Below are positions 1-64,000 of a stretch of 64,000 nucleotides of DNA, piece by piece. The translations under genes were made by a program, and so were the position numbers. This DNA comes from a phage. The stretch lies in sequence record PZ229304.1. One strand, written 5' to 3'. The notes under the pieces were generated by a model that had not been told where the DNA came from, did not search any database, and was given only the letters and a program-made list of their open reading frames with translations. Positions within the stretch are counted from its first letter, which is position 1, and every line of letters starts with the position of its first letter.

Positions 1-848
1 ACTGGGGTGTTAACAGCGGAAGATATGCGGGGCCACCAATTAACTTTACAATTAAGAATTTGGATATTCCAGAATCTTCAATTGAGATTGCAACGGCTGG
101 ATCAGATGCTTGGGAAAACTCTACAATTGTTAGTAATATCAATTGTAATGTTTTTAAATGGCGTGGGCTACCATCTAGCTCTACCTTTAATAATATTCGT
201 TGCCGTAGTATTGACTTTATTGGTCAACACGGAAGCGGAGAAGGAAGTGGTGGCGGTTTCTATACTCGCAGCCAATTCACGTATATGAAGTGGGTAGGAT
301 GTACAGCACTTAGCGGAGATGAAACAACAGTTTCTTTTGCTAAAATCTACACTGATCGTTGCGATCAGGTTGGAAATAACTTTGGTGTTCCAACTGCTGT
401 TGATGGTACAGGTCATCGTGGGCCAGTTTTAACTACTATTTCTGAACAATATTTTACAACTTATGATGAATTCCCAGGTGGGCGTGAATTCCCTACTGGA
501 ACAGTTATTCATTGTGCAAGCGGTAAAAAACATGTTGTTACAGTAGGTGGTGCTTTCTTTAGTGCCAACGAGAAAATAAAAGCAACTGTTACAGGTCAAA
601 CCTATCTACAGTCTAATGCTTTAAACTGGGCTAGTAATGGCTACGCTAAAGCAGCAGGTACTAAGATTGTTATTCCAGGTGCAGGTGCAAATGGCGGCGA
701 TCTTGTGACAACTATAGCACGTGCTACATATGTGACAAATAGTTTGTACACAATAGATATTGCAGATCCAATTGTAACACCTACAGCAGAGAATACACAA
801 ATTAAAGCTCTGAATCCTGTTACTTTTGTTACTGTCAACAATGCTTAA
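1..848 (+). CDS. Tail fibre/tailspike protein, C-terminal part (5' end lies outside the window)
   Basis: Frame of ORF 60..848 is open back to base 1 with no stop; Gly/Thr/Ser/Asn-rich composition typical of fibre proteins; followed by a hairpin terminator and then the collagen-like fibre gene. Confidence 0.45.
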   Translation, partial: WGVNSGRYAGPPINFTIKNLDIPESSIEIATAGSDAWENSTIVSNINCNVFKWRGLPSSSTFNNIRCRSIDFIGQHGSGEGSGGGFYTRSQFTYMKWVGCTALSGDETTVSFAKIYTDRCDQVGNNFGVPTAVDGTGHRGPVLTTISEQYFTTYDEFPGGREFPTGTVIHCASGKKHVVTVGGAFFSANEKIKATVTGQTYLQSNALNWASNGYAKAAGTKIVIPGAGANGGDLVTTIARATYVTNSLYTIDIADPIVTPTAENTQIKALNPVTFVTVNNA

Positions 849-852
849 TTAA

Positions 853-874
853 AAAGGGGCGAAAGCCCCTTTAT
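853..874 (+). terminator. Rho-independent terminator-like hairpin (AGGGGC-GAAA-GCCCCT + TTAT)
   Basis: Perfect 6-bp GC-rich stem with GAAA loop directly after the stop at 846-848, followed by T-rich run. Confidence 0.55.
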
Positions 875-889
875 AAAAGGAGTAGTAAA

Positions 890-2851
890 GTGATTTTAAC
901 ACGTCCAAATAGTGCCATTGCAGACATGGTAGAGTCTCGCTATAGAAAGCGTAGAAGTTTTGCAAGTGGTTTTACCTTAAGAGATGCTCGTGAAGCATTG
1001 CTCTTTGAAACTGACGGTAACTACTATCAGTGGAAAGGTTCTCTACCTAAAGTTGTACCTGCTAACTCTACTCCTACATCTACTGGAGGGATTTCAGATA
1101 CAGCTTGGAAAAATGTGGGTAATGCAGATGACATTGCTCAAATAGAATCAGAATTAGATGCTATTGAAGCTGAAATTGAAGATCTTAGAGAATCCATACC
1201 AGAAGCTGGTAAATCAGCTTACCAGATTGCCGTAGACAATGGTTTCCAAGGTACTGAGACACAGTGGTTGGCTTCTTTAAAAGGTGATCCAGGTGCTCCA
1301 TTAAAGCTACTAGGGACGCTATCTAATACCAACCAATTACCTACAACTGGAAACAATGCAGGGGATGCATGGATTGTAGGCGAGAATATGTATGCTTGGG
1401 ATGGTACTGCTTGGAGAAAAGTAAACTCACAGGGGCCAGAAGGTAAATCAGCTTATCAAGTTTGGCTTGCAGCAGGAAACCAAGGTACAGAACTAGACTA
1501 TCTTGCTGCGATTAAAGGTGATAAAGGGGAGCCTGGCCCAGAGGGGCCACAAGGTGTGCCAGGTAACAATGCTAATGGTTTTGATTACCAAGGTGCAGCT
1601 AATTCCGTTTCAGATCTTCCTTCTGCATCTCATGGAAACACATCTCAAGCATGGAGTGTTGGTACATATCTATACGTGTCAAACGGTGTAGAATGGATCA
1701 ATATGGGCGCTATAGTGGGGCCAAAAGGAGATAAAGGCGACAAAGGAGATAAGGGTAACACTGGTGATTCAGCTTATCAAGTTTGGTTAAATGCTGGTAA
1801 CGTTGGTACTATTGACGAATATATTGCCTCTCTGAAAGGAGAAAAAGGTGATAAGGGAGACAAGGGTGATCAAGGTGCGCAGGGTATACAAGGCTTGACG
1901 GGGCCAACTGGTGCAGGGTTGACCATTATTGACATTCTGACTAGCACTTCTGAACTGCCACAAACTGGGGAAGATGGTGATGGTTATCTGATCAATAGTG
2001 AACTTTGGGTCTGGTTGCAAGGAGCCACAGAGTGGACAAATGTTGGTCGTTTAGCTGGTACTCCAATCACTGCAAAAGGACACGTTGCGTCTGCAAGTGC
2101 GCTTCCTCCTACAGCCAATTACGGTGATGCTTATCTGACGGAAGATACAGGTCATCTTTACATTTACACCTATAATGAACAAACTCAAACTGCTGAATAT
2201 GTAGATATGGGTAGTTTGAAAGGTGATAAGGGTGAAAAAGGTGACGCTGGTACTAACGGTACAGACGGTGCAACTTGGATTGTTAAAACAACAGATCCAA
2301 TCTCTAGTGATGGTAAACAAGGTGATTATGCCTTTAATATCTCCACTGGCGAGGTGTTCTTAAAAACATCTGCAACTGTCTGGACTTCTCAAGGTACACT
2401 ACCTAGCATCACAGATGCACCTAGTGATGGTAAGACTTATGCTCGTAAAGATGGAGCATGGGAAGAACTCACTAGTTCTGTAGATGGTCAAGATATAGTT
2501 CCAACAAAAGTAACAACTAATTTTATAGAGGTTACAGCATATACCAACGATTCTGTTACAGGGGACTGGACACCTCCAGGAACACATAACATGAATGTGT
2601 TGAATCTTACTGGTAACTCTACTATAAAAGCATGGCCTGGTGTCGAAGATAGCACAAAACCTAAACCATTCTCTGCAATAGTTTATCTTATCCAAGATGC
2701 CACTGGAGGTCGTACTGTTACTTTAGATCCATCTTATAAAGTAATTGGTTCTAGTGATATTAATACAGATCCTAACGGAGTAACAATACTACAACTAACA
2801 TATTGTGGTGTTGGCAATTACGTGGATGCTATTGTTGCTAAACGCACATAA
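890..2851 (+). CDS. Tail fibre protein with collagen-like Gly-X-Y repeats
   Basis: 653-aa ORF, GTG start 10 nt after AAGGAG; runs such as GPKGDKGDKGDKGNTGDS and GEKGDKGDKGDQGAQGIQGLTGPTGAG; three copies of SAYQ(I/V)..AG(N)QGTE..(W/Y)LA(S)(L)KG and four LP.TG...W/Y repeats; N-terminal coiled coil (IESELDAIEAEIEDLRE). Confidence 0.7.
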   Translation: MILTRPNSAIADMVESRYRKRRSFASGFTLRDAREALLFETDGNYYQWKGSLPKVVPANSTPTSTGGISDTAWKNVGNADDIAQIESELDAIEAEIEDLRESIPEAGKSAYQIAVDNGFQGTETQWLASLKGDPGAPLKLLGTLSNTNQLPTTGNNAGDAWIVGENMYAWDGTAWRKVNSQGPEGKSAYQVWLAAGNQGTELDYLAAIKGDKGEPGPEGPQGVPGNNANGFDYQGAANSVSDLPSASHGNTSQAWSVGTYLYVSNGVEWINMGAIVGPKGDKGDKGDKGNTGDSAYQVWLNAGNVGTIDEYIASLKGEKGDKGDKGDQGAQGIQGLTGPTGAGLTIIDILTSTSELPQTGEDGDGYLINSELWVWLQGATEWTNVGRLAGTPITAKGHVASASALPPTANYGDAYLTEDTGHLYIYTYNEQTQTAEYVDMGSLKGDKGEKGDAGTNGTDGATWIVKTTDPISSDGKQGDYAFNISTGEVFLKTSATVWTSQGTLPSITDAPSDGKTYARKDGAWEELTSSVDGQDIVPTKVTTNFIEVTAYTNDSVTGDWTPPGTHNMNVLNLTGNSTIKAWPGVEDSTKPKPFSAIVYLIQDATGGRTVTLDPSYKVIGSSDINTDPNGVTILQLTYCGVGNYVDAIVAKRT

Positions 2852-2854
2852 TCA

Positions 2855-2879
2855 AAGCCCCTTCGGGGGCTTATTATTT
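2855..2879 (+). terminator. Rho-independent terminator-like hairpin (AAGCCCC-TTCG-GGGGCTT + T-rich)
   Basis: 7-bp stem, TTCG tetraloop, followed by TATTATTT; 4 nt after stop codon. Confidence 0.55.
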
Positions 2880-2890
2880 AAGGAGATTAA

Positions 2891-5710
2891 ATGTATCCTA
2901 TTCCTTTATTTATGTCAACAACATCAGCTTCAGTAGTAACAGCTACATCTATAACCACTTCCTCTATTGGTATTGCAATAGTTGGTAGTAAAAAGCAACT
3001 GACATACACAGTTTCACCGGAAGATGGTGCGTTATTTGATATAGATTTTTCATCTTCAGATAATACCAAAATGGTTATAGATAATAATGGTATGATGGAG
3101 TTTGTTGCTGAAGGTGGTTTTGATGCAATAATGACAGCTAAAAATAATTTAGGTGCTGTCTTAACTGATCAATCTGGTGGTTATGCTTCAGAATTAAGTG
3201 TGTACACTGAAAGTCTATCTGCTATGGATGTAGGCACTACTCAACAGTTGGTTGCTACAATCAGTCCAGAAGGTGCTAAAGACCTTCCAGATATGGTAAT
3301 TACGTACACCACAACAGATCCAGAAGTGGCTACTGTAAGCCCTACAGGATTAATAACTGCTCTTAAAGATGGTAATTGCCGTATAGGTTGTACTGCAACG
3401 TATCAAGGAACAGTTGTGGCCTCTGATAGTTCTTATTTAGGTGTTAATGCTATTCCTGTTATTTCTAATGTAACAGCCGTGGCAAACAGCTATGGAGACG
3501 TTCGTGTTGCTTGGGATGTAGCTGATCCGCTAGATGGTGATACTTATACTGTAGAAGTATTAGATTTAAGTAATAATAGTGTTCAGTGGACTACAACAAC
3601 CACGAATACTCATGCTTACTTTGATATCTCTGACTCTATTCCTCTTTATGGGTTTGCTCCAACATACCTTAAAATTAGCGTTAAGAGCACCAAAGCAGCA
3701 GCCGTTATCTTTAATAACTCAATAGCTACAGATGATTCATTCATTAAAGAAGTTATTGTCTTTGCTGGACAAGATAACGTAAATGCACACTTTACAGAAC
3801 TATCTGGTGCAAATAAAGCAGCAATGAGTAGCACAACAGCCCGTAATGCATATGCTACGCAACGTGGTTTAGCAAATGCTGAAGTTCTTCCGTTAAATAC
3901 AGCTTCTGGATCATCAGCAGCAGATAAATATGCTGACGATAAAGCTGGAACAGGAACACCAGACAACTACTGGTATGATCTGGATAACACAGCAGATGGG
4001 CCATGCTTAACTAACTTTATCACTAAAGTCACACCTTATGCAAGTAAGGTTAAAGCCATTATTTGGGGACAAGGTGAAAATGATGCTGTATCAGCATCTT
4101 CAACTGTTGCAGGTAGATACAGTAACACTACACGTTACCATGATGCTACGATAGCTATCTTTGATAAGATGCGTACAATAGTTCCTGCTTCTCAAGCAAA
4201 AATTGTTTGGCAGATCCTAGGACGTTCTTATTTATATGGTGTAGAAGTCAATGGTGTGGATTGGCAGAAATACAGAAATGTACAAAGAGCCATCTCTACG
4301 GCACGTGATGATGTTATCATTGGTTCTTGGGTAGATGGTGCTGAACGTTACAGTGGTTACGTTTATGAAGAAGGTATTGATGGTCGTATCCATTATATTT
4401 CTTCTGTATACCAGACAGCAGCTACAAAACTTGCTAAATCAGCAGCAGACGGTACAGACCTAACATCAACGTCACCTGTTTGGGTTGATATGGCTGTTCC
4501 AACTGGAGCAACAGCTACTTCCCAACCTAATCAAGATACAATTTTAGCATGGGATGCTCAAGGCTATAGTAAACACTACTTCCGTAATATTAACGTCTTA
4601 ACCGCATCTGTATTAACTGAACAAACGCTTAATACGAACAGTTATACGTTTACCTATGCAGATCAAGTAGCACAATATGGTTTTGCAGCAGGAACTACTA
4701 TATTTGATGTTGCATATTATGACGAAGCAAATGATGTGTTATCTCCTTTAGTACGTTTTAATGTTAACGTTACAGCAGGAACCGAAGAAGATAAACCTGT
4801 CGTGATGGACTATGATTTGACGCAAGAAACTCTCCCATCAGATGTTAAGGTTAATGGTGGGAACTCTTTTGCTCGTGCTTCTGGAGATAAACTTGTAGCC
4901 ACTAACACCTTGGTTGCTCCGTTGGAGTATGTTGGTACTACCCCTGTAGGTAGACGTGTAACAGCTAACACAGCTACACAAATTTTTGTCAACAACGCCT
5001 TAACAAGTGCAAGCCCGTGGGTAAAGACCAACTTAACTGTTGCAGCTTCATCTGATAACTCTCCGGCTGGAACTACTGCTAATGTATTCAAATTAACTCC
5101 GACTACAACCTCTGGTAGTCATATCTTAACTGCAACATATACTAACGCGTACAACATAAATGCCGGACGTAACTGGTCTGCCTCTGTTTTCTTGAAAGCG
5201 AACGGGATTACTAAGGCTAAACTAAGATTAAAAGCAGGAACTGAAGTTAATGAGGGTACTTTTGATTTAGCAGCAGGTACATTCACAGGAAGTGAAGCTA
5301 ATATTATATCTATGGGCAACGGTTGGTATCGTGCTATTCTGCATAAAACAGGGATAGCCAAACAGTCCTTCATAAGTTTTGAAATAATTGCCTTGGATGC
5401 AACTGGTGCAGAGATTTTCGCTGGAAATGGTACTAGTAACCTTGCAGTTTGGTTGCCACAGCTTGAAGGTGCTTCTACAGGAGAAACATCAAAAGCTGGA
5501 TCGCCTTATGTCTGCACATATCCTGGAAATTTAGGAGGAGTATCCTTCACTATACCAAGGAACGGACATACTGGTGTGGATGTTTACTATTCCAACGGAG
5601 ACGTTGTTCGTGACGTATTCTCTGGTACGGCATCTACTTGGACAATAAACTACTCCAGCTTGTACGATTGGGGATCAGTCTTTATTACAGGTTTGAAATA
5701 TTACGACTAA
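2891..5710 (+). CDS. Large tail fibre/tailspike protein with Ig-like (Big_2-type) repeats, FN3-like region and SGNH/SASA-type carbohydrate esterase-like region
   Basis: 939-aa ORF with AAGGAG RBS; Big_2-like segment (ATISPEGAKDLPDMVITYTTTDPEVATVSPTGLITALKDGNCRIGCTATYQG); AGQDNVN and WGQGENDA motifs resemble the GQSNM / QGEsD motifs of sialate-O-acetylesterase-type SGNH hydrolases (from memory of the family, not searched). Confidence 0.55.
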   Translation: MYPIPLFMSTTSASVVTATSITTSSIGIAIVGSKKQLTYTVSPEDGALFDIDFSSSDNTKMVIDNNGMMEFVAEGGFDAIMTAKNNLGAVLTDQSGGYASELSVYTESLSAMDVGTTQQLVATISPEGAKDLPDMVITYTTTDPEVATVSPTGLITALKDGNCRIGCTATYQGTVVASDSSYLGVNAIPVISNVTAVANSYGDVRVAWDVADPLDGDTYTVEVLDLSNNSVQWTTTTTNTHAYFDISDSIPLYGFAPTYLKISVKSTKAAAVIFNNSIATDDSFIKEVIVFAGQDNVNAHFTELSGANKAAMSSTTARNAYATQRGLANAEVLPLNTASGSSAADKYADDKAGTGTPDNYWYDLDNTADGPCLTNFITKVTPYASKVKAIIWGQGENDAVSASSTVAGRYSNTTRYHDATIAIFDKMRTIVPASQAKIVWQILGRSYLYGVEVNGVDWQKYRNVQRAISTARDDVIIGSWVDGAERYSGYVYEEGIDGRIHYISSVYQTAATKLAKSAADGTDLTSTSPVWVDMAVPTGATATSQPNQDTILAWDAQGYSKHYFRNINVLTASVLTEQTLNTNSYTFTYADQVAQYGFAAGTTIFDVAYYDEANDVLSPLVRFNVNVTAGTEEDKPVVMDYDLTQETLPSDVKVNGGNSFARASGDKLVATNTLVAPLEYVGTTPVGRRVTANTATQIFVNNALTSASPWVKTNLTVAASSDNSPAGTTANVFKLTPTTTSGSHILTATYTNAYNINAGRNWSASVFLKANGITKAKLRLKAGTEVNEGTFDLAAGTFTGSEANIISMGNGWYRAILHKTGIAKQSFISFEIIALDATGAEIFAGNGTSNLAVWLPQLEGASTGETSKAGSPYVCTYPGNLGGVSFTIPRNGHTGVDVYYSNGDVVRDVFSGTASTWTINYSSLYDWGSVFITGLKYYD

Positions 5711-5713
5711 TAA

Positions 5714-5742
5714 AAAAGGAGCCATTAGGCTCCTTTTCTTTT
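5714..5742. terminator. Bidirectional terminator hairpin between convergent genes (AAGGAGCC-ATTA-GGCTCCTT)
   Basis: 8-bp perfect stem flanked by A-run upstream and T-run downstream; sits between + gene ending 5710 and - gene ending 5746. Confidence 0.55.
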
Positions 5743-5745
5743 ATC

Positions 5746-6177
5746 TTAATCAGTGAAAATTACGCTTACATCTTCTTTAGAAAAGAGTTTATGATCTTCA
5801 CCTTTTGTCTCAAGAGTTTCATACAGGTTAAGAAGTTCTGAAACATCTTTCTCTACCAGTTTCTTCAATGTTGCAATTTTCTGTTTGCGATTCTTAATAC
5901 GTTCAGCTACAACCTTACGTTGGTATCCAGCAGTACGATAACCTGAGAAAGTTACACCAGTGAGACTTGCAGTTACAGGATCGTAATGACGTTCAATCTG
6001 AAATTTATTAAAAGGTACAGCGTCATCACGAATAATCTTCCCGCCATTACTTACTTGACGAAGACCAGTAACTTGTTCTAGTCGTGCCATAGAAATCTTT
6101 GGAGACAGACCAGAGTCCAAGTTCATACCATTGTTAATCAGTGCTTTCAGGGTGATTTTGCTGTTCAGTGTACTCAT
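5746..6177 (-). CDS. Hypothetical protein
   Basis: 143-aa ORF in the co-directional minus-strand array; overlaps the methyltransferase 3' end by 44 nt in another frame. Confidence 0.4.
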   Translation of the reverse strand: MSTLNSKITLKALINNGMNLDSGLSPKISMARLEQVTGLRQVSNGGKIIRDDAVPFNKFQIERHYDPVTASLTGVTFSGYRTAGYQRKVVAERIKNRKQKIATLKKLVEKDVSELLNLYETLETKGEDHKLFSKEDVSVIFTD

Positions 6178-6865
6178 TTAGTCGTTCCTCCGCTTGCTTA
6201 AAAATATTTACATCGGCTTCACAGCCTAAGTATTCTCTACCTGTTAAAAGTGCCGCAACTTGTGTTGTTGCACTTCCAGAGAAGAAGTCTAAGACTACAT
6301 CTCCTTCGTTGGTGTGTATATTAATAAGGTCACAAAACAAAGTCAAGTGTTTTTGTGTTGGATGAAAACGATCTGCTCCTTGATAGATAGGATACTCAAA
6401 CACACCCTTATGGTAGGAAGCATTGAAGGTTGGCTTAGAACCTTTAACACAAACAATAGCCATTTCTTTAGCGTTACTAAGGTAGTTAACACCACTGTTG
6501 ATGGGTACAGGGTTTGTTTTAATCCATTCGATAGTACGGAACATACGAAAACCAAGCGGTTCAAGGATTTCACGTAGCTCCTGGATCTTCCAGATATCAT
6601 ACCAAACTATGCAAGTACCACCTTTTCTAAGCACCCTGTAGGCTTCTTTGAATACTTCTTTAAAGTAAGGAATATCTACAACATCCCAATCACCAAAGTT
6701 GTAAGATACACGGAATCTATCCGTATCTTTTCCAGTAGGCTCTCCAGACTGAAAATTTGTGTCACGAGAAATAGCATATGGTGGGTCAGTAAGAATCAAA
6801 TCTACACTATTGCTTTCGAGGGTTTGCAAGTAGTTTAATGCGGTGTTGTTTACAAATTCGCTCAT
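6134..6865 (-). CDS. DNA methyltransferase, beta-class amino-methyltransferase (N6-adenine or N4-cytosine)
   Basis: DPPY motif (LILTDPPYAIS) near N-terminus and SAM-binding FxGxG-like motif (DFFSGSATT) near C-terminus, the IV-then-I order typical of beta-class MTases; AGGAGA RBS. Confidence 0.8.
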   Translation of the reverse strand: MSEFVNNTALNYLQTLESNSVDLILTDPPYAISRDTNFQSGEPTGKDTDRFRVSYNFGDWDVVDIPYFKEVFKEAYRVLRKGGTCIVWYDIWKIQELREILEPLGFRMFRTIEWIKTNPVPINSGVNYLSNAKEMAIVCVKGSKPTFNASYHKGVFEYPIYQGADRFHPTQKHLTLFCDLINIHTNEGDVVLDFFSGSATTQVAALLTGREYLGCEADVNIFKQAEERLNEYTEQQNHPESTD

Positions 6866-6883
6866 TATATCTCCTTCAAAGAA

Positions 6884-6905
6884 AAGGAGCCGTTAGGCTC
6901 CTTAT
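6884..6905 (-). terminator. Terminator hairpin after the SSB-like gene (AAGGAGCC-GTTA-GGCTCCTT), near-identical to the hairpin at 5716-5735
   Basis: 8-bp stem identical to that at 5716-5735; on the minus strand followed by TTTTCTTT. Confidence 0.5.
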
Positions 6906-6925
6906 ATTCACACAATATTTAACTA

Positions 6926-7873
6926 TTAGAAACAGTGCAGGAAGTTTCGACCATACTGCAAACCAATAGGAGCAAATGGGATATCATCATCGAAATCTTG
7001 AACAACAGGTTCTGGTTCTTTCGGTGCTGGCTCTTTCTTCTCTACTTTTTTAGTTTCTTTCTTAACTTCTTGTACTGGGGCAGACATTCCACGGATAGCA
7101 GCAGCTACTTTATCAGACAAAGCAAGAACTTCACGAGCAGCTTCAATAATCTCTTCTGCCGTTACAGTCTTACCTGTATGATCACGACAAGCGTTAAGAA
7201 TTGCGTGTCCAACTGAAGCACCAAGATCATAGTCAGTCACATCAACGCCACGATCTTTAGCAATTTCTGCTTTCAGAGTAACAGTTGCAGATTGTACCAC
7301 ACCAGCCAAGTCGAAAGCATCGCCTTTCACACCAGCACGTAGAAGCTCCAGAGCGCCGTTTACAGCGTGTCCTGTTTCAATCCCTACGGTATCACGTTTT
7401 TTGTAGTTAGGCTTGCTACCTTCGTTATTAGATGGCTTATTTCCACCTTTTGAAGAAGATTGTGCTTGCTGAACACCTTCTGTTGAAAGAATAGTGATTT
7501 TACCTTTAGAGGAATTGTAGTATGTTTTGCCATTCCATTCAGAAGGTTTAACATCCATAGTTAGTTCTACACCTTTTTCGATAGTAACCCACTTGTCACC
7601 ATCTTTAACTTGCAGGTTTTCATGTTCTGGATGCAGTTTAACTTCACCTAGGCTAACCCAAACACCTTTATCATCAGCACCAGCACCTTTCTCTTTAATA
7701 AGCAGAGATGCTTTGTGAGTTGATTCAATTTTCTTATCTGGCTGACCTGCAACCTTAATATAAGAGACTTTCATTTCATCAAACTTATCTAGTTTGACAT
7801 ATTCAACGATACCTTCAGCCCAGAATGCTTCTTTTTTAGTACGACGGTCGATTTCAGAATTAATTACTGGCAT
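6926..7873 (-). CDS. Putative ssDNA-binding protein with SSB-like acidic DDDIPF motif
   Basis: 315-aa ORF; Gly/Ser/Asn-rich linker, Lys/Glu/Pro-rich tail and the motif QDFDDDIPF (identical to the bacterial SSB C-terminal tip) located 14 aa before the stop; position directly upstream of the replication genes. Confidence 0.5.
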   Translation of the reverse strand: MPVINSEIDRRTKKEAFWAEGIVEYVKLDKFDEMKVSYIKVAGQPDKKIESTHKASLLIKEKGAGADDKGVWVSLGEVKLHPEHENLQVKDGDKWVTIEKGVELTMDVKPSEWNGKTYYNSSKGKITILSTEGVQQAQSSSKGGNKPSNNEGSKPNYKKRDTVGIETGHAVNGALELLRAGVKGDAFDLAGVVQSATVTLKAEIAKDRGVDVTDYDLGASVGHAILNACRDHTGKTVTAEEIIEAAREVLALSDKVAAAIRGMSAPVQEVKKETKKVEKKEPAPKEPEPVVQDFDDDIPFAPIGLQYGRNFLHCF

Positions 7874-7889
7874 AAATTCTCCTCTATAA

Positions 7890-8288
7890 TTACATTACTT
7901 TAACACAAAACTCTCGTAAAAGAGTAGCGTCAGTTTCTTCCAACAGGTATTTACCAAGACCAATACCAAATCCTATTTCACCACTTTCAAAATGGAGAAT
8001 TTGTATCTTTTCTCCACCAAGGTTGATTACTTTTGCTTTTCCAGGATTATCCAAAACATCTCGTATTGTATCCTGTAGTAGCATTAGTTCACGTTTTGTG
8101 ATAGTGGTTTCAGATATCTCTTTGTTTTCTACTCTCACTGTTAAACGATTGTATCCACCAAAGAGACATAGTATTTGAATAAAAAAGGTATTATCTTGAG
8201 GTTCAACATCTTTTTTAGTTAGCTCAAGACGATTAGTTTCTCTACTGTAGAACGTCTCGACTAAGATTTTAGAACGATTATCTGTCAT
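7890..8288 (-). CDS. Hypothetical protein
   Basis: 132-aa ORF in the minus-strand gene array. Confidence 0.4.
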   Translation of the reverse strand: MTDNRSKILVETFYSRETNRLELTKKDVEPQDNTFFIQILCLFGGYNRLTVRVENKEISETTITKRELMLLQDTIRDVLDNPGKAKVINLGGEKIQILHFESGEIGFGIGLGKYLLEETDATLLREFCVKVM

Positions 8289-8331
8289 TCAAGTCCTCAT
8301 AATAACACATAATTATAATGTTTGTCAACAC

Positions 8332-8946
8332 TTAAATCTTAAATTCTTCGTTGTTAAATGAATCCAGTGTACGTACTTCTGGTTCTTTGGGAATGAAAAC
8401 GTCTTTTACAAAGCGGAACATAGGGAAACGTTCTGCCATTTTACGGACGTGTGCTTCTTTACCTGTGTATCGGTGATTAATAGTACAAATATTAGTTTTC
8501 AGTGCAAATTCAAAATCTGGATGATATACATAATTTTGACCATCCCAGTAACACAAGCAAATAGCTACATCAAAGTTCCATACGATTTCACTGCGTACAC
8601 CTTCTTCCATGATCATAAAGTTAAACTTAAGATCTTTATAGTATGCTTCAAATACCCATTTCAAATGTGGTAGTTCGGCATAAGTGTGTTCTGTTTGCTT
8701 AGTAAGTTGTTTAACATTACGTGCACCAACACCCAACATCAAAAACTTCTCTACTAGCACGAGTGTATTGTGGTTAGGCATACGCAAGTAAATGTCAATG
8801 TCTTGTGCAGGTTTCTCTAATCGCCAATCACGTACAGCGCCGCCAGCTACAATTGCAAACGGATCTACCAGTTGGCACATACGTAATACTTCTAAAGCTC
8901 GTACTTTTTGATCTTCAATATTCATATTTTCTCCTATCGTGTCCAC
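8332..8946 (-). CDS. Nucleotidyltransferase-like protein (poly(A) polymerase / CCA-adding enzyme head-domain-like)
   Basis: Motif IVAGGAVRDW.....DIDIY resembles the GGxVRD...DxD signature of tRNA nucleotidyltransferase/PAP head domains; only 204 aa so likely a minimal enzyme. Confidence 0.45.
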   Translation of the reverse strand: MDTIGENMNIEDQKVRALEVLRMCQLVDPFAIVAGGAVRDWRLEKPAQDIDIYLRMPNHNTLVLVEKFLMLGVGARNVKQLTKQTEHTYAELPHLKWVFEAYYKDLKFNFMIMEEGVRSEIVWNFDVAICLCYWDGQNYVYHPDFEFALKTNICTINHRYTGKEAHVRKMAERFPMFRFVKDVFIPKEPEVRTLDSFNNEEFKI

Positions 8947-9530
8947 TCTTTGTGTTGTTCTACATGCTCAAGCATTTCATTATATAGTGCTTTAAGATGT
9001 GGAACAACTCTTTCATCTTCAGTCTCAAAGAATTTTGTAAGCTGTTCTGCCTTAGCCTTCAACCAACAAAGATGCGCTTCAATTTCAGTATTAAAACGTC
9101 CCAGTGTTATAACACGTCCATCACGTTGAATATGGGCTTTATACTTTTTACGATCTTTTTCGTAACTACATCCTACCATAGTCCCATGAGATCTTTTACT
9201 TACTCTATAAGCTAAGAACTTGTTAAGATCTCCTGTTACTAAAAGACAGGTATCGGGAGAGTAAACTCTCCCTCCTATAATATCTTTATCAAGTTCTAAG
9301 TTTTCCCAGTTATCCCAAGTTTGCAACCAAGAGTAGAAATTGGAGAACAGTTTCCATTCTTCACAAACCGTCACCCCATTATAACAAGGATCACGTTCTT
9401 GTTGACAAGGGGAGTAACACCTCCCCAACATAGCCATCCATTTCATATAATGCGGCGTTAGTTTCTTACTACCAGGTAGCGTACTCTCGCCTTCCAAATC
9501 ATTAATACCTTCACCATATACGGTAAGCAT
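8934..9530 (-). CDS. Putative DNA-binding protein with AP2-like C-terminal region (homing-endonuclease-associated type)
   Basis: 198 aa; Cys/Trp-rich N-terminal half (W..ML.RC...C..ERDPCYNGVTVCEEW) and C-terminal YEKDRKKYKAHIQRDGRVITLGRFNTEIEA resembling AP2-type DNA-binding domains; weak call. Confidence 0.3.
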   Translation of the reverse strand: MLTVYGEGINDLEGESTLPGSKKLTPHYMKWMAMLGRCYSPCQQERDPCYNGVTVCEEWKLFSNFYSWLQTWDNWENLELDKDIIGGRVYSPDTCLLVTGDLNKFLAYRVSKRSHGTMVGCSYEKDRKKYKAHIQRDGRVITLGRFNTEIEAHLCWLKAKAEQLTKFFETEDERVVPHLKALYNEMLEHVEQHKEWTR

Positions 9531-9557
9531 AAAAACTCCTTTAAAATCAAAGAGATG

Positions 9558-12137
9558 TCAGTGACAAGACGCCCATGAGTTACCAACATCGTAACCAGCA
9601 GTTAGAGGTACATTAAGATTGTAATACTCACCAGCTTTATTAACAGCGATAGATGCTAATTCTCCAGCACGACTGTAGGCTGTAAACCAACCACCTTTAG
9701 GAGATTCATGTACGTTAGCCCAAATCTTGCCAGTACGTTTCTCTTCCTCTTCTTTCCAGGCGTTAACTTTATCCAAACATTCTTTATCAATTTTCTTTTG
9801 TTCTTCTGGATCATCAACTTGAGTCCAACCTAAAGATTCTTTAGAGAACCATTTAAAATGCACCAGATCACGAGTTACTTCAAGCTGCGCTTCATCGTGA
9901 TATGCAATCATTTGTTGAACGAATGACTTATTTTTCCAGTCATCAACAAAAAAGTCAACAGCTAATCCTTCTTCTTCGATAAGATCATCGTAGATAACCA
10001 TTGCTCTTTTTGCACAAATAACACCACCACTCTGGAACAGAGAGTTAAGTATTGCGTGTGCAGATCGTGTAGGTACTTTCCTACCATCAATACCAAGAAT
10101 GTATTTCTTACCTGTTTTAACCCAAAAATCATGCAGACGTTCTTTAAGAAGCGCAAGAGGTTTTGCAGCTTCCCAGAAAGCATCGTATACAAGCTGTCCT
10201 GTATACATATCACTACCAATGGTTTTTGCTACTTTTGCAGCTTGAGCACCATAAGTAATACCATACTTAACAGATTTAGCAGGGCTTCGTTCAAACTTAC
10301 GACCAATAGTATCAGAAATACGTCGAGCCATCATTGTATGAACATCATTAGGTTTTTCCAACAACAGAGCATTACAATATTCGTGTGGTTCCTGCTCGTA
10401 CCGCCAACAGTAGTGTGATTCTATTTTTGCCTCAAGAGAATCAAAGTCATAACCAATTTGGAAGTATTTTGGAACTTCTACACCAAATAAGTTACGCATT
10501 TCATATCCGTACAGAGATGTTACACGTGGGATATTTGCTACTAACCTATGTTTCATACGAGACGTAGCTGCATCACACGTTGCAGCAGGAGTTGGTATAC
10601 GACCATCAGCCCTTACTGCCGCCAGATAACCTTTATCGTAATCCTCTTCATCTTCTTCCCAATCAGCACCACCACCTAGAATAGAGTTTCTACGATGTTT
10701 ATACGTAAGATACTGCACAATCTGCGTAGCATAAGGAAACTTTTCACCTAGTGCTTCCAAGTTAGGACAAATATCCTTCTCTTGCCCTTTTGTAAAGGAA
10801 GGGTTAGTAAGCACTTTAACACCACGACCTTTAGCTTTAGCAATACGATCTCTTAGTTTCCATTCCAAAGTTTCTGGTGTGCACTCCAGATGATCACATC
10901 TATCCTGGCAGAAGTTAGATGCTAATGTTTGATCAACATAGTCACGAATAGCTTTCTCCATTTGTGCTTCATCTTTCTTAATCTTAGTGCCAGATTTAAG
11001 AGTGATATCTTTATCTTTATATTCAGATGGACTCCAACCTAAACCAACTAACCAATTTTTAATATGTGTCGTGTCGTCTAAAGTAGCAGGTACTGTAGGA
11101 TCACAAATAGGTTCTTCTGCTGGAATAGGGAGTTTAAACTCTTTACCTAATGCAAATAACCACCAACCATCTTCTTTTTGTACAAGTTCACCAGAATGTT
11201 TCTCTGCAAACTTTATCATGTTACTTGAAGGTTCACCATTCTTTTTAAACTGTAGTTTAGGTGGAATGAATGATTTCAAATAACCTTTAGTAGCAGGTTT
11301 AGGAGGTAGTACAGGTTCTGCCTCTAAACGACATGCTTCCATTCGAGCATCCAGATCACGAATATTATCTTCTGCTTGTTTCATATTGAAAGCAAAGCCA
11401 CGGTGCTCTTGACGTGTAATAATATCAGCTACACGTTGTTCTAAGTTAAATGGTTCAGACCACTTACTATAATCGCCCCACTCTTCCATCAAATAACGGA
11501 ACACTGCGGTGTTAGCTTTGTTATCGTAAATACAGTAATACAGCATATCTGCTGCAAATGTTCTAAATCTTTCAGTTTCAGGAATGTTTTTTCTGAAATC
11601 AATTTTAACATCCCCTCCAGCTTTCTTAGATAACTCTGCCAGACTATGACCACCGAAGCGATCAGGGTTTAGTGTCTTACTTAAGATCATAGTATCACAA
11701 ATTTCAATGTTACTATTACCCCAAGTATTGTACTTAATACTGTAGTTGAGTTTAAAAAATAATTTAATTGCCAGTAAGTCGAAGTTAATGATGTTGTGTC
11801 CAACTACTTTGGTAATTTTATAGTTTGAATTACCTTTAAATTTACCTGTTCCATTTACAAAATCAGGAAAATCTTTAAGAGGGAAATGGGTATATTCTAA
11901 ATGCTCATATTCCTCCAGTCGGTATTCATACTTTCCGTCAGTCTCAACATATGGACGACCATCGAAAAGATATTTATCACCATCATGGAAAGCAATAATC
12001 TCTCCAGTATCATGACTTTCGCACACAATACAGTGCATTGCAAAACTATCTTTTAAACGATATGGACTTGCCAAGTAATCTACACTTTCGTCATTAAGCA
12101 AGTTGTTACTTTCAATGTCGAAAGTAAAAGCTCCCAT
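9558..12137 (-). CDS. DNA polymerase, family A (T7 gp5-like) with 3'-5' exonuclease domain
   Basis: 859 aa; N-terminal FDIES exo motif; several segments recognisably similar to T7 DNA polymerase as recalled from memory (RFGGHSLAELSKKAGG; IDGRKVPTRSAHAILNSLFQSGG; C-terminal GNSWASCH). Confidence 0.9.
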   Translation of the reverse strand: MGAFTFDIESNNLLNDESVDYLASPYRLKDSFAMHCIVCESHDTGEIIAFHDGDKYLFDGRPYVETDGKYEYRLEEYEHLEYTHFPLKDFPDFVNGTGKFKGNSNYKITKVVGHNIINFDLLAIKLFFKLNYSIKYNTWGNSNIEICDTMILSKTLNPDRFGGHSLAELSKKAGGDVKIDFRKNIPETERFRTFAADMLYYCIYDNKANTAVFRYLMEEWGDYSKWSEPFNLEQRVADIITRQEHRGFAFNMKQAEDNIRDLDARMEACRLEAEPVLPPKPATKGYLKSFIPPKLQFKKNGEPSSNMIKFAEKHSGELVQKEDGWWLFALGKEFKLPIPAEEPICDPTVPATLDDTTHIKNWLVGLGWSPSEYKDKDITLKSGTKIKKDEAQMEKAIRDYVDQTLASNFCQDRCDHLECTPETLEWKLRDRIAKAKGRGVKVLTNPSFTKGQEKDICPNLEALGEKFPYATQIVQYLTYKHRRNSILGGGADWEEDEEDYDKGYLAAVRADGRIPTPAATCDAATSRMKHRLVANIPRVTSLYGYEMRNLFGVEVPKYFQIGYDFDSLEAKIESHYCWRYEQEPHEYCNALLLEKPNDVHTMMARRISDTIGRKFERSPAKSVKYGITYGAQAAKVAKTIGSDMYTGQLVYDAFWEAAKPLALLKERLHDFWVKTGKKYILGIDGRKVPTRSAHAILNSLFQSGGVICAKRAMVIYDDLIEEEGLAVDFFVDDWKNKSFVQQMIAYHDEAQLEVTRDLVHFKWFSKESLGWTQVDDPEEQKKIDKECLDKVNAWKEEEEKRTGKIWANVHESPKGGWFTAYSRAGELASIAVNKAGEYYNLNVPLTAGYDVGNSWASCH

Positions 12138-12205
12138 TCTCCCTCCTTAAAATATTTCTAAAGTCTTAATTTGTTAATACTGTACCATAAATTAATTGTT
12201 TTGTA

Positions 12206-12223
12206 AAGGGGCTTTCGCCCCTT
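12206..12223. terminator. Hairpin AAGGGGC-TTTC-GCCCCTT between hypothetical gene and DNA polymerase
   Basis: 7-bp perfect GC-rich stem with T-rich flank. Confidence 0.4.
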
Positions 12224-12227
12224 CTTG

Positions 12228-12623
12228 TTATTTATTGTCAGCACTTAATTGTACTTTAATAAGGCAATTAGGGACACCATTGGTATTTCTCAAGCCTACA
12301 CGGTCAATTTTAACTGTCCCTGTTAAGCCACTAAAAGTGGAAACAATGTTATTAATGTTTTCATCCTTACTAGCGATATCAAGAACAACTTTATCACTAA
12401 CATTTTTCAGCATACGATCTACAAGCTCTCCCACAAAACCACTGGTAGTTTGAATGAGAAGGTATAGGCAACCATCCTCAAACCACAAATGTTCACCATA
12501 AGCATAACCGTATGGTTCTAACTCCGATCCATCTTGAAATTTAAACTTAGCAACAGTTTTTGTATAATCATACCCTAACGCAGAAGGGGATACTCCATAA
12601 AGGATATTTTCGTTGTCTTTCAT
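12228..12623 (-). CDS. Hypothetical protein
   Basis: 131-aa ORF between primase-helicase and polymerase genes. Confidence 0.4.
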   Translation of the reverse strand: MKDNENILYGVSPSALGYDYTKTVAKFKFQDGSELEPYGYAYGEHLWFEDGCLYLLIQTTSGFVGELVDRMLKNVSDKVVLDIASKDENINNIVSTFSGLTGTVKIDRVGLRNTNGVPNCLIKVQLSADNK

Positions 12624-12632
12624 ATTTTCTCC

Positions 12633-14405
12633 TTAATAAGAACCAGCAGGAATATTCTCTGGGTTACTTGTGTATTGATCGTAATCGTGAAGTGTAGCTG
12701 TTTTAATCTCATAGAAGAAACTACCTGCTGCACCAGTCTCTGAGAACTCACGGTTCTTTAGAATGTAGCAATATGTGCGGTTACGCTCCATAGGATCTTC
12801 AGCTTGTTTATCACGCTCCAGCGCAATTGTGATACCAGCACCTTTAGCAAGGAAGCTACTACCCATTGCATCATCTTCTACAATATGCTCATTACTATTG
12901 TTAGAAGACTTTTTAACGTGTGAAATTACAACAATGGTGATTGCGTACTCTTTCATAATGCGTTTGAGCCACGTCGCAAGTTCCTCTTGTTGTGACACGT
13001 CCATACCAGAAAGCAAATCAGAATAAGGGTCGATAACAAGAATGGTTACTCCGAAATAAATAATCATTTCCAGAACCTTCTCTTTAATCACATCTACGTT
13101 AGCTCCACGATCATCACAAACATAGAAACGTGGTGTTCCATCTTCCCGTTCGTAAAAATCACGAATCTTTTCTTCATTATCTTTTAAAATCTTTTCCTTC
13201 TCTTCCTTTGTCTTACGGTGAAGAGGGATATGCAAGAATGAAGACAGTAAGTTACGAGAATACTTCTTATACGTTGCCTCCAAAGATAAAATACCAAGAG
13301 TATGTTCTGGGTGTGCAAGAATAATGTGCTTCGTAATCTCGTTAACCAACAGTGTCTTACCAATACTTGTTTTTGCAAGTATAACAGTAATTTCTTCTTC
13401 TACCAAGCCTCCACCTAACATATTAGAAGCAACACGCATGAATGGAGGAAGTGTGATCATTTTAGCTTCCAAGCATTCCAGGGCTGCTTCATACAGTACG
13501 TTAGAAGCATAAACACCAGCAGGTGTGTACAGTTTAGCTTTGAAAAAGCGATCAATAAAATGATCAATTTTTCCTTCTACTAACGCCTGGTTAGGATCTT
13601 TAACATCCGTTAGCTCCATCACGTAAACTTTATTACGTGGTAAGATTTTAACACATTTCTCAACCGCTGCACGTCCAGCTTCATCATTATCCATACACAG
13701 AACAATCTTTTTAAATTGATCTAAGAATTTATAACGATGTTGAAGCTGTTTATGTAGAGATGTTTCGCCACAAGTACCAGATACTACAGCAGGAACAGGA
13801 TATTTACCACCCTTGTTATAATCTTTTAGCATCTGTGTTGCAGCCAGCATATCGTGTTCACCACCAACGATTAGAATAGTACCGCTGTGGTTACGATATT
13901 TAAACTCACCAAAAAGATCACAATCCTTTCCTGTTTCACCAATAGGATGCGAAAAATCTTTTGGATCAATACGTTGTTTATACCCAGCAATATTGTAATC
14001 TTTAGTTGTAGGGTATAGTGTTGAAATTACTTCGCCAGTGGCTTCATCGTACATATAGCGTACACCGAAAGGTTTAGAGATATCTTCACGAATACCACGA
14101 TAACCTTTTGGATTAGTTCCAGTGCTGGCTTTTAGCTTATCATGCACTTCTGGATTAAACTCACTACCCAAGATATCCTCCTCTTCAATTTCTTCGCCGT
14201 GTGCATTTAACCATTTTTGATCAGGGATAGTAAAGCCACAAGAAAAACAATGTGCGCCTCGATGGTCTTCATCGGCATCTAAGCCATATACCATTAAATT
14301 GTTTTGTGATCGATCACGTCCTCCTTTCATACAACGAGGACACCCAGTATGTCCTTCTTGACTTAGATCAATGTTATACCCATATTTATTTACAACATAA
14401 GACAC
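12633..14405 (-). CDS. Bifunctional primase-helicase (T7 gp4-like)
   Basis: 590 aa; N-terminal zinc-binding CPRC...HCFSCG primase finger, central primase region, C-terminal DnaB-type helicase with Walker A (AKTSIGKT); adjacent to family-A polymerase. Confidence 0.85.
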   Translation of the reverse strand: MSYVVNKYGYNIDLSQEGHTGCPRCMKGGRDRSQNNLMVYGLDADEDHRGAHCFSCGFTIPDQKWLNAHGEEIEEEDILGSEFNPEVHDKLKASTGTNPKGYRGIREDISKPFGVRYMYDEATGEVISTLYPTTKDYNIAGYKQRIDPKDFSHPIGETGKDCDLFGEFKYRNHSGTILIVGGEHDMLAATQMLKDYNKGGKYPVPAVVSGTCGETSLHKQLQHRYKFLDQFKKIVLCMDNDEAGRAAVEKCVKILPRNKVYVMELTDVKDPNQALVEGKIDHFIDRFFKAKLYTPAGVYASNVLYEAALECLEAKMITLPPFMRVASNMLGGGLVEEEITVILAKTSIGKTLLVNEITKHIILAHPEHTLGILSLEATYKKYSRNLLSSFLHIPLHRKTKEEKEKILKDNEEKIRDFYEREDGTPRFYVCDDRGANVDVIKEKVLEMIIYFGVTILVIDPYSDLLSGMDVSQQEELATWLKRIMKEYAITIVVISHVKKSSNNSNEHIVEDDAMGSSFLAKGAGITIALERDKQAEDPMERNRTYCYILKNREFSETGAAGSFFYEIKTATLHDYDQYTSNPENIPAGSY

Positions 14406-14417
14406 ATGATTCTCCTA

Positions 14418-14687
14418 CTAAAATGATTCGTTTGTCTCCATAATATATTGCATTTCCAAATCTTCCATATGTTTCTTAAATTGGTAAACAATTTCCGATG
14501 GGGAAATATCTATATCAAAAAGTTCTTTTGTACCAGAATAAAACCTAATACCATCAACAATAAGACCACCATAATAATCCCAATCACTTTCTCGTGAGAA
14601 AGGATTAGGTTCTTCATAATAGTAATCTACTTCAACAATAATAGGTTCTTTATTATCTTGTTTATACTCAAAATCAAAAGTGTTCAT
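14418..14687 (-). CDS. Hypothetical protein
   Basis: 89-aa acidic/aromatic-rich ORF in array. Confidence 0.35.
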   Translation of the reverse strand: MNTFDFEYKQDNKEPIIVEVDYYYEEPNPFSRESDWDYYGGLIVDGIRFYSGTKELFDIDISPSEIVYQFKKHMEDLEMQYIMETNESF

Positions 14688-15631
14688 TATAAATCCTCGA
14701 TAAGCAGTCTGCGGGTTTCATTTAAATCATCAATATTGTAGTTATCTCTTACATACTTAGCAAGAGCTAATCCTTTCTCAATACAAACATCAGGAGATTC
14801 GATTAAGTATTCTACAATATCTTTCCACTCTTTAACTGAATCAGCAAAGAAGATTAGATCTTTAAATTCTTCAGTATAATAGTTCTCCCGTGGTGAACAA
14901 ACGAGTGGCAAACCTTTAGCACCAGCTTCAAGAATTTTTAAATTACTTTTGGCATTATTAAAATGATTATTTACTAATGGAGCTATGGAGATTTGATGAC
15001 CATCGTATGCTTCCATATAACACTCATAAGGACGAATACCTTCATAAACACAATCTGGTTGAATATCTTCTTTAATTTGCAACCATTGAGCACTACTTAA
15101 CTCTTCATGATCTCTACGAAATCCACATAAAGTTAAATCTTTACCAAAACTAGGAAGAATAGCTAAATCATGTTTATGTGTTTCACTTCCCGCCCAAACC
15201 AGTGGACTTTTAGAATAACGATCTTTCGTAAGAACAAACTGTCCTTCATCAAAAGGTAGTCCATTAGGCACAATATGTACATTATCATTGTATTGGCTTA
15301 ATTCAACCTTTAATGCTGGAGTTGTTGTAGTTACAAGATCGCTTCTTTCAAGGAACCATTTTAGATCATCTCGGATTTGATTTTCAAATAATCCTTCAAG
15401 CATATGTCCTTCAGGGATAATTAAAGAATCATCCAGATCCATTACCAATTTAAACCCAAGTTGTTTAAGAGCCAGGAAACCTGGCTTTCCACGGGTTGGT
15501 ACTCCATTGAACACAAAAATATTATGCTTAGGATTGATGGTCAGTTTGCGTTTATATGGCAAAATGATTCTATGAAAATCACATACACTATACTTTTCAT
15601 TTCCGCGTGTGTCAAGAATAATATTAGGCAT
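14687..15631 (-). CDS. Glycosyltransferase-like protein (GT-B fold, group-1-like), paralog A
   Basis: 314 aa; clear paralogy with the next gene (CDFHRI...DLDD...VTTTT...PNGLPFDEGQFVLTKDRYS...WAG...ISIAPLV.N.FNNAKSNLKILEAGAKGLP); EAGAKGLP(L/I)(V/I)CSP resembles the EAmAxGxPVVas motif of group-1 glycosyltransferases. Confidence 0.5.
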   Translation of the reverse strand: MPNIILDTRGNEKYSVCDFHRIILPYKRKLTINPKHNIFVFNGVPTRGKPGFLALKQLGFKLVMDLDDSLIIPEGHMLEGLFENQIRDDLKWFLERSDLVTTTTPALKVELSQYNDNVHIVPNGLPFDEGQFVLTKDRYSKSPLVWAGSETHKHDLAILPSFGKDLTLCGFRRDHEELSSAQWLQIKEDIQPDCVYEGIRPYECYMEAYDGHQISIAPLVNNHFNNAKSNLKILEAGAKGLPLVCSPRENYYTEEFKDLIFFADSVKEWKDIVEYLIESPDVCIEKGLALAKYVRDNYNIDDLNETRRLLIEDL

Positions 15632-15642
15632 ATCGCTCCTTA

Positions 15643-16617
15643 TTAAAGACTTTCAATAACTTGACGACGCAGTTCATTGGCATCTGCAAGATTATAATTA
15701 AGACGAACGTGTTCTGCAAGCATCATACCACGATCTTCTGTGTATCTAGGGTTTCTCATTAGCTTCACAACTTCATAATGCCAAGATGCTTTAGAGTCTG
15801 CATAGATAACAGCCTTTGCATCTACCGGATTGAAGTACGGCAGCACAGGAGAACAGATAATAGGAAGACCCTTTGCACCTGCTTCCAAAATCTTCAAATT
15901 GCTTTTACAGTTGTTGAAGTCATTATCTACCAGAGGAGCAATTGCAATACTGTGACCGTCATACACAGACATATACTCACCTAAATTTTTAATAGCTGGT
16001 TTATACTGTGCATTTGGAATTTTACGTTTTACTTTAACCCACTCCGCAGTAGTTAGATACTGACTATTATTTCCAACAGGTGCAGAAGGATACACTTCAT
16101 ACCCTGCAATTGTCAATAGTGTATCATCAAATGTATTAGCTACAAGAGATAAATCAGGTTCATGGCTTGCTCCTCCAGCCCAAATAATAGGCGTGTCAGA
16201 ATAACGGTCTTTTGTCAAAGTAAATTGACCTTCGTCGTAAGGTAGTGCGTTTCTAATAACGACAACATTACGATTTAAATGACGAATTTTGTAAGCTAGG
16301 TATTCTGTTGTTACTGTAACAACATCTGCTAACTTAACCATTTCTACAATAGTCTTTGAATGATTAGTAAATACGCCAGCCATATAATGTTCAGGATTAA
16401 GTGAATAAAAGTCATCTAAATCAACAATAATCTTAACACCTTGTGCCTTCAGGCGTTTAACTTCGTCTGCTCCATGAGAATACACTCTATTAAAAACTAA
16501 AACGTCTTTCTTAGGTTTAAACGTATTTCCAGCAAATGGCATTACAATACGATGGTAATCACAACCACTGCCTAACTTATTATCACACTTAAGTACAGGA
16601 GTATTAGGATTTACCAT
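15643..16617 (-). CDS. Glycosyltransferase-like protein (GT-B fold, group-1-like), paralog B
   Basis: Paralog of 14687..15631; start set at the ATG at 16617 preceded by GAGGAGG (the ORF-track start at 16656 lacks an RBS). Confidence 0.5.
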   Translation of the reverse strand: MVNPNTPVLKCDNKLGSGCDYHRIVMPFAGNTFKPKKDVLVFNRVYSHGADEVKRLKAQGVKIIVDLDDFYSLNPEHYMAGVFTNHSKTIVEMVKLADVVTVTTEYLAYKIRHLNRNVVVIRNALPYDEGQFTLTKDRYSDTPIIWAGGASHEPDLSLVANTFDDTLLTIAGYEVYPSAPVGNNSQYLTTAEWVKVKRKIPNAQYKPAIKNLGEYMSVYDGHSIAIAPLVDNDFNNCKSNLKILEAGAKGLPIICSPVLPYFNPVDAKAVIYADSKASWHYEVVKLMRNPRYTEDRGMMLAEHVRLNYNLADANELRRQVIESL

Positions 16618-17290
16618 ATTTTTGAGCCTCCTCATAAGAGATAAAAGTTTTACCATTGCGAAGATCCTCCAGTGATTGTTTATATTGTTCCCAGTTTACA
16701 CCAATCCCCTGTTCTTTCTCTTCTTTTGACAGATTCGCAAAAGGTAAAGGATTGTCTCCAAACACATCGTCAGGATGGATAAACGCCATAATTCGAATAG
16801 GACATGGTACGCCTGGAATACCTCGGTTCAAACCTGCCAGCGGAACGCGCTGAATCCACTCTGCATCTTCATATCCATAACCGTGGGTGTATGAGCGGAA
16901 ATAGCCAGCTTTCTCAATAACTGCACGGGAATACATACCAAACTGGCACATCCCTAGTTCCCAAATAACCACTTCCCCTTCAATACCTTTTACTTTATCT
17001 TTAAAGTATTCAGGCATACCAAAGAAATCCCAACCATTTTCCTTCGCCTGTTTTACAAAATATGTTTCCCAACCTTGAACAACAGGATAACAATCATCAT
17101 CAAAAATAAACCAGTAATCATACCCTTCATCATAAAACTTTTTCATCAGTTCATTACGAGCATATGCAACACCTTTTCGTTCCCGATCATACTGTACAAC
17201 AAAAGTAGCATTAGGATCAGTCACAAGATAGTCTTTAAGAGGACGCTTACCTACAGTAATAACACCAACACCAATTTTTGTATTTTCCAA
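16604..17290 (-). CDS. Glycosyltransferase-like protein (GT-A-like, DxD motif)
   Basis: 228 aa; WFIFDDDCYP resembles the DxD nucleotide-sugar/metal-binding motif of GT-A enzymes; clustered with the two GT-B-like paralogs. Confidence 0.4.
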   Translation of the reverse strand: MENTKIGVGVITVGKRPLKDYLVTDPNATFVVQYDRERKGVAYARNELMKKFYDEGYDYWFIFDDDCYPVVQGWETYFVKQAKENGWDFFGMPEYFKDKVKGIEGEVVIWELGMCQFGMYSRAVIEKAGYFRSYTHGYGYEDAEWIQRVPLAGLNRGIPGVPCPIRIMAFIHPDDVFGDNPLPFANLSKEEKEQGIGVNWEQYKQSLEDLRNGKTFISYEEAQKYGKS

Positions 17291-17299
17291 AATAACTCC

Positions 17300-17863
17300 T
17301 TAAATAATTTTATTCATGTCTTGACAATGTAAAAGGTGTGAAACAGCTTTTCTAGGATCATCGTTACCTAAACGGTAGGTGTGAAATAAATATAACCCAC
17401 GTAGTAAACCTAGCCTTTTATTGTTAGCGTGTAATGCTTTAGAGAAAATTATATCAAACTGTATTGATCTTTCCTCAAAAGGGATTTCATTCCACAGACT
17501 CTTACGAAAGAGAAGAAAGAATCCTGCTAAGATAGCATCTGTAGGTACTTCCTCTATTGAGTTTCCCCATTCTAGATGTGCTCTTTTTGCAATCTCAATG
17601 TGGTGTAATATATTTGGATCTTCACTTCTTTCATTATTAAATAATTGATATGTTGATCCCAATCTATTACAAGATGCACCAAGAACATCAAAATCAGGAT
17701 TTGAACGAACTATTGATTCCAGCCAAGCAGGTTGTTCTGGAAGAAGAAACATTGTATCAATGTCTCTTAGGCAAATCCAACTATCTTCTGGTAAGACACT
17801 TATTGTGTCATTGATACCTTTTCCAATATCTCCAGAAAGATAGGGAGTTATGTGAAATATCAT
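17300..17863 (-). CDS. Hypothetical protein, possibly a fourth glycosyltransferase-like protein
   Basis: 187 aa; CLRDIDTMF DxD-like motif; weak. Confidence 0.3.
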   Translation of the reverse strand: MIFHITPYLSGDIGKGINDTISVLPEDSWICLRDIDTMFLLPEQPAWLESIVRSNPDFDVLGASCNRLGSTYQLFNNERSEDPNILHHIEIAKRAHLEWGNSIEEVPTDAILAGFFLLFRKSLWNEIPFEERSIQFDIIFSKALHANNKRLGLLRGLYLFHTYRLGNDDPRKAVSHLLHCQDMNKII

Positions 17864-17920
17864 ACTCCCTCCGTATTATTACTTTAGCATTTTTAGACTA
17901 AAAAGTCCAAATGGTTTTAC

Positions 17921-18115
17921 CTATTGATTACGTTTTGCGAGTTCCATTTGGATAGCTAAACTGTGATCTCGTGCTTCCATATACTCTTTATATGTTTCAT
18001 TAAGATGATCACGACAAACATCACGCAGTTTAATCAGTTTATCTGTAGGGATACCACTAAGATCATCCCAAGATTTTACAACTTCACCAGTATCATTGAT
18101 CCCAATGGTTTTCAT
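17921..18115 (-). CDS. Hypothetical protein
   Basis: 64-aa ORF in array. Confidence 0.35.
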   Translation of the reverse strand: MKTIGINDTGEVVKSWDDLSGIPTDKLIKLRDVCRDHLNETYKEYMEARDHSLAIQMELAKRNQ

Positions 18116-18371
18116 CTACAACCTCCTTAATTGCTACAGCACAGTTTTTGCAGATACACTGCCCTTTACCTTTAGAAATCTGGATGTAAGGTTCATTTTC
18201 ATTTTCGCCCTTACGTGAGTCATATATTACAGAATTGAAGCACACAACGCAAATATTTTTTAAGATTGTATACTTATCAACTTTCTTTTTTGTTTTAAAG
18301 TTAACTTCAATAACATCAGCCATCAGTGTAACACTCCCAGTATGTTGTTTTGTGACATAACCATAGAACAT
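18093..18371 (-). CDS. Hypothetical protein with CxxC...CxxC zinc-ribbon-like motif
   Basis: CVVCFN ... CICKNC spacing suggests a zinc ribbon; real start may be the internal MADVIEV. Confidence 0.35.
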   Translation of the reverse strand: MFYGYVTKQHTGSVTLMADVIEVNFKTKKKVDKYTILKNICVVCFNSVIYDSRKGENENEPYIQISKGKGQCICKNCAVAIKEVVDENHWDQ

Positions 18372-18601
18372 TCAACATTATCGTGACTACGTGAAAAACG
18401 TTCCCAAACATCTTCATCGACTCGTAAAGCTATACAAGGATAGACGTTATCATTGATCATTTCAATTGAATAAACATCCACATTGTCTTCGTCTTCGATG
18501 AACATCATTGCAAACTGTTCTAAATGTTTCCTAATGTAATGTACATCCTCTTCTGTAAGACCAATAACAAGATAACTTGCAACGATAACGCCATCTTTCA
18601 T
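18323..18601 (-). CDS. Hypothetical protein
   Basis: 92-aa acidic ORF in array. Confidence 0.35.
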   Translation of the reverse strand: MKDGVIVASYLVIGLTEEDVHYIRKHLEQFAMMFIEDEDNVDVYSIEMINDNVYPCIALRVDEDVWERFSRSHDNVECSMVMSQNNILGVLH

Positions 18602-18611
18602 CTATATCTCC

Positions 18612-19121
18612 TTAGCGATAGAATTGATGTTCTTTGTAGCGGTACACTAGAACCATATCTTTTTCCCAGTGTGCTCTTATTGTAGATTTTTTAAAGTATA
18701 ATGCTCCTTTTGTAATATCTAATGCAATTCGTAATTCTGGAAAATGCGTATCGAGATAAAGTAGACGTTCTGCTATAGCCTTAGCTTCCTTCCACTTATC
18801 ACGTTCCATAACGTTGAATGTCTTTGTGTAAGAGAATTGTCCTTTTTGAAACAAAACTTCTTTTATAGTATCAGGGAAATATGAATCTCTAGCCCTATTC
18901 AATACTACATTACCAACAGCAGACATACCGCGCTTTCCTTGATTACGACTTTCTGCATAGATTGCACAAGCTAATAGATTTTCTTTACTATCACGCTTTG
19001 TACACTTGTGAACTACTTTAGCAGTTTTTACGTTTGCAGCTTCGGCTTGCGCCACAACAGGTGTAAATGTAAAAGCAGTTAAGGATAGTAACGCAATTGC
19101 GACAAAGGTTTTTATTGACAA
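18612..19121 (-). CDS. Secreted cell-wall hydrolase, SleB-like (candidate endolysin)
   Basis: N-terminal signal peptide (MSIKTFVAIALLSLTAFTFTPVVAQA) then CAIYAESRNQ...MSAVGNVVLNRAR, which resembles the conserved core of SleB/Hydrolase_2 cell-wall hydrolases. Confidence 0.55.
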   Translation of the reverse strand: MSIKTFVAIALLSLTAFTFTPVVAQAEAANVKTAKVVHKCTKRDSKENLLACAIYAESRNQGKRGMSAVGNVVLNRARDSYFPDTIKEVLFQKGQFSYTKTFNVMERDKWKEAKAIAERLLYLDTHFPELRIALDITKGALYFKKSTIRAHWEKDMVLVYRYKEHQFYR

Positions 19122-19182
19122 ACTTGCCTCCTATTTTGTTAAACGAACTTTTATTGTAACACAGAAGAGGCTGTTTTGCAAG

Positions 19183-19205
19183 TGGAGGGGGATAATCCCC
19201 CTCTT
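19183..19205. terminator. Hairpin GAGGGGGA-TAA-TCCCCCTC
   Basis: 8-bp perfect stem in the intergenic gap 19122-19213. Confidence 0.4.
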
Positions 19206-19213
19206 AGACTCTG

Positions 19214-19816
19214 TTAGATATTGTAAACCTTTGTATGAGTTACTACACCATTTTCTACAAAATCAATACGTTCTTGATCCGTAACTAGTGCAGACAACAC
19301 TTTAAATTTAATTTTTACACGTTCAAAAGCTGGTTGACCATCTTTAAGATAATTATGTTCGGTTGTCACTGTCTTGTTTACAAAATCAACTTTTGCTTTA
19401 CCGTTTTCGCGTAGGTGGAATGTTTTTCCTGCTTTGTACACAATTTCAACATTACCTTCGAGAGTAATTCCTTCAAAAAGTTCACCCTCTTCTTCATTTT
19501 CTTCACTTTTGAACAGACGACGAAACTCTTCCATATCAAGATAAACAACATCTTCAGAATAACTATCAGTAAGATATGTCTTACCCTCCATCAACCCGAA
19601 ATATTGCCAGATTGCCGAATAAACATCACTAGATGATCCAAGGGTTTCTCTGAGTTTAGTTCCACGGATTACTTCATAAACTTCAAAATTGAAACCAGAC
19701 TGCAAAGCATCAAACAGCACATCACTAACTTCTAAAGCATAATCTTCATTGTTGTCAATATCTACAAGAAAATTGCCGCTACGAATAAGTTTTTGACCTT
19801 CTAAAGTAATACTCAT
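19214..19816 (-). CDS. Hypothetical protein
   Basis: 200-aa ORF with strong RBS (AAGAGGAG). Confidence 0.45.
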   Translation of the reverse strand: MSITLEGQKLIRSGNFLVDIDNNEDYALEVSDVLFDALQSGFNFEVYEVIRGTKLRETLGSSSDVYSAIWQYFGLMEGKTYLTDSYSEDVVYLDMEEFRRLFKSEENEEEGELFEGITLEGNVEIVYKAGKTFHLRENGKAKVDFVNKTVTTEHNYLKDGQPAFERVKIKFKVLSALVTDQERIDFVENGVVTHTKVYNI

Positions 19817-19843
19817 TGTTTTCTCCTCTTTTATTTCAAATAT

Positions 19844-19859
19844 GCGCCCCGAAGGGCGC
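19844..19859 (-). terminator. Hairpin GCGCCC-CGAA-GGGCGC downstream of the TerD-like gene
   Basis: 6-bp GC stem with tetraloop, T/A-rich flanks. Confidence 0.4.
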
Positions 19860-19880
19860 TATGATTTATTACTTGACGTA

Positions 19881-20477
19881 TTACTCGAACCAATCGTCGC
19901 CAGCGCCAAACGCTTTAACTACATCGTAAATGTCAAGCCCAGCTTTACCTACACCATATGCTTTCAGTTTCCATTCGCTATCTTCTCGCACCAGGGAGGC
20001 AACGTGGCAAATGGTGTTACCTGCAAGTTCTGGAGCCAAGAAGTCAAAGTCCAGCAGTTCAACATTACGTTCATCATCGAAGATTTTAAGGAAACCTTCG
20101 GTAGCGTGACCAAGGCGTTTCTTACCCGTTTCGTCATCAATAGTAATTACGAATGCAATTTCCTGTGCTTCAGCAGAGATATTATCCAGTGTAACATCAA
20201 TCTGCTCCATCTGTCCTACACCATCACGAACATCTTCACCTGCAAAAGTAGAACGTTCAGGATCAAATTTCTGCGCGTAGCACACCAGGTGACGAGGAGA
20301 CAACAGTTCCGGCAGACCAGATGCATTGTGTCGGCAAATCAGAGCACTAACATCCAGATCCAGTTTTTCGTTAGATTTCCAAGAGAATTCCAGACGAATG
20401 CGTTTCAGTGCTGGTGCGATCTTTTTCAGAGAAACTTTTTCGCTAGAACCTTTTTTCAGGGAAATTTTCTGAGTCAT
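19881..20477 (-). CDS. TerD-family protein (tellurium-resistance/stress-response TerD domain)
   Basis: 198 aa; segment-by-segment similarity to E. coli/plasmid TerD as recalled (ISLKKG..KVSL; DLDVSALIC; IAFVITIDD; FLKIFDDERNVELLDFDF; EWKLKAYGVG); AAGGAG RBS. Confidence 0.75.
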   Translation of the reverse strand: MTQKISLKKGSSEKVSLKKIAPALKRIRLEFSWKSNEKLDLDVSALICRHNASGLPELLSPRHLVCYAQKFDPERSTFAGEDVRDGVGQMEQIDVTLDNISAEAQEIAFVITIDDETGKKRLGHATEGFLKIFDDERNVELLDFDFLAPELAGNTICHVASLVREDSEWKLKAYGVGKAGLDIYDVVKAFGAGDDWFE

Positions 20478-20549
20478 AATTTATTATCTCCTTTGTTGTT
20501 AATTTACGTTGTCTATTTTACTAATCTTTTCTACAAAGTCAAGCGTTTT

Positions 20550-21344
20550 TTACGCTTTTGCTCCGAATTTTTTAACCCACTCACCAAACTCTTCGGATAG
20601 CAGTTTATCGTAAAGTTCTTCGTCAGACAAGGACAAATCTGCAATACCGATAAAATCAACATTATCGTATTCTTTTGCCAAGTCTTTCAAGAATTTAAAG
20701 TTTGCATTACCTACACCAACCATAAACCAGTAAACAGGAGTGTTGCGGTGTTTGTTCAGCAAACTACGTACTGCTGAAGTATCCATGTTCTCCCCGTCAG
20801 TTTGGAAGAAAATCATTGCAGGAGTACGATCAACTTGTGCATCAGTATCTACAACCTGCTCTACAACAGTACGTGTTACTTCTACAAGTTCTTTTTTACC
20901 AGTTAGTTTAGCAAGGAAACCTTTAGCCGGAACTTCTTCATACTCAACGACTTCGCGTGTAATATTTTTCATAGGTACACTACCGAAGTATGTATCATAG
21001 ATCTCTTGCATTACTGGAGCATAGGCTGTACCACCGTTGATGCAAACATTAGACATGCAAGAGCCGACATAATCATCATACACATCAGCCGTTGCAGGAG
21101 GCAGTTCAAAAGAAGAACTATTGAAAGCCCACATGTCAATCTGTGCATTATCATCAAACTTCATACCAAACGGCAGCAGTTTACCTACAAAATCACTAAC
21201 AGTGCCATCACGATATAGCTCACACATACTACCCGAAATATCTAAGGCGCTACCGACACGAAGAACAACATCGTTAATCTTTTTCTTACGCAGAGATACA
21301 GTAAGAGTTTCTTGACGTTTTTTAAGACTGATTTTATTGGACAT
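20550..21344 (-). CDS. von Willebrand factor A (vWA) domain protein, TerY-like
   Basis: 264 aa; MIDAS-type motif DISGSM near N-terminus followed by vWA-like hydrophobic/polar pattern; immediately upstream of the TerD-like gene, as in ter loci. Confidence 0.6.
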   Translation of the reverse strand: MSNKISLKKRQETLTVSLRKKKINDVVLRVGSALDISGSMCELYRDGTVSDFVGKLLPFGMKFDDNAQIDMWAFNSSSFELPPATADVYDDYVGSCMSNVCINGGTAYAPVMQEIYDTYFGSVPMKNITREVVEYEEVPAKGFLAKLTGKKELVEVTRTVVEQVVDTDAQVDRTPAMIFFQTDGENMDTSAVRSLLNKHRNTPVYWFMVGVGNANFKFLKDLAKEYDNVDFIGIADLSLSDEELYDKLLSEEFGEWVKKFGAKA

Positions 21345-21345
21345 A

Positions 21346-21615
21346 TTATTTCTCCTTTCTGACTATAATGTTAGTAACTTCTAAATCCACTTCTACCACT
21401 TCTGTATCATATAAAATACAGTTAAGTTGACCTCTTTGTGAACCGTTCAGACACATTGCTTGGTTTGTATTAACCTTAATAAACACTAAGTTTATGAACG
21501 TATCTAAACCAGAATCTTGATAGGCAACATAATATACGAATGTATCACCTGCGTCAAGTTCTCCAAAACATTTAGGTTCATCTGATTTGTCGTCTTTGAT
21601 GTTAAATTTAAGCAC
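21346..21615 (-). CDS. Hypothetical protein
   Basis: 89-aa ORF in array. Confidence 0.35.
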   Translation of the reverse strand: MLKFNIKDDKSDEPKCFGELDAGDTFVYYVAYQDSGLDTFINLVFIKVNTNQAMCLNGSQRGQLNCILYDTEVVEVDLEVTNIIVRKEK

Positions 21616-22171
21616 TGTCTTCTCCTTTACCTGCTCTCAAGCCTAAATAGAAAGCCTCTCTGGTGATCTTTTGCAACTCGTTTAAAGCGATAGTTACAAC
21701 TAAATCATCTTCAATTTCTAGCTTTGAGTCTTCTTCTGTCTCAATGCAAGTATTATGCACTTTGTGGTAAGGATTGTCAACACGTTTAAATTTATTATTT
21801 TCAGTGCTGAAGAAGCAATCTGGATCTTCTTCCCCATCACCCAAACCCTGGTTAGGATCTTCTTCAGATCTTTCTGTTGGGATCTCACCTGTAAAGTGCT
21901 CTTCTAATACCAGAGCAATCCCATCTCCAAGATCGGAAGAGAACATCAAATTACAAACTTCTTCCCAAGGCATAGACCACTTAAATCTTTTACGATTACC
22001 ATGTTTATCTTCTTCGTTAGAGAAAACACTACCATAGCTATCATAATTCCCATACATCTCTTCGACAACCTTACCACCTTTCAAAAGAAATAGGTAGCAA
22101 GGAGAGCCATCGAAAGAGGTAGAAAGAGCAGCATTACCAGACTCTTTGCACAAGAAACTAAAACACCCCAT
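21608..22171 (-). CDS. Hypothetical protein (acidic)
   Basis: 187-aa ORF. Confidence 0.4.
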   Translation of the reverse strand: MGCFSFLCKESGNAALSTSFDGSPCYLFLLKGGKVVEEMYGNYDSYGSVFSNEEDKHGNRKRFKWSMPWEEVCNLMFSSDLGDGIALVLEEHFTGEIPTERSEEDPNQGLGDGEEDPDCFFSTENNKFKRVDNPYHKVHNTCIETEEDSKLEIEDDLVVTIALNELQKITREAFYLGLRAGKGEDSA

Positions 22172-22371
22172 TATACACCAGCCTTAAGATCAATTAAAGC
22201 CAAAGTTGTTTCAGAGTGTGTTTGCTCGTCTACAGGTGCAGTCATATGATAATACAAAAAATCTTCGGCATCATACCAATCTGACTCTTGACCTTGTTTC
22301 CAACCATCAATGAAAGCATCTTCCATAATTGTTTGTAACTCTTCACGAGTTAAGTGAATATCTTTACTCAT
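22171..22371 (-). CDS. Hypothetical protein
   Basis: 66-aa ORF with start/stop overlap to neighbours. Confidence 0.35.
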   Translation of the reverse strand: MSKDIHLTREELQTIMEDAFIDGWKQGQESDWYDAEDFLYYHMTAPVDEQTHSETTLALIDLKAGV

Positions 22372-22604
22372 TACACATTCTCCTCTTTTACCAATTCCAT
22401 CGTTGAACTATCAAAACCATCTTTAGAAGAATAGGTATAGACAGAACGTAGTTCGCGCAGGACAGTGAATACATTAGGATCATCTAACCAAGCATCCTGG
22501 AGGAGAACATAACGATCTTCATTGTCGTACTGGACAGCAATCATAGAACCAGACAGTTTGTAAATTTTAATATTCATAATATATTTCTCCTTAAAGTAGA
22601 CCAC
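22371..22604 (-). CDS. Hypothetical protein
   Basis: 77-aa ORF. Confidence 0.35.
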   Translation of the reverse strand: MVYFKEKYIMNIKIYKLSGSMIAVQYDNEDRYVLLQDAWLDDPNVFTVLRELRSVYTYSSKDGFDSSTMELVKEENV

Positions 22605-23694
22605 GTTTAACAGTTTGAATCATGCCATCTTCAAGAGATTGCACTTCTTGAATGTAATCAATACGAGCAGCACGGGCTTCAGTGTTGATTCGGTTAGTTT
22701 CTTCCAACATTTTAACTAAGTTTTCTTGATCACGACGTAATGTTTCAATATCCAACACTTGACGATTAGCAAGTTGTGTAGCTTCAATTTGGTTTTGTGC
22801 AGCAAGATCACTACCCATTGCAATAGCAGCATTAAATTCATTCAGTACATTGTTCTGTGTATCGGCTGCTTTCTTCTGGCGTAGACTTTCAATATACATA
22901 GAAAAGTTTGCAGAGTAAGCAGGAATAACATTATTCACAATATTACGGGCTGATCGCATCAAACTTGCAGATACTTTCTGCATACTTTGTACACGTGGCC
23001 CCATCTGAACACACAGTAAGCGTAGGGCTTTCAGGTCTGCAATACGAATTTCAAGCAGATCCATAGTATCACGAGTACGTTGACGCTCTTCTACCTCATT
23101 TTCAGGCAGTGTATTAAGGCGAACTTCTTCTTTTTCATAAGTAGCTGTTAGAAGCTCTATATCTCTGTTTAAGCTAAGAGCATATTTGGCAATAGCCTCT
23201 TCTAAACGTTGCAGATATCGTAAAGAATCTTCTTCTTTTTTCAAGTCTGTTTGGAGTGTCTTTACCAAACCTTCAATACGATTATTGATGGTGTCAAATT
23301 CTCCAAACAAATCTTCTTTCATACCTAATACTTTCTTAACTAACTTACCTAAACCTTTAGATTGTTTAATAGAATTAGGATCAAGTTGCTTTGCTTGCTT
23401 AATAAGTGCAGTTAAACGTTCACTCATTTCATCTCCCTGAGATGAACGCTGGTGTTTAAGCACTTCAGCATTAAGGTTACGAAGAGTAAGTCCTGCATCA
23501 GCACCAACCTGTTCAATCTCTTCACGAGACATTGGAGGCAGCATTTGTACAGGTCGTGCAACAGCAGGGGCATATACAGGACTTGCATCCATAGCAGTTG
23601 GAGCAAACAAAGACTTACTTTTTTCTGTTGTTGCCGTGAATACACTCATTTCAGACGGTTTGCTTTTTACGGCACTGATAAAAGGACTGGACAT
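22591..23694 (-). CDS. TelA/KlaA-like (toxic anion resistance family) coiled-coil protein, tentative
   Basis: 367 aa, predominantly coiled-coil, size and composition compatible with TelA; assignment leans on genomic context (TerD, vWA, TerC neighbours) rather than a recognised signature. Confidence 0.4.
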   Translation of the reverse strand: MSSPFISAVKSKPSEMSVFTATTEKSKSLFAPTAMDASPVYAPAVARPVQMLPPMSREEIEQVGADAGLTLRNLNAEVLKHQRSSQGDEMSERLTALIKQAKQLDPNSIKQSKGLGKLVKKVLGMKEDLFGEFDTINNRIEGLVKTLQTDLKKEEDSLRYLQRLEEAIAKYALSLNRDIELLTATYEKEEVRLNTLPENEVEERQRTRDTMDLLEIRIADLKALRLLCVQMGPRVQSMQKVSASLMRSARNIVNNVIPAYSANFSMYIESLRQKKAADTQNNVLNEFNAAIAMGSDLAAQNQIEATQLANRQVLDIETLRRDQENLVKMLEETNRINTEARAARIDYIQEVQSLEDGMIQTVKRGLL

Positions 23695-23762
23695 TCAATT
23701 TCCTCCATATTCTTTAGTAGATGGTGATACCTCTGTACCACCATCATAACACAAATTAAGTA

Positions 23763-24614
23763 TTAAACAAACATATCTAAATAATTTGTAGTAATAAACG
23801 CCCCATCTGCTTCCAGATTAACATAACCAGTAGCATTAGTGGTTAAGAAATCCAGATCGAAGGACTCTTTAACACCCCGTACCTCAACACGAGAGATATC
23901 GAATACAGGTAGTGTAACAGCCTCTTCGTGCAATACCGTACCTTTGTAGGTTGCCTTAATGATAAACTTGATATTACCCGTTCCAGCATCATACAAAACA
24001 CTTTCAAACCCTTTGAGAGTATATTTATCACCAGAAGTGAAGTGCAAAGTTGCTTTGTTTACAGTACGTTTTTTACGAGGAGTTCCTTTCACACGTTTAT
24101 GATCACTACGTTTTTTGTATTTAGGAATGAATACAAACGATACACTCTCAAGAAAGGTATCAACATCAAGGATTTTAATATCCTCTGTTGCAGCAAATTT
24201 TGAAGTCGTTGCATCAAAATGCTTTTCCCTGCGATCATACATAAAGATATCAAACCGATCTTCTAAATCAAACAAATTATGTATTTTAATTTCAGAATGC
24301 TTGCGCATTGCAGCAACCTTGAACTCTTCAAAACGTGGGTGTTCTACAAGTTCTTCAAGTTTTACACCAAAGACAGTATATTGCTTCGGAGTTTTTTCTG
24401 GTGTTGGCATTACAGAAGCATAATCCCCGATTGCGCTCTTAAAGCAAAATTGTTCTTGACCTGTATTTTTACCAACGAATTTACAGTATTCGTCATCGTG
24501 CATACTTTCCTGGGTAGTACCAACAAACTCAAAACCATCTTTATTCTTCTCAAGAATTTCTTGATTAAAGATCCAACCTTCCAGGCGATACACTTTACCA
24601 ACTTCTAGTTTCAT
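23763..24614 (-). CDS. Hypothetical protein
   Basis: 283-aa ORF. Confidence 0.4.
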   Translation of the reverse strand: MKLEVGKVYRLEGWIFNQEILEKNKDGFEFVGTTQESMHDDEYCKFVGKNTGQEQFCFKSAIGDYASVMPTPEKTPKQYTVFGVKLEELVEHPRFEEFKVAAMRKHSEIKIHNLFDLEDRFDIFMYDRREKHFDATTSKFAATEDIKILDVDTFLESVSFVFIPKYKKRSDHKRVKGTPRKKRTVNKATLHFTSGDKYTLKGFESVLYDAGTGNIKFIIKATYKGTVLHEEAVTLPVFDISRVEVRGVKESFDLDFLTTNATGYVNLEADGAFITTNYLDMFV

Positions 24615-24649
24615 CTGTTTCTCCTTCTTATTTAATCTGTATTAAATTA

Positions 24650-25240
24650 TTAACGACGACGTGAGCTACTAAAACTACGTTTCGACGAAGAATAACTTTT
24701 CGAAGACTTACTATAAGAGCTAATAGGACTTGAGTAAGACTTACGAGCAGAGTAATCACTATTCACTTTTGTTGTTGATGGGCGTGAATACGTTTGTACA
24801 CTTTGCTGCTTAATTGTGTTTTGTTTAGTTGTTGTATATGTATTCCCTTGTTTATCATAAAAACTATGCTTTTGTGTTGTATATGCTTTACTATTAGTTG
24901 CAGGAGCAGCATTGTTATTAATAATGGTTGTATTGCTACCACCATCTCTATAACCACCACCGCCACTATTACCACTCAACATATGACCAAGAAGCATACC
25001 TGTAGCAAAGTCACCTACACCAGAAGAACCACTGCCGCCTCCTTGAACAACAACTGTTGAAGGTTGTGCAGGTGCTGCTTGAACAACTTGAGGTGCAGGT
25101 TGATTTACATATTGTTCATCTACCATCTGATTTGGTGTTTGTTGGTAACGTTGATTTTGTACATTTTCAGAATCATCACAACCTACCAGCAATGCACTAC
25201 CTAAAACAACTGCAACAATAAAAGATTTAATGTTTTTCAT
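24650..25240 (-). CDS. Lipoprotein with glycine-zipper-like and Ser/Tyr/Lys-rich low-complexity regions
   Basis: Start set at MKNIKSF (GAGAGGG RBS); signal peptide with lipobox LLVGC; Gly-rich stretch GSGSSGVGDFATGMLLGHMLSGNSGGGG; C-terminal SYSKSSKSYSSSKRSFSSSRRR. Confidence 0.5.
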   Translation of the reverse strand: MKNIKSFIVAVVLGSALLVGCDDSENVQNQRYQQTPNQMVDEQYVNQPAPQVVQAAPAQPSTVVVQGGGSGSSGVGDFATGMLLGHMLSGNSGGGGYRDGGSNTTIINNNAAPATNSKAYTTQKHSFYDKQGNTYTTTKQNTIKQQSVQTYSRPSTTKVNSDYSARKSYSSPISSYSKSSKSYSSSKRSFSSSRRR

Positions 25241-25433
25241 TTGTAACCCTCTCATTTAAAGTCTCAACACAATTTTTAAAATCCCTAGAGAAACAATACA
25301 TCTGCTCTCCGTTCCTGTTGATAGTAATTGTATGGTTATCAATATATGTTGTCAAGATAAAAATTAAACAAAACAACCCTAAAGCAAAACAAATATTTTC
25401 AAACAGAATCCAAAGAACACGTAAAACCACCAT
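25227..25433 (-). CDS. Small membrane protein (hypothetical)
   Basis: 68 aa with one hydrophobic span; overlaps lipoprotein start by 14 nt. Confidence 0.3.
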   Translation of the reverse strand: MVVLRVLWILFENICFALGLFCLIFILTTYIDNHTITINRNGEQMYCFSRDFKNCVETLNERVTNEKH

Positions 25434-25448
25434 CAGATCACCTCAATA

Positions 25449-25466
25449 AAGCCCCCGAAGGGGCTT
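25449..25466. terminator. Hairpin AAGCCCC-CGAA-GGGGCTT
   Basis: 7-bp perfect stem between TerC-like gene and small membrane gene. Confidence 0.4.
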
Positions 25467-25472
25467 AATGAA

Positions 25473-26450
25473 TTAAGCAACAGCCTGGTCTTCTTTTTCA
25501 GGGAAGATTAAACTTGCAAGAACACCCAGCCCAAGAGTACCTAACACAATATACATACTGATCGTCGGGTCAATGTGTGCTGGCAGGAAACTCATTTTTG
25601 CGTGCAGAGTTTCTGCAAACGGATGATACATCAGTTTTACACCCACAAATACCAGGACTACGATAACTGCTTTCTCCAGATGAACCAAATATTTCAGTGC
25701 AACACTAAGAACAAAGAACAGAGCACGTAAACCTAAGATTGCACAGAGCATCGAAGAGAACACCAGCAGAGGTTCTTGTGTCACTGCAATTACTGCTGGA
25801 ACAGAGTCTACTGCAAAGATTACGTCAACCATTTCCATTACAAACACACAAACCAGAGCCGGAGTTGCTACACGAACACCATTTTTGATTGTGAAGAACT
25901 TCTCACCATCCATCTGATCAGATACAGGGAACAGCTTACGAACAATGCGAGTAGCCCAGTGTTTAGAGTAATCAACTTCTGCATCATTATCTCCAGCGAA
26001 TACCATTTTAGCCGCACAGAAAAGGATGACAGCACCGAAGAAGATATTAACATACCAGCCCAAACTCAACAAGTAAGTACCTACTGCTACAAACACACCT
26101 CGGAAGACAATCGCACCTGCAATACCCCAAAGTAGAATCTTGTGTTGCAAGTGTGTGCTTTTAATACCAAAACTTGCGAATACTGCCACAAATACTACTA
26201 AGTTATCTACAGAAAGAGATTTCTCCAACACATACCCACTCAAAAACAAGCTCGCAAAATCAGCACCGTGTTGGAAGTATACAAAACCATAGTAGGCTAA
26301 TGATACCCCAATCCAGAAAATTGACCAACCAATTGCAGATTTAAATGAAATTTCTTTGTTTTCTCTGTGTCCAAAGAAATCAATACAAATCGACAACACT
26401 AAAATACCCACTAAAACAACCACATCAATAATTGGGAAACCCAGTTGCAT
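25473..26450 (-). CDS. TerC-family integral membrane protein
   Basis: 325 aa, multiple TM segments; LSVDNLVVFVAVFASFG matches the conserved TerC SxDN motif region. Confidence 0.7.
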   Translation of the reverse strand: MQLGFPIIDVVVLVGILVLSICIDFFGHRENKEISFKSAIGWSIFWIGVSLAYYGFVYFQHGADFASLFLSGYVLEKSLSVDNLVVFVAVFASFGIKSTHLQHKILLWGIAGAIVFRGVFVAVGTYLLSLGWYVNIFFGAVILFCAAKMVFAGDNDAEVDYSKHWATRIVRKLFPVSDQMDGEKFFTIKNGVRVATPALVCVFVMEMVDVIFAVDSVPAVIAVTQEPLLVFSSMLCAILGLRALFFVLSVALKYLVHLEKAVIVVLVFVGVKLMYHPFAETLHAKMSFLPAHIDPTISMYIVLGTLGLGVLASLIFPEKEDQAVA

Positions 26451-26527
26451 TCTTTCCTCCTCTTTAATGCGGAGGACAATCCTCCGCTCTATGTCTTATA
26501 CTATAAACTGTTTTTAAAGAAAGTCAA

Positions 26528-26776
26528 CTAGTTCAGTTCTGTAATTTTAAGTTTATCTTCTTTGTTAATGATAGGGAAAGCTACAGCATCACCTACATCA
26601 TCAATAAAGCAAATAGCAAGACCACCTTCCACTTTGCTAACCTGACCGTTAAAGGCATGATACGGGGCAGGAACTTCATCCCCATCTTCAATGAGAATAG
26701 CCTCGTAAACCTTGCCGATAGTACAATCACGGGTGTTTATAAATTTTTCAAGCACTTCAACATTTACTTTACGCAT
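26528..26776 (-). CDS. Hypothetical protein
   Basis: 82-aa ORF. Confidence 0.35.
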   Translation of the reverse strand: MRKVNVEVLEKFINTRDCTIGKVYEAILIEDGDEVPAPYHAFNGQVSKVEGGLAICFIDDVGDAVAFPIINKEDKLKITELN

Positions 26777-26790
26777 ATAAAGATCCTCTC

Positions 26791-26997
26791 TTATTTGTTA
26801 GATTGAAAGATACCACGAAGTACCGCAAGAATGAACGTCACACAGACTACACTCCAAAACGTTACAGGAACATGATGCCAGTCTAAGCCGATAATGTCAA
26901 TCATATAGTTGTATGCTAAAAGCAGTAACCAACTAGGGATTAACACAATCAAGAACACAACAATAAAACAACCTAATACTGCTAAAACACCTGCCAT
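26791..26997 (-). CDS. Small membrane protein (two predicted TM helices)
   Basis: 68 aa, almost entirely hydrophobic. Confidence 0.35.
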   Translation of the reverse strand: MAGVLAVLGCFIVVFLIVLIPSWLLLLAYNYMIDIIGLDWHHVPVTFWSVVCVTFILAVLRGIFQSNK

Positions 26998-27006
26998 ACT
27001 TTCTCC

Positions 27007-27723
27007 TTATTTCAGTTTGTAAACAATTACATTTAAACCTTTGTTCACTAGAGTTTCTTCGATCATAAGTTTTACAATATTCCAAGAACCTCCAGCCAAA
27101 CCACAACCAAGCATTGGTAAACCTACAATTTTACCGCCTGAAGATACAACATCGTCTCCCATACTATCTAACGCATTGTAGATAGCTTCATAATCCAGGT
27201 CACGCTTACCTTCCTCACGACGACTATAACCATATTGTCCATATAAATTATAAATTGTCAAATTGTTTTCTGTATACTTAGTAAACGTACCTAATTTTTT
27301 ATAATCACCACGTTTAGTGGCACAATCTGCTTTAAACGCACCAGGCCACTTGCTTTTAATTTTTGGTGCAATACCACTACCCATAGTGCAAAAACAGTTA
27401 CAGCAGTGTGCTATAGCGTCTATATCGCCTCTCTCGGCTGCTGCTAAAAGATCACCGTATACCTCAATGATACCTGCTGGATAACTTGTTACAATTTCAT
27501 CTTCCCAATACATTTTCTCTACACCACCGATCAGTGCAAAGTTTTGTGTAATGCGATCATCAATATAGTTAAGACCTGAAACATACACAGCATATTCATC
27601 CTGTGCTGTAATGCCTTGTACACGAATTCTTAAGACACCATCTTTATCTGTTGCTACGCGCCCAAAATCTTTTTCTGTAATATTGGTGATAGGATCTCCG
27701 AAAGTCATTACTTTATTAGACAT
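27007..27723 (-). CDS. Macro-domain-like protein (ADP-ribose binding/processing)
   Basis: Start set at MSNKV (AAGGGGA RBS, 8-nt overlap with upstream gene); DIDAIAHCCNCFCTMGSGIA resembles the macro-domain AIVNAAN...GGGGV(D)GAI region and GKIVGLPMLGCGLAGGSW the downstream FPxIStG-like region. Confidence 0.5.
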   Translation of the reverse strand: MSNKVMTFGDPITNITEKDFGRVATDKDGVLRIRVQGITAQDEYAVYVSGLNYIDDRITQNFALIGGVEKMYWEDEIVTSYPAGIIEVYGDLLAAAERGDIDAIAHCCNCFCTMGSGIAPKIKSKWPGAFKADCATKRGDYKKLGTFTKYTENNLTIYNLYGQYGYSRREEGKRDLDYEAIYNALDSMGDDVVSSGGKIVGLPMLGCGLAGGSWNIVKLMIEETLVNKGLNVIVYKLK

Positions 27724-28573
27724 AATAATCCCCTTTAACATTAGATTTGTTGATAATGTTGCTTTCAAAAAATTGACGCAGGAAATCAAAGTTCTCTTTG
27801 TATTTTTCAATATTATTGTAACCTTCTGCAAGGCAACCAAAGAACAGTTGTTCTACATAATACAAAGGAAGTTGTGAAAGTGCAATTTTAAAATCAACTT
27901 CGCTTTGACTCATTAGATACTTAATAGGACGAACCAAACATTTAGCATCAGTTTCTTGCTTAATCATTTTAATAAAAGCTGCCAGGTTATTGATATAGTT
28001 GAAGTTAAGTGCAGCTTCGGTGTTGGCTTCTGTACCTTCATACTTTGCAAAGTACAGGAAAAACGTATCGTTTTCAACACCTTCTTTGTCTAAAATTTCA
28101 ATAAGTTTTTCTTCGTGTGTTCCTGTAATATTAACATCATCAATGAAAATCAGAGTTTTATTACCCCAGAAATCACGATTGATAGAGAAAGTGTCACCAT
28201 CGATCAAAGCCTTACGATCTTCTTTGCTAAGAAATCCATAATCATTGATATAACTCACTTTACGATGAACGATATCCCACTCCACTGCTTTACCTCCTTT
28301 GATAGAGATTAGGTAGTTGAGGTGATCTACAAAATGCTCAGATAACACTGTAGCTGCATTTTTCACATAATTATATGGAGATGGAATAACAACAAAACTT
28401 TCATTTACTAGTCGTTCTTCATATTTAGAAAAGAAACTTTCAGCCAGAATGCGTCCCATTCTTTTTGCTGCCTGGTTACTGCCAAACTTTAGTTTGGAAT
28501 AATCTGCAATGTTAAATTTTGCTTCCTTCAGGTTAGTAAAAGTATTAGCAAAATGTTGAATTTGATTACGCAT
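27716..28573 (-). CDS. Phosphoribosyltransferase (type I PRTase fold) domain protein
   Basis: 285 aa; KTLIFIDDVNITGTHEE matches the PRPP-binding motif (hydrophobic-hydrophobic-DD-x-x-TG-x-T) of type I PRTases. Confidence 0.5.
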   Translation of the reverse strand: MRNQIQHFANTFTNLKEAKFNIADYSKLKFGSNQAAKRMGRILAESFFSKYEERLVNESFVVIPSPYNYVKNAATVLSEHFVDHLNYLISIKGGKAVEWDIVHRKVSYINDYGFLSKEDRKALIDGDTFSINRDFWGNKTLIFIDDVNITGTHEEKLIEILDKEGVENDTFFLYFAKYEGTEANTEAALNFNYINNLAAFIKMIKQETDAKCLVRPIKYLMSQSEVDFKIALSQLPLYYVEQLFFGCLAEGYNNIEKYKENFDFLRQFFESNIINKSNVKGDYYV

Positions 28574-29222
28574 TAATAAGTTCCTCTTTTTTAAGTTTAG
28601 CCAACAAGTCTTCTGGATTAATAATATGACAGAACTTCATCCCTATGTCAACAGCTTTTCCATCATAAATCAAACTATCTCCAACGTGTAAAATCTCCTC
28701 TGGTGCGAGATCAAACGTTACCATTTCATCAAAAGAGAGTTTAAAAAACCTAGGATCTGGTTTACACAAGCAAAACTCGTCAGAAAAATGCATAAAGTCG
28801 AATGGTAATTTTGTTAAACCAGAATATACAGCTAAGAAACTACCTGGTACAAAATTAGTATTACTCTTAATACTCAAAGAGTAGGTTGAACTTAGCTCTT
28901 CCAACTTCTTGCAAAGTTCAGGATTCAATGTTGGAGGATGTTTTATAAACATTGCTAAACAGTCTCTTTTTAACCCATCCACTTTATCAAGATCAATATT
29001 CAAATGAGTAGAAAGTGTTTCCCAAGCATTCCTAGACGTTCCACAAATTCCTTTTTCTGCTTTTAAATCCAGGAGAGTTTTTACCTCTTTATATACGGTA
29101 GCTGCTTCTGCTTCAGAACAAGAGGCATACTCGGCAATAACCTTGTTGCGTTCTTCTGCATACAAAGGATTAGCAGTAATAAGAGTATTCCATACATCAA
29201 AAGAAATATGCTTAACAGTCAT
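28566..29222 (-). CDS. HAD-superfamily hydrolase-like protein
   Basis: Start set at MTVKH (GGAGG RBS); motif-I-like FDVWNTL (nucleophile Asp, second Asp replaced by Asn) and motif-IV-like VGDSLIYDG; 8-nt overlap with PRTase gene. Confidence 0.45.
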   Translation of the reverse strand: MTVKHISFDVWNTLITANPLYAEERNKVIAEYASCSEAEAATVYKEVKTLLDLKAEKGICGTSRNAWETLSTHLNIDLDKVDGLKRDCLAMFIKHPPTLNPELCKKLEELSSTYSLSIKSNTNFVPGSFLAVYSGLTKLPFDFMHFSDEFCLCKPDPRFFKLSFDEMVTFDLAPEEILHVGDSLIYDGKAVDIGMKFCHIINPEDLLAKLKKEELINA

Positions 29223-29391
29223 TTTTAATCCTCCGTCCAAAAGAATATCATCTGCTTAATTTTATTGATCTCTTGATGTAGTAACTTTCCAGCATGTGAT
29301 TGATCTTTAATATTGACAGCAAGAATTTCAAGCTCCGTTAGTTTTTCCTGGATAGCTTTATATTCATCATCTGTAAGCATTTTCTTCCCCT

Positions 29392-29583
29392 TTAGAATGG
29401 TAATCTTTGTATGTCACTTATACCCACACCAAGAAGTCTAGCAATATCCTTATCTAAAAGCAACTCTTTTTGTTCTAAAATGTTAATCAGATCTCCTAAT
29501 ACTTCTTTAATATCACGATCATTTTTAGCAACGTGACCACCTGCGGTATCAACTTTATCTTTAAAAACAAAATAATGATCCAT
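29392..29583 (-). CDS. Hypothetical protein
   Basis: Start set at the internal ATG preceded by GGAGGG. Confidence 0.3.
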   Translation of the reverse strand: MDHYFVFKDKVDTAGGHVAKNDRDIKEVLGDLINILEQKELLLDKDIARLLGVGISDIQRLPF

Positions 29584-29602
29584 AATACCCTCCATATAAA
29601 TA

Positions 29603-29626
29603 AAGGAGGCTTTCGCCTCCTTTTAT
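29603..29626 (-). terminator. Terminator hairpin AAGGAGGC-TTTC-GCCTCCTT after the ATPase gene
   Basis: 8-bp perfect stem; T-run follows on the minus strand. Confidence 0.5.
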
Positions 29627-29629
29627 CAC

Positions 29630-30790
29630 TTAGTAAGAACGACCACCAAACACATACTCTGTGTAGTTTTTACGTTCTTTGTTTTTAATAACAACTTCAA
29701 TGTTGTTGCCTTTATCATCGGTGAACACAAAGTGATAACCGTCACCACCCATTGTACGGATGTGTTTTTCATCATACGTCAGCAAGATACGGTCTACACC
29801 CCAGTAGTAGTCACCTTCTTCGTCTTTATCTTCTACGGTAACTACTCCTTCCATTTCAGGAAGATGCTCTTCTCCTGACTTATGATCTACAGCTACAACA
29901 TAACGATTACCGCTAAACAAACCTTGTGCTGTCATACCGTCAATATCTGTATCTGACGAAACATCTCCTGTACGATCTACACCGTTAACTTTCAGAAGTT
30001 TAACTTCTTTTGCAGCATAGCGGTGTTCAGTGATACTGATACCCATTAATGCAAGTGCATCAGAGAATTTGTCATTAGGGTAACGGTTAAGTTCTTCTAC
30101 TAAGGACTGAACAATATCAAAGTTCAAATCCACGGAAAGATTATAAAGCGTTTCAAAATCTGGTAAAAAGGCTTTGTTCTCCAGATTTTTAGCCAGATAG
30201 TCATCCATAGTAGCTTTAGGTAGTTTCTTATAGCTAAAGCTGTAGAAAATACGGCTAGGACGATTACGCAAAAATTCTGATACATAACCATCATTTTTAG
30301 TCAATACAAACAGCTTGTCGTAGCCACCTACACCATCCAGCAGGGTAAGCAAACCATCTTGTGCATCTTTTTCAGCATACAGTTTATCAAATTCATCGAT
30401 CATAATCATCACAGGCTGTGTGATTTTAGACATAAAATTGATAAAGCCTTCACCATTAAAAGCACTACCGATAGAAATAGTAGGAATACCCATTTCACGA
30501 AGAGCAGAAGACAGCATTTTAGCTTGCAAAGTTTTACCGCTACCTTTCGTACCCTCAAGGAGAACGCCTGTGTTTTTACCTTTGCGGCTAAGGAACGTCT
30601 TGATAATACGTTCTGATTTATCATCAGTATCACCGTATGTTACTGAAGGGACTTCCATATCGTTTTTAGGATACAGGAAGAACTCGCCACTTTGAGTAAC
30701 ACCTACACCAAAAGTTCCTGCTGGAATTTCTTCAATATCTGTACCAGATTTCTGACGCAGGAAGATTTGATTGCCGAATACTGTAAACAT
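29630..30790 (-). CDS. P-loop ATPase (AAA+-like), paralog 1
   Basis: 386 aa; Walker A GTKGSGKT, Walker B IMIDEFDK, LTKN sensor-like and NRPSRIFY (SRC-box-like) motifs; paralogous to 45807..46934. Confidence 0.55.
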   Translation of the reverse strand: MFTVFGNQIFLRQKSGTDIEEIPAGTFGVGVTQSGEFFLYPKNDMEVPSVTYGDTDDKSERIIKTFLSRKGKNTGVLLEGTKGSGKTLQAKMLSSALREMGIPTISIGSAFNGEGFINFMSKITQPVMIMIDEFDKLYAEKDAQDGLLTLLDGVGGYDKLFVLTKNDGYVSEFLRNRPSRIFYSFSYKKLPKATMDDYLAKNLENKAFLPDFETLYNLSVDLNFDIVQSLVEELNRYPNDKFSDALALMGISITEHRYAAKEVKLLKVNGVDRTGDVSSDTDIDGMTAQGLFSGNRYVVAVDHKSGEEHLPEMEGVVTVEDKDEEGDYYWGVDRILLTYDEKHIRTMGGDGYHFVFTDDKGNNIEVVIKNKERKNYTEYVFGGRSY

Positions 30791-30810
30791 AGTTTTCTCC
30801 TCTATTTAAT

Positions 30811-31281
30811 TTAGTCAGATTCCCAAATGTTGTCTTTCTTAACCCACATTCGTTGATTATCTGAACCTCTATAACGTTTCGTTGTTGGTTGATTCATATC
30901 ATACTTACCATCTATCACTATGTCAACCAGTTTTTTAATTTTCTCTGGAATTTCTTCAAAAAGATATCCTGTATATAAGACAATATCTTTTTTGTTTCCA
31001 AAACAATCTCTTACCTTCTCAAGAACATACTCTACAGTGTCAATGTTCTCTTTGTCAAGAGGTTCACCACCTAAAACTGTTAATCCTTTAATGAAAGGTC
31101 GAGATAAATCTTCCAAGATAAGATCTAATGTTTCAGCAGTGAACTCTTGTCCGTAGTTATACGACCAGGCTTTCTGGTTAAAGCAGCCACGGCAACCGTG
31201 GCTACAACCGCTCACCCACAAAGAGCATCTTACACCGTCACCGTTGAGCATGTCAACAGGTTCATATCCGGCGTAATTCAA
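30811..31281 (-). CDS. nrdG: Anaerobic ribonucleotide reductase activating protein (radical SAM)
   Basis: 156 aa; CSLWVSGCSHGCRGC radical-SAM cysteine cluster; close overall resemblance to E. coli NrdG; 4-nt overlap with nrdD. Confidence 0.85.
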   Translation of the reverse strand: MNYAGYEPVDMLNGDGVRCSLWVSGCSHGCRGCFNQKAWSYNYGQEFTAETLDLILEDLSRPFIKGLTVLGGEPLDKENIDTVEYVLEKVRDCFGNKKDIVLYTGYLFEEIPEKIKKLVDIVIDGKYDMNQPTTKRYRGSDNQRMWVKKDNIWESD

Positions 31282-33077
31282 AAGTGTTTCTCCCTTTCTA
31301 GTACCTCTTGCATTTTACCTTTATTATAAGGGCGAGAATTAGGGGCAGAAAGGTATCCTGACACTCTTCTGATTACAGATATGGATTCTTCTTCATGATT
31401 ACCGCAACTTGGACACTCGAAGCCTTTAGCTGTTGCCTTAAATTCACCATGAAAACCACATTTGAAACACTGATCTACAGGTTGGTTCACGCCAAAATAA
31501 GGAATTTTGTTGTAGGCATAATCTACAAGAGTTTCCAGTGCTTGCAAGTTATTTTTAAGGTTTGGTGTTTCTACATAACCTATGTTCCCACCATTACTAA
31601 TTTGTGCAAAACCTTCCTCATAATCCCACTTTTGGAACGGGGTAGTGTGCATCCACACAGGTTGATGGAAAGAGTTTGTCAAGTAGTCACGATCAATAGA
31701 ACCAGGATAGCGATCATTTAATGCTTTGGCAAATTTATAGCACAAGGATTCTGCTGGTGTTCCATACAAACTAAAAGCTAAACCAGAACGTTCTTTAAAT
31801 GTGCAACAGATATCCTTCATATATTGAAGGATGTTTTTACCCATTGCTTTTGGATTGGTGTTATTTGGGTATAAAATCTCCATAGCTTCTGCTAAACCTA
31901 CATAACCGATACTAATAGAGGCATAACCACCTTCAAATAGTTTACCAATCTCTTCATTAGCTTCTAGTCGAGCTAAAGCCCCTTCCATAAACAATGTAGG
32001 GTTTTGAGATGCTTTGGTATGTCTAATACGGTTAACACGTAGCATATGTGCCTTATACGCCATCTCCATATGTTGTTCCAACAGTTCAGTAAATAAGATG
32101 CCCTTTTCACGGGACTCTGCTGCAATGATAGGTAAGTTTAAAGAAACTACGCCTAAGTTGAAACGACCATCATATTTTTCACCTTGCTCTGTTGCATAGT
32201 ATGACAAGAAGCTACGGCAACCCATGCTTGTGACGCGACCATCTGAAGATCCTGTAACTTCTTTGTTTAAAGGTACAGAGATAAAATCAGGATAAATGCG
32301 TTCAGCACAACACTCCATTGCCAGTTGCTTCAAATCATAGTTTGGATCGCCAGCTTTCATGTTAACACCATCTTCCAAGAAGAAGATAACTTTAGGAAAT
32401 ACAGGAGTTACCCTATCTTTCCCTAAGCCTTGTTTGTGCACCATCAGGTAGTTTTTAGTGATCATTCTACCAAAAGCAGAGGTATCCAAACCTAAACTAA
32501 TTGTTATAAAAGGTGACTGACCATTTACACTCATTAGGGTGTTCACCTGGTAGATTAAAGTTTGCATTGCATCGTACACCTGTTTATCTACCATACGCAT
32601 AGCAATATCATAATCACCAACATCAGCATAGATTTTATTAAAACTTGCTTTAACGTATTGACTAAGCCCAGTATCAATATGTGCACAAGTTTGTCCACCA
32701 TATTGGCTAGAAGCTACTGCTTGAATAATTTGAGTTAGGACAGTAGTTGCTACACCGATAGATTTTGGTTTTTCAATATGTGCATTACCAATACGGAAAC
32801 CGTTCTCAAGCATATCTTGGTAATTTACCAGGCAACAATTAGTTAAAGGTGAGAGTAAATAATCTAAATCGTGGATGTGACCATACCCACTTTTATGCCA
32901 TTCTGCTAAATCTTCCGGTAAAATATGGGTCATTGCCATGTGCTTGCTTAGGATACCTGCTAGTAAATCTCGGTGAGTATTAACAATCATTGCAGGTTTG
33001 TTTGCATTTTCACGAGTAAATTCTTCGGATGTTTGTTCGAGGAATCCGATTACATCCTCATATAGTTTTTGGGTCAT
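31278..33077 (-). CDS. nrdD: Anaerobic ribonucleoside-triphosphate reductase (class III)
   Basis: 599 aa; C-terminal zinc ribbon (CFKCGFHGEF...CPSCGN) followed by glycyl-radical motif RRVSGYL. Confidence 0.9.
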   Translation of the reverse strand: MTQKLYEDVIGFLEQTSEEFTRENANKPAMIVNTHRDLLAGILSKHMAMTHILPEDLAEWHKSGYGHIHDLDYLLSPLTNCCLVNYQDMLENGFRIGNAHIEKPKSIGVATTVLTQIIQAVASSQYGGQTCAHIDTGLSQYVKASFNKIYADVGDYDIAMRMVDKQVYDAMQTLIYQVNTLMSVNGQSPFITISLGLDTSAFGRMITKNYLMVHKQGLGKDRVTPVFPKVIFFLEDGVNMKAGDPNYDLKQLAMECCAERIYPDFISVPLNKEVTGSSDGRVTSMGCRSFLSYYATEQGEKYDGRFNLGVVSLNLPIIAAESREKGILFTELLEQHMEMAYKAHMLRVNRIRHTKASQNPTLFMEGALARLEANEEIGKLFEGGYASISIGYVGLAEAMEILYPNNTNPKAMGKNILQYMKDICCTFKERSGLAFSLYGTPAESLCYKFAKALNDRYPGSIDRDYLTNSFHQPVWMHTTPFQKWDYEEGFAQISNGGNIGYVETPNLKNNLQALETLVDYAYNKIPYFGVNQPVDQCFKCGFHGEFKATAKGFECPSCGNHEEESISVIRRVSGYLSAPNSRPYNKGKMQEVLEREKHF

Positions 33078-33166
33078 TAATCCTCCGTGGAAAATAAAAG
33101 CCAGCTTAATGCTGGCTTTAGGGTGGATCTTTATTTTAAATCTTTTTCGTAAGATTGTCCTTGATC

Positions 33167-34117
33167 TTAGTCAAGGTTTTTGGTAATACGTGTACAACCG
33201 TCAGAAGTCAAACCGTCAACTTGAGTTTCCCAAGTACCATGAATATTTCGGAACAATGTTGTTACACCTTTTGGTTCATTAATAATGATTGCCATAACAA
33301 GTTTAGGATCGATAACAGACATAATCTTTTCCTCAATACCCTCTGTAATAACATTATTGCGCACAATATTAATTGCATCTTCTTGTACAGTAAGAACACT
33401 TACGTTCTTAAGAGTATATACCTGCTGTGTAGTGTAAATGATACGAACATAACTTACAGAACGAGTAGGCACAGGTTTACGCGGTCGGCGAAAACGTGGT
33501 TTTGGTGAAGATTCAGTTTTACTTTCATCTTTTGAATAATACTCCTCAAACAGTTTAGTAAATGTTTTTACATCAACTACAAACCGATCTTTCCGATATG
33601 GAGAATTCTTATGTGCACCATTAATACCACTGTTTTCATCGAAGAAAGTAATGTTTTCTTCAGTTGAATACATTAGATAATGATCTGCATTTTTCCAATG
33701 TGGTTGTGGACAACGAGGATTACAAACGGAAAGCAGATAATTAATATTTTCTTCCGTGGCCTCAGTATCCAGGAAACACGTATTATGCACAGTCAGTTGT
33801 ACTTTTTCAGCCATATCTTTTTCTTTATCTTCTTTAGCAAGATATTCAGTACGAATAATCTCCAGAAAACCTTCAGGTGTTACTTCCATAAATTTATATT
33901 CAGGATGAAGCTCCATATATTCAAACCCACAACCATCTAACTGCTGTAGGAAGTTAGGGTAGAAGAACAAATCATTAACACTGTGAATCAGATCATTGAT
34001 TTCTGCTTCAGTTGTGTAACCAAAACTCTTGTGAATTGCTTCGTTAAGAATATGCAGGATACCCATCTCTTCTGCTGCTTTTTTAACTTCCAGTTTATTA
34101 GCGTAAAATGCAATCAT
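33167..34117 (-). CDS. Hypothetical protein
   Basis: 316-aa ORF. Confidence 0.4.
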   Translation of the reverse strand: MIAFYANKLEVKKAAEEMGILHILNEAIHKSFGYTTEAEINDLIHSVNDLFFYPNFLQQLDGCGFEYMELHPEYKFMEVTPEGFLEIIRTEYLAKEDKEKDMAEKVQLTVHNTCFLDTEATEENINYLLSVCNPRCPQPHWKNADHYLMYSTEENITFFDENSGINGAHKNSPYRKDRFVVDVKTFTKLFEEYYSKDESKTESSPKPRFRRPRKPVPTRSVSYVRIIYTTQQVYTLKNVSVLTVQEDAINIVRNNVITEGIEEKIMSVIDPKLVMAIIINEPKGVTTLFRNIHGTWETQVDGLTSDGCTRITKNLD

Positions 34118-34134
34118 TATGTTCTCCTTCTAAA

Positions 34135-34569
34135 TTAGTTTAAAATTTCTTTTGCAATGGTAGAAGCAAGTTTTCCATCATATTGATTCGGATACTCTGC
34201 TTTAAGGTGTTTCATCATATCTGGCATTTTCTTGCCTGTCAAGGCAAATTCTTCAGCAATAGAGCGAAGATCATCTTCAGATAGCATTTCTGGCAAATAT
34301 TTTTCCAGAGTGGTGATATCACGCATAGCTCGCTCACACTTGCTAATGGAGGCATTAACTTTCTTAAGCGAGTCTAGTTCCTCTTTAGCGTGTGCAATAC
34401 CAATCTTAACAATGTTAATCATAATATCGTCTTCTGATTTGTTTAGATTTGCCTTTTGAGTACGAGCAAGGTCAAACTCACCAATAATATTAGTTAACAA
34501 AGCAAAAGCACCCTTGTCGGTTGTACGTGCTAAGATACGATCTGCTTTCATTTGTGTCACAATAGACAT
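34135..34569 (-). CDS. GatB/YqeY-domain protein
   Basis: 144 aa; C-terminal ...EYLPEMLSEDDLRSIAEEF...MKHLKAEYPNQYDGKLASTIAKEILN matches the YqeY/GatB C-terminal pattern (..YLP..LSeeE...a...MK.l......DGK.vs..vK..L). Confidence 0.5.
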   Translation of the reverse strand: MSIVTQMKADRILARTTDKGAFALLTNIIGEFDLARTQKANLNKSEDDIMINIVKIGIAHAKEELDSLKKVNASISKCERAMRDITTLEKYLPEMLSEDDLRSIAEEFALTGKKMPDMMKHLKAEYPNQYDGKLASTIAKEILN

Positions 34570-34581
34570 TCTATTCTCCTC

Positions 34582-35154
34582 TTATTTGCTAATGCTTTGA
34601 ATGTTATTTACAACACGGTTTATTGCCAGTGAAGCCCTAGGCTCTGCAATACCTGTTGCATAGATATAAGGATGACCTCTTGGAGACTCCCTCATACCGA
34701 ATGAACCTAATTCTAAACCATATTCATCCTCTACGTCAACCCCAATATTAGTGGGTACTAAATATGTTTTAACTCCATAATAAGTAGAGAAGAAACAGCG
34801 CATAGCGTTAGCATACTCTTCAATTGTAGCATCAGGGTAGAACTCAATCAACTCCAATTTCAAGAAAATATTAAAATGAGTATCATCTAAATTTTCTTCT
34901 GTACGGTAACATGGTGTTAGTGCCATATACGGATTACCTGCTGCAAATTCAAAACCATCCTTCTCCATTTGCAGGAAAGATTGTTCTGCACTGGCTACAT
35001 AGTATTTACCGTTAGGATGCCCTAATGGGCGATCCTCTTTATTTTCTGGTAGTGTGTACGCCAGTATATCAGCATCCACGAGATATGGAACTTCCAACAT
35101 TTGTGCAAACCGACCATAGTAATCAATAGCTTGAGCTATTACTGCAACATTCAT
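34582..35154 (-). CDS. Hypothetical protein
   Basis: 190-aa ORF. Confidence 0.4.
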   Translation of the reverse strand: MNVAVIAQAIDYYGRFAQMLEVPYLVDADILAYTLPENKEDRPLGHPNGKYYVASAEQSFLQMEKDGFEFAAGNPYMALTPCYRTEENLDDTHFNIFLKLELIEFYPDATIEEYANAMRCFFSTYYGVKTYLVPTNIGVDVEDEYGLELGSFGMRESPRGHPYIYATGIAEPRASLAINRVVNNIQSISK

Positions 35155-35402
35155 GATCGACCTCCATTGCGGAATGCACGTTTAGTAATGTTTGACATAG
35201 TGATCAAATCTTGAAGCGTCATATCAGGAAAATGCTGTTCAAGAACACCTTCAACAGCGCCTACAATATCTGATAACTCAATAAGTTGCATCAGTTTGCA
35301 ATCTTGATCAATAGCATCTTGAAGTTCATAAAGCTCTTCTTGAATCTTAGCAACAGAACCATATTCCTCTTTGCTAATCTCCTTCAAATGATACCCTGCC
35401 AC
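35151..35402 (-). CDS. Hypothetical protein
   Basis: 83-aa ORF, 4-nt overlap with downstream gene. Confidence 0.35.
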   Translation of the reverse strand: MAGYHLKEISKEEYGSVAKIQEELYELQDAIDQDCKLMQLIELSDIVGAVEGVLEQHFPDMTLQDLITMSNITKRAFRNGGRS

Positions 35403-35412
35403 TTTAACCCCC

Positions 35413-38187
35413 TTAGTTTACCAGTTTATTTATATCTGGTAAAAGATTTATTTCACCTAAAAAATCACCTTCACCTTCCTCTAACCAACTCTCATATGCT
35501 TGTGCATGATTATAGTTACCATCAAAAGAATCTGCAACAAATTTTTCTACAGTTTTTCGAGATGTGTCAGCGCCAAATACACCAAGTTTAATACCATTGA
35601 TCGGTAAAGTGGTACTTGTTGGTACTTTCTCTGTTGCAACACGGTTGATATCTATAATCTCCTGTACGGTTGTGTTCCATTGTAAGCATTTAACACAACG
35701 GGTATGCGCTACATACAGTAGGTTTCGCTCTGCCTCTTCCAGTCCTACCCATTCACCAGTCTTTTTATCATAGTTGGAAGGAAAATCATTAGCAACAATA
35801 ACCTGATCCCACTCCAAACCTTTAGACTTGTGTGCTGTAGTCAGTGTGACTTTTGCTGTAGGAGAATTTCTATGCGTTCTAAGTGTATGTGCTATAGTGT
35901 TTGCCTTACCAGAAACTACGATGTTTAACAAGCGTTTAGCATCTGGATCAGCCTCTGCACACTCAACAAATTCATTCCAGTCTGCGTAAGGTAATACAGT
36001 TTCATGTTTTACTTTCTCAATATCTCCTCTCCGAAGAGCATTAACACTATCTACCATAGAGATAAAATCCCTGGTATCTACGTTAATAATAATTTCTTCC
36101 CCATCTGCAATACGATCCATTGCCTCCATAAGCAAGGTTAAATTCTTGCGAAAGATGATAGTGTAAGGTTTTGTATAGTCTACAACATCTGATTTGTAGC
36201 TACCTACTACAGTATCAAAGCCTTTACCAACCAAAGGGTGACGCAAAGGTTCTTTATCGCTTAAAATCATATTGGCAATGTTTGCCACTTTGGGGCCAAA
36301 ACGGAAGCAAGCAGTTAATGGAAGCTCTGCTCCATACTTAGCTGTTTCAATCATCATATTAGAGCTACCTCTAAATTGATAAATGCAGTTGTGGCTAAGA
36401 ATTTCATTACCAAAGAAGTTAGCAGTATCCTCTACTTCAATATCATAATAGATACCTTCACTATCTACAATGTCCACAATTTCTTCTGCCGTTACAGTAT
36501 CACCATCTTTTACCAACACAGACATGCCTTTAAACAAACCCGCCGCCGGAATTAAAGTATATTTGGCGGTGTTCACAGAGGACATGCATTCTTTTAAAGA
36601 TGCAAACGGCACTATTTCAAGGATCTTTTGTGCAAAACTCAATGCTTCACGATAAGAATTGAAATATTTACGTACACGGTAACGACCTTCCAACTTAGCA
36701 ACACTTACGCTTACACCTGCTTCAATGAGTGAAGCATAGATTGACATTTCACTTTCTGTCCACTCAAAACTAACTTGTGTTCCTTTACAACCTTGTGCTC
36801 GCAAAGTCACTGTTAACATTTTTCTTTCATCTACTGCACAATTGATGCTGTGCCAATGTGGATAAGCAAAATGATAATCTTTATCCTCTAAAAGTTTAAA
36901 ACCGTTTTGTCCGAATTGTTCAAAAATGTTATTGATCCTTTCTTGATTAATGCCGCGTGAACTTGCTTCAAATACACAAGTAGGAATGCCATATTGTAAA
37001 CTGTATGCCATTTCTTTTTCCATAGCAGCTTCACGGTTTTCAACAATATCCAACACCCATAATTTCTGTGCTTTTTCAGAACGTGTACGTTGCCCCAGTT
37101 TAGAAAAACCTTCTTTATCATCGAATTTGTTAGTGATCCCTACTCGGAAACCTAAATCTTTCCTCCACATTAGGTATACCACCATCTGATCATCTTTCAG
37201 AACATAGGATGAAGCCCAAATACGATGGTTATGTGTCATATCTAAAGTTTTACCTGTGGCAGTAATAATATTCCTACCTTTTGTACGTGTAGATAAAGTC
37301 TTATTTGTTACTTTTCTAAATGTAATTTTACCATTAGAATAAGACTCTACCTTATCACCGATTTGTAGGTCTTTCATTGTAACCTGACCATTCTCGGTAT
37401 TAAGTACCGTGTTTTCCGACACACATTGGAATTCATCGCCCACTACCACAATTTGTTTTGCAGATTTAGCATTTCGCAGAATAGACAAGAATGCAGGGTT
37501 AACATCCTGGAATTCATCACCAAAAATAATGTCATAACCAAGGTCAGCACCTGATAATTCAAACAATTTTACATAGGTGTCATGCGTCATCAAAGTATCT
37601 GTGTTAGGATCGATGCGCTCTCGCCACAATTGTTTTGCATACTTAACTACTTCTGTAATTAGTTTGTGTTCGTTAATACCTTTTCTTTTAATATCTGCAA
37701 GATGTACACTAGGAAAATGTTTACGGCTGATAAAAGGATCATCCGAAAATTCAAACTTACCTACGGTTTGCTTGATCATTAAACCAATCATAGCACGAGT
37801 TAACAGTGTTTTCCCTCGTTTATCAATAAGATTATTAATCTTAAATTTCTTTGCTATCTCGCTACCTGTACCTGCAACGTTAACATACTGTCCTTCTGGT
37901 CGTGACAGTTTTGCACGTAAACGATGATCCAGGAATTGATAGCAAATAGAATGCAATGTACGGCATTCTACATTTAGTGGCATCTTACGTCGTGCTTCTT
38001 CTGCCATGCTTTTATTGAAAGCTAAGTAAAGAATGCGATCTTCTGTACTGTTAGCCAGCAAATAAAGTGTTGACGTTTTGCCTGATCCAGATTTAGCTTG
38101 GATAGTTAAAAAGCGATGGTCTGGAAAAGCCTCCTTAATAGCTGTTTGCTCTTCTGTTGGAGTGAAGCTCAACTCTTTCTTAGCCAT
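35413..38187 (-). CDS. Superfamily-1 DNA helicase (UvrD/Dda-like) interrupted by an intein
   Basis: Start set at MAKKEL (GAGAGG RBS); Walker A AKSGSGKTST, motif II FGDEFQD; motif III is split: VVVGDEFQ | C...346 aa...HN | CIYQFRGSS, which rejoins to VGDEFQCIYQFRGS. Confidence 0.8.
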   Translation of the reverse strand: MAKKELSFTPTEEQTAIKEAFPDHRFLTIQAKSGSGKTSTLYLLANSTEDRILYLAFNKSMAEEARRKMPLNVECRTLHSICYQFLDHRLRAKLSRPEGQYVNVAGTGSEIAKKFKINNLIDKRGKTLLTRAMIGLMIKQTVGKFEFSDDPFISRKHFPSVHLADIKRKGINEHKLITEVVKYAKQLWRERIDPNTDTLMTHDTYVKLFELSGADLGYDIIFGDEFQDVNPAFLSILRNAKSAKQIVVVGDEFQCVSENTVLNTENGQVTMKDLQIGDKVESYSNGKITFRKVTNKTLSTRTKGRNIITATGKTLDMTHNHRIWASSYVLKDDQMVVYLMWRKDLGFRVGITNKFDDKEGFSKLGQRTRSEKAQKLWVLDIVENREAAMEKEMAYSLQYGIPTCVFEASSRGINQERINNIFEQFGQNGFKLLEDKDYHFAYPHWHSINCAVDERKMLTVTLRAQGCKGTQVSFEWTESEMSIYASLIEAGVSVSVAKLEGRYRVRKYFNSYREALSFAQKILEIVPFASLKECMSSVNTAKYTLIPAAGLFKGMSVLVKDGDTVTAEEIVDIVDSEGIYYDIEVEDTANFFGNEILSHNCIYQFRGSSNMMIETAKYGAELPLTACFRFGPKVANIANMILSDKEPLRHPLVGKGFDTVVGSYKSDVVDYTKPYTIIFRKNLTLLMEAMDRIADGEEIIINVDTRDFISMVDSVNALRRGDIEKVKHETVLPYADWNEFVECAEADPDAKRLLNIVVSGKANTIAHTLRTHRNSPTAKVTLTTAHKSKGLEWDQVIVANDFPSNYDKKTGEWVGLEEAERNLLYVAHTRCVKCLQWNTTVQEIIDINRVATEKVPTSTTLPINGIKLGVFGADTSRKTVEKFVADSFDGNYNHAQAYESWLEEGEGDFLGEINLLPDINKLVN
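36388..37425 (-). mobile_element. Intein (about 346 aa, Cys1 ... His-Asn, +1 Cys) inserted in helicase motif III; size suggests an embedded homing-endonuclease domain
   Basis: N-terminal Cys directly after GDEFQ, block-B-like TxxH (DMTHNH), C-terminal ILSHN followed by extein Cys; excision restores a canonical helicase motif. Confidence 0.7.
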
Positions 38188-38188
38188 T

Positions 38189-38665
38189 TCAACCTCTCTT
38201 AATTTGTTTAACAAGCATAGGAACAAAGTCTCGTTTTAAAATTTGTTCAATAATATGATCAGGTAGCTGTTGGAAATTATAATTAAAAGCTACTGTCTCA
38301 CCTTTAGGTGTTTCTACCCGCACATATAACATGTTACGAAGTTTATCCACTTGTGCTGTATATTCTAAACCATGTAATTGATGCATTGCAAACATCAAAT
38401 CATCAGTTTCAGTTTGGAATCTATCCCTTCCCTGCATCAAGGACAAGGAAAAAGGTAGATTTTCCCTAAGAGCCACCTTCTTAGGCACTAGTGAAGGGAA
38501 ATACTCCCCAATAACTGCCTGTGTAAGCTGAATACACTCTTTTTCAAGCTGGTTTTGTTCCTTGAGTTCACAAACACTCTTTTGTAAAGTGTTAACCTCT
38601 TTTTGCAAAGCTGCTAGTTGAGCACTTAACTTTCTTTTTTGATTACGACCAAAACGTTTAGACAT
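38189..38665 (-). CDS. Hypothetical protein (coiled-coil N-terminus)
   Basis: 158-aa ORF. Confidence 0.4.
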   Translation of the reverse strand: MSKRFGRNQKRKLSAQLAALQKEVNTLQKSVCELKEQNQLEKECIQLTQAVIGEYFPSLVPKKVALRENLPFSLSLMQGRDRFQTETDDLMFAMHQLHGLEYTAQVDKLRNMLYVRVETPKGETVAFNYNFQQLPDHIIEQILKRDFVPMLVKQIKRG

Positions 38666-38673
38666 ATTTCCCC

Positions 38674-39189
38674 CTAGTAAAACCCTTTAACAATTTGTAT
38701 TAACTCGGCACAACGGTTGACCAACTTTTCATCGTACAATACACGTTGTGGCATATTTTGTATAATATACTCCATTTGCTCATGCCATGTCCACTTTTCT
38801 TTTTTGTCCGGGATAACATCACTAGCACGAGAATTATCTTTTAATGTTTGTATAATCCAATTACTTGGAAAGTGCTCTCCACCTTTCTTAAATGGTTTAT
38901 AGTGGCCTAGAGTGAATTGAGAATCCCCTGTTAGAGCACCCAATTTATTTAGATGGATAATCAAACTACGAAACACATAATATTCATAGATGTTATCCAC
39001 CGTATAGCAAGCATAATATTTCAAGATGCCCTTATCTCGCGGATACTTACCAACATCCAGATTGCACCAGTTGACATTTTCTGGGTCATAGTGGTGTTCC
39101 TTAAGCCATATTTCTCTTTCATCAAAGTCTGGATATATTACCGCCCTGCTTACAGAGTCAACAAGTTGAGATTGAGCATCAAAAAACAT
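38674..39189 (-). CDS. Hypothetical protein
   Basis: 171-aa ORF. Confidence 0.4.
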   Translation of the reverse strand: MFFDAQSQLVDSVSRAVIYPDFDEREIWLKEHHYDPENVNWCNLDVGKYPRDKGILKYYACYTVDNIYEYYVFRSLIIHLNKLGALTGDSQFTLGHYKPFKKGGEHFPSNWIIQTLKDNSRASDVIPDKKEKWTWHEQMEYIIQNMPQRVLYDEKLVNRCAELIQIVKGFY

Positions 39190-39210
39190 TATATTTTCCT
39201 TATTGGTTTG

Positions 39211-39651
39211 TTAAACGTTTTCTAAATCTTTTAAGGCATTACCCAACGTTAAAACAATAACATCGTTTGCTGCCTCTTCCCCATTGATATTGGTGAAATT
39301 TGGTGTGACAAAAGTAACCATATAAAACTCGTCCACCTGGAAGATAGCAATAACACCATCCATCTTAACATCTTGACGAAAGGAAAAACCAATCATCTTC
39401 TCTTGCAAAGGCATATCCCCTTCCTTCATTACCGCTAGGGAGTTTTCAGGAATGTTATATTTATCTGCTCCTATGTAGATGTACGTAATGTTATCTTTAT
39501 CGTGATGATACAGGGTTGCTTTTTCCATATCTAAACCTGACAAATCAAATACGTTAATTTCTTGTGTAGTCTTCATAAATATCCTCCCAAATCCAATAAT
39601 CATCTGTGTAAGTAGGATGCCTTTTATCCCACTCTGTTCTAGCCCAAGCAA
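39211..39651 (-). CDS. Hypothetical protein
   Basis: 146-aa ORF; true start may be internal because the 5' end overlaps the upstream gene. Confidence 0.35.
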   Translation of the reverse strand: MLGLEQSGIKGILLTQMIIGFGRIFMKTTQEINVFDLSGLDMEKATLYHHDKDNITYIYIGADKYNIPENSLAVMKEGDMPLQEKMIGFSFRQDVKMDGVIAIFQVDEFYMVTFVTPNFTNINGEEAANDVIVLTLGNALKDLENV

Positions 39652-39940
39652 CCGCTGCTACCAACACATCACCATGACAAGGTTGAGGTGAGCAGAAGCA
39701 AACTAAGTCTTTCCCTTCTAATTCTAACAAATCCTCAAGAGTGATTTTACCACAACGAATTTGTTCCCACAACCACTCTTTATATCTTTGTATAGTTGAT
39801 CCTCGTGGTTCGTCATCCTTTAACTTAAAAGGATTTGCAAACTTTGAGGCTTTTAACCCCATATGAGGCATAGCTCTGCCAATGTACACTGCACCTTCAG
39901 GTATTACTTTACCTAAGTGGTAAAAATTTAATACTTTCAT
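39554..39940 (-). CDS. DUF4326-like protein
   Basis: Start set at MKVLNF; pattern YIGR....NPF...........Y..WL.........LEGKDLVCFCSPQPCHGDVL recalls the DUF4326 family. Confidence 0.4.
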   Translation of the reverse strand: MKVLNFYHLGKVIPEGAVYIGRAMPHMGLKASKFANPFKLKDDEPRGSTIQRYKEWLWEQIRCGKITLEDLLELEGKDLVCFCSPQPCHGDVLVAAVAWARTEWDKRHPTYTDDYWIWEDIYEDYTRN

Positions 39941-39941
39941 A

Positions 39942-40292
39942 TTAACCCAAACACATCTGTGCAATCAAGCCCTGTATAAATTTATTAGCTTCTTTACTGT
40001 CGTAGTCAGTCTCTTCTGGATATCCATCTTCATCGTACACAACTGTACCTTCAATATACCCTGCCTCAATTAAGGCGCGGATCATATCAAATTGCCAGCA
40101 TGAGTTACCAAATGGACGTTTACCATTAAAACACTCTTCTTCTCTCCATAACGTAGAGAGTAGTTGTCGGAAATATTCCCGTACAGTGACAGTACCAAGA
40201 TCTGAATCCTCAAACATAACATCCAGGGCATCAGGATTGCTTTTCTCTACATAAGGAATATATTTAACACCATTAATAGTTACATCAAGCAT
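39942..40292 (-). CDS. Hypothetical protein
   Basis: 116-aa ORF. Confidence 0.4.
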   Translation of the reverse strand: MLDVTINGVKYIPYVEKSNPDALDVMFEDSDLGTVTVREYFRQLLSTLWREEECFNGKRPFGNSCWQFDMIRALIEAGYIEGTVVYDEDGYPEETDYDSKEANKFIQGLIAQMCLG

Positions 40293-40655
40293 TTATTTCT
40301 CCTTATCATCATATTCTAGGAACATATCTGCACGATATGCTTTACGCTCTTCAAACTTAGCAGGATCTACAACAATAAGCAATACAAGGTTAACATCTAA
40401 ATACTTCTTAACAAATAGAAATAAATCTTTTCCACAGTTAAAACCTATACCAGTATAGGCATCCCCATATTGATCTACTGATTTAATCTTCTTACTAACC
40501 GTACATTCTATGCTATTCTTTTCTTCTTGGTATAAGGCTTTCCCACCCCAATATGTAAAGAATTTAGTACCGTCAGCACCAAGTTTAAAACCCTCTGTTG
40601 CATGTCCCGCAAATGAAAGTAAACATAACCAAGTGATCATCAGGTACTTTAGCAT
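40293..40655 (-). CDS. Secreted hypothetical protein
   Basis: Start set at MLKYL; signal-peptide-like N-terminus MLKYLMITWLCLLSFAGHA. Confidence 0.4.
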   Translation of the reverse strand: MLKYLMITWLCLLSFAGHATEGFKLGADGTKFFTYWGGKALYQEEKNSIECTVSKKIKSVDQYGDAYTGIGFNCGKDLFLFVKKYLDVNLVLLIVVDPAKFEERKAYRADMFLEYDDKEK

Positions 40656-40656
40656 T

Positions 40657-41139
40657 TTAACCACCCAATTGCAAATGTTTAGAAAGAACAATATCCCACT
40701 GATCACCACAACCATTATCTATGCGGAACATAATGTACGTATCATCTTCTTCTACGACATACAATACCTCATAGGAATTACAACAACCTTCCCAATTTTT
40801 AACAGCCTCTGGTGTATCATGTGTAAAAATTTCATTACCATCATATGACCAAAACAAAGGGGTGAGGTTTTCGAACGTCAGTGAAGTAGGATTTACTTCA
40901 TCTTTAACTGCTTCCTCATATTCTTTATGCGTTTGTACTGCTTTAGTTAGTGTACTCATGTCTATCTCCTTTTCTCCTTCTTGACTATGGAGGATAGCAA
41001 ACTCTCTAAACTCCACTTCACGCCATGTTTTCAGGTAGTGCTTTATAATTTTATCAACATCTGCCTGTTCAACATTACTTTTCAAGCAATAGTAATCATG
41101 GTCTTCGCCCATTCTACCCCATATGCTATACATTGCCAT
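40657..41139 (-). CDS. Hypothetical protein
   Basis: 160-aa ORF. Confidence 0.4.
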   Translation of the reverse strand: MAMYSIWGRMGEDHDYYCLKSNVEQADVDKIIKHYLKTWREVEFREFAILHSQEGEKEIDMSTLTKAVQTHKEYEEAVKDEVNPTSLTFENLTPLFWSYDGNEIFTHDTPEAVKNWEGCCNSYEVLYVVEEDDTYIMFRIDNGCGDQWDIVLSKHLQLGG

Positions 41140-41407
41140 CTGATTGATCCTTTACATTGTTCTTGGCATACACAGGAATAACATCGTCGTGATCTTTATT
41201 ACTTTCATCTGTTAAAGCCCAAAACAATTTACCTGCTGGATGTTTAAAGATGTAGGCAATAGGTTCCTCTTCCTGTGCTTCTTTGCTACGGATACCATCC
41301 CGCCAGGCAAGCCAAGTGTAGATCATCACTTCTTGACGTTCTTCTTCGTTAGGCCACATATGTGGTGGAAAGTTTTTATCAAACCATTGCTTAAATTCTT
41401 CGGTCAT
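41126..41407 (-). CDS. Hypothetical protein
   Basis: 93-aa ORF. Confidence 0.4.
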   Translation of the reverse strand: MTEEFKQWFDKNFPPHMWPNEEERQEVMIYTWLAWRDGIRSKEAQEEEPIAYIFKHPAGKLFWALTDESNKDHDDVIPVYAKNNVKDQSDGNV

Positions 41408-41417
41408 AATCTACTCC

Positions 41418-41582
41418 TTAGCGTACAAAGTCAACTTCTGCTTCTTTCAGCTTTGACACTTCTACATAACCACCATGATCATCTTTAATCCATTCTTTTC
41501 CTTTACGGATGATAACAGGATATGTAGAGTGAGTAAGTTTAGGTACAGATCTTTTTGTTTTAGTGATAGAAATGTTTTGCAT
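41418..41582 (-). CDS. Small hypothetical protein (54 aa, below ORF-track cutoff)
   Basis: ATG preceded by AAGGAG at correct spacing; fills the otherwise uncalled gap 41408-41642. Confidence 0.3.
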   Translation of the reverse strand: MQNISITKTKRSVPKLTHSTYPVIIRKGKEWIKDDHGGYVEVSKLKEAEVDFVR

Positions 41583-41642
41583 AGTAGTCTCCTTAGTAAA
41601 TTTTACATAGAGTCTAGATTATTTAGTAGATAGAGTCAATAA

Positions 41643-41909
41643 CTAATTACTGTTAGATCTGTATTCTGTCTTCCATTCGCAATGGTAAACTTCAACAGGT
41701 TCTAACTTCCAATGTTCAGGAACTAATTCAGGACAATATCTACAAAAGAGAAATAGATAGATAACTAAGACAGGTATTAAATAGTAAAATGGTATACGAT
41801 CATAACCATACTTACGAGATAACATGTAGACATAGAGATAGGGTATAACAATTAATCCTATAACTATAAGTAAGAAGAGAAGTATAAACCTTAGTGTAGT
41901 AACATCCAT
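41643..41909 (-). CDS. Small membrane protein (hypothetical)
   Basis: 88 aa with hydrophobic N-terminal half. Confidence 0.3.
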   Translation of the reverse strand: MDVTTLRFILLFLLIVIGLIVIPYLYVYMLSRKYGYDRIPFYYLIPVLVIYLFLFCRYCPELVPEHWKLEPVEVYHCEWKTEYRSNSN

Positions 41910-42073
41910 AGTATTCTCCTATACAGTAATATACTCTGTTCCTGCCCCTCCATGAGTGACAGGAACAATATCTATAGAGAATACTAACTCGCTTCGCTCG
42001 TCACCTTTCAGGTTTAGGGTAGCATGTTTTTCTGAAAAAGTCAATACTCTCCACAAAACTTTACAAAATACTT

Positions 42074-42346
42074 TTACATAGGTACAACAGAGTCTGTTTT
42101 GAAGTCGTACATATGATTTACACCTGTGATTTTTGACATAGAGATTGCACGTTTAGCACCTGCAATTACCTGGTCTGTCTTCTTAATCTCTTCACGGAAC
42201 TTACGTACAGTTAAAGAGAAGAAACGATGATCCATCCATTGACGATTCACACGATCACGCTTGAAGTGACGGAAATCCTCAATCTGTTTATTGCGCAATC
42301 GGCGCAGTACATGCAATAGTTGATAGTAAGGGTGTTTATTTTTCAT
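42074..42346 (-). CDS. Hypothetical protein (basic)
   Basis: 90-aa ORF. Confidence 0.35.
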   Translation of the reverse strand: MKNKHPYYQLLHVLRRLRNKQIEDFRHFKRDRVNRQWMDHRFFSLTVRKFREEIKKTDQVIAGAKRAISMSKITGVNHMYDFKTDSVVPM

Positions 42347-42349
42347 AAA

Positions 42350-42778
42350 TTATTCTCCAAATCGAAAATCGTCAATATCATCAAACCATACACAATGGCG
42401 AGTCCTTTCTTTTTCTGTTGCAGACATTGTTTCAACAGCTTTAGGACTAAGCACAACAGGAATGTAACGAACAGGTCGTTCATAATAGTAGCCATACTTT
42501 TCTGTATTAGCTGCCTCAAAGACTTTACGGCGTTCTTCAAGATCTTCTATGGTGAATCCTACCATATAACCATCATGTTTGCTACCCCATCCTTCCTCAC
42601 TTTCAACAATCGGGATATAAAAGCCGTTACGCGTCCCTGACGCTGGTTCTTCTTGAGCCTGAAGGCAAGCCTCCCATCCTGCTTTAAAGACGTTATAGAG
42701 CGATTTACGCACGTTATGAGTGCCACTTTCGCTTGCTGGATAGAGTTCATTAAATTTGTCTTGAATTTGTTGTGTCAT
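42350..42778 (-). CDS. Hypothetical protein
   Basis: 142-aa ORF. Confidence 0.4.
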   Translation of the reverse strand: MTQQIQDKFNELYPASESGTHNVRKSLYNVFKAGWEACLQAQEEPASGTRNGFYIPIVESEEGWGSKHDGYMVGFTIEDLEERRKVFEAANTEKYGYYYERPVRYIPVVLSPKAVETMSATEKERTRHCVWFDDIDDFRFGE

Positions 42779-42921
42779 ACTCGCCCCTTAGTGATTATTT
42801 GACCAGCTAAACAAATAGCTTGTAGTACAATAAAGAAGTAGCCTAATTTTACACTACCTAATACCCAGAATGCAATGTTTGCAAACAAACAAAAAGCAAT
42901 ATTAAGTTTAAAGAATAACAT

Positions 42922-43188
42922 TTAATCCCCTTCATATTTAGGTAAAGGCATATATGCCACAATAGGAGGGTAATCAAAGTGAAAATGATGGTTCACCACA
43001 ATAATCTTACCAGACATACTTTTATGCACTTCACAATACCCTTTTCCACCATCTTCCATTACCACCACATACTCACCTAGTGGGATATCGTATGGATCTT
43101 CTACTTTTACCCATTCTGTCATTTTGTAAACTCCTCGTAGTAAGGTAAAGCCTTGATCAGTTGTTCTGAAGTGCCATTTTGCACCCAC
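42922..43188 (-). CDS. Hypothetical protein
   Basis: 88-aa ORF. Confidence 0.35.
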   Translation of the reverse strand: MGAKWHFRTTDQGFTLLRGVYKMTEWVKVEDPYDIPLGEYVVVMEDGGKGYCEVHKSMSGKIIVVNHHFHFDYPPIVAYMPLPKYEGD

Positions 43189-43286
43189 GTAACACCATTG
43201 TCAACAGAAACATACCCTTTTTTGTCAATAAATTTACGCAGACAGCCAGTGAACTTATTTTTGTAGATAACCATGTTTACTCCTTG

Positions 43287-43640
43287 TTACATCCACAGAT
43301 TATGAAAATACTTAGCGAACAAAATGCGACCTTCTAAACGATCTTGCCGCTGTTTTTCATTAACTTCTTCTGGTGGAGTTGAGTCCTTAAAAGAAGACTC
43401 CATTTTTTCAAGAATTTCTAACCAGTGTTCTGCTGCTCGTTCTTCCATATAAGGTAGATAGTCACCTTTAGCGTGTGGGTACATCCGACGAAGTAACCCA
43501 CTAGGAATTTTAACATTGTTTGTGGCTATCACTTTTGCACGATACGCAGAAAGTGCGTTGTAGATCAGTTTACTTAGTGTCACATCCAGATCAAGAAGAT
43601 CACTCTCTTCAAATTGAATTTCATCGTGTACAATTTTCAT
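43287..43640 (-). CDS. Hypothetical protein
   Basis: 117-aa ORF. Confidence 0.4.
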   Translation of the reverse strand: MKIVHDEIQFEESDLLDLDVTLSKLIYNALSAYRAKVIATNNVKIPSGLLRRMYPHAKGDYLPYMEERAAEHWLEILEKMESSFKDSTPPEEVNEKQRQDRLEGRILFAKYFHNLWM

Positions 43641-43924
43641 CGTGCCTTCTCCCGATCTGCATCTAATTTCAACAAGAAAGCTGTATACTCTTCCGAACCT
43701 TGGTGTAAAAACATGTGATAAGAGCTTACCAGTTTCTTCGTTGTCGTATAACGTTCCATTTCCCCAACAACACCTCCACCTAGTGTGTAGAGCACAATAC
43801 CTTCAACTCCAACATAGGTTACTACTTCAACCAAATCTGTGTTATCCCAATAGTAGTTAGGTGACACAATAAGATCGCCCACTGCCAGTTTAATGTTTGC
43901 TACTTCATCTTGTGAATAGTACAT
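43637..43924 (-). CDS. Hypothetical protein
   Basis: 95-aa ORF, 4-nt overlap. Confidence 0.35.
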   Translation of the reverse strand: MYYSQDEVANIKLAVGDLIVSPNYYWDNTDLVEVVTYVGVEGIVLYTLGGGVVGEMERYTTTKKLVSSYHMFLHQGSEEYTAFLLKLDADREKAR

Positions 43925-43936
43925 TTTGTTCTCCTC

Positions 43937-44227
43937 TCACATTAAGACACGTTTTGTATTGATGGGGGCATTGTCGAACATGTTTATCACTTTGTCAAGT
44001 TTGTGTATTAACTCGTTCGTAATGTTCCACTCTTTGTATGATCTCCATTGCTTCTTATTCTCACCTACCTGGTGTAAAACTTTTATTGGTGCATTCAAAC
44101 GTACATTGCGTTCTTTGTCCTCTTCAAAAGAGGCTAACCATTTTTCGTTATGTCCATGAACAGCAATAATAATGCCAAAACCATCAAAAGTTTCTGTAAT
44201 ATTCTTAGTTGCTAGTGTGATGTTCAT
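43937..44227 (-). CDS. Hypothetical protein
   Basis: 96-aa ORF; first gene of the minus-strand block. Confidence 0.35.
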   Translation of the reverse strand: MNITLATKNITETFDGFGIIIAVHGHNEKWLASFEEDKERNVRLNAPIKVLHQVGENKKQWRSYKEWNITNELIHKLDKVINMFDNAPINTKRVLM

Positions 44228-44286
44228 ATCTAACCTCTTTTGTTACGATGCACACAGAGTACCAGAAATTAATTTCAGATCAAGTA

Positions 44287-44315
44287 TTGACATACTGTTT
44301 TATTGTGCTAATCTT
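44287..44315 (+). promoter_or_regulatory. Sigma70-like promoter (TTGACA -35, weak -10) in the divergent region
   Basis: Exact TTGACA at 44287-44292; AT-rich -10 candidates 16-18 nt downstream; upstream of gene 44347..44898. Confidence 0.35.
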
Positions 44316-44346
44316 AATGCATACACAAATGAGAGGAGATAAACGA

Positions 44347-44898
44347 ATGCAAAACATCGATCTTACTTGGATAGAAGCCAAAGAAGCAATGTTAAAAGGT
44401 AAACGCGTTAAACATAAATACTTTTGCGAAGGAGAATGGTTTGAAATGCGTAACCGATCCCTTATAGATGAAAAAGGGAATGACATGCAACAATGGTTCA
44501 AAAATGAAATTTGGCAGGGAACAGGTTGGTCTGTAGTTGAAGAGCAGCCTAGCTCAAGCGCACTGTTTAGCCCTATTATGTATCGCGTTATCGGTGCTTT
44601 AGTTGTTGATCACGGGATTGCAGTGGAAAAAGAATGCTGGGAAGAGGTATCTTTTTTCAACCTGGCTTCTTATGCAAAAAGCCATATGCACTTGTTTGAA
44701 GAAGGGGATGAATTTGTTCTTCGTATGCGATATGGCAAAGAATTCAGATTACCACTTGATAACGATGTAGACACTGTTGTAAAATGGTTAGCAGAGCATT
44801 ACGCTTACGATGCAATTTGTGGTCGCAGCTTCGGCAACGAACGCTGGGACATGATTTGTGAAAAATATGATTTTGAGCCGGAGTACGGAGTTTTATAA
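44347..44898 (+). CDS. Hypothetical protein
   Basis: Start set at MQNIDLTW (GAGGAG RBS); in-frame within ORF 44248..44898. Confidence 0.4.
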   Translation: MQNIDLTWIEAKEAMLKGKRVKHKYFCEGEWFEMRNRSLIDEKGNDMQQWFKNEIWQGTGWSVVEEQPSSSALFSPIMYRVIGALVVDHGIAVEKECWEEVSFFNLASYAKSHMHLFEEGDEFVLRMRYGKEFRLPLDNDVDTVVKWLAEHYAYDAICGRSFGNERWDMICEKYDFEPEYGVL

Positions 44899-45149
44899 TG
44901 TTAAGTATCAAACCTAAAATGATAACAGAAGACGAAGCAGACTTTATTTTCAAATGTGGACGTGTATGGAGAGAATTCACAAAAGGAAATGAAGTGGTTG
45001 TTGTTGTCGAACACAAGATATCTATCCAGGATCTGTTTGGACAATATGTTGATGTTATTAAATTAGGTATTGACAAGGGTTTAGTTGAGGTGTTAACATT
45101 AGATCAAGTTGAAGCAGAGCACCTCGATAAAGTGGTGGTTGAATTTTAA
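44898..45149 (+). CDS. Hypothetical protein
   Basis: 83-aa ORF. Confidence 0.35.
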   Translation: MLSIKPKMITEDEADFIFKCGRVWREFTKGNEVVVVVEHKISIQDLFGQYVDVIKLGIDKGLVEVLTLDQVEAEHLDKVVVEF

Positions 45150-45169
45150 AATACAGACGGGAGAAAGGT

Positions 45170-45343
45170 ATGAGTTTCTTTGTTACAGTATTTATGGCTA
45201 TCTGGATTGTAGTCTCACTCGTTCTTTTCCTGGTGGGTTGTCTGGAAGAGATTAAGAAAGCGGTTATTTGCGGTTTCTTTGGCTTTATTATCTCTCCTGC
45301 CTGGATGTGGTTCTTCATTATGATTGGTTTCCTTAAAAGGTAA
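45170..45343 (+). CDS. Small membrane protein (57 aa, below ORF-track cutoff)
   Basis: ATG after GGGAGAAAGG; highly hydrophobic (MSFFVTVFMAIWIVVSLVLFLVG...). Confidence 0.3.
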   Translation: MSFFVTVFMAIWIVVSLVLFLVGCLEEIKKAVICGFFGFIISPAWMWFFIMIGFLKR

Positions 45344-45357
45344 GTGAGGAATAAAGA

Positions 45358-45795
45358 ATGAGTAAAACAAACGCAATCGCAGATAAAGCAACGGATGTAC
45401 TTCTGAACATGGTTAACGTCACTATTCAAACAATGAGTGATGTTGTAGAGTTTGGAAAACAACAAATTCCAGAAGTAATCCATCAATTATTAGTGTGGAA
45501 AGCAGTATCCGCAGGTTTATGGCAACTTTTTAGTATTTGCTTTATGTTTATTACTTTTATTGCTGTGCGGAACCTCGTAAAAGCAATTAAAGATAAAGAA
45601 TGCCTGTGGTCACGAGATCGCTATGGTGAAGTATCTCCTTTACCTATTGTTGGCCTTGTTGTCTGTGCTTTCTTTTTCTTTTTAGGATTTGTTATTTTCT
45701 TTTCGAATTTTGATTGGCTAAAAATCATTATTGCACCAAAAGTGTATCTGATTGAATTTGCTGCTGATTTAATTCGTTCATCTCAACAAAAATAA
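45358..45795 (+). CDS. Membrane protein (hypothetical)
   Basis: 145 aa with several hydrophobic segments. Confidence 0.4.
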   Translation: MSKTNAIADKATDVLLNMVNVTIQTMSDVVEFGKQQIPEVIHQLLVWKAVSAGLWQLFSICFMFITFIAVRNLVKAIKDKECLWSRDRYGEVSPLPIVGLVVCAFFFFLGFVIFFSNFDWLKIIIAPKVYLIEFAADLIRSSQQK

Positions 45796-45806
45796 AAGGG
45801 GTTAAA

Positions 45807-46934
45807 ATGAAATACACGATTTATGGTGATATTGTAAGTGTAAATAAAGATATGGGCGTGGAATCTAACTATCTTCCACCTGGATTCTATACTGTTAGTC
45901 GTGATCCCCTTGGCAATTACTTTTTAAGCCGTGGTAATCTAACAGGTGTACCGGATGTTCTGTATGGTGAAACAGAAAAACGAGCAAATCACGTTATTCG
46001 TACATTCCATCGCCGGAGTGCACAAGGTAAAAATACAGGCTTGCTTCTGACAGGAACTAAGGGCAGTGGTAAAACTATGTTAGCCAAACTCATTAGTCGT
46101 GACCTTGTAGAAGAAGGTATTCCAACTATTATGGTTACTCAAGCCTACAGTGATGCTAATTTCATTGAACTTATTAGTAAGATCACCGACAAAGCAGTGA
46201 TTATTTTTGACGAATTTGATAAAGTATATGAGAAGAAACAAGATCAAGAAGCACTTCTCACTTTGTTAGATGGTACTGGCAGTGGTAATAAACTGTTTAT
46301 TCTAACTAAAAACAGTGGCTTTATCTCTGAATTCTTTCTAAATCGTCCTAGTCGTGTGTTTTATAATTTTAATTATGATAAAATCTCACTAGAAACTATG
46401 ATTGACTATTTAGATAAAAACCTGGATAACAAAGCACACTTGGATAATTTCCAAAGGCTTTGGGATGTAAGTTTAGAGTTGTCCTTTGATGTGATCCAAG
46501 GTATAGTAGAAGAACTTAATTTCTACCCTGATTTATCCTTTAAAGAATGCATCTCTATGATGGGCGTTTCTTTGGGTGGTGGTAATAAGTGGGATATCAG
46601 CAGCGTTGTTATTAATGGGAAACTTCAGAAAGTTAGCTGGGTATCTAGTTGGCATAACTTCACACCTGCAATCTTTTTAGGTGGCTCGTGCACACTAGAC
46701 GTGTACTTGTCATCTCCAAGTGATGCAGACTCTAAAGAAGCCCTTGCTAATAGCTCTTACGTGGTTTTTGATGATGAAGGAGATGCTCGAATTCCATTGA
46801 ATGCGACAAAAATGAAAGCAGATCTTATTACAGGCGGTAAAATCGTTGTGTTTAGTGATGATCCAGAAGATTCTTTCCGTATTGTTCTGGAACCAACTAT
46901 CACCAATGGTGCAACTTTGGCAAGTGTGTTTTAA
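45807..46934 (+). CDS. P-loop ATPase (AAA+-like), paralog 2
   Basis: 375 aa; collinear with 29630..30790 (GTKGSGKT, IIFDEFDK, LTKN, NRPSRVFYNF). Confidence 0.55.
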   Translation: MKYTIYGDIVSVNKDMGVESNYLPPGFYTVSRDPLGNYFLSRGNLTGVPDVLYGETEKRANHVIRTFHRRSAQGKNTGLLLTGTKGSGKTMLAKLISRDLVEEGIPTIMVTQAYSDANFIELISKITDKAVIIFDEFDKVYEKKQDQEALLTLLDGTGSGNKLFILTKNSGFISEFFLNRPSRVFYNFNYDKISLETMIDYLDKNLDNKAHLDNFQRLWDVSLELSFDVIQGIVEELNFYPDLSFKECISMMGVSLGGGNKWDISSVVINGKLQKVSWVSSWHNFTPAIFLGGSCTLDVYLSSPSDADSKEALANSSYVVFDDEGDARIPLNATKMKADLITGGKIVVFSDDPEDSFRIVLEPTITNGATLASVF

Positions 46935-46948
46935 GTAAGCCAGCAAAT

Positions 46949-46975
46949 AAAAACCCGCTTCGGCGGGTTTTCTTG
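46949..46975 (+). terminator. Rho-independent terminator (AAACCCGC-TTCG-GCGGGTTT + TCTTG)
   Basis: 8-bp perfect stem with tetraloop and T-rich tail 15 nt after stop. Confidence 0.55.
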
Positions 46976-47008
46976 CATTAATGCCAGATTTAATAAGAGG
47001 AGTAGTAG

Positions 47009-48202
47009 ATGGCAGCACCAAAATCATGGGAACAATATAAAGAAGAGTGTCAACCTATTGCGAATAATAAAGGGATTGAGATCCTAGGATATGTTGAACC
47101 GTTTATAGGTTGTGATACGAAAATGATTCTACGCTGTAGGCAGGAACATGAATGGAAGACTTGTAGTATTAGTAATTTCAAGCACGGTAACAGTTGTCCT
47201 ATCTGTTCTGGTAAGAAGCCGTTAACATGGGAAACAGAATTGCCGATCTTGGAAGAGATAGCACAGAAGAAGGGGTATCAGGTGTTAGGGTACGTTGGAG
47301 AATGGAAAGGGAATAAAACAAAACTTGATTTGTTGTGCCATTGTGGGAATAGATGGCAAAGTACAGCAATTCATCAATTTAAAGGCGGTCGAGGTTGTCC
47401 ACAATGTAGGGGGGAGAATACAAGGAAGGCACTAACAATGTCCGACGATCAACATATTGCAGATTTCTTTTCTACAGGGAAATTTAAGGAAGGCACTATC
47501 TTCACTAACACAGGAACACGGAGTAAAGGATGCAGGCATAGTATCTGGATGGTTGAATGTCCTGTTTGCTCTCATGATGAATATGTTCAAGCAGGTGTTT
47601 GTGATGGTAAATTTTACTCTGAAGGAAATAACCTTAAACGAGGGTGCATTCCGTGTCGTTGTGGAAACTATCGGTATACAGAAGACCAGATCACCTATAG
47701 GGTAAAAAAGGAAGTAGAAGGGCAAGGGTATGTCTGGGTAGGTTGGATCGGTAAACCGTCTAGAAGTCACGGTAAGTTTAAATATCTTTGTCTTGTGCAT
47801 GGGGAACAGACAGGGAGGGCTAATAACTTATTAAGCCTCGGTCAAGGTTGTCCACAGTGTGCTGGTCATAATCAACAGCAATTATATATTAATATTGTTA
47901 AAGATAATGATATTATAGTGGCTCTTAAGTTTGGTATAGCTAAAGATAGTGATAGGCGATTAAATAGTCAAAATAGTTGTAATATGTTTTTTATGGAGCG
48001 TATTTGTTTATATGATTTTAGCACAGTGAAACAATGTAAGGCTGCTGAAAGAGCTATAAAGAAAAAATTAAAAACTGGTATTTTAACGGAAAGAGAGTTG
48101 AAAGACGGTTATACAGAAACAGTAAGTGTTTCTGATTTGGAAAATCTTCAAGAAATTATTACACAACATGGTGGCAAATTAGTATATAATAAGGAGATGT
48201 AA
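47009..48202 (+). CDS. Zinc-ribbon repeat protein with C-terminal T5orf172/GIY-YIG-like region (tentative)
   Basis: 397 aa; four repeats each ending in a CxxC pair (CPICSG, CPQCRG, CIPCRCG, CPQCAG) with a conserved GY.VLGYV / TK(M/L) / EW pattern; C-terminus QLYINIVKDNDIIVALKFGIAKDSDRRL weakly resembles T5orf172-type domains. Confidence 0.35.
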   Translation: MAAPKSWEQYKEECQPIANNKGIEILGYVEPFIGCDTKMILRCRQEHEWKTCSISNFKHGNSCPICSGKKPLTWETELPILEEIAQKKGYQVLGYVGEWKGNKTKLDLLCHCGNRWQSTAIHQFKGGRGCPQCRGENTRKALTMSDDQHIADFFSTGKFKEGTIFTNTGTRSKGCRHSIWMVECPVCSHDEYVQAGVCDGKFYSEGNNLKRGCIPCRCGNYRYTEDQITYRVKKEVEGQGYVWVGWIGKPSRSHGKFKYLCLVHGEQTGRANNLLSLGQGCPQCAGHNQQQLYINIVKDNDIIVALKFGIAKDSDRRLNSQNSCNMFFMERICLYDFSTVKQCKAAERAIKKKLKTGILTERELKDGYTETVSVSDLENLQEIITQHGGKLVYNKEM

Positions 48203-48754
48203 ATGCGGATTACTGATAAATATGTGTTCTTCTTCTCGGCAAAAGATGAATTTAGCAACTGGTATCTATCATCTTTTATTGAACCTTTAGCTCCCAAGTA
48301 TAATAATTCTATTACAAGTTCTGTTGAATTTACTTGTGTGGAACAATATATGATGTGGAGAAAAGCATGTTTGTTTTATGATTACAACATTGCATCTTCT
48401 ATTTTAACCGGAGATCTAAGATATACAGGAGAAAAAGAACAGGCATATTATAAGCGACTAGGTAGATTAGTTAAAGATTACGATGAAGCTACTTGGACTT
48501 CTTTACGGGAGAAGATTGTCAAGCGTGGTTTGTATCTTAAATACACACAAAATGAAGATCTCAAAAATAAACTTATCGCTTACGCAGATAAGGAGTTCGT
48601 AGAGGCAAGCCCTTATGATTCTATTTATGGTATCAAAATGGGAATGTGGGATCGTGATGTGGAAAATAAGGACTGTTGGAAAGGACAAAATCTTTTAGGA
48701 AAATGGCATACAGACCTTGCTGTTTATCTAAAAGCACAATCTGATATTTCCTGA
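48203..48754 (+). CDS. NADAR (YbiA/DUF1768-like) domain protein
   Basis: 183 aa; N-terminal FFFS...FSNWY.S.F......F..VEQYMMW.KA.LF.D matches the YbiA/NADAR signature as recalled. Confidence 0.55.
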   Translation: MRITDKYVFFFSAKDEFSNWYLSSFIEPLAPKYNNSITSSVEFTCVEQYMMWRKACLFYDYNIASSILTGDLRYTGEKEQAYYKRLGRLVKDYDEATWTSLREKIVKRGLYLKYTQNEDLKNKLIAYADKEFVEASPYDSIYGIKMGMWDRDVENKDCWKGQNLLGKWHTDLAVYLKAQSDIS

Positions 48755-48968
48755 TATTTTGAAAATTTTTATTTTTATAAAAAGGGGTGTGGGTTTCATG
48801 TACGGAAATCCACCCTCTGAATAATATATCCAGAGTAAATATTATTCTGTACTCTGTTAATAAAGTATTTAATTTGTTTGTTGGACTATGGTATCTGATC
48901 TTTAAAAGGCATACTATCTCTTAACTACTACTTATAACAGAACAGTAAAATCATTTTTATAAAAAGGA

Positions 48969-49170
48969 CAAAATTATTTAAAGTTTTTACAGATTTTTGG
49001 GTACAAATTTTGAAAATGAAAAGTTCAAGTTTGGTCAAAATTATTTAAAGTTTTTGTATGTATTTCTATCCAGATTTTGAAAATGAAAACTTCAATTTTT
49101 TAAAAATTCCCCAGTTTATTTAAAGTTTTTTTGCCTTTTTCCGTAGAAAAATCAAAAATGAAAAGTTCAA
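48969..49170. repeat. Three direct repeats (about 65-75 bp period) each containing TTATTTAAAGTTTTT and TTGAAAATGAAAA(G/C)TTCAA
   Basis: Units begin near 48969, 49036 and 49110; the second motif is itself a partial palindrome (TTGAA...TTCAA); region is non-coding and AT-rich. Confidence 0.6.
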
Positions 49171-49195
49171 TTTCGTGTTTTTATAGGTGTGCGTA

Positions 49196-49303
49196 TGATA
49201 ATCATTCTCATTTGTAAATGAGAATCATTATCATTTAAGTATGTAAGTGATAATCATTCTCATTAAGAGAATGAGAATCATTAGCAAATGAGAATTTTTC
49301 TCA
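49196..49303. promoter_or_regulatory. Cluster of five Fur-box-like 15-mers (TGATAATCATTCTCA and variants)
   Basis: Sites at 49196-49210, 49219-49233, 49248-49262, 49272-49286, 49289-49303; best sites match the 7-1-7 Fur consensus TGATAATnATTATCA at 14/15. Confidence 0.5.
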
Positions 49304-49567
49304 TTTAGAGAATAACGCGCAGGGGCGGTGTTTGTCTCGCGCTCCCGTGTCCCCTCGCCATACAATAAGAATAGCATAACCAACAACAAAAGCAAGCGAT
49401 TATTTTTATCTTTACATTTCTTTACAAATTTATTTTAGACGAGCTACCGGCGATCAACCTTCCAACCAGTGCCCCCTGGTATGTTAGCCCCGCCTTTACG
49501 CCGTGGGGGTGGCGCTTCCTCTTCTGTATGTAAAACAGTATAAGCCCGATCCCTGGGCTTGTCAAGA

Positions 49568-49834
49568 TTATTTTTTGTTTTCTTGCCAGGATAGGACACC
49601 TAACCAAAAATACATGTCGCCCCGCGCCCCTGGTGGGATCTTGCTTTCCCCGCCGCCACTGCAAGCCCATAGATAACCATTAGCGAACGGATCAAAGTTT
49701 TCTATTTCTTCCACCTTATGATCGCCCAGGTTGAGAACGGTTTCGACCTTTAAGCCCGTTGCGCTTGCTACCTGGTGCACCGTGCCGCCTTGCCAGCCCA
49801 ATGAGTGCATAAGGTGTAAAGTAGTATTTGTCAT
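49568..49834 (-). CDS. Hypothetical protein in GC-rich island (low confidence)
   Basis: 88-aa ORF with weak RBS; surrounding 49310-50050 is visibly more GC-rich than the rest of the window. Confidence 0.25.
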   Translation of the reverse strand: MTNTTLHLMHSLGWQGGTVHQVASATGLKVETVLNLGDHKVEEIENFDPFANGYLWACSGGGESKIPPGARGDMYFWLGVLSWQENKK

Positions 49835-49945
49835 GGTATCGCCCTTTCTTTGATGTGCGCCCTGGTTGGCGCGGTAGAAAGATAATAGCCGTTTCCTTTA
49901 TAGATAGCAAGCAAAAAAAGAAATGAAAAAAGATTAAAAAAATGG

Positions 49946-49974
49946 TTGACGTTCCTCACCTGGTAGCGTAATAT
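49946..49974 (+). promoter_or_regulatory. Sigma70-like promoter (TTGACG-17-TAATAT)
   Basis: Near-consensus hexamers with 17-nt spacer. Confidence 0.4.
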
Positions 49975-50206
49975 TCATCTTGTCGAGGGGGGCAAGGCAC
50001 AACGACAATAAACAATAGGCGGGTGCAATGCATGACGGGCAAAGGTGAGGATCTCCACAATCCACCGTCACAATAACATTACTTATAAAAGGTTGATAAC
50101 GATGATCAAGAAAGAAAATAGCTTGACGGTTGGAACGATTAACGCTATCATTCTCGCCGTTCCATTTTGGATTGTAGTGGCGGTTGTTATTTTCTAAAAA
50201 ATATTC

Positions 50207-50265
50207 TTGACAACGTTTTTTAATCTGATAAGATGTATCACATAGGGCGGCAATAGTGCCGCTCA
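50207..50265 (+). promoter_or_regulatory. Early promoter cassette: TTGACA-16-TAAGAT, conserved CACATAGGGCGG and imperfect 5' hairpin
   Basis: Exact -35; conserved post--10 motif; hairpin GGCGGCA-ATAG-TGCCGC(T)C; upstream of gene 50287. Confidence 0.5.
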
Positions 50266-50286
50266 TAACAGAAGAGAGAAATAATC

Positions 50287-50559
50287 ATGGCATCATATAG
50301 CGCATCAATGATCGTAGCTGGCATCACTGGTAAACCTATGCGCGGTGGCGGATCTTTCGCTAACATCAATATTGATGGACGTTTATCCCTGGACGCAGCG
50401 ATCACCGTGGCACGGGAAACGTTTAAAAAAGAATGTAATTTCAATAAACAAGATTATCTCGGTTTCGCTATTGAAAAAACCGCGCGATTTGTGGATTATA
50501 AAAGCCCGAAAATGATCGACACTACACTAAAAGCGCAAGATGTAGCGTTTTTGCTTTAA
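50287..50559 (+). CDS. Hypothetical early protein
   Basis: 90-aa ORF following promoter cassette. Confidence 0.45.
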   Translation: MASYSASMIVAGITGKPMRGGGSFANINIDGRLSLDAAITVARETFKKECNFNKQDYLGFAIEKTARFVDYKSPKMIDTTLKAQDVAFLL

Positions 50560-50562
50560 GGC

Positions 50563-50623
50563 TTGACACTGAAAAATACTTTGTTAATATATACCACATA
50601 AGGCGGGGAAATGGTTTCCCGCC
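50563..50623 (+). promoter_or_regulatory. Early promoter cassette: TTGACA-16-TAATAT + CACATAAGGCGGGG + hairpin GGCGGGGAAA-TGG-TTTCCCGCC
   Basis: Consensus-like hexamers; 9-bp stem hairpin at 50603-50623. Confidence 0.6.
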
Positions 50624-50645
50624 AAATCAAAGAAAGGGTAATGCA

Positions 50646-51008
50646 ATGAGCAAGCAAATCAATACTATCATGTTTAATCTGGTATCTTTCCGCGATGACG
50701 TGAAAAACCTTTCGCGTGGTGCAGTGGATGCACGGATCGAAAGCTATCGCACACAGATCGCAACGTTACCGCTGAAACGTGATCAACATGCCGCTAATAT
50801 GATGCTTGATGCTATGATTAAAAAGATGATTCAATGTGATCTTACTCTGGCTTATGAATATGCTGGCGATCTCTTTGTAACGTATAACAAGCCCGTTCCA
50901 GGTATGAGCACCACGGAAGAATTGCATGCCTTAAATCTGCGACAAGATGCATGGGATAACATGCGCCGTGTTATGGTATGGGTAGAAAGCGGCAAAATTT
51001 ACGCGTAA
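50646..51008 (+). CDS. Hypothetical early protein
   Basis: 120-aa ORF. Confidence 0.45.
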   Translation: MSKQINTIMFNLVSFRDDVKNLSRGAVDARIESYRTQIATLPLKRDQHAANMMLDAMIKKMIQCDLTLAYEYAGDLFVTYNKPVPGMSTTEELHALNLRQDAWDNMRRVMVWVESGKIYA

Positions 51009-51012
51009 AGAT

Positions 51013-51065
51013 TGACATTACACGAAAACCTGATAAGCTATCTTAAAGCGGGAATAGTTCCCGCT
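51013..51065 (+). promoter_or_regulatory. Early promoter cassette (TTGACA, weak -10) + hairpin GCGGGAA-TAG-TTCCCGC
   Basis: Exact -35 at 51013-51018; hairpin 51048-51064. Confidence 0.4.
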
Positions 51066-51083
51066 TACATAGGATAAAACTTT

Positions 51084-51230
51084 ATGAAACAATATGTAAT
51101 GAGTATTCATACCAAAAACGGCGCTACTGTTACGACTCCGGCACGGTTTGCACTTGTAAACCGTTGCAAGAGACTAAAACGAGAGCTAAAAAATAACCGT
51201 GCAACCGGTTTTAAACGCTGGGGAGGATAA
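51084..51230 (+). CDS. Small basic hypothetical protein (48 aa)
   Basis: ATG downstream of promoter cassette; below ORF-track cutoff. Confidence 0.3.
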   Translation: MKQYVMSIHTKNGATVTTPARFALVNRCKRLKRELKNNRATGFKRWGG

Positions 51231-51232
51231 TC

Positions 51233-51493
51233 TTGTTTTTTCTAAAAGTTTTTGATAATGTGATCGCTTTTGAACATGCTACGACGTTCGACCTGGCGAG
51301 ATACGCTATCAGGTTTAAAGATAATGTTTATCCCCGTGCTGGCGGCGGTTACACTATTTTTAATCATCGTAACGCTCAATTAACGGATATAACTAATCCA
51401 GGCCCTGGAGTGTATCGCATAGGCTGGCTACCGTCAAAAGACGCGGCAAGCATGTTTAAGGTATGTAAACTACTAACAGAAGAGGCGAACTAA
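51233..51493 (+). CDS. Hypothetical early protein (TTG start)
   Basis: 86-aa ORF; TTG 5 nt after GGGAGGA. Confidence 0.4.
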   Translation: MFFLKVFDNVIAFEHATTFDLARYAIRFKDNVYPRAGGGYTIFNHRNAQLTDITNPGPGVYRIGWLPSKDAASMFKVCKLLTEEAN

Positions 51494-51494
51494 C

Positions 51495-52049
51495 ATGGGG
51501 CGTGAGTATGTGATCCAGTCCTGGGTAAAGCATGACGCTAATGATCCGCGCATAATACCAGATGACATGATCGATCACATGGTAGGGTATAGCGGGGAGC
51601 AGATAGGAAATCGAGCGGCAAAGAGCAACGGCAACACAAAGGCGCGATCCGTTCGCCCTGGTTGGCTGGCAAATGGTAACGCTGACATTGCAAGCGCCGC
51701 AGATCCAAGCGATGACGCTAAAAATAATCCCTTGTACAGCATTGATCCGGCTTTTAAGGTGTTGGAAGAGTATCCCGCTAAATTAGCCGCACTAGATAAG
51801 GCATACGAAGAAAAGCGCATGGCATGGACTGTATACAACACCGCTAAAATGGTGCTAGATGCAAAATTGATTAAAGCCCAGGAGAAGATCAATAAACTTG
51901 TTACCATAGCGCAAGAGGAAGACCAGGACGACCAGGAGGAAGAGGAAGAAATCATGCCTATCCTGGAAGAGGAAGAGATCCAGCCATACATGCCGACGGA
52001 AGAGGAAAAAAGACAAGCCCTAAAAAATTACGAAAATTGTATTGTGTAA
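51495..52049 (+). CDS. Hypothetical early protein with acidic C-terminal region
   Basis: 184 aa; EEDQDDQEEEEE stretch. Confidence 0.45.
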   Translation: MGREYVIQSWVKHDANDPRIIPDDMIDHMVGYSGEQIGNRAAKSNGNTKARSVRPGWLANGNADIASAADPSDDAKNNPLYSIDPAFKVLEEYPAKLAALDKAYEEKRMAWTVYNTAKMVLDAKLIKAQEKINKLVTIAQEEDQDDQEEEEEIMPILEEEEIQPYMPTEEEKRQALKNYENCIV

Positions 52050-52052
52050 GGC

Positions 52053-52109
52053 TTGACATATGCAAACAAGCCCCGTAATATGTACCACATAAAGCGGGGC
52101 AACGCCCCA
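52053..52109 (+). promoter_or_regulatory. Early promoter cassette: TTGACA-17-TAATAT + CACATAAAGCGGGG + short hairpin
   Basis: Consensus-like hexamers; GGGGC-AAC-GCCCC hairpin. Confidence 0.5.
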
Positions 52110-52130
52110 TAAGGTGAAATAAAAAATCAC

Positions 52131-52158
52131 TTGACACCTGAAATCAGTAAGCTATAAT
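52131..52158 (+). promoter_or_regulatory. Perfect-consensus sigma70 promoter (TTGACA-16-TATAAT), tandem to the cassette 75 bp upstream
   Basis: Both hexamers identical to consensus with 16-nt spacer; 37 nt upstream of ATG at 52196. Confidence 0.6.
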
Positions 52159-52195
52159 GCTTATATAGATTGAAACATTACTAAGGAATAAAAGC

Positions 52196-52375
52196 ATGGC
52201 TATTATTGCAAAGACTGAGATCGTAGGTTTAGATTCTATCATCCTGGCATATGAGGAAGCTATAGAAATGTATGTGGTTTCCTATGGTGATTATATCCGT
52301 GAATATAAATCTATTGATCTAGCTTTTGAATGTTATATTCGCCAGGTAAATAAAGCATACGATGATTATCGTTAA
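52196..52375 (+). CDS. Small hypothetical protein (59 aa)
   Basis: ATG after AAGGAATAAAAGC; just below ORF-track cutoff. Confidence 0.35.
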   Translation: MAIIAKTEIVGLDSIILAYEEAIEMYVVSYGDYIREYKSIDLAFECYIRQVNKAYDDYR

Positions 52376-52470
52376 AAGTTTTAGTCTTGTGCTATTGACA
52401 ACGAACGATAGTACAAGCATAATAACTTTTATCGGGAATACTCCTAACTAATCAAAAGAGATTAAAGACT

Positions 52471-52836
52471 ATGGCTAAAAATATCAATGTTTCTGCTTAT
52501 GCTACCCTGGCTAACACTGCTAAAATTGAACTATCCAGCATTGAAGCGGTACATATTAGCGCCCGTCGCTGGTTTCAAAAGTCTTATGGTAATACTTATT
52601 TCTCTTTGATGGTTGACGTTGAGATCGGCGGTAAACTGATTGAAGTCGTTAACGTTCCGTTTCAATATGGCTACGGGGATCATTTTGATACCGTTGCCCT
52701 AGAAGAGTTTAGCAAGGTTATCAACCTGGAAGGTAAAGACTTTTCAAATTATGCTTACCTTTCCCGCTTTTGCCGTGATAATGGGATCGCTGTATACAGT
52801 CATGCAAGCGATGTTAAACGTAAAAAAGATTTATAA
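52471..52836 (+). CDS. Hypothetical early protein
   Basis: 121-aa ORF with RBS. Confidence 0.45.
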   Translation: MAKNINVSAYATLANTAKIELSSIEAVHISARRWFQKSYGNTYFSLMVDVEIGGKLIEVVNVPFQYGYGDHFDTVALEEFSKVINLEGKDFSNYAYLSRFCRDNGIAVYSHASDVKRKKDL

Positions 52837-52842
52837 AAAGCA

Positions 52843-52901
52843 TTGACAGCACGAATAAAAAGCATATAATACTTATATCGAGAGCGGGAATAGTTCCCGC
52901 C
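52843..52901 (+). promoter_or_regulatory. Early promoter cassette: TTGACA-16-TATAAT + hairpin GCGGGAA-TAG-TTCCCGC
   Basis: Consensus hexamers; hairpin 52884-52900. Confidence 0.6.
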
Positions 52902-52924
52902 TCACTGAAAAAGAGATTAACATC

Positions 52925-53164
52925 ATGGCTAAATCTAAAATGTACAACGGTCACAAAAATAAAACTCATTGGAATGTAAGCCTTTGGATCAACAATGATG
53001 AAGGTTTTTATAATCTTGCACGTGAATTTATTGCAGCTAACACCAATAAGAATGACGCAGCGCGTGATATGATGCTATTTCTTGAAAGTATGGATCAAGA
53101 TAAAACGCCAGACGGTTACAAGTTCAGTAAAACTGCAATCCGCGCCGCGATGGTTGGAATGTAA
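52925..53164 (+). CDS. Hypothetical early protein
   Basis: 79-aa ORF. Confidence 0.45.
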   Translation: MAKSKMYNGHKNKTHWNVSLWINNDEGFYNLAREFIAANTNKNDAARDMMLFLESMDQDKTPDGYKFSKTAIRAAMVGM

Positions 53165-53259
53165 AGGAGACATAAAAATGAAACATCGTTCGACCTATCT
53201 CACAAAACGTTTTAGCTTAGATCATAAATTGGGCTATTACGGAAGAAATAGAAAATAAT

Positions 53260-53319
53260 TTGACAACGTTTTAAATTAGTGTAATATATATCACATAGGG
53301 CGGGAAATGGTTTCCCGCC
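53260..53319 (+). promoter_or_regulatory. Early promoter cassette: TTGACA-16-TAATAT + CACATAGGGCGGG + hairpin GGCGGGAAA-TGG-TTTCCCGCC
   Basis: Consensus-like hexamers; 9-bp stem at 53299-53319. Confidence 0.6.
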
Positions 53320-53341
53320 AAATCAAAGAAAGGTTATCATT

Positions 53342-53569
53342 ATGGCTATCGTTATTGTTCGCGTATCCGGTACGGTTGGAATCTCTCAGGTAGTAGCAGT
53401 TATCACAGAGAAGAAAGGAGATGATCTTCACTCCTCCTTGAATAGCTGGGCGGTCGCTAATTTTGGGCAATGGTCGAGCGTTGAGTACATCGAATCCTAC
53501 CAGGTGCCAACGATTAGCCTGACCGATCTGAATGTTGATCGCTTGTTGTGCCTGGATCAATTAAATTAA
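53342..53569 (+). CDS. Hypothetical early protein
   Basis: 75-aa ORF. Confidence 0.45.
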   Translation: MAIVIVRVSGTVGISQVVAVITEKKGDDLHSSLNSWAVANFGQWSSVEYIESYQVPTISLTDLNVDRLLCLDQLN

Positions 53570-53577
53570 AAATAATA

Positions 53578-53635
53578 TTGACAAGATAACTAAAATCAGT
53601 AAAATGTAATGCATAGGGCGGCACTATTGCCGCCC
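53578..53635 (+). promoter_or_regulatory. Early promoter cassette: TTGACA-16-TAAAAT + GCATAGGGCGG + hairpin GGGCGGCA-CTAT-TGCCGCCC
   Basis: Perfect 8-bp stem at 53616-53635. Confidence 0.55.
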
Positions 53636-53655
53636 TAGTGAGAGAGATTATCAAA

Positions 53656-53871
53656 ATGGCTAATATCCGCACACTGTTAAAAAATGCAAGTCAAGTTTTA
53701 TTTTCAGATGACGAATATTTTAATAAAGATATTACAGGCGTGAAAAATTTAAAAGACGTGAAGGATGTTATCGGTATCCGTGGATCTTTACGTAAAGGTG
53801 ACATATACGGTAACAAGGTGCAGTATAAACTGTCAAAAGATTATGATTTTACTTTGACAATTATTTCATAA
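53656..53871 (+). CDS. Hypothetical early protein
   Basis: Start set at MANIRTLL downstream of the cassette. Confidence 0.4.
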   Translation: MANIRTLLKNASQVLFSDDEYFNKDITGVKNLKDVKDVIGIRGSLRKGDIYGNKVQYKLSKDYDFTLTIIS

Positions 53872-53877
53872 AACTAC

Positions 53878-53938
53878 TTGCAAACCTGGTAAAATAAAGT
53901 AAACTATATTCATTAAGGCGGTGGAATAGCCAACCGCC
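53878..53938 (+). promoter_or_regulatory. Early promoter cassette variant: TTGCAA-16-TAAACT + imperfect hairpin GGCGGT...ACCGCC
   Basis: -35 variant; hairpin 53917-53938. Confidence 0.4.
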
Positions 53939-53962
53939 TAACAAAGAGAAGAGGAAAACATC

Positions 53963-54133
53963 ATGATCACTTTCGCTACCCGTGAAGCCGCTCGCAACGT
54001 TGCACGTAAAGTTAACGCCGCCAACCTGGGCGCTACGCTTAAAGCCCCGGTAAAAGATGAATCAGGAAAATGGATCTTCCCTGGTCTGCGTCACGCTGAT
54101 AAGCTGGGAACATTAACGTTAAAAAATAAATAA
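53963..54133 (+). CDS. Small hypothetical protein (56 aa)
   Basis: ATG after AGAGGAAAACATC; below ORF-track cutoff. Confidence 0.3.
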   Translation: MITFATREAARNVARKVNAANLGATLKAPVKDESGKWIFPGLRHADKLGTLTLKNK

Positions 54134-54140
54134 TATTCGC

Positions 54141-54199
54141 TTGACAGTAGCATCATTTATAAGTAAAGTAACAACAACGGCGGGAAATGGTTTCCCGCC
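54141..54199 (+). promoter_or_regulatory. Early promoter cassette: TTGACA-17-TAAAGT + hairpin GGCGGGAAA-TGG-TTTCCCGCC
   Basis: Hairpin 54179-54199 identical to that at 53299-53319. Confidence 0.55.
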
Positions 54200-54219
54200 A
54201 TCAATAAAGAGATAAGATT

Positions 54220-54579
54220 ATGAAATCAGCAAAAGCAATTAAAACTTACATTTTGTCGGCTATTTCTTTTGATGGTACTACAACCGAAAAAGAAAAAATC
54301 ACCGAACTGATGCGCCGTTTTAATTCTGAATACTGGTATCCCGATAATCAAAAACGTTACAATTATAACGTGATCAAGGCGATAGCCTCATGGTTACAAG
54401 GTTTACCGTCAGAAATCAATATTGCTTTTGATTATAACGAGATCGATCACTTGTTAATTGAATGGAAGTACATAAAAGAAACAAGCAAAGAAACAACCGT
54501 TACCCGTGAGCGGGAAAATTATTGGTTATATATTGCAAGCATGATCGTAATCCTGGCAAAACAGCATAACGTGGCGTAA
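54220..54579 (+). CDS. Hypothetical early protein
   Basis: 119-aa ORF. Confidence 0.45.
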   Translation: MKSAKAIKTYILSAISFDGTTTEKEKITELMRRFNSEYWYPDNQKRYNYNVIKAIASWLQGLPSEINIAFDYNEIDHLLIEWKYIKETSKETTVTRERENYWLYIASMIVILAKQHNVA

Positions 54580-54594
54580 TTAAGAGGAAGAAAC

Positions 54595-54732
54595 ATGAAC
54601 GCATCACAGCAGATCGAAAAATTCAACCGCAGCAAGGCGCGTAAAGATTGGAACGAAGAGATCACCAAAAAAGGTGACAAGCGGAACAAAACAAAGAGAG
54701 ATCGCAGCACAAAAAGATACTGGAACGAATAA
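54595..54732 (+). CDS. Small basic hypothetical protein (45 aa)
   Basis: ATG after AAGAGGAAG; Lys/Arg-rich. Confidence 0.3.
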   Translation: MNASQQIEKFNRSKARKDWNEEITKKGDKRNKTKRDRSTKRYWNE

Positions 54733-54735
54733 CAA

Positions 54736-54762
54736 AAAAGGGCGCAATAAGCGCCCTTTTAG
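54736..54762 (+). terminator. Rho-independent terminator (AAGGGCGC-AATAA-GCGCCCTT + TT)
   Basis: 8-bp GC stem directly after the stop at 54730-54732. Confidence 0.5.
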
Positions 54763-54850
54763 CTTATATAGAGGCTTGTTACCCATAGGCAATGGTAACG
54801 CCAGGGCAAGCCTATAAATCAACGTTAGACGGCTTTACAGGAGCTTTAAA

Positions 54851-55033
54851 ATGAGATTAGAAGAAATAAGCAAGGCACTAGCCCAGGGGCAAAGGTTAAA
54901 CGCCCGTTATCGTGATCAATATGGTTTCATAACTAGCGGCGTGATCCTGGGGATTGAAGACAATAAGATTTTTATTGACACGTTGAAAAACGTTGTATAT
55001 AGTGACAATATAATCTCAATAAAACATATATGA
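54851..55033 (+). CDS. Hypothetical early protein
   Basis: 60-aa ORF. Confidence 0.4.
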   Translation: MRLEEISKALAQGQRLNARYRDQYGFITSGVILGIEDNKIFIDTLKNVVYSDNIISIKHI

Positions 55034-55041
55034 GGCAAGAA

Positions 55042-55443
55042 ATGAAAAAATTATTGATCGCTGGTTTACTCTCTTTTGGCATGGTTGGAACATCTAGCGC
55101 GGCGATATCCTCCACAGTAGCAGAATTAAGCGCCGTTGATGCAATGGAAAACGTCATGCTTATTAACAATGCGATCCCCGATGAAATCATGGAGGATTCA
55201 CACATGATCGCTTATGGTGCTGTTACACAACTAACGGCAAAAATAGATAAATCTATTGTTAATGGCTTAAATGAAGATGTACCATGTGAAATTATTACAA
55301 GTGTGCTGACTACTCAAAATTTTACGCCGTGGTTAAAAAGTATTCAAAAAGTACACAGTACAGCCGCAGATCGTAGCAATGAAAAACTAGTGTCAGCACT
55401 TGCAACGTATACCCTGGCAAAATGCACCGAGATAAAAGATTGA
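55042..55443 (+). CDS. Secreted hypothetical protein
   Basis: Start set at MKKLLIAGLLSFGMVGTSSAA (signal-peptide-like). Confidence 0.45.
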   Translation: MKKLLIAGLLSFGMVGTSSAAISSTVAELSAVDAMENVMLINNAIPDEIMEDSHMIAYGAVTQLTAKIDKSIVNGLNEDVPCEIITSVLTTQNFTPWLKSIQKVHSTAADRSNEKLVSALATYTLAKCTEIKD

Positions 55444-55466
55444 CAACATAGAAAGCACGTTATAAG
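55440..55466 (+). promoter_or_regulatory. Sigma70-like promoter (TTGACA-15-TATAAG), no 5' hairpin
   Basis: Exact -35; upstream of gene 55491. Confidence 0.35.
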
Positions 55467-55490
55467 ATACACACAACAAAGGAGAACTAC

Positions 55491-55787
55491 ATGAACGGCA
55501 TAGCTAAAACGTTTTTTCTTTTTTCTGGTGTAAATGATCCATCAATAAAAGTCGATAGTGTAAAAGAAAACAATACTATCACAGCTAAATTGTATCAAGA
55601 TGAAACAAATAACGTGCTAATCATTAATCTTAAAGAAATAACAAAAGGTTATTATGCTATTGCTTACCATGCGATTTATCATGCTGGTACTAGTGAGGAA
55701 GTGCAAACAAGCAACAACGAAAGCGCGGCGCTACCTGGTGATCTGGTGCTGGGCGTTATCAGTTTAATTGTCAATGATTTTTTTTAA
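55491..55787 (+). CDS. Hypothetical early protein
   Basis: 98-aa ORF with AAGGAG RBS. Confidence 0.45.
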   Translation: MNGIAKTFFLFSGVNDPSIKVDSVKENNTITAKLYQDETNNVLIINLKEITKGYYAIAYHAIYHAGTSEEVQTSNNESAALPGDLVLGVISLIVNDFF

Positions 55788-56052
55788 GGAGTAAAACCAT
55801 GCCCTATTTACATTTATTTTTCGGTATCTTATTGACGGGATCTTTTTTCTTCTGTATGCTTGTTTCTATTGTAAACCACGTTTTAAGACATTAAGGAAAC
55901 AGCATGAAAATTATTCCCGTACAATATAGCGTAATAAATCCAGCATACGAGGAAGGAAGGAAAACAAGCATGGCTTTATGTTGTATTACTACTATAGCCA
56001 TGTTGTTATACATTGTGTTTTAATAGGTTTTATAGTTGTACGCTTTAAAGGC

Positions 56053-56081
56053 TTGACAATTTTTTGTTATGCTTTAAACTA
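56053..56081 (+). promoter_or_regulatory. Sigma70-like promoter (TTGACA, weak -10)
   Basis: Exact -35 at 56053-56058. Confidence 0.35.
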
Positions 56082-56123
56082 TATCTTGAAAACGGCAAAG
56101 GCCGCAAACAAAAGGGTAAAATT

Positions 56124-56447
56124 ATGAAATCTGTGATCGGTGTTTATTTGGATAACTCTGATTTTTTCTATCATCGCGCTCGTTTCCTTGATGCGATTGA
56201 AATGATAGAATCAGGCTTTAAAGAGTATCGCCTTGCACATGATGACCTGGAAGCATTACAGGGCAATAGTGTTTTTACATTGCAAGCGAAAGCACTATGT
56301 AAAAGCCGGATCGACATTGCGAGCAAAAAGATAGAACGCGGCATGTCCTGGTTGCGCACCGCAGAAATCAACATGGGGCAATGGCACGGCGAAAACTTAG
56401 AAAATAAACATACTTTTGTCAATGTAGAAAATATTGAAGATTATTGA
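56124..56447 (+). CDS. Hypothetical early protein
   Basis: Start set at MKSVIGVY. Confidence 0.4.
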   Translation: MKSVIGVYLDNSDFFYHRARFLDAIEMIESGFKEYRLAHDDLEALQGNSVFTLQAKALCKSRIDIASKKIERGMSWLRTAEINMGQWHGENLENKHTFVNVENIEDY

Positions 56448-56510
56448 TTGACAGCACACCTGATAAGTAGTATATTGTATCTCATAGAGCGGGGAAATGG
56501 TTTCCCCGCC
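56448..56510 (+). promoter_or_regulatory. Early promoter cassette: TTGACA-17-TATATT + CTCATAGAGCGGGG + hairpin GCGGGGAAA-TGG-TTTCCCCGC
   Basis: 9-bp stem at 56489-56509. Confidence 0.55.
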
Positions 56511-56529
56511 TTAAAAGAAGAGATAAGCT

Positions 56530-56814
56530 ATGAAGATCACAAAAGCACTTTCCAACTATGCAGCACGTCGCGGCTTATGTTTAACCGTTGAAAACCTGGG
56601 GAAAGAAGATTTTTTGTGCTTTTGGGAGCTTGAGAATGATAATGAGTGGATCTTCTCTTATTCTATCTGCGAAGATCAAAACGGTTGTTTATTAACCTGG
56701 CGCGGTAATATCTATCTACCGGAAGAAATCAAAGAAGAATTGCCAGGCACGATCATGACTGAGAAACAGCTTAAGGAAGTGATCAATTTTGTAGGGCAAA
56801 ACATTAAAAAATAA
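56530..56814 (+). CDS. Hypothetical early protein
   Basis: 94-aa ORF. Confidence 0.45.
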   Translation: MKITKALSNYAARRGLCLTVENLGKEDFLCFWELENDNEWIFSYSICEDQNGCLLTWRGNIYLPEEIKEELPGTIMTEKQLKEVINFVGQNIKK

Positions 56815-56815
56815 T

Positions 56816-56875
56816 TTGACACCAGGCAAACAACGTAGTAAAGTTTATCACATAGGGCGGGAAATGGTTTCCCGC
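56816..56875 (+). promoter_or_regulatory. Early promoter cassette: TTGACA-17-TAAAGT + CACATAGGGCGGG + hairpin GCGGGAAA-TGG-TTTCCCGC
   Basis: Hairpin 56857-56875. Confidence 0.55.
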
Positions 56876-56897
56876 TCACAACAAAAGAGAACAAATC

Positions 56898-57068
56898 ATG
56901 ATCCCGACTATGTTTTACGTATCGCGCAAAGGTCACAATATTTTTTGGTCTGAAGATTTAAATGAAGCCATGACGTTTGCCCGTGATCGTGTTGCTATCG
57001 GTGGCGTTAACATTACTGTAACCGATGAAAACGGCATTGAATACTATAACGGCGACGATGAAGAGTAA
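56898..57068 (+). CDS. Small hypothetical protein (56 aa)
   Basis: ATG downstream of cassette; below ORF-track cutoff. Confidence 0.3.
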   Translation: MIPTMFYVSRKGHNIFWSEDLNEAMTFARDRVAIGGVNITVTDENGIEYYNGDDEE

Positions 57069-57115
57069 TTAATGAGGCGGGGGAGTATTCCCCGCCGTCA
57101 ATAAAGAGGTAAATC

Positions 57116-57385
57116 ATGAAAATATCATTTGACGTTGCAATCAAGGCCATCGAATCCGGTTACACCCTGGTAAAAGATGATAAGGCTAAAATAGTGCATC
57201 ATGTTAACAAGGAAACAGGCGAAAGCATGATCACATATAAAGCCGCCTACTTTCTCCAATCAGTAGCAGATCCGCGCGTACAGCGCCAGGTCACGGCGGC
57301 TATTGCTAAAAAATTATGTGCTTTACAGGGCACAAGTTTTAACGAGATCCCGCCGTGTTTTGACTGGTCGAGCTTGAAAAAATAG
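57116..57385 (+). CDS. Hypothetical early protein
   Basis: 89-aa ORF preceded by hairpin GGCGGGGGA-GTA-TTCCCCGCC (57077-57097) and AAGAGG RBS. Confidence 0.45.
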   Translation: MKISFDVAIKAIESGYTLVKDDKAKIVHHVNKETGESMITYKAAYFLQSVADPRVQRQVTAAIAKKLCALQGTSFNEIPPCFDWSSLKK

Positions 57386-57386
57386 T

Positions 57387-57448
57387 TTGACAATATGCGG
57401 TTATCTGGTAAAGTGTACCACGTAGGGCGGGGCAATAAGGCAACGCCC
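57387..57448 (+). promoter_or_regulatory. Early promoter cassette: TTGACA-16-TAAAGT + CACGTAGGGCGGGG + imperfect hairpin
   Basis: Conserved post--10 motif; GC-rich inverted repeat 57425-57448. Confidence 0.45.
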
Positions 57449-57466
57449 ACTAATGAGGGTAAAATC

Positions 57467-57571
57467 ATGTTAGAGAAAATTTTCACGGTTGTAGTAGTGG
57501 GCCTGGCGTTATCGGTTGGATTGGTTGCAACTATGGCTAACATGATCCTATCTTCCCACGGTATTGGATAA
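57467..57571 (+). CDS. Small membrane peptide (34 aa)
   Basis: ATG after GAGGGTAAAATC; hydrophobic (VVVGLALSVGLVATMANMIL). Confidence 0.25.
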   Translation: MLEKIFTVVVVGLALSVGLVATMANMILSSHGIG

Positions 57572-57581
57572 GGTGAATCAA

Positions 57582-57815
57582 ATGATCACGAATAAGACAG
57601 GTAAAACAGAATTTTTACGCGGCTTGCAAATAGGTAAACCTGAAATCTGGCATTGCACTAAAACACCACGTGACGAAATGAAAGATTTCACCGCTACTTT
57701 ACAACGTGTTAAAATATCTATCACACAGAAAAAAGCCTTGTTAGTAGTAGAAAACGAGATCCCGCAAACCAGATCGGGAATGATTTACATTTTACCCGTA
57801 ACGGTCACGGCGTAG
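57582..57815 (+). CDS. Hypothetical early protein
   Basis: Start set at MITNKTG (AAGGTG RBS) within ORF 57564..57815. Confidence 0.4.
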   Translation: MITNKTGKTEFLRGLQIGKPEIWHCTKTPRDEMKDFTATLQRVKISITQKKALLVVENEIPQTRSGMIYILPVTVTA

Positions 57816-57943
57816 GCTTTTGGGATCGCCCTGAAATATACACTACTAACACCGCCAACCGCCTAACAAATGCGGCTAAATTAATGCCATCGGTGCATGC
57901 TTACATTGGTGAAGATAATTTGATTTATATTGAATAAAAAGTA

Positions 57944-58003
57944 TTGACACCGATCCCCCAATATGTTACTATTTACCACGTAGGCGGGAAATGGTTTCCC
58001 GCC
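57944..58003 (+). promoter_or_regulatory. Early promoter cassette: TTGACA-17-TACTAT + CACGTAGGCGGG + hairpin GGCGGGAAA-TGG-TTTCCCGCC
   Basis: Hairpin 57983-58003. Confidence 0.55.
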
Positions 58004-58026
58004 AGGTAATCAAAAAGGTAAATACT

Positions 58027-58416
58027 ATGCGCAACCTGGTTTCTGTTTCTAACGTTGAAAAATTCCAATCTTTACAGGGTATCGTTAACAACGTAGCGCC
58101 TTTTTTAGTCAATGGCTTGATTGCAAAGATGAAGAATAAACATCATGCCGCATGGTCTGCTTACTGCTTTGACAATGATGAAAAAGCGGCTGAAATGATG
58201 TTAAATATGCTGTTAGACAGTGTAGAATCATCTTTACCGGAAAACATCGCAGAAGAGATCACCTATCGTTATAATATGGCGATCACTTACCAGGAGGTTG
58301 CGCAATTTAATATGATGGACGATGACGAACAACAGGATCAGGAAATATTCTGGGAGTATGCGGATCGTCAATCGGCTTTTGATGAAAAGTTAGCGATGTA
58401 TTATAACGAATATTAA
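58027..58416 (+). CDS. Hypothetical early protein (acidic C-terminus)
   Basis: Start set at MRNLVS; the ORF-track ATG at 57991 lies inside the hairpin loop. Confidence 0.45.
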   Translation: MRNLVSVSNVEKFQSLQGIVNNVAPFLVNGLIAKMKNKHHAAWSAYCFDNDEKAAEMMLNMLLDSVESSLPENIAEEITYRYNMAITYQEVAQFNMMDDDEQQDQEIFWEYADRQSAFDEKLAMYYNEY

Positions 58417-58429
58417 TACACGGTAAAAG

Positions 58430-58458
58430 AAAGGGGCGCACTAAGCGCCCTTTTTTGT
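58430..58458 (+). terminator. Rho-independent terminator (GGGCGC-ACTAA-GCGCCC + TTTTTT)
   Basis: GC stem followed by six T residues, 14 nt after stop. Confidence 0.6.
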
Positions 58459-58801
58459 ATTCTTTTTTCACAATGGAAGCGACACGTAAAGAATAGGCGT
58501 AAAGGTGGCGTAAAACCATCTAAAACCGACTGTAACCGCTTAAACAAGGTAGGAATGATTAATCACCTTACCAGGATGAAAAAGCTGTTATAAAGCTATA
58601 TAGGGCGTTTAAAGCACATAGGAAATAATTTGCTTTTTATCTTGCCTTTTATTCTGCTTTTGATTATTATTATGGAACGGGCGGCACCTGGGAACAGGGG
58701 AAGATAATCACCGGACGACCCCGCTATATATTGATAGCTAACATCTATCAAACAACAAAACATCAAAGGAATAAACTATCAAATCTTTACAATCTCATCT
58801 A

Positions 58802-58830
58802 TTGACCGGTAAATCATAGCAGTTTAATAT
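58802..58830 (+). promoter_or_regulatory. Sigma70-like promoter (TTGACC-17-TAATAT)
   Basis: Near-consensus hexamers upstream of gene 58879. Confidence 0.4.
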
Positions 58831-58878
58831 TGTTTTTAGAGGGTAGAACATACCCAAAACGAAAACAGGAAAAAGAAA

Positions 58879-59115
58879 ATGAAAGAAGTCATGATCCTCA
58901 AAAAATCACCTATTTTACGTGGTGGCTTTATCGCTTACTCTGATGATCTGTTAATTGCAACGGTTGCAAAAATACTAAAATCAGAAGAGGATAGTAAAAA
59001 CGGCGTTTATCGTATCTGTTTCACCCGTGGGAAATTGCAAGGCAAGATCGCCTATGCTTTTGATTTACAAGATGTAAATGATAAAATCTGCGCTGTTATT
59101 GATTATGCAAAATAA
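58879..59115 (+). CDS. Hypothetical early protein
   Basis: 78-aa ORF. Confidence 0.45.
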   Translation: MKEVMILKKSPILRGGFIAYSDDLLIATVAKILKSEEDSKNGVYRICFTRGKLQGKIAYAFDLQDVNDKICAVIDYAK

Positions 59116-59127
59116 TTAACTTTCTTA

Positions 59128-59156
59128 TTGACACCGGATCACGCTTACATTATTAT
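59128..59156 (+). promoter_or_regulatory. Sigma70-like promoter (TTGACA-17-TATTAT) followed by conserved CACGTAGGGC
   Basis: Consensus-like hexamers; conserved post--10 element but no GGCGGG hairpin. Confidence 0.5.
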
Positions 59157-59202
59157 TTATCACGTAGGGCAAATCATTTTAAACGGTAAACGAGGAATCA
59201 CC

Positions 59203-59586
59203 ATGAGCAATATCATCAACCTGGCGGCTACTGTAAACGGTAAAGATTTTAACGGCGCTGTAGATCGTGATCCTATGTGGTGCTTATCCGTGTTTAAAGG
59301 CGATCTGGTTGAAGTTAGAACAACCGAAGGTTATAGCGACGATTATAAATGCGAGATCCATTTACACAACTGGTACACGGGTAAAACTTATGCGCTGAAT
59401 CATGCGTTTATCGGCAAGGTTGAATATAGAGAAATGATCGACGAAGAAACGGGGCAAGATTTTAGCGATTATGTTTATATCCGTTCCGAGACATTAGCAG
59501 AACGTTTGATCGAGAAAATGAAAGCAAAAAATAAAATTAATTTAGCTCATTGGATTGATATAACAAACGATCCAGCTTATAAGTAA
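59203..59586 (+). CDS. Hypothetical early protein
   Basis: Start set at MSNIINL (GAGGA RBS) within ORF 59128..59586. Confidence 0.45.
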   Translation: MSNIINLAATVNGKDFNGAVDRDPMWCLSVFKGDLVEVRTTEGYSDDYKCEIHLHNWYTGKTYALNHAFIGKVEYREMIDEETGQDFSDYVYIRSETLAERLIEKMKAKNKINLAHWIDITNDPAYK

Positions 59587-59599
59587 ATGACACTTCACA

Positions 59600-59629
59600 C
59601 CAGGGCGCACAAAGCGCCCTTTCTTTTTA
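59600..59629 (+). terminator. Rho-independent terminator (AGGGCGC-ACAAA-GCGCCCT + TTCTTTTT)
   Basis: 7-bp GC stem and T-rich tail 14 nt after stop; closes the early-gene block. Confidence 0.6.
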
Positions 59630-59835
59630 CCTAAATAAAGATGATAGCTTTTACCTATCAAAAACGTTCACCGAAAAAAGTGAATAGATCGCGGTATCGA
59701 GCTAATCAAGGAGCAGATGAACAACCATACCATGAAGATCATAAGGCGCTTACAGCGTGTTTTAGACCGCTTATTTTTAATTTCTTCATGCAACTATTTG
59801 GCAAAAACAGCCTTTTTCTTGTCTTTCCTCTTAAA

Positions 59836-59908
59836 TGATAATCATTCTTATTTATAGCTGATTATTTATGCAATAAACTGCATAATGCAATAATGATAAT
59901 CATTCTTA
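59836..59908. promoter_or_regulatory. Two Fur-box-like sites (TGATAATCATTCTTA) 58 bp apart
   Basis: 59836-59850 and 59894-59908; second site extends to ATAATGATAATCATTCTTA (16/19 to classic Fur box GATAATGATAATCATTATC). Confidence 0.45.
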
Positions 59909-60295
59909 ACTTATGACCATCTAACCTATAAAATAATAAGTTATCTAACTAAATTAAAACTAATTATCTTACTTTTATTTATAACTTACTGTTACTATCT
60001 CATTGATAACCTTATATTAAACAACAATAACTAATATAAATCATTACTAAGCTAAATATAATCTATCTAACCTTTAAAACTATAACTATAATCTATTGAA
60101 TTATTGCACAAAGTAACTATTAAATCGTTAGTAACATTACTAAATAATTAATATCCTATCTATTTATGATCTAATCTTTACATTCCTATCTATTACCTAA
60201 ATAATCATTTCATATAGTAATCATTTCATACAATAACTATAACAAGAAATATAATTCGCAAGCGTATCATTAGCAGCCTATGCCGGACACATAGG

Positions 60296-60442
60296 CGGCT
60301 AATAATAACGCAACTACACACCCCACATAATAACTATCACCGATAGTTATTATTTGTGCTTATGTAGCTTGCAACAACTGCAAGCGCAACAATATACATG
60401 GTATATTGTATCCCTTACATTGTTGCGGTGCGTTATTATTAG
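60296..60442. repeat. Nested palindromic region: long-range inverted repeat enclosing three hairpins
   Basis: Outer arms GCTAATAATAACGCAAC (60298-60314) / GTTGCG..GCGTTATTATTAGC (60422-60442); inner perfect 12-bp palindrome ATAATAACTATC-ACC-GATAGTTATTAT (60327-60353); GCTTGCA-ACAAC-TGCAAGC (60367-60385); CAATATAC-ATGG-GTATATTG (60388-60407). Confidence 0.55.
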
Positions 60443-60771
60443 CTAATGTTTAGAACATTGGCTATAATATAAGCTAAATCATAAGCTATGCAATAATAAA
60501 CATGGTGAATAATGACATTGATGATCATAATGCGCCACCTTCCAGGGGGCGCTATGTGAACACAAAGAAATCTTTCTTGTCAAGAAAATATTACTACTAT
60601 TGCGCAAAATTATTTATATCTGAATAGATGATTTTTTATGCTATTGCCCCCTTGATTATTACTATTTGTTGCCCTAACTATTGTCATTTGTTGAGCCTAC
60701 TTTCTTAAAAGCGCAATAAATCAGAATTATCTTGATTTTTAGTCGGTTTTATAGTACAGAAAGTATGCAAA

Positions 60772-60786
60772 TGATAATCATTATCA
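60772..60786. promoter_or_regulatory. Perfect match to the 15-bp 7-1-7 Fur-box consensus (TGATAATCATTATCA)
   Basis: Extended context AATGATAATCATTATC equals positions 4-19 of the classic 19-bp Fur box. Confidence 0.55.
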
Positions 60787-60952
60787 GCTATCTTCCACGG
60801 GTGGCACTATTTCACGCCAGATCATTTCATTTGGCAAGGTGTATATAGATGTTTAGAAATGCCAAGCCATTGATTTACTTAGAATTTATCTGTTTTGTTG
60901 TGAGTAGTGCCTTTCTTGCTCAGAAAATAATCAAAAGTCTTATAAGTCATTG

Positions 60953-60990
60953 AATGATAATGCAAATGATAATTATTCTCATTGATATTT
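60953..60990. repeat. GATAAT hexamer repeat cluster (AATGATAATGCAAATGATAATTATTCTCATTGATA)
   Basis: Several GATAAT/ATTATC-type hexamers in direct and inverted orientation, followed by a G-rich tract. Confidence 0.4.
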
Positions 60991-61428
60991 GAGGGGGACG
61001 GTCGGCAGAAATCGGGGGGCGCTGAAAATCGCGTTAAGCACCTCTCGCAAGCGAGCAGTATTTTGCGGCAAGTTATTGATATTATTGACTTTACGCTTAA
61101 GAAAAGGGGGCGTGTCGAAATAAATCGGGTATACCGGAAAATTTTTGTGGCATAGATATTTATTTGTCTATATTATGTACAAAGGGGTGTGTTAAAAATA
61201 ATAGGTATATATAGAATAATTGATAGGGAAATCCTATACTAAATCCTTCATTAATGATGTTCCTATGTTGCTGTTCTTGTAATAGATGAAAAGACGCTAT
61301 ATGATGTGTGGCATGAAACGTAAACTTATAAGATGCAAATAATGCTTGCATTGAATAGAAATGTCTATACACTGTGTTTCATAAGATATGCAATATCGCG
61401 CATAACAAACTACTAATGAGAGGTGTAA

Positions 61429-61887
61429 ATGAAAACTGTATCTTTGTATCTTGCTAACACGGAGCGTGTACATAATCTTGTAAAAGAATGCGGTGTGAGT
61501 GTTCAATTTAACATAGGAAAGCCTTCCGTGGTGACAGGCAGTGAGATGTGTGTTATTGATTTCCTCAATGAATATTTTCGTGGAAAACCTATTGCTCGTC
61601 ACTTCATTCGAGAAATGCGAGATGTACAACAGGATTATGAATTCTACCCAGAAATTTGTGAACGCTATGAAACTATTCTTAGTTCTGTAGAAGATCCAGA
61701 TACCAGTGAAACAGGTGTTTCCCACTTACTGTGGATGTTGAATGAAATTCAGGATGGGTGTAATGGTATGTCTGAAACCAAACGCCATCGTTGGCTAGGC
61801 TATATTCAGGGTGTTATGGTTATGAAAAACCTTATTACAGTGAGTGATGAACGTAACGCTACACGCCCCGTCTTTAATGGAGCATAA
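61429..61887 (+). CDS. Hypothetical protein
   Basis: 152-aa ORF with GAGAGGTG RBS; first gene after the 1.8 kb non-coding region. Confidence 0.45.
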   Translation: MKTVSLYLANTERVHNLVKECGVSVQFNIGKPSVVTGSEMCVIDFLNEYFRGKPIARHFIREMRDVQQDYEFYPEICERYETILSSVEDPDTSETGVSHLLWMLNEIQDGCNGMSETKRHRWLGYIQGVMVMKNLITVSDERNATRPVFNGA

Positions 61888-61888
61888 C

Positions 61889-62104
61889 ATGAAAAGCATT
61901 CAGGTGTGTATTGAAAATAATTGTGGTTATCTTGGGTTGACACATGTTGCTTTCCCTCTTATGTTAGATGCTGATATCGCTTACAGCGGAGTTGCTTATG
62001 TGTCATTCAAGACAATGAGCCAAGTACCTGGCTGGAAGTGGGAAGTAGTTGATGTTGTTGAAGGAGAAGATTATGTTTTCCTTCCACACGAATATACTGT
62101 TTAA
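61889..62104 (+). CDS. Hypothetical protein
   Basis: Start set at MKSIQVCIEN (ATG 61889, GGAG RBS). Confidence 0.4.
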   Translation: MKSIQVCIENNCGYLGLTHVAFPLMLDADIAYSGVAYVSFKTMSQVPGWKWEVVDVVEGEDYVFLPHEYTV

Positions 62105-62119
62105 AGAGAGGAAAAGAAG

Positions 62120-62302
62120 ATGGATAAACAAACTACTGTGTACTTAGTAACAAAGAATACCCTAGACTGGAACCAATGCAGCACTGTCCCTTACAAGATC
62201 TGTGCAACATTAGAACTAGCACAACGCGCAGAAGCAGAAGTGGATGCCATGCAAATGCAACACAGCTATGGTGAGATCATTCCTCTTACTCTTGAACAAT
62301 AA
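62120..62302 (+). CDS. Hypothetical protein
   Basis: 60-aa ORF. Confidence 0.4.
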   Translation: MDKQTTVYLVTKNTLDWNQCSTVPYKICATLELAQRAEAEVDAMQMQHSYGEIIPLTLEQ

Positions 62303-62313
62303 GGATTTGTGTA

Positions 62314-62766
62314 ATGTTTGAAATTGGTAAAGTGTATCGTTTTAAAAACCCATCTTATATCCGTAAGTTTGCTAACATGTCTGAGTGCAATAGCAGGATT
62401 GCTTCTTTTTTAGGTGATTCCTATTTTCGTGTATTAGATGTGGATGATTGGTATGGTGTCACTGCTTTGCAATCCTTAGCAGGAGAACAAGAAATTATCG
62501 CTCAAAATGAAGGAGACTTTCTTCAGTGTTACACGTTGCTTGCAAAAAGTGAGTTTGAGTATTTTGTAGAAGTAGTAGAGGAAGCACCAAAAAGTAAACA
62601 CGAAGAGAAATACCTGCTTGTAGTGGATGGAGTTCCGATCATGGAAACCATCTCCCGTGAGGAAGTTGAAAAAGAGGCGAAACGTTACAAGCTGGATCGT
62701 ACACAGGGTGTAGTTGAAATCTATTCTCTTGTTGGTGTTGCAGATATTAGTGTGAACATCGTATAA
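62314..62766 (+). CDS. Hypothetical protein
   Basis: 150-aa ORF. Confidence 0.45.
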   Translation: MFEIGKVYRFKNPSYIRKFANMSECNSRIASFLGDSYFRVLDVDDWYGVTALQSLAGEQEIIAQNEGDFLQCYTLLAKSEFEYFVEVVEEAPKSKHEEKYLLVVDGVPIMETISREEVEKEAKRYKLDRTQGVVEIYSLVGVADISVNIV

Positions 62767-62769
62767 TAT

Positions 62770-62982
62770 ATGTGTAATGACAGATACATTCTTCGTGTAT
62801 CTGATAAGTCTCCTATGTTTGACTGGCGGGGCTGGTGGCTACTAGCTCCGATGCAAGGTCTGACAGACGTGGAAAAGGAGGCTTATGTGTATACAAAAGA
62901 AGAGATAGAAGATAGTCTTTATTTGACAGATAACATTAAGAATGGTATCTTTGAGTGTAAATTGAAAGGAGAGGAAGAATGA
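62770..62982 (+). CDS. Hypothetical protein
   Basis: 70-aa ORF. Confidence 0.4.
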   Translation: MCNDRYILRVSDKSPMFDWRGWWLLAPMQGLTDVEKEAYVYTKEEIEDSLYLTDNIKNGIFECKLKGEEE

Positions 62983-63278
62983 CTGTTACAGAAAAACTGC
63001 GTTGTATTGCAAAGCAAAGTGGAGAAGGTTTATGGTTTCCTATTGATGAAGTTATTCAGGACTGTTATGACCAGGCTAAGACTGGCAAATACTCCAAAGC
63101 ATTTAAACCATCTGTTTTCGGTTTGGATGACTATCCGACAAATGAACAAGCAAGGAAACGCCAAGTTGATTTGATTGATCTTGCTATGGAAGCACTACGA
63201 GAGCGTGGGCTTAGTAAGGTGTATGCTTTAAACACCAAAGAGGGTTTTGTAGATTCAGTGATCGTAGATTGGCATTAA
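62979..63278 (+). CDS. Hypothetical protein
   Basis: 99-aa ORF, 4-nt overlap with upstream gene. Confidence 0.45.
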   Translation: MTVTEKLRCIAKQSGEGLWFPIDEVIQDCYDQAKTGKYSKAFKPSVFGLDDYPTNEQARKRQVDLIDLAMEALRERGLSKVYALNTKEGFVDSVIVDWH

Positions 63279-63291
63279 GGAGAATAGTAAA

Positions 63292-63642
63292 GTGTGTAAC
63301 ATGAAAAGCAGCCCTTATTTGCTACAATTTTATGAATGGTGGTTAGAACAAGAAGATACAAACTTTAGCAAAAAGCATTATGGTCTTTGCACGTGTCTTG
63401 TAGACTTCTTATACAATATTGCTTGGATAAAAGATGTTGAGAATGTAGCAAACCTCCAGTCTTCTGTACGAGAGGAAATGAAGGAACAATTTAAGAAAGC
63501 AGGTTTGAACCATTTACACCCATTTAATACAGATTTCTCGCACTACTTTACGGAAACAGAGCTAGGCATTGCACACCTTAATAAAGAACGTGTACAATGG
63601 GTGATTGATCGTATTCGTGATATGGAGGAATACAATGGTTAA
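63292..63642 (+). CDS. Hypothetical protein
   Basis: 116-aa ORF; GTG start 9 nt after AAGGAG (alternative ATG at 63301). Confidence 0.4.
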   Translation: MCNMKSSPYLLQFYEWWLEQEDTNFSKKHYGLCTCLVDFLYNIAWIKDVENVANLQSSVREEMKEQFKKAGLNHLHPFNTDFSHYFTETELGIAHLNKERVQWVIDRIRDMEEYNG

Positions 63643-63853
63643 GTTTAAAACTTTCTGTGCAATCACTGTTTGTCTTATTCTTGCATACGTGTTATTCTCT
63701 GGTATCGTTCGTTTAGGTGAATATATGGCAAGAGAAGCTCGTGAAAGTGAAGCTAAAAAAGAACAGTGTATTGTGTTCAAGCATCAAAGAGATGCTGAAA
63801 AGTTTCTCGCACTTGATTGCAATCGTTATGTATCTTATCAAATGTATGAGTAA
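63635..63853 (+). CDS. Membrane-anchored hypothetical protein
   Basis: Start set at MVKFKTF (GGAGG RBS); N-terminal hydrophobic segment. Confidence 0.4.
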   Translation: MVKFKTFCAITVCLILAYVLFSGIVRLGEYMAREARESEAKKEQCIVFKHQRDAEKFLALDCNRYVSYQMYE

Positions 63854-63863
63854 GGAGGATTTA

Positions 63864-64000
63864 TGGTAAAACGTCTGGAATGGGATGCGTGTACTGCTCA
63901 CGCTTGTCACTGTGATATTGTGGAAGATCCTAATGGAGAAATGGTGTATTATGAGGATTACGAAGCATTGCATAATGCTGTGATCGCTTTACTGGATGAT
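63864..64000 (+). CDS. Hypothetical protein, 5' part (continues beyond window end)
   Basis: ATG after AAGGAGGAT; Cys/His-rich start (CTAHACHCD); no stop before window end. Confidence 0.35.

What the first reader, a model, noticed from the sequence alone, without database searches (positions are those of the whole stretch)
2891..5710. Tail fibre carrying an SGNH/SASA-type esterase-like region and Ig-like repeats
The 939-aa fibre protein has Big_2-like Ig domains at the N-terminus and an internal region with AGQDNVN and WGQGENDA motifs that resemble the GQSNM and QGEsD motifs of sialate-O-acetylesterase-type SGNH hydrolases. This suggests an enzymatically active receptor-binding protein that deacetylates a surface polysaccharide (O-antigen or capsule), which would define host range.
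Basis: partly seen in the sequence, partly recalled or inferred. Interest (0 to 1): 0.45.

Follow-up and report, generated by a model that had tools for sequence, protein, structure and literature searches.

The report
Phage fibre with a Ser-less esterase domain
This phi92-like coliphage tail protein does contain a sialate-O-acetylesterase-type (SASA/SGNH) domain, but the catalytic serine is replaced by aspartate, so it is more likely a sugar-binding module than a working deacetylase, and the gene is already known and annotated in many sequenced phages.

Summary

The "active deacetylase" reading is weak. The family consensus is GQSN / WxQGExD / [DG]xxH. At the nucleophile position 70 of 90 family domains have Ser; this protein has Asp295 (codon GAT). 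Only the Justusliebigvirus and Avunavirus copies carry Asp, and the Avunavirus copies have also lost the block II Gly and sometimes the His.

The window is a Justusliebigvirus (phi92-like), 98.7% identical to phage Antha. Two GenBank records already call this gene "tail carbohydrate esterase". The domain is homologous to the receptor-binding "sheath" protein gp65 of N4. It is nearly invariant among relatives, disrupted in phi92 itself, and absent from a syntenic relative, so it is unlikely to set host range; the C-terminal part varies instead.

Best reading: a modular accessory tail fibre whose degenerate esterase domain binds a conserved acetylated glycan without cleaving it. This is inferred, not shown. 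It is a minor variant of a known kind.

The parts
2891..5710 (+). Gene for the 939-aa tail/fibre protein. It is the ortholog of the split phi92 gp152/gp153 and is annotated elsewhere as 'tail protein', 'lateral tail fiber protein', 'tail carbohydrate esterase' or 'non-contractile tail sheath'.
   Evidence: PHROG 32204/11922 'tail protein', E 0 and 3e-227
2855..2885 (+). Intergenic GC-rich hairpin (2855-2872, terminator-like, with a weak T tail) followed by the AAGGAG ribosome-binding site (2880-2885), 5 nt before the ATG.
2891..2974 (+). N-terminal ~28 aa (MYPIPLFMSTTSASVVTATSITTSSIGI...). It is conserved in the module-less relative P0082; I infer it is the attachment segment.
   Evidence: alignment; function is inference only
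2975..3460 (+). Two Big_2 Ig-like domains (aa ~29-190).
   Evidence: Pfam PF02368, E 2.6e-14, 2 stretches; PDB 6n1a match
3461..3706 (+). First FN3/Ig-like beta domain (aa 191-272), of the type that flanks the SASA-like domains in N4 gp65. It is deleted in phi92.
   Evidence: BLASTP against N4 gp65 aa 619-700; phi92 comparison
3707..4525 (+). SASA-type SGNH-fold domain (aa 273-545) with a degenerate catalytic centre.
3764..3784 (+). Block I, AGQDNVN. Asp295 (GAT, nt 3773-3775) occupies the nucleophile-Ser position of the family consensus GQSN, at the junction of strand beta1 and helix alpha1.
3902..3928 (+). Block II region, ASGSSAADK (family consensus GGSAADK). The Gly is retained here and lost in the Avunavirus copies.
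4064..4087 (+). Block III, WGQGENDA (family consensus WxQGExDA; SASA QGExD). Intact.
4379..4396 (+). Block V, DGRIHY. His501 (nt 4391-4393) is retained. Gly498 sits where classical members have the triad Asp, as in 20 Ser/His-bearing family members.
4526..4774 (+). Second FN3/Ig-like domain (aa 546-628), homologous to the four C-terminal repeats of N4 gp65. It is the most divergent part relative to phi92 (74% nt identity).
4775..5707 (+). C-terminal all-beta region (aa 629-939) containing a 'GTA head spike fibre'-type domain (aa 694-863, nt 4970-5479). It is absent from the phi92 and Avunavirus orthologs, its last ~90-120 aa vary among relatives, and it is the likely distal binding tip.
   Evidence: NCBIfam NF048003, E 3.8e-18; the structure model is unreliable (pLDDT 49.7)
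5714..5747 (.). Terminator: 10-bp stem AAAAGGAGCC/GGCTCCTTTT plus a T run, lying between this gene and the convergent minus-strand genes.
   Evidence: 'terminator' features are annotated at this spot in phages Paula and PATM

Best explanation
The gene encodes a modular accessory tail fibre ('whisker') of a phi92-like myovirus (Justusliebigvirus). From N- to C-terminus it consists of a short anchor, two Big_2 Ig-like domains, an FN3-like domain, a SASA-type SGNH-fold domain, a second FN3-like domain, and a C-terminal beta-rich lectin-like domain. The FN3-SASA-FN3 cassette shares ancestry with the receptor-binding 'non-contractile sheath' protein gp65 of podovirus N4.

The SASA-like domain keeps the fold and most pocket residues (Gly293, Asn296, block II Gly, Trp392-x-Gln-Gly-Glu-x-Asp398, His501). 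It has lost the nucleophilic serine, which is replaced by Asp295. I therefore infer that it no longer hydrolyses acetyl esters and instead acts as a non-catalytic binding module for a conserved, probably acetylated, surface glycan. It would add reversible avidity to the phage's multivalent adsorption apparatus. Strain-to-strain specificity would sit in the variable C-terminal domain and in the phage's other fibres and spikes.

Shown: the gene, domain order, fold, homology, residue substitutions, conservation pattern and modular presence/absence. Inferred: loss of catalysis, glycan binding and the role in adsorption.

For: Loss of the nucleophile. An exhaustive HMMER search found 78 representative homologs. 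Across 90 aligned domains the position is Ser in 70 and Asp in 5, and all five Asp cases are Justusliebigvirus or Avunavirus. The codon GAT is two substitutions away from any Ser codon. It is conserved in phi92 and in all 14 Avunavirus-cluster sequences.

Further decay in the Asp clade. The Avunavirus copies have lost the block II Gly and Gln394, and 2 of 14 have His501 replaced by Gln. That pattern is expected once catalysis is gone.

Still under constraint. dN/dS against phi92 is 0.16 over aa 336-545, with no non-synonymous change in aa 273-334. 11 of 13 pocket or motif residues are shared with Avunavirus at 49% overall identity.

Binding role of the homologous region. In phage phiAxp-3, fragment 795-1195 of its gp65 homolog is reported as sufficient for receptor binding (PMC5862860). 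That fragment contains blocks III-V of the equivalent domain and the FN3 repeats but not block I (coordinates). N4 gp65 is the N4 receptor-binding protein (PMC13434306), and its equivalent domain B has also lost both Ser (to Gln) and His (to Tyr).

Not the host-range determinant. The domain is 98-100% identical among the closest phages, broken in phi92 and absent from syntenic P0082. The C-terminus varies.
Against: No biochemical or binding data exist for this protein, and I could not inspect the model's coordinates to measure the Asp295-His501 geometry. His501 and blocks II and III are fully retained in this lineage, which is also what a still-active enzyme would show. Strict conservation of Asp, rather than drift to varied residues, could mean that Asp has a chemical role. 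The phiAxp-3 fragment lacks part of the SGNH fold, so its binding may come from the FN3 repeats instead. The ligand is unknown. The phi92 frameshifts may be sequencing errors. Virion incorporation is assumed from synteny and PHROG annotation, not from proteomics seen here.
Confidence: 0.55

Rival explanations
1. One reading: the domain is a working carbohydrate O-acetylesterase. It strips acetyl groups from O-antigen, capsule or another glycan and so drives the virion towards the cell surface, as the G7C gp63.1 and Possum gp66 fibres do. Here it would use Asp295/His501 or another residue in place of the classical Ser.
For: The SASA/SGNH fold is intact, and blocks II, III and the block V His are conserved. 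Asp295 is strictly conserved across two phage genera. The domain is under purifying selection. SGNH deacetylase fibres are proven in other phages: Possum gp66 by experiment, and G7C gp63.1 as cited in that paper (PMC9569702). Two GenBank records annotate the gene 'tail carbohydrate esterase'.
Against: The nucleophilic Ser is absent, whereas 70 of 90 homologous domains and all aligned SASA structures have it. To my own knowledge no SGNH hydrolase with an Asp nucleophile has been described. Avunavirus copies with the same Asp have lost the block II Gly, and some have lost the His, which is hard to reconcile with a maintained catalytic centre. The GenBank annotations are automated fold-based labels, not experiments.
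Confidence: 0.15
2. The domain is only a structural spacer, an evolutionary relic with no ligand. It survives because it is part of a fibre scaffold, and all receptor contact is made by the C-terminal domain.
For: The cassette is dispensable. A syntenic ortholog (P0082) joins the Big_2 domains directly to the C-terminal domain, and phi92 carries a deleted and frameshifted copy. The catalytic residues are decaying in Avunavirus.
Against: Motif and pocket residues, including Asp295, are retained between genera at 49% overall identity, and dN/dS is low. In the Avunavirus and phi92-type orthologs the protein ends right after the SASA-FN3 cassette with no C-terminal domain, so there the cassette is the distal, exposed end. 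The homologous region of phiAxp-3 ORF69 binds receptor (PMC5862860).
Confidence: 0.2
3. It is the fibre that targets NGR (the 'N4 glycan receptor') in phi92-like phages. It would bind or modify the ManNAc-containing NfrB/NfrA-dependent exopolysaccharide through the domain it shares with N4 gp65.
For: Justusliebigvirus phages depend on nfrB/wecB (NGR), as N4 does (PMC8669472, PMC11990801). This protein shares two module types with N4 gp65.
Against: The module linked to NGR by comparative genomics is a different one: the GMSHY motif, found in phi92 gp142 and at N4 gp65 aa 410 (bioRxiv 10.64898/2026.04.02.716166). This protein lacks GMSHY, and gp142 lacks the SASA-like domain. NGR-dependent Vequintavirus phages gave no tblastn hit to this domain. 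phi92-type copies are disrupted.
Confidence: 0.1

Closest known systems
Phage N4 gp65, the 'non-contractile tail sheath' and receptor-binding protein (PDB 9LC0, 9YF4, 9YF5, 9YFT), and its homologs in Achromobacter/Pseudomonas N4-like phages and Casjensviridae
   Different: N4 gp65 is a 1382-aa, 10-domain sheath subunit of a podovirus that pairs with gp64. It carries two SASA-like domains and the GMSHY-containing module. The window protein is a 939-aa myovirus fibre with one SASA-like domain, Big_2 domains, a different C-terminus, no GMSHY and no detectable gp64-like partner. Sequence identity is only 22-30%.
SASA family (Pfam PF03629): E. coli NanS (3PT5), Arabidopsis At4g34215 (2APJ), the Clostridium CE6-like esterase (1ZMB) and mammalian SIAE
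   Different: The nucleophile Ser is replaced by Asp and the triad Asp by Gly. The single-sequence Pfam score is below the gathering threshold. The domain is embedded in a virion fibre rather than being a free enzyme.
Phage SGNH deacetylase fibres and spikes: G7C gp63.1, Pectobacterium phage Possum gp66, and the Moo19/B2 tailspikes
   Same: These are SGNH-fold domains in receptor-binding proteins that act on acetylated surface polysaccharides (PMC9569702; the Moo19/B2 paper is cited within PMC13434306).
   Different: Those proteins are experimentally active esterases. From my own knowledge they have a classical Ser-His-Asp centre and form trimeric spikes or fibres of a different SGNH subfamily. 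The window protein lacks the Ser and belongs to the SASA/N4-gp65 lineage.
CE2 carbohydrate esterases whose active site doubles as a non-catalytic carbohydrate-binding site (for example PDB 2W9X, 2WAO)
   Same: They set a precedent for an SGNH active-site cleft serving as a glycan-binding site. They appear among the fold matches.
   Different: There is no close sequence relationship, and these are cellular plant-cell-wall enzymes. The comparison is an analogy of mechanism only.

Membership tests
SGNH hydrolase superfamily (fold) | Three-layer alpha/beta/alpha flavodoxin-like fold with five parallel strands | tested here: met
SGNH hydrolase superfamily (catalysis) | Block I nucleophilic Ser at the beta1/alpha1 junction | tested here: not met
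   Asp295 (GAT) occupies the column that holds Ser in 70 of 90 family domains and in 2apj and 1zmb.
SGNH hydrolase superfamily (catalysis) | Block II Gly and the block III oxyanion/acid motif | tested here: met
   ASGSSAADK retains the Gly. WGQGENDA matches the consensus WxQGExDA.
SGNH hydrolase superfamily (catalysis) | Block V DxxH (catalytic His and Asp) | tested here: inconclusive
   His501 is present. The Asp position holds Gly498, with Asp497 one residue earlier. 20 family domains that have Ser and His also have Gly here, so a Ser-His dyad may be normal for this subfamily.
Pfam SASA (PF03629) | Score at or above the gathering threshold (24.8 bits) | tested here: not met
   15.2 bits for the whole protein and 16.8 bits for the domain. 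However, 28 of 36 homologs match (best E 2.9e-14), and the family profile hits 2apj and 1zmb. The domain is therefore a divergent relative.
N4 gp65-like receptor-binding 'sheath' proteins | Homologous SASA-like domain plus flanking FN3-like repeats | tested here: met
   tblastn E 1e-4 to 1e-24 against N4-like phages. BLASTP against N4 gp65 gives E 4e-13 and 7e-13 over both domains. Profile E 2e-191 and 8e-59.
N4 gp65-like receptor-binding 'sheath' proteins | Sheath architecture: pairing with a gp64-like subunit, and the GMSHY/NGR-associated module | tested here: not met
   The neighbouring 653-aa protein shows no similarity to N4 gp64. There is no GMSHY motif. The host phage is a myovirus with a contractile tail (taxonomy).
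Enzymatically active phage deacetylase tailspikes (G7C gp63.1 type) | Demonstrated esterase activity on host polysaccharide | not testable with these tools
   This needs biochemistry. The sequence argues against activity because the Ser is missing.
Big_2 Ig-like domain proteins | PF02368 match above threshold | tested here: met
   53.4 bits against a cut-off of 22.8, in two stretches.

The most novel reading that the evidence does not exclude
The strictly conserved Asp295-His501 pair in an otherwise intact SASA pocket could be a working catalytic centre of a new type within the SGNH fold. Examples would be an Asp-nucleophile or general-base esterase, or an N-deacetylase or transferase acting on a conserved enterobacterial glycan such as the ManNAc-based NGR polymer, colanic acid or ECA. 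That would give phi92-like phages a previously unrecognised glycan-modifying activity.
Probability: 0.08. Interest if true: 0.7.

Novelty: new variant of a known kind. Interest (0 to 1): 0.3.

Why it matters
Phi92-like phages are studied for their very broad host range and their "Swiss-army-knife" set of fibres and spikes. Which gene product does what is still largely unassigned.

This analysis makes four points. First, the gene annotated as "carbohydrate esterase", "lateral tail fibre" or "non-contractile sheath" is one N4-gp65-derived cassette. Second, in E. coli myoviruses that cassette has lost the esterase nucleophile, so a deacetylase annotation should not be propagated without testing. 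Third, it is distinct from the gp142-type module currently linked to the NGR receptor. Fourth, it is a swappable module, which matters for fibre engineering.

The biology is otherwise ordinary. SGNH domains in phage receptor-binding proteins, and catalytically dead enzyme folds reused for binding, are both well known.

Tried and rejected
1. Two word-indexed homolog searches, with the central region and with alignment A1, returned only 2-3 proteins and were useless for building an alignment. The exhaustive HMMER search supplied the family instead.

2. A single-sequence search of PDB sequences found only a Big_2 match. N4 gp65 and the SASA structures appeared only with profiles.

3. I tested whether the upstream 653-aa collagen-like fibre is a counterpart of N4 gp64. 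There is no similarity.

4. I tested whether this protein is the "glycan deacetylase" NGR fibre described in the BASEL and bioRxiv papers. It is not. That fibre is the phi92 gp142 type with a GMSHY motif; gp142 has no SASA-like domain and this protein has no GMSHY.

5. The structure prediction for the C-terminal 311 aa, made from a 4-sequence alignment, failed (pLDDT 49.7). No fold search was run on it, and the only evidence for that region is the NCBIfam GTA_spike_fiber match.

6. The original phi92 paper (PMC3457257) is not held in the library, so what its authors said about gp152/gp153 comes only from the GenBank notes.

7. I could not read the model's coordinates, so Asp295-His501 distances were not measured.
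Full report
**1. What is in the sequence**

The ORF at 2891-5710 (+) is real. It starts with ATG, is 939 codons long and ends in a stop. An AAGGAG ribosome-binding site at 2880-2885 precedes it. A 10-bp GC-rich hairpin with a T run follows it at 5714-5737, between this gene and the convergent minus-strand genes.

Pfam finds two Big_2 Ig-like domains in aa ~29-190 (E 2.6e-14). It gives only a sub-threshold SASA match (PF03629, E 0.017, 15.2 bits against a cut-off of 24.8). NCBIfam finds a "GTA head spike fibre" type domain at aa 694-863 (E 3.8e-18).

**2. Where the window comes from, and how the gene is already labelled**

The gene is 98.7% identical to that of Escherichia phage Antha and 97.6-98.4% identical to about 18 other listed records of genus Justusliebigvirus (phi92-like, Stephanstirmvirinae). 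It follows the colanic-acid-degrading tailspike gene and a 653-aa collagen-like fibre gene.

GenBank labels for it include "tail protein", "lateral tail fiber protein" (PaulScherrer), "non-contractile tail sheath" (KKE7M) and, in phages ALITA and KMB37, "tail carbohydrate esterase". The esterase-like nature of this gene is therefore already recorded in public annotation.

**3. The central domain is a SASA-type SGNH fold, related to N4 gp65**

tblastn of aa 271-624 against phage genomes finds three groups of hits. The Justusliebigvirus orthologs are above 90% identical. The Avunavirus orthologs are 49% identical. At 22-31% identity it finds the "tail sheath and receptor binding protein" of N4 (gp65) and of Achromobacter, Pseudomonas and Delftia N4-like phages and Casjensviridae (E 1e-4 to 1e-24).

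An exhaustive HMMER scan of 1.84 billion representative proteins finds only 78 relatives. The named ones are prophage "non-contractile tail sheath proteins" of Xanthobacter and Bradyrhizobium.

A profile of 36 of these domains (alignment A2) hits N4 gp65 (PDB 9lc0_I, E 8e-59). It then hits the SASA-family structures 2apj (E 3.5e-8) and 1zmb (E 7.4e-7), GDSL enzymes and, weakly, NanS. Blocks I, III and V are aligned in these matches. 28 of the 36 members match Pfam SASA, best E 2.9e-14.

**4. The catalytic centre is degenerate**

Across 90 aligned family domains the consensus has three blocks. Block I is F-[AG]-G-Q-S-N-A-x-G-H-F. Block III is W-x-Q-G-E-x-D-A. Block V is [DG]-x-[IV]-H-[YF].

At the nucleophile column 70 domains have Ser. 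Five have Asp, and all five are Justusliebigvirus or Avunavirus sequences. The nearest other relatives, at 38-50% identity, have GQSN; one has GQAN.

In the model Asp295 lies exactly at the end of strand beta1 (aa 287-293) and the start of helix alpha1 (aa 295-301). This is the SGNH nucleophile elbow. The codon is GAT, which is two substitutions from any Ser codon. The same residue is present in phi92 and in all 14 Avunavirus-cluster sequences.

His501, the block II Gly and block III are retained. Gly498 replaces the classical triad Asp, but 20 Ser/His-bearing relatives share that feature.

The Avunavirus copies carry the same Asp and have lost more: the block II Gly, Gln394 and, in 2 of 14, the His. 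This is the pattern expected once catalysis has been lost.

Equivalent decay is seen in N4 gp65 domain B, where Ser is replaced by Gln and His by Tyr. The homologs in Achromobacter and Pseudomonas N4-like phages keep both Ser and His. Sellner et al. note that in Achromobacter the nfrA/nfrB/wecB cluster includes O-acetyltransferase homologs (PMC8669472). It is my inference that esterase activity is kept where the target glycan is O-acetylated and lost in the E. coli phages.

**5. The domain is still constrained, but it is a dispensable and swappable module**

Against phi92, dN/dS is 0.16 over aa 336-545, and there are no amino-acid changes in aa 273-334. Of 13 motif or pocket residues, 11 are shared with Avunavirus, at 49% overall identity.

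In the phi92 record the gene is broken. The first FN3-like domain is deleted, there are two frame changes (giving gp152 and gp153), and there is no C-terminal domain.

In a related phage contig the syntenic gene (P0082, 496 aa) joins the anchor and Big_2 domains directly to an 82%-identical C-terminal domain, with no SASA cassette. The Avunavirus orthologs (about 647 aa) end right after the second FN3-like domain.

Among Justusliebigvirus genomes the last ~90-120 aa are replaced or highly diverged in several phages. The second FN3-like domain is the most divergent segment relative to phi92 (74% nt identity).

So variation between strains lies outside the SASA-like domain, and the claim that this domain defines host range is not supported.

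**6. Relation to the NGR story**

Justusliebigvirus phages, Vequintavirinae and N4 all depend on the NfrA/NfrB/WecB-dependent glycan NGR (PMC8669472, PMC11990801). The literature speaks of "homologous glycan deacetylase" fibres (PMC8594841).

A 2026 preprint specifies that module as the one exemplified by phi92 gp142, with the motif GMSHY (bioRxiv 10.64898/2026.04.02.716166). I checked three things. GMSHY is at aa 410 of N4 gp65 and aa 338 of phi92 gp142. It is absent from the window protein. gp142 has no SASA-like domain.

N4 gp65 is therefore a mosaic whose modules are split between two different fibre proteins in phi92-like phages. The window protein is not the one currently linked to NGR. 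Vequintavirus genomes gave no hit to this domain. The ligand of the window protein is unknown. Candidate conserved acetylated glycans are colanic acid, ECA and NGR; this is inference.

**7. Mechanism proposed**

The protein is an accessory fibre built as beads on a string. The SASA-derived pocket, now lacking its nucleophile, would bind an acetylated sugar without turning it over. The C-terminal lectin-like domain would provide a second, more variable contact.

Three lines support a binding role for the homologous region. [quoted passage not shown] In phiAxp-3, residues 795-1195 of ORF69 suffice for receptor binding (PMC5862860); that fragment contains blocks III-V of the equivalent domain plus FN3 repeats but not block I (coordinates). 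CE2 esterases give a precedent for an SGNH active-site cleft used for non-catalytic carbohydrate binding (PDB 2w9x title).

I put this reading at about 0.55. The rivals are a still-active unusual esterase (0.15), a ligand-less structural relic (0.2) and an NGR-specific role (0.1).

**8. Verdict**

The gene is known, widely sequenced and in places already annotated as an esterase. What is new here is modest:
- the nucleophile Ser is replaced by Asp, and the catalytic centre shows clade-specific decay;
- the protein is clearly separated from the gp142-type NGR module;
- the module is present or absent in different orthologs.

I rate it a new variant of a known kind, with interest 0.3.

Noticed in passing
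Locus L002 (phage N4, NC_008720): gp65 aa 427-602 and gp64 aa 15-77: N4 gp65 has a second, N-terminal SASA-like domain (domain A) with GESQ and WGQGDQDA that stops before block V. The family profile matches the N-terminus of the partner protein gp64 (aa 15-77, including 'GQIHF') over exactly the missing C-terminal third of the fold (E 0.0024 against PDB; 19 bits locally). The gp65-gp64 heterodimer may therefore rebuild one SGNH domain from two polypeptides, with Ser on gp65 and His on gp64.
   Followed up: partly
Locus L010 (phage phi92, FR775895.2), locus coordinates 3408-5070: In the type phage phi92 the ortholog is annotated as two genes, gp152 and gp153. Compared with the window it has an in-gene deletion of aa 199-272 and two frame changes, and it lacks the C-terminal 300-aa domain. 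This is either a real pseudogene or old sequencing errors.
   Followed up: partly
Locus L011 (Logan SRR30535871 contig), 8001-9491: A related phage contig carries, at the syntenic position after the colanidase and the 674-aa fibre, a 496-aa protein made of the same anchor, the Big_2 domains and the C-terminal domain (82% identity), but with no FN3-SASA-FN3 cassette. This is a clean example of module loss or gain within a fibre gene.
   Followed up: partly
window 2855-2872: A GC-rich hairpin (AAGCCCCTTCGGGGGCTT) with a short T-rich tail lies between the upstream 653-aa fibre gene and this gene. It could be a partial terminator that lowers expression of the 939-aa protein relative to the fibre before it.
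   Followed up: no
window 890-2851 (+): The upstream 653-aa protein has collagen-like GDKGDKG repeats, a tailspike/T7-fibre-type N-terminal adaptor and a conserved C-terminal fibre domain (PHROG 15437, E 0). It is the phi92 gp151 ortholog and may be the structure to which the 939-aa protein attaches.
   Followed up: no
Phage database hits H42, H43, H56 (MG065639, MG065689, MG065645): Three ~146-kb records labelled 'Campylobacter phage' (A150, A110a, A145; host C. jejuni) carry this gene region at 92-93% protein identity to the E. coli Justusliebigvirus version. This suggests mislabelled or contaminating coliphage genomes in that data set.
   Followed up: no
window 60-848 (+): The window begins inside the colanic-acid-degrading tailspike gene (phi92 gp150 ortholog; PHROG 6117, E 2e-103). 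The rest of the fibre and spike locus, including the gp142-type NGR fibre, lies upstream of the window.
   Followed up: no

What the first reader, a model, noticed from the sequence alone, without database searches (positions are those of the whole stretch)
6926..7873. SSB-like protein whose DDDIPF host-interaction motif is internal rather than C-terminal
The ORF ends ...VQDFDDDIPFAPIGLQYGRNFLHCF. DFDDDIPF is identical to the C-terminal tip of bacterial SSB, which must normally be the free C-terminus to dock onto partner proteins. Here 14 extra residues follow. Either the extension is real (a regulated or proteolytically unmasked tail), or there is a sequencing or frameshift issue, or the motif is used differently. 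The N-terminal region also does not look like a canonical E. coli-type OB fold.
Basis: seen in the sequence. Interest (0 to 1): 0.5.

Follow-up and report, generated by a model that had tools for sequence, protein, structure and literature searches.

The report
Capped SSB tail linked to homing endonuclease
A phage DNA-replication protein carries 15 extra, strongly conserved residues after a tail motif that normally has to be the very end of the protein; the same "cap" recurs on many unrelated phage replication proteins and is physically tied to a selfish endonuclease gene family that settles exactly at that spot.

Summary
ORF 6926-7873 (-) ends ...DFDDDIPF-APIGLQYGRNFLHCF. It is not an assembly error: 56 near-identical phi92-like phages match this region, and every sampled record keeps the full-length ORF.

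The 14-17-residue "cap" also follows the DDDIPF-type tip in at least six unrelated protein architectures from phages, prophages and plasmids of Gammaproteobacteria. These include true E. coli-type SSBs, lambdoid HK75 SSB and a DNA primase-helicase. It is never seen without the tip.

Its first seven residues are as constrained as the tip itself (pN 0.10 vs 0.07, synonymous sites saturated).

The window's cap class is coupled to a Zn-ribbon/HNH homing endonuclease (HEG) family. In relatives the HEG start codon lies inside the cap's Tyr-Gly codons. The window keeps only an 11-codon stub.

Starting from the HEG alone, 75 of 78 loci have an acidic ...PF-tipped gene immediately upstream, usually with 0 or 1 added residue.

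A published E. coli SSB+Gly mutant loses chi binding, so capped tails should not use the canonical pocket.

The cap's protein function is unknown, and nothing was found in the searchable literature. It is best described as a new variant of known kinds.

The parts
6926..7873 (-). SSB-like gene (315 aa), member of phrog_4477; last gene of the replication module before a terminator
   Evidence: ORF; phrog_4477, E=4e-101; operon context in phage Eryne; no Pfam, PDB or NCBIfam match
7484..7873 (-). N-terminal all-beta, OB-like domain (aa 1-130)
   Evidence: pLDDT about 86-96 per 10-residue block; weak matches dominated by RPA, CST, Cdc13 and phage SSB OB folds
7094..7387 (-). four-helix domain (aa 163-260); also occurs as a separate module in other phage SSB-like proteins
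   Evidence: helices 163-179, 186-208, 215-230, 239-260; pLDDT >90; hits covering only residues 159-251 in other phages
6998..7093 (-). Lys/Glu/Pro-rich disordered linker (aa 261-292)
6974..6997 (-). SSB-type acidic tip DFDDDIPF (aa 293-300), internal here
   Evidence: tip codons under strong purifying selection in capped alleles (pN 0.07)
6929..6973 (-). 15-residue cap APIGLQYGRNFLHCF (aa 301-315), of the class with Gly/Ala at position 8
   Evidence: 42 of 48 nt identical (cap plus stop) to the HEG-linked allele of phage Mt1B1_P17, inside a 66-nt identity island covering tip plus cap (59 of 66), with unalignable or unrelated flanks
6919..6954 (-). 11-codon stub (MVETSCTVSNS*) in the +1 frame, starting at the ATG inside the cap's Tyr-Gly codons. 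It matches the first six residues (MVETSC) of the homing endonuclease of Mt1B1_P17 (MVETSCIASKVCFKCG...)
   Evidence: no HEG of this family anywhere in the 64-kb window (part D)
6884..6903 (-). intrinsic-terminator-like hairpin (AAGGAGCC-TAAC-GGCTCCTT + T-run) 23 nt after the stop codon; the same hairpin type follows the gene in HEG-less relatives, with or without the cap
   Evidence: (L003, L004, L007, L011-L015)

Best explanation
ORF 6926-7873 is the phage's replication SSB. It has a divergent OB-like domain, a four-helix domain and a disordered acidic tail.

The 15 residues after DDDIPF are a genuine, selected and horizontally portable C-terminal "cap". The window's cap belongs to the class that is physically coupled to a family of free-standing Zn-ribbon/HNH homing endonuclease genes (HEGs). 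This family specialises on the 3' end of genes that encode the SSB-type tip. In relatives the HEG start codon sits inside the cap's Tyr-Gly codons, and the HEG body begins right after the capped gene's stop.

Shown:
- the anatomy;
- the coupling between cap and HEG;
- the target specificity of the HEG family;
- peptide-level selection on the cap;
- mosaic transfer of tip plus cap between unrelated genes.

Inferred:
(1) The HEG cuts naive alleles near the tip-coding end. Repair from a HEG-bearing genome then co-converts tip, cap and HEG. That is how this lineage obtained its cap, and the HEG body was later lost, leaving the stub.
(2) The altered sequence after the Phe codon protects the allele from re-cleavage.
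(3) At the protein level the cap removes the free Phe carboxylate, so canonical docking into host SSB-Ct pockets (chi, ExoI, RecQ, DnaG) is lost. The conserved cap residues (APIGLQY... and the hydrophobic [ILM]-[HY]-x-[ILMF] end) provide a replacement or modified interaction whose partner is unknown.
For: Real and conserved:
- 56 near-identical phages match the region, and all sampled records cover residues 1-315.
- 21 of 100 homologues carry the cap, some at only 30-40% body identity.

Portable:
- A DNA scan for P-F-A-P-x-G-L-Q-Y found 52 viral stretches.
- The carriers include E. coli-type SSBs (65-85% identical OB domain), phrog_44 SSBs, other SSB-like families and a DNA primase/helicase (phrog_239, E=3e-163).
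- Further carriers are HK75 SSB, 11 gammaproteobacterial genomes, and 169 of 5,426 complete E. coli genomes for the HK75-type allele.

Selection:
- In alleles found through body homology only, cap codons 1-7 have pS 0.88 and pN 0.10, against pN 0.07 for the tip.
- Identical peptides are encoded with six-fold codon switches for Arg and Ser.

HEG coupling:
- Overlapping HEG ORFs start at the ATG within TAT-GGN/GCN in L002, L005, L006, L087 and L093.
- They belong to endonuclease families phrog_2340 (E=9e-49) and phrog_1035 (E=7e-41).
- A HEG is present at 9 of 20 Gly/Ala-class caps against 2 of 39 other caps (Fisher p=5e-4).
- The same HEG plus cap sits behind the primase/helicase gene in Salmonella phage KE23.

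Target specificity:
- Starting from the HEG profile, 75 of 78 loci have an acidic ...PF-tipped ORF just upstream. 29 have no added residue, 40 have one and 6 have 4-15.

Mosaicism:
- Identity islands are confined to tip plus cap in four allele pairs.
- The nearest body relatives of capped proteins, up to 91-94% identical, lack the cap.

Premise:
- E. coli SSB+Gly loses chi binding (PMC3045619).
- T4 free-standing HEGs overlap upstream ORFs by 11-24 bp, and segG targets the SSB gene 32 (PMC2988022).
Against: Direction of events is not settled.
- In four allele pairs, homology between capped HEG+ and capped HEG- alleles ends exactly at the stop codon of the capped gene.
- This fits a HEG body landing behind a pre-existing cap as well as it fits HEG loss.
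- 37 of 39 caps of the other class have no HEG, so the cap can persist, and perhaps arose, independently of HEGs.

Other weak points:
- In the 27-nt overlap neither frame is clearly better conserved (0.36 vs 0.31 identity).
- No cleavage, homing or binding activity was tested.
- The tip stays as conserved in capped alleles as in uncapped ones. That is unexpected if the cap simply inactivates it.
- The OB-fold assignment rests on weak structural matches.
Confidence: 0.6

Rival explanations
1. The cap is an autonomous functional peptide of phage SSBs that predates the HEGs. It would be a host- or phage-partner motif that works together with the tip. The HEG family merely targets or hitch-hikes on this conserved gene end, and the window allele never carried a HEG.
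For: - 37 of 39 non-Gly/Ala-class caps lack any HEG.
- Peptide-level purifying selection is strong, with saturated synonymous sites.
- The cap is never found without the tip.
- Homology between HEG+ and HEG- capped alleles breaks exactly at the stop codon in four pairs.
- Cap class follows host order: Enterobacterales carriers have ..H-A-I-[HY]-A-[IL] types, and Vibrio, Alteromonas and Aeromonas relatives have ..P-A-L-L-x-C-M types.
Against: - Within single genera the cap appears together with the HEG: ukendt against Mt1B1_P17, and KPP-1 against KE23.
- The HEG needs the ATG inside the cap to include its first CxxC, so cap and HEG are not independent units.
- The window's cap is 88% identical in DNA to a HEG-linked allele while its flanks are unrelated.
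- HEG-associated tips in other phage groups also carry add-ons of 1-15 residues.
Confidence: 0.25
2. The cap is a pro-peptide. It masks the tip until a host or phage protease cleaves after ...IPF and regenerates a functional free SSB-Ct.
For: - The tip is as conserved in capped as in uncapped alleles (pN 0.07; tails), as expected if it is eventually used as a true C-terminus.
- The cap is predicted to be disordered and accessible.
- A conserved Phe-Ala-Pro junction could be a recognition site.
Against: - No protease is shared by the very different carrier phages, and no known cytoplasmic protease with this specificity was identified here.
- HEG-linked one-residue add-ons (IPFN in 27 of the 60 loci examined) show that blocked tips are tolerated without any long recognition sequence.
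- No experimental data exist.
Confidence: 0.12
3. The cap is a selectively neutral scar of a HEG insertion or of stop-codon loss, with no protein-level function.
For: - HEG-adjacent tips in environmental phages carry heterogeneous add-ons (N, S, R, GPCWQ, RHRHWLS, ANPYGCGLWRSV) that look like junction by-products.
- Codons 8-15 of the cap are only moderately constrained (pN 0.42).
Against: - APIGLQY is kept across saturated synonymous divergence (pS 0.88, pN 0.10).
- Identical peptides are encoded by multi-step codon switches.
- Length is constant at 14-17 residues, and no nonsense-truncated caps were seen among 61 distinct alleles. All sampled rows of the 56 near-identical genomes are full length.
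Confidence: 0.06
4. Sequencing or assembly error, or a frameshift, at the 3' end of the gene.
For: Most homologues (78 of 100) end exactly at IPF.
Against: - The sequence was obtained independently in dozens of genomes.
- The cap is conserved in distant relatives and in unrelated proteins.
- The codon substitution pattern shows that it is translated and selected.
Confidence: 0.01

Closest known systems
E. coli SSB C-terminal tip (SSB-Ct, DDDIPF), the hub for chi, ExoI, RecQ, PriA and DnaG
   Same: An identical DFDDDIPF octapeptide at the end of a disordered linker on an ssDNA-binding protein. The carriers are phages and plasmids of hosts whose own SSB ends in DDDIPF.
   Different: The tip is internal and followed by 14-17 conserved residues. 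Published work shows that one extra residue abolishes chi binding (PMC3045619) and that the terminal carboxylate is contacted in DnaG and related pockets (PMC5872125). The window protein's DNA-binding domain is not the PF00436 SSB type.
T7 gp2.5 (SSB) and gp4 (primase-helicase) acidic C-terminal tails ending in Phe
   Same: The SSB and the primase-helicase of one phage group carry the same kind of acidic ...PF tail. In T7 the tail binds the phage DNA polymerase (my knowledge; also summarised in bioRxiv 10.64898/2026.02.22.705581).
   Different: In T7 the Phe is the last residue, and deleting it blocks polymerase binding. Here both protein types can carry the cap after the Phe. No sequence or fold match to gp2.5 was found.
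T4 free-standing homing endonucleases (SegG next to and targeting the SSB gene 32; segC, segF, mobA, mobC and mobE overlapping the upstream ORF)
   Same: A free-standing HEG adjacent to an essential replication gene. The HEG ORF overlaps the 3' end of the upstream gene (28 nt in rV5, against 11-24 bp in T4). The layout is suggestive of translational coupling and co-conversion of flanks (PMC2988022).
   Different: - The nuclease family differs (Zn-ribbon plus HNH or EndoVII-like, not the GIY-YIG of SegG).
- Here a whole family is dedicated to one short, widely shared protein motif end. That lets it move between unrelated genes: several SSB families and a primase-helicase.
- It changes the C-terminus of the host protein by 1-17 residues.
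Intein- or intron-borne homing endonucleases
   Same: A selfish endonuclease inserted in an essential, conserved gene region. The element must keep the host protein functional.
   Different: No splicing element is present. The added residues stay in the predicted protein, and selection appears to act on the added peptide itself.

Membership tests
Bacterial/E. coli-type SSB (Pfam PF00436 SSB family) | SSB-type OB domain detectable by the family profile | tested here: not met
   No Pfam hit at E<=1, no NCBIfam hit, no PDB sequence hit. Other carriers of the cap do meet it, with 65-85% identity to the E. coli SSB OB domain.
Bacterial/E. coli-type SSB (Pfam PF00436 SSB family) | Acidic tip ...DDDIPF as the free C-terminus | tested here: not met
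   The motif is present (aa 293-300), but 15 residues follow it.
Bacterial/E. coli-type SSB (Pfam PF00436 SSB family) | ssDNA binding and homotetramer formation | not testable with these tools
   Only an OB-like predicted fold with weak matches to RPA, CST and phage SSB OB domains.
Phage SSB-like family phrog_4477 (OB-like domain + four-helix domain + acidic tail) | Full-length profile match | tested here: met
   phrog_4477, E=3.9e-101; 100 homologues with the same architecture.
Phage SSB-like family phrog_4477 (OB-like domain + four-helix domain + acidic tail) | Position in the replication module | tested here: met
   Same strand as, and downstream of, primase/helicase and DNA polymerase; syntenic in Phapecoctavirus, Seunavirus and rV5.
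Capped SSB-Ct module (tip + [AS]P[IVL]GL[QMP]Y + 7-10 residues), defined here | Follows an acidic ...[IVT]PF tip directly, and a stop codon comes 14-17 codons later | tested here: met
   Scans for APIGLQY alone found no detached copy.
Capped SSB-Ct module (tip + [AS]P[IVL]GL[QMP]Y + 7-10 residues), defined here | Peptide-level purifying selection | tested here: met
   pS 0.88 and pN 0.10 for codons 1-7 in the unbiased set; codon switches.
Free-standing Zn-ribbon/HNH homing endonuclease specialised on SSB-tip gene ends (phrog_2340 and phrog_1035 relatives) | Intact HEG ORF (CxxC...CxxC ribbon plus HNH motif) at or overlapping the 3' end of the tip-encoding gene | tested here: not met
   The window has only an 11-codon stub. 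A profile search of all window ORFs gave no hit at E<=1. Relatives L002, L005, L006, L020, L025, L073, L085, L087, L093 and L095 do have it.
Free-standing Zn-ribbon/HNH homing endonuclease specialised on SSB-tip gene ends (phrog_2340 and phrog_1035 relatives) | Site-specific cleavage of HEG-less alleles and super-Mendelian inheritance | not testable with these tools
   Inferred only, from the patchy distribution, the identity islands and the 75-of-78 association with the target.

The most novel reading that the evidence does not exclude
The 14-17-residue cap is a previously unrecognised functional peptide module. It would re-programme the universal SSB-Ct hub motif on mobile-element replication proteins (SSBs and primase-helicases of phages, prophages and phage-plasmids of Gammaproteobacteria). 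It might switch the tail from host-interactome docking to a private or gated interaction, or make it a protease-released pro-tail. A dedicated family of homing endonucleases that recognise the tip-coding gene end would disseminate it between unrelated genes.
Probability: 0.35. Interest if true: 0.8.

Novelty: new variant of a known kind. Interest (0 to 1): 0.64.

Why it matters
The SSB C-terminal tip is a textbook example of a motif that must be a free C-terminus, and it is being pursued as an antibiotic target (PMC5872125).

This work finds the tip routinely buried under a conserved cap in phage, prophage and plasmid SSBs. That includes prophage SSBs in about 3% of complete E. coli genomes. 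The cap is as constrained as the tip itself. Together these points imply an unrecognised mode of using or regulating the motif during infection.

It bears on several areas:
- how phages interface with or evade the host SSB interactome;
- SSB-sensing defence systems;
- the choice of SSB partners in recombineering.

Independently, a homing endonuclease family that targets a short protein-motif-coding gene end, and can therefore hop between unrelated genes while editing their C-termini, is a clear case of a selfish element reshaping an essential interaction motif. It is directly testable with existing coliphages: phi92-like phages, Mt1B1_P17, rV5 and HK75.

Tried and rejected
- Assembly error or frameshift: rejected.
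- Conservation caused by an RNA or DNA element (terminator, RBS): rejected. Variation is concentrated at synonymous positions and includes six-fold codon switches.
- Conservation of the second half of the cap imposed by the overlapping HEG frame: not supported either way. Identity is 0.36 in the SSB frame and 0.31 in the HEG frame, and most caps have no HEG.
- Beta-clamp-binding motif, ssrA-like degron, FtsZ C-terminal-peptide similarity, CaaX-like box: considered from memory against the cap consensus. Spacing and residues do not fit consistently across cap variants, so none is claimed.
- Cap occurring on its own: two scans for APIGLQY without the tip gave only noise plus one tip carrying a 1-nt indel.
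- Literature: the strings APIGLQY, PIGLQY, IPFAPIGL and DDDIPFA gave no paper. Searches on HEG plus SSB plus C-terminal extension gave nothing relevant. HK620 SSB ends NDYPPF without a cap. The DARNA preprint does not address tails beyond T7 deltaF232.
- The exhaustive profile search returned only 56 cluster representatives, many of them fragments. This is a lower bound and not a usable prevalence estimate.
- One script contained hand-typed codons and printed nothing. It was discarded and redone from the loci.

Full report
**1. Observation**

ORF 6926-7873 on the minus strand encodes 315 aa ending ...VQDFDDDIPF-APIGLQYGRNFLHCF*. The tip DFDDDIPF is residues 293-300 (nt 6974-6997).

The window is a phi92-like Escherichia myovirus (Justusliebigvirus). 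56 phage records match 6700-8100 at >=95% identity. Every tblastn row sampled from them covers residues 1-315. The extension is therefore not a sequencing or assembly artefact.

**2. The protein**

It has no Pfam, NCBIfam or PDB sequence relatives. It belongs to phrog_4477 ("unknown function", E=4e-101).

It is the last gene of the minus-strand replication module, in the order primase/helicase 12633-14405, DNA polymerase 9558-12137..., this gene, terminator 6884-6903.

An AlphaFold model built on 34 homologues (mean pLDDT 83) gives these regions:
- a confident all-beta domain, residues 1-130;
- a disordered linker;
- a confident four-helix domain, residues 163-260;
- a disordered Lys/Glu/Pro-rich tail that includes the tip and the extension (pLDDT <50).

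**3. Orthologues**

Of 100 homologues, 78 end exactly at ...IPF, one has a single extra residue, and 21 carry an extension with the consensus [AS]-P-[IVL]-G-L-[QPM]-Y-x4-[IL]-[HY]-[AC]-[ILFV]. Capped proteins are scattered across the family. For most, the closest relatives by body sequence (up to 91-94% identical) are uncapped. This implies many gains or losses.

**4. The cap is a portable module**

A DNA-pattern scan of IMG/VR for P-F-A-P-x-G-L-Q-Y gave 52 stretches. All sit behind an acidic ...[IVT]PF tip, 14-16 codons before a stop.

The carriers include:
- many true E. coli-type SSBs, with 65-85% identity to the E. coli OB domain;
- phrog_44-type small SSBs;
- other SSB-like proteins;
- a 691-aa DNA primase/helicase (phrog_239, E=3e-163; Pfam DnaB_C) ending ...DDDTPF-APIGLQYAKHAIYVI.

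Closely related Klebsiella phages have the same helicase either capped or ending at DDDTPF.

A scan of one genome per bacterial species found 11 true capped tails, all in Gammaproteobacteria, plus 13 chance matches (about 17 expected).

Named carriers include lambdoid coliphages HK75 and mEpX2, Salmonella phage g341c, many Vibrio and Aeromonas phages, and phage-plasmid-sized replicons. The HK75-type capped ssb end occurs in 169 of 5,426 complete E. coli genomes.

An exhaustive profile search recovered 56 cluster representatives and widened the known variants, for example APVTLPFPRHAIHAI, APVGLMYNNALIHCI and APIGLQEGRNFLHMI.

Scans for APIGLQY without the tip found no detached copy.

**5. Selection**

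Among 61 distinct cap alleles, identical peptides are encoded by very different codons. For example, RSILNCM is encoded as CGC TCA ATT CTG AAT TGC ATG or as AGA AGT ATA TTG AAT TGC ATG.

In eight alleles found through body homology only, which removes ascertainment on the cap:

| Region | pS | pN |
|---|---|---|
| Tip (6 codons) | about 1 (saturated) | 0.07 |
| Cap codons 1-7 | 0.88 | 0.10 |
| Cap codons 8-15 | 0.74 | 0.42 |

These values are; the larger but pattern-biased sets agree. The first half of the cap is therefore as constrained as the tip. This excludes a neutral scar or an RNA/DNA-level constraint.

**6. The homing endonuclease link**

In Mt1B1_P17, rV5 (gp208, annotated "endonuclease"), ABPH49 and others, an ORF in the +1 frame starts at the ATG inside the cap's Tyr-Gly/Ala codons and runs on past the stop of the capped gene.

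These ORFs belong to phage endonuclease families (phrog_2340, E=9e-49; phrog_1035, E=7e-41). They share a CxxC...CxxC zinc ribbon, and most have a C-terminal HNH motif.

The window retains only an 11-codon stub, MVETSCTVSNS* (nt 6919-6954), followed by the terminator. No HEG of this family occurs anywhere in the window.

The same HEG and cap, overlapping in the same way, sit behind the primase/helicase gene of Salmonella phage KE23 and behind canonical SSBs (L073, L085, L087, and Sodalis L095).

HEG presence by tail type:

| Tail type | With HEG | Total |
|---|---|---|
| Cap with Gly/Ala at position 8 (window's class) | 9 | 20 |
| Other caps | 2 | 39 |
| Uncapped tips | 2 | 18 |

The difference between the first two rows gives Fisher p=5e-4.

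**7. Target specificity of the HEG family**

This test started from the HEG alone, using a profile of 8 sequences; the search found 316 relatives, of which the best 80 were kept. Of those, 75 of 78 analysable loci have an ORF ending in an acidic ...PF tip immediately upstream. 29 have no added residue, 40 have one (mostly Asn) and 6 have 4-15.

In these environmental phages a conserved cassette start, TAGAAYGGGTCTATAATGG, abuts the Phe codon or one extra Asn codon. The family is therefore specialised on the 3' end of genes encoding the SSB-type tip, and it commonly alters the C-terminus.

**8. Mosaicism**

Between the window and Mt1B1_P17, identity is 59 of 66 nt over exactly tip plus cap. It is 27 of 60 upstream and 16 of 48 downstream.

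Three further pairs behave the same way: 47-49 of 60 nt identical in tip plus cap, and 6-15 of 45 after the stop. They are L064/rV5 (unrelated SSB bodies), P8734/KE23 (helicase genes) and SSE121/Mt1B1_P17.

This is the footprint of conversion-type transfer of the tail end.

**9. Interpretation**

Shown:
- the cap is real, selected, portable, restricted to tip-bearing replication proteins of gammaproteobacterial mobile elements, and coupled to a tip-specific HEG family;
- the window carries a capped, HEG-less allele with a HEG start stub.

Inferred:
- the lineage obtained tip plus cap by HEG-associated gene conversion and then lost the HEG body;
- the changed sequence after the Phe codon confers immunity to cleavage;
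- canonical docking into SSB-Ct pockets is lost. E. coli SSB+Gly has no detectable chi binding and is impaired in vivo (PMC3045619), and the terminal carboxylate is contacted in DnaG and related pockets (PMC5872125);
- the conserved cap residues supply a modified interaction.

Not settled:
- The direction of events. Breakpoints exactly at the stop codon and the many HEG-less caps fit a pre-existing cap equally well.
- Whether the cap is cleaved off.
- What the cap binds.
- Why the tip stays conserved under a cap.

**10. Comparison with known systems**

- The tail resembles E. coli SSB-Ct and the paired acidic ...F tails of T7 gp2.5 and gp4, but it is capped.
- The HEG arrangement resembles T4 free-standing HEGs. 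SegG lies beside and targets the SSB gene 32, and T4 HEG ORFs overlap upstream genes by 11-24 bp (PMC2988022). Here, however, the nuclease family differs, the target is a short shared motif end that allows moves between unrelated genes, and the host protein's C-terminus is changed.
- String and topic searches of the held literature found no description of the cap or of this HEG specialisation.

**11. Verdict**

The feature is a new variant of known kinds: the acidic tail of a phage SSB, and a free-standing HEG. Its peptide function is unexplained but clearly under selection.

Interest is moderately high, for three reasons. It contradicts the expectation that the tip must be terminal. It is widespread in well-known coliphages and prophages. 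It is immediately testable.

Noticed in passing
window 8934-9530 (-): A 198-aa HNH endonuclease (phrog_953, E=9e-74) lies between the nucleotidyltransferase gene and the DNA polymerase gene. It is absent at this position in the close relative Eryne, so it is probably a second, unrelated free-standing homing endonuclease in the replication module.
   Followed up: partly
L005 (rV5) 2600-3223; L025: The rV5-type endonuclease shares the N-terminal zinc ribbon, and the overlap with the cap, with the HNH-type HEGs. Its C-terminal nuclease part is different (phrog_1035, "endonuclease VII"). This suggests the zinc ribbon is the module that targets the tip-coding site and that nuclease domains have been swapped.
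   Followed up: partly
L131-L197 (environmental phage contigs), just after the SSB Phe codon: A conserved cassette start, TAGAAYGGGTCTATAATGG (stop codon plus a -10-like TATAAT box), precedes many HEGs. In 40 of 75 loci exactly one residue, mostly Asn, is added to the SSB tip (IPFN).
   Followed up: partly
L091/L092/L093 (Klebsiella phages P8734 and KPP-1; Salmonella phage KE23): The DNA primase/helicase of Vequintavirinae phages ends in an SSB-like acidic tip (DDDTPF), as in T7 gp4. It shows the same polymorphism as the SSB gene: capped, uncapped, or capped with a HEG.
   Followed up: yes
L080 (IMG/VR contig end, 634-aa ORF): A portal-like N-terminal sequence is fused in frame to an SSB-type Gln-rich linker, tip and cap. 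It may be a chimeric assembly or a recombination product.
   Followed up: no
L227: The cap APIGLQYPALLMCM is preceded by ...RYSI instead of ...DDIPF, consistent with a 1-nt indel in the tip codons (pseudogene or sequencing error).
   Followed up: no
phage records MG065639, MG065645, MG065656, MG065689: Four records named "Campylobacter phage" are 98.6% identical to these E. coli phi92-like phages over the query region. The host labels look doubtful.
   Followed up: no
L096, L102, L112 (Acidobacteria genomes): Proteins ending ...LPDLRPFAPLGLQYSICIEGIFPS matched the DNA pattern. There is no acidic tip and the context is different, so this was judged a chance resemblance to the cap.
   Followed up: partly
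L198 (phage HK75) 2087-2593: The lambdoid HK75 SSB (E. coli-type OB domain) carries the cap variant APVTLPFPRHAIHAI. It lies between the Erf-like annealase and the Abc2 anti-RecBCD gene, with no HEG. The same 3' end is present in 169 of 5,426 complete E. coli genomes.
   Followed up: partly
window 6134-6865 (-) and 5746-6177 (-): An adenine DNA methyltransferase (NCBIfam PRK13699-like, E=1e-23) and an ORF of unknown function (phrog_20244) follow the SSB terminator. Phapecoctavirus relatives lack both at this position, so they form an inserted cassette downstream of the SSB gene.
   Followed up: partly

What the first reader, a model, noticed from the sequence alone, without database searches (positions are those of the whole stretch)
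14687..17863. Cluster of four glycosyltransferase-like genes, including a tandem paralog pair, embedded in the replication block
Two adjacent GT-B-like paralogs (EAGAKGLP(L/I)(V/I)CSP motif, collinear conserved blocks) are followed by a GT-A-like protein with a DDD motif and a fourth DxD-containing protein. The cluster sits directly downstream of the primase-helicase and polymerase. In phages such placement is typical of DNA hypermodification enzymes (sugar transfer onto hydroxymethylated bases), though modification of host surface glycans or phage proteins is also possible. No hydroxymethylase is visible in this window.
Basis: inference. Interest (0 to 1): 0.6.

Follow-up and report, generated by a model that had tools for sequence, protein, structure and literature searches.

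The report
Phage sugar-transferase cassette, target unknown
Four real sugar-transferase genes sit together in a phi92-like E. coli phage that also makes its own rhamnose donor; the evidence suggests they build a sugar chain on a protein, probably of the virus particle, rather than on DNA, but no experiment has tested this.

Summary
Window 14687-17863 (minus strand) holds four tightly packed genes. Two are GT-B paralogs (314 and 337 aa, 40% identical). Two are unrelated GT-A enzymes (228 aa with invariant DDD and YG.ED; 187 aa with invariant DxD).

The window is a phi92-like coliphage (Justusliebigvirus), 99% identical here to BASEL phage Bas62. The genes are already annotated as glycosyltransferases, and rhamnosylated DNA has already been proposed for this group. 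The genome also encodes RmlABCD (dTDP-L-rhamnose synthesis), outside the window.

The DNA-hypermodification reading is poorly supported:
- These phages are reported as exceptionally sensitive to restriction-modification systems.
- The only thymidylate synthase is ThyX-type, and no hydroxymethylase or TET/JBP was found.
- The profiles show no similarity to T4 beta-GT, T6 alpha-GT or T6 ggt.

The evidence points elsewhere:
- The 228-aa GT-A is a clear homolog (hhalign 99.3%, E 4e-20) of a cluster-F mycobacteriophage glycosyltransferase; Che8 and Rita of that cluster are reported to have glycosylated capsids.
- The GT-A plus GT-B pair recurs in hundreds of environmental phages and prophages, often directly upstream of terminase and head genes.
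- Non-phage GT-B homologs sit in inverse-autotransporter adhesin operons.

Best reading: a rhamnose-containing glycan assembled on a protein acceptor, probably virion. The acceptor is inferred, not shown.

The parts
17300..17863 (-). First gene of the cassette: a minimal GT-A glycosyltransferase of 187 aa, with a DxD motif (D34-I-D36) and a conserved H161-x-Y-R.
16604..17290 (-). GT-A (GT2-like) glycosyltransferase of 228 aa, with a DDD metal/nucleotide-sugar motif and a YG.ED motif (probable catalytic base). Homolog of the N-terminal domain of the 478-aa glycosyltransferase of cluster-F mycobacteriophages.
15643..16656 (-). GT-B glycosyltransferase paralog 2 (337 aa, pI 8.8). Its start overlaps the 3' end of the preceding gene by 53 nt.
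   Evidence: phrog_7162 E 7e-149. 40% identical to paralog 1, E 7e-82. Weak Pfam hits to Glyco_trans_1_4 and Glyco_trans_1_2. pI.
14687..15631 (-). GT-B glycosyltransferase paralog 1 (314 aa, pI 5.2), of the Glyco_trans_1_2 / GT4-like type.
   Evidence: PF13524 26.8 bits, above the cut-off of 25. phrog_7162 E 4e-145. Family alignment A3 with invariant DLDD, H76, H152, D155, K228, S229, E235. hhalign against Streptomyces phage KimJongPhill gp6: 99.8%, E 8e-30.
14418..14687 (-). Conserved acidic 89-aa ORF (pI 4.1) of unknown function, wedged between the last GT-B gene and the primase-helicase gene. A possible accessory; whether it belongs to the cassette is uncertain.
   Evidence: phrog_4240 E 8e-35. 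Homologs lie in the same position in related myoviruses, down to E 1e-3 (L005, L014, L028). It shares one base with the stop of the GT-B gene.

Best explanation
This is a phage-encoded glycan-assembly cassette. Four soluble, cytoplasmic Leloir glycosyltransferases are co-transcribed as one tight unit. Two are metal-dependent GT-A enzymes with DxD motifs and two are diverged GT-B paralogs. The phage also encodes its own dTDP-L-rhamnose pathway (RmlABCD) elsewhere in the genome, so one donor sugar does not depend on the host serotype. Four different transferases imply stepwise assembly of a short, probably rhamnose-containing oligosaccharide. The acceptor is most likely a protein, and most probably one or more virion structural proteins, glycosylated in the infected cytoplasm before or during assembly, as in cluster-F mycobacteriophages. 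It is unlikely to be DNA. Shown here: gene structure, folds, motifs, paralogy, homology relationships, gene neighbourhoods, and the presence of Rml genes in relatives. Inferred: use of dTDP-rhamnose by these particular enzymes, the oligosaccharide product, and the protein or virion acceptor.
For: Enzyme identity is covered. The proteins are soluble: no 19-residue window reaches transmembrane-type hydrophobicity (maximum KD 1.21). Operon structure: gaps run from -53 to +12 nt, each gene has an SD sequence, and there is no internal terminator. Donor pathway: RmlA, B, C and D in the 99%-identical relative all match at E <= 1e-72. RmlC co-occurs with the cassette throughout Justusliebigvirus and Phapecoctavirus. 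Link to virion glycosylation: the P3 family is homologous to Rita gp101 across the whole catalytic domain (99.3%, E 4e-20). tblastn finds about 340 mycobacteriophage records in the same relation. Che8 and Rita capsids are reported as glycosylated by phage glycosyltransferases (PMC11256854; PMC12363180). Modular spread: at least 552 IMG/VR contigs encode GT-B relatives. In 57 of the 80 fetched loci an ORF in the same locus matches the P3-family profile; where I inspected coordinates it is the neighbouring upstream gene, though most of these matches are weak (E about 1e-5), and GT2 is the commonest neighbouring Pfam family. The cassette lies directly next to terminase or head genes in at least 7 separate lineages: L004, L007, L012, L016, KimJongPhill, L030/L031 and Pseudomonas prophages. 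It is often accompanied by sugar epimerases, O-methyltransferases or acetyltransferases. Protein-acceptor hint: non-phage GT-B homologs in Burkholderia dolosa and Trinickia are the third gene of an operon headed by an inverse-autotransporter adhesin. In Pseudomonas prophages a small Big_2 protein with a Thr/Ala-rich tail directly precedes the pair. Evidence against DNA is listed under the DNA rival.
Against: No glycoprotein data exist for any phi92-like virion in the searched literature. There is no homolog of Che8 gp110 (the Rita gp103 ortholog), which is reported as essential for capsid glycosylation. In this phage and its myovirus relatives the cassette is co-transcribed with the primase-helicase and DNA polymerase genes, and that arrangement is conserved. 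This fits DNA work at least as well as virion work. A position just upstream of the terminase genes is, to my knowledge, also common for phage DNA methyltransferases, so that context does not discriminate. The Rml genes sit among nucleotide-metabolism genes. A Ser/Thr-rich sheath tail that looked like a candidate acceptor does not correlate with presence of the cassette. Homology of P3 to a mycobacteriophage GT shows shared ancestry and perhaps shared chemistry, not the same acceptor.
Confidence: 0.45

Rival explanations
1. DNA hypermodification. The transferases put rhamnose or other sugars on modified bases of phage DNA during or after replication, to evade nucleases.
For: The genes are co-transcribed with and directly upstream of the primase-helicase and Pol A genes, and this synteny is kept in relatives whose GT-B is only 38-43% identical. 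The Rml genes lie among RNR, ThyX and thymidine-kinase genes. There are sub-threshold hits of P3 to Pfam TAGT (E 4e-5) and to phrog_842 beta-glucosyl-HMC-alpha-glucosyltransferase (E 4e-5). One hypothetical protein matches a MazG/PRA-PH-type NTP pyrophosphohydrolase. The idea was proposed in PMC7552041.
Against: phi92-like BASEL phages are 'exceptionally susceptible' to the type I, II and III RM systems tested, which argues against wholesale replacement of a base. There is no ThyA-type hydroxymethylase, TET/JBP or 2OG oxygenase in the annotated genome or among 56 hypothetical proteins scanned. The thymidylate synthase is ThyX-type and a thymidine kinase is present, pointing to ordinary thymine. 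hhalign against T4 beta-GT, T6 alpha-GT and T6 ggt gives probabilities of 0.4-3.7%. A T4 gp42 homolog occurs in only 1 of about 100 related loci. The same GT families occur in prophages and in non-phage adhesin operons. Four transferases plus a dedicated donor pathway is a lot for a sparse modification.
Confidence: 0.15
2. Host envelope remodelling. The enzymes add rhamnose-containing residues to LPS core, ECA or capsule precursors of the infected cell. This would mask the phage's own glycan receptors, giving superinfection exclusion or preventing loss of progeny on cell debris.
Against: None of the four has a membrane segment, and three are acidic. The cluster has no GtrA/GtrB-type flippase or membrane GT, no Wzx/Wzy and no initiating phosphotransferase. 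The phage is strictly lytic, and new LPS made during a short latent period cannot replace the existing outer-membrane receptors (inference). In prophages the pair sits in front of the terminase gene, not at typical moron sites.
Confidence: 0.2
3. Another acceptor: a host protein (takeover by glycosylation), a non-virion phage protein, or a small molecule such as the predicted nucleoside-like product of the adjacent Ter/PRTase/HAD gene set.
For: A complete Ter-type set lies 2-11 kb upstream on the same strand: TerD, vWA-TerF, TelA, TerC, a PRTase_3 protein, a HAD hydrolase and a macro-domain protein. The genome carries many metabolite- and NAD-related counter-defence genes. Nothing tested here fixes the acceptor.
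Against: The GT cassette travels without Ter genes in nearly all other phages. Its only constant partners are other GTs and sugar-tailoring enzymes. There is no similarity to known protein-glycosylating toxins, and no EarP hit in Pfam.
Confidence: 0.12

Closest known systems
Virion-glycosylation genes of cluster-F mycobacteriophages (Che8 gp108/gp110; Rita gp101/gp103; Freeman et al. 2023, known here only through citing papers)
   Same: Both are phage-encoded soluble GTs acting in the cytoplasm. P3 is a true homolog of the N-terminal GT-A domain of Rita gp101 (99.3%, E 4e-20). Both are multi-GT cassettes, and in relatives they are accompanied by methyltransferases.
   Different: The hosts and phage types differ: Gram-negative myovirus against actinobacterial siphovirus. 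There is no homolog of the second GT, Rita gp103, the ortholog of Che8 gp110 that is reported as essential. Here there are also two GT-B enzymes, a distinct minimal GT-A and a phage Rml pathway. Virion glycosylation is unproven here.
T-even DNA glucosyltransferases (T4 alpha-GT and beta-GT; T2/T6 beta-glucosyl-HMC-alpha-glucosyltransferase)
   Same: Both are phage GTs encoded beside replication genes. Alpha-GT and beta-GT are also GT-B enzymes (my own knowledge).
   Different: There is no sequence or profile similarity. There is no dCMP hydroxymethylase; one hypothetical protein does match a MazG/PRA-PH-type NTP pyrophosphohydrolase, the superfamily that includes dCTPases, but it was not characterised. 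The DNA of relatives is RM-sensitive.
TAGT, the TET/JBP-associated glycosyltransferases (Pfam PF20691)
   Same: Both have the GT-A fold with a DxD motif. P3 gives a weak match (24.1 bits).
   Different: The score is below the gathering threshold (27.5) and the match spans only residues 16-77. No TET/JBP partner is present.
Giant-virus capsid and fibril glycosylation (PBCV-1 A064R rhamnosyltransferase; Mimivirus R655/R699 with a viral rhamnose pathway)
Bacillus subtilis spore-crust glycosylation toolkit (SpsA GT-A, CgeB PF13524-type GT-B, SpsI-L dTDP-rhamnose pathway); cited from my own knowledge
   Different: It is not viral. The similarity is at family level only and no orthology was shown.
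Gtr-type seroconversion systems of temperate phages
   Same: Both are phage-encoded glycosylation systems.
   Different: Gtr systems are membrane-embedded (GtrA flippase, GtrB, GtrC). None of the four proteins here has a membrane segment, and the phage is lytic.

Membership tests
GT-A fold, DxD-dependent Leloir glycosyltransferases | Rossmann-like GT-A fold, shown by structural similarity to solved GT-A enzymes | tested here: met
GT-A fold, DxD-dependent Leloir glycosyltransferases | Conserved DxD metal / nucleotide-sugar motif | tested here: met
   D64-D65-D66 invariant in 19 P3 homologs. D34-x-D36 invariant in 30 P4 homologs.
GT-B fold, Glyco_trans_1_2 (PF13524) / GT4-like | Score at or above the Pfam gathering threshold | tested here: met
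   P1 scores 26.8 against 25. P2 alone is below threshold but is 40% identical to P1 (E 7e-82). Many homologs carry precomputed PF13524 or PF13692 hits.
GT-B fold, Glyco_trans_1_2 (PF13524) / GT4-like | Two-Rossmann-domain GT-B structure | not tested
There are only weak profile hits to GT4 structures 3c4q and TreT (E 0.015-0.03).
T4-type DNA glucosyltransferases (alpha-GT, beta-GT, ggt) | Homology to alpha-GT, beta-GT or ggt | tested here: not met
   hhalign probabilities are 3.7% (alpha-GT), 0.4% (beta-GT) and 0.7%/0.6% (ggt against the P3 and P4 families).
T4-type DNA glucosyltransferases (alpha-GT, beta-GT, ggt) | Partner enzyme that makes 5-hydroxymethyl pyrimidine (a ThyA-family hydroxymethylase) | tested here: not met
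   There is none in the window or in the genome of the 97-99% identical relative. Its thymidylate synthase is ThyX-type PF02511.
T4-type DNA glucosyltransferases (alpha-GT, beta-GT, ggt) | Glycosylated bases in virion DNA and resistance to restriction | not testable with these tools
   Only indirect evidence is available: BASEL reports phi92-like phages as exceptionally RM-sensitive. No nucleoside analysis was found.
TAGT (PF20691, TET/JBP-associated glycosyltransferase) | Pfam gathering score | tested here: not met
   P3 scores 24.1 bits against 27.5, over residues 16-77 only.
TAGT (PF20691, TET/JBP-associated glycosyltransferase) | Genomic association with a TET/JBP dioxygenase | tested here: not met
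   No Tet_JBP or 2OG family appears among the 16 Pfam families hit by 56 hypothetical proteins of Bas62, and none is annotated.
Mycobacteriophage virion-glycosylation GTs (Che8/Rita type) | Homology to the 478-aa GT (Rita gp101) | tested here: met
   hhalign 99.3%, E 4.4e-20, 194 columns for the P3 family. tblastn E about 1e-7 to about 340 mycobacteriophages.
Mycobacteriophage virion-glycosylation GTs (Che8/Rita type) | Homolog of the second, essential GT (Che8 gp110 / Rita gp103) | tested here: not met
   The P3 and P4 families against Rita gp103 give probabilities of 0.2% and 0.15%.
Mycobacteriophage virion-glycosylation GTs (Che8/Rita type) | Glycans covalently attached to capsid or tail proteins | not testable with these tools
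   This needs glycoprotein staining or mass spectrometry of virions. No report was found for phi92-like phages.
Gtr-type seroconversion systems | Integral-membrane flippase or GT components | tested here: not met
   The maximum 19-residue Kyte-Doolittle mean is at most 1.21 in all four proteins. No Gtr families appear in Pfam.

The most novel reading that the evidence does not exclude
The cassette and the phage Rml pathway put L-rhamnose-containing sugars on phage DNA by chemistry that needs no recognisable hydroxymethylase or TET/JBP. The modification would have to be sparse, or invisible to the type I-III restriction systems tested so far, and so aimed at some other defence. That would be a new class of DNA glycosylation. 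A less radical but more likely novelty is the first virion glycan coat on phages of Gram-negative bacteria, present in more than 130 sequenced therapeutic-type coliphages (about 0.4 probability).
Probability: 0.1. Interest if true: 0.85.

Novelty: new member of a known kind. Interest (0 to 1): 0.5.

Why it matters
phi92-like and phAPEC8-like phages are broad-host-range coliphages often proposed for therapy and biocontrol, and all of them keep this four-GT cassette together with a private dTDP-rhamnose pathway. The literature carries an untested guess (rhamnosylated DNA) that conflicts with their measured restriction sensitivity.

If the acceptor is the virion, these would be the first glycan-coated phages of Gram-negative hosts. 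That would bear on antibody recognition, pharmacokinetics and particle stability, as shown for mycobacteriophages.

The GT-A plus GT-B pair also turns out to be a widespread mobile module: at least 552 viral contigs, Pseudomonas prophages, and adhesin operons in Burkholderiaceae. Fixing its acceptor once would annotate many genes.

The question can be tested directly with a cassette deletion plus virion glycoproteomics and DNA nucleoside mass spectrometry.

Tried and rejected
1. Sequence searches of single proteins and of family profiles against PDB gave only chance-level hits.
2. NCBIfam gave no hits.
3. Foldseek of the P3 model against BFVD returned mostly unnamed or generic viral GTs. No T-even enzyme was named among the top 50, although many rows carry no name. 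This did not discriminate.
4. A Ser/Thr/Asn-rich C-terminal tail on the tail sheath looked like a possible O-glycosylation site. It is present only in Justusliebigvirus, is absent in Phapecoctavirus (which has the cassette), and a different tail exists in rV5-like phages (which lack it). There is no correlation, so the idea was dropped.
5. Isoelectric points were tried as a proxy for DNA binding: P1 5.2, P2 8.8, P3 5.1, P4 5.6, against T4 beta-GT 9.05 and T6 alpha-GT 6.1. This was not informative.
6. The promoter and terminator scan gave counts at the level of shuffled sequence, so expression timing could not be deduced.
7. Neighbour-family enrichment around GT-B relatives gave a mixed picture beyond GT2 and hexapeptide acetyltransferases, with both head and replication genes nearby. 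Position alone does not settle the acceptor.
8. The phi92 genome paper and the Freeman 2023 paper are not held in the library. Statements about them come from citing papers or from my own knowledge.
9. The genome-contig scan used a narrow pattern and returned only 8 loci.
10. The representative-library HMMER search was not run, because it returns no annotation or context.
Full report
WHAT IS THERE. The interval 14687-17863 holds four ORFs, all on the minus strand:
- P4, 17300-17863, 187 aa
- P3, 16604-17290, 228 aa, TTG start
- P2, 15643-16656, 337 aa
- P1, 14687-15631, 314 aa

They are packed with gaps of 9 nt, -53 nt (overlap) and 11 nt. A conserved 89-aa ORF (14418-14687) follows, then the primase-helicase gene (12633-14405), a 131-aa ORF, and DNA polymerase A (9558-12137). 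Each GT gene has a Shine-Dalgarno sequence, and no terminator-like hairpin separates them from the primase gene. They therefore look like one transcription unit in which the GT genes come first.

ARE THEY GLYCOSYLTRANSFERASES? Yes, all four.
- P1 and P2 are paralogs: 40% identity, E 7e-82, sharing LEAGAKGLP(L/I)(V/I)CSP. Both match phrog_7162 at about 1e-145. P1 passes Pfam's threshold for the GT-B family Glyco_trans_1_2.
- None has a membrane segment.

WHERE THE WINDOW COMES FROM. The region is 98-99% identical to 53 or more phi92-like coliphages (Justusliebigvirus, Stephanstirmvirinae), including BASEL phage JohannJBalmer (Bas62). The whole window is colinear with Bas62 positions 29855-94612. 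GenBank records already call these genes glycosyltransferases or 'putative disaccharide synthase'.

The Bas62 genome also carries RmlA, B, C and D, all matching at E <= 1e-72. Its thymidylate synthase is ThyX-type, and it has a thymidine kinase and two adenine methyltransferases. No hydroxymethylase is annotated. None of the Rml or thymidylate-synthase genes lies in the window. Fifty-six hypothetical proteins of Bas62 hit only 16 Pfam families. None of these is Tet_JBP, Thymidylat_synt or a 2OG oxygenase.

WHAT THE LITERATURE SAYS. Olsen et al. 2020 noted the complete dTDP-rhamnose pathway in these phages and in Phapecoctavirus. They suggested rhamnose glycosylation of hydroxymethylated nucleotides (PMC7552041). 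Maffei et al. 2021 measured the opposite phenotype. [quoted passage not shown] No nucleoside analysis or virion glycoprotein analysis of these phages turned up in five further searches.

TESTING THE DNA READING. Family profiles were compared with the T-even DNA glucosyltransferases:

| Family profile | Compared with | hhalign probability |
|---|---|---|
| GT-B (P1/P2) | T6 alpha-GT | 3.7% |
| GT-B (P1/P2) | T4 beta-GT | 0.4% |
| P3 | T6 beta-glucosyl-HMC-alpha-glucosyltransferase | 0.7% |
| P4 | T6 beta-glucosyl-HMC-alpha-glucosyltransferase | 0.6% |

- The Pfam TAGT hit of P3 scores 24.1 bits against a threshold of 27.5 and spans about 60 residues around the DxD motif. The phrog_842 hit is equally short.
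- Among about 100 related loci, a T4 gp42-type protein occurs once.

Together with the RM sensitivity and the missing hydroxymethylating enzyme, DNA is an unlikely acceptor. It is not excluded. The co-transcription with replication genes is conserved in relatives whose GT-B is only 38-43% identical. That remains the best argument for the DNA reading.

WHAT THE RELATIVES SAY.

P3 and the mycobacteriophages:
- P3's nearest relatives outside the Stephanstirmvirinae are the large glycosyltransferases of about 340 cluster-F mycobacteriophages.
- Against Rita gp101 the P3 family gives 99.3% probability, E 4e-20. The match spans 194 columns and so covers the whole catalytic domain.
- Che8 and Rita are reported to carry glycans on capsid proteins, added by their own glycosyltransferases.
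- The second gene, reported as essential (Che8 gp110, Rita gp103), has no counterpart here.

Spread of the GT-B family:
- It is large: at least 552 IMG/VR contigs.
- In 57 of the 80 loci fetched, an ORF in the same locus matches the P3-family profile. Where I checked coordinates it is the neighbouring upstream gene. Most of these matches are weak (E about 1e-5) and correspond to generic GT2 proteins.
- P4-like genes occur in 11 of the 80.
- GT2 and hexapeptide acetyltransferases are the most frequent neighbouring families.

Position in small phages and prophages. The pair or trio sits directly beside terminase or head genes:
- L004: terminase, P4-like gene, GT2, deacetylase, two methyltransferases, portal, capsid.
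- L007, L012 and L016.
- Streptomyces phage KimJongPhill: epimerase, methyltransferase, GT, terminase, portal (hhalign 99.8%).
- L031: P4-like, P3-like, GT-B, TerL, protease/capsid.
- Pseudomonas prophages: Big_2 protein, P3-like gene, GT-B, metallopeptidase, DUF2280, TerL, portal.

Non-phage homologs:
- Two non-phage homologs (Burkholderia dolosa and Trinickia) end an operon that begins with an inverse-autotransporter adhesin carrying Invasin_D3 and Big_1 domains.
- This resembles known adhesin plus dedicated-glycosyltransferase pairs (my own knowledge).

These contexts favour a protein acceptor. I note that DNA methyltransferases also often sit just before terminase genes (my own knowledge), so position alone is not decisive.

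MECHANISM PROPOSED. During infection the phage makes dTDP-L-rhamnose through its own RmlABCD. The four soluble transferases then act in sequence: two metal-dependent GT-A enzymes and two diverged GT-B paralogs that probably make different linkages. They assemble a short oligosaccharide on a protein in the cytoplasm, most probably on virion components before or during assembly.

The set of parts resembles two other systems: the Bacillus spore-crust glycosylation toolkit, and the capsid glycosylation machinery of chloroviruses and mimiviruses (fold-level neighbours; the biology is from my own knowledge). This set is an SpsA-like GT-A, a PF13524 GT-B and Rml enzymes. Donor use, product and acceptor are inferred.

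I put 0.45 on this reading, 0.15 on DNA, 0.2 on host envelope glycans, and about 0.12 on other acceptors.

VERDICT. The genes are known and annotated, and the DNA idea is already in print and already in tension with data. The finding is therefore a new member of a known kind (phage glycosylation cassettes) with an unresolved acceptor. Its interest is moderate. A simple mutant plus mass spectrometry experiment could show the first glycan-coated phage of a Gram-negative host. With lower probability, it could show a new kind of DNA glycosylation.

Noticed in passing
window 19881-29240 (minus strand): A full Ter-type gene set lies just upstream of the GT cassette: TerD (19881-20477), vWA-TerF-like (20550-21344), TelA (22591-23694), TerC membrane protein (25473-26450), macro domain (27007-27840), ComF-like PRTase_3 (27716-28573) and a HAD hydrolase (28566-29240). 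An AAA ATPase follows at 29630-30790. This matches the Ter-associated 'nucleoside-like metabolite' module predicted by Anantharaman, Iyer and Aravind (my own knowledge). It is unusual in a lytic coliphage.
   Followed up: partly
window 18612-19121 (minus strand): A SleB-type cell-wall hydrolase (PF07486, E 6.5e-20) with what looks like an N-terminal signal peptide (judged by eye from the translation, not predicted), separate from the endolysin annotated elsewhere in relatives.
   Followed up: no
window 2891-5710 (plus strand); L109 4625-5266; L111 807-4118: The 939-aa lateral tail fibre carries a Big_2 Ig-like domain (E 2.6e-14). GT-B relatives elsewhere sit next to Big-domain proteins: a small Big_2 protein with a Thr/Ala-rich tail in Pseudomonas prophages, and inverse-autotransporter adhesins in Burkholderiaceae. 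This may point to the acceptor class, but Big domains are common in phages.
   Followed up: partly
window 14418-14687 (minus strand): A very acidic 89-aa ORF (pI 4.1, phrog_4240) is conserved exactly between the last GT-B gene and the primase-helicase gene in related myoviruses, down to E 1e-3. Its function is unknown.
   Followed up: partly
window 16604-16656: The start of the GT-B gene P2 overlaps the end of the GT-A gene P3 by 53 nt in another frame. P2's first 16 residues have no counterpart in P1, and an in-frame Met14 exists, so the true start may be 39 nt further in.
   Followed up: no
window 35413-38226 (minus strand): The 937-aa ORF corresponds to the UvrD/Rep helicase that is annotated in Bas62 as interrupted by an intein.
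   Followed up: no
Bas62 76869-78593, which maps to roughly window 47000-48750 (plus strand): A CapR-homology/T5orf172 protein is followed by a NADAR-domain protein (PF08719, E 3e-36; annotated as a YbiA-like N-glycosidase). Elsewhere the genome has sirtuin, macro-domain, NAMPT and PRPP-synthetase genes. Together these suggest a rich NAD/ADP-ribose counter-defence repertoire.
   Followed up: no
window about 44000: GC skew changes sign from negative to positive near 44 kb. In Bas62 the annotated genes switch from the minus to the plus strand at 74.1-74.2 kb, which maps to about window 44.3 kb.
   Followed up: no
public records MG065639, MG065689, MG065645 (hits H100, H101, H143): Several GenBank records named 'Campylobacter phage' with host C. 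jejuni are 99-100% identical at protein level to this E. coli phage group in the genes compared (GT-B and RmlC). The host labels are probably wrong or reflect contamination.
   Followed up: no
L010 10001-20534 (Logan SRR27024726 contig, 47 kb): A distant P4 homolog heads a sugar gene cluster of at least 10 kb in a phage contig. It includes a GT-D-like protein, two TOD1_MUCI70 proteins, a DegT aminotransferase, an epimerase/dehydratase, a Methyltransf_24 protein and a Stealth-like protein. This is an unusually elaborate glycan pathway for a 47-kb phage.
   Followed up: no
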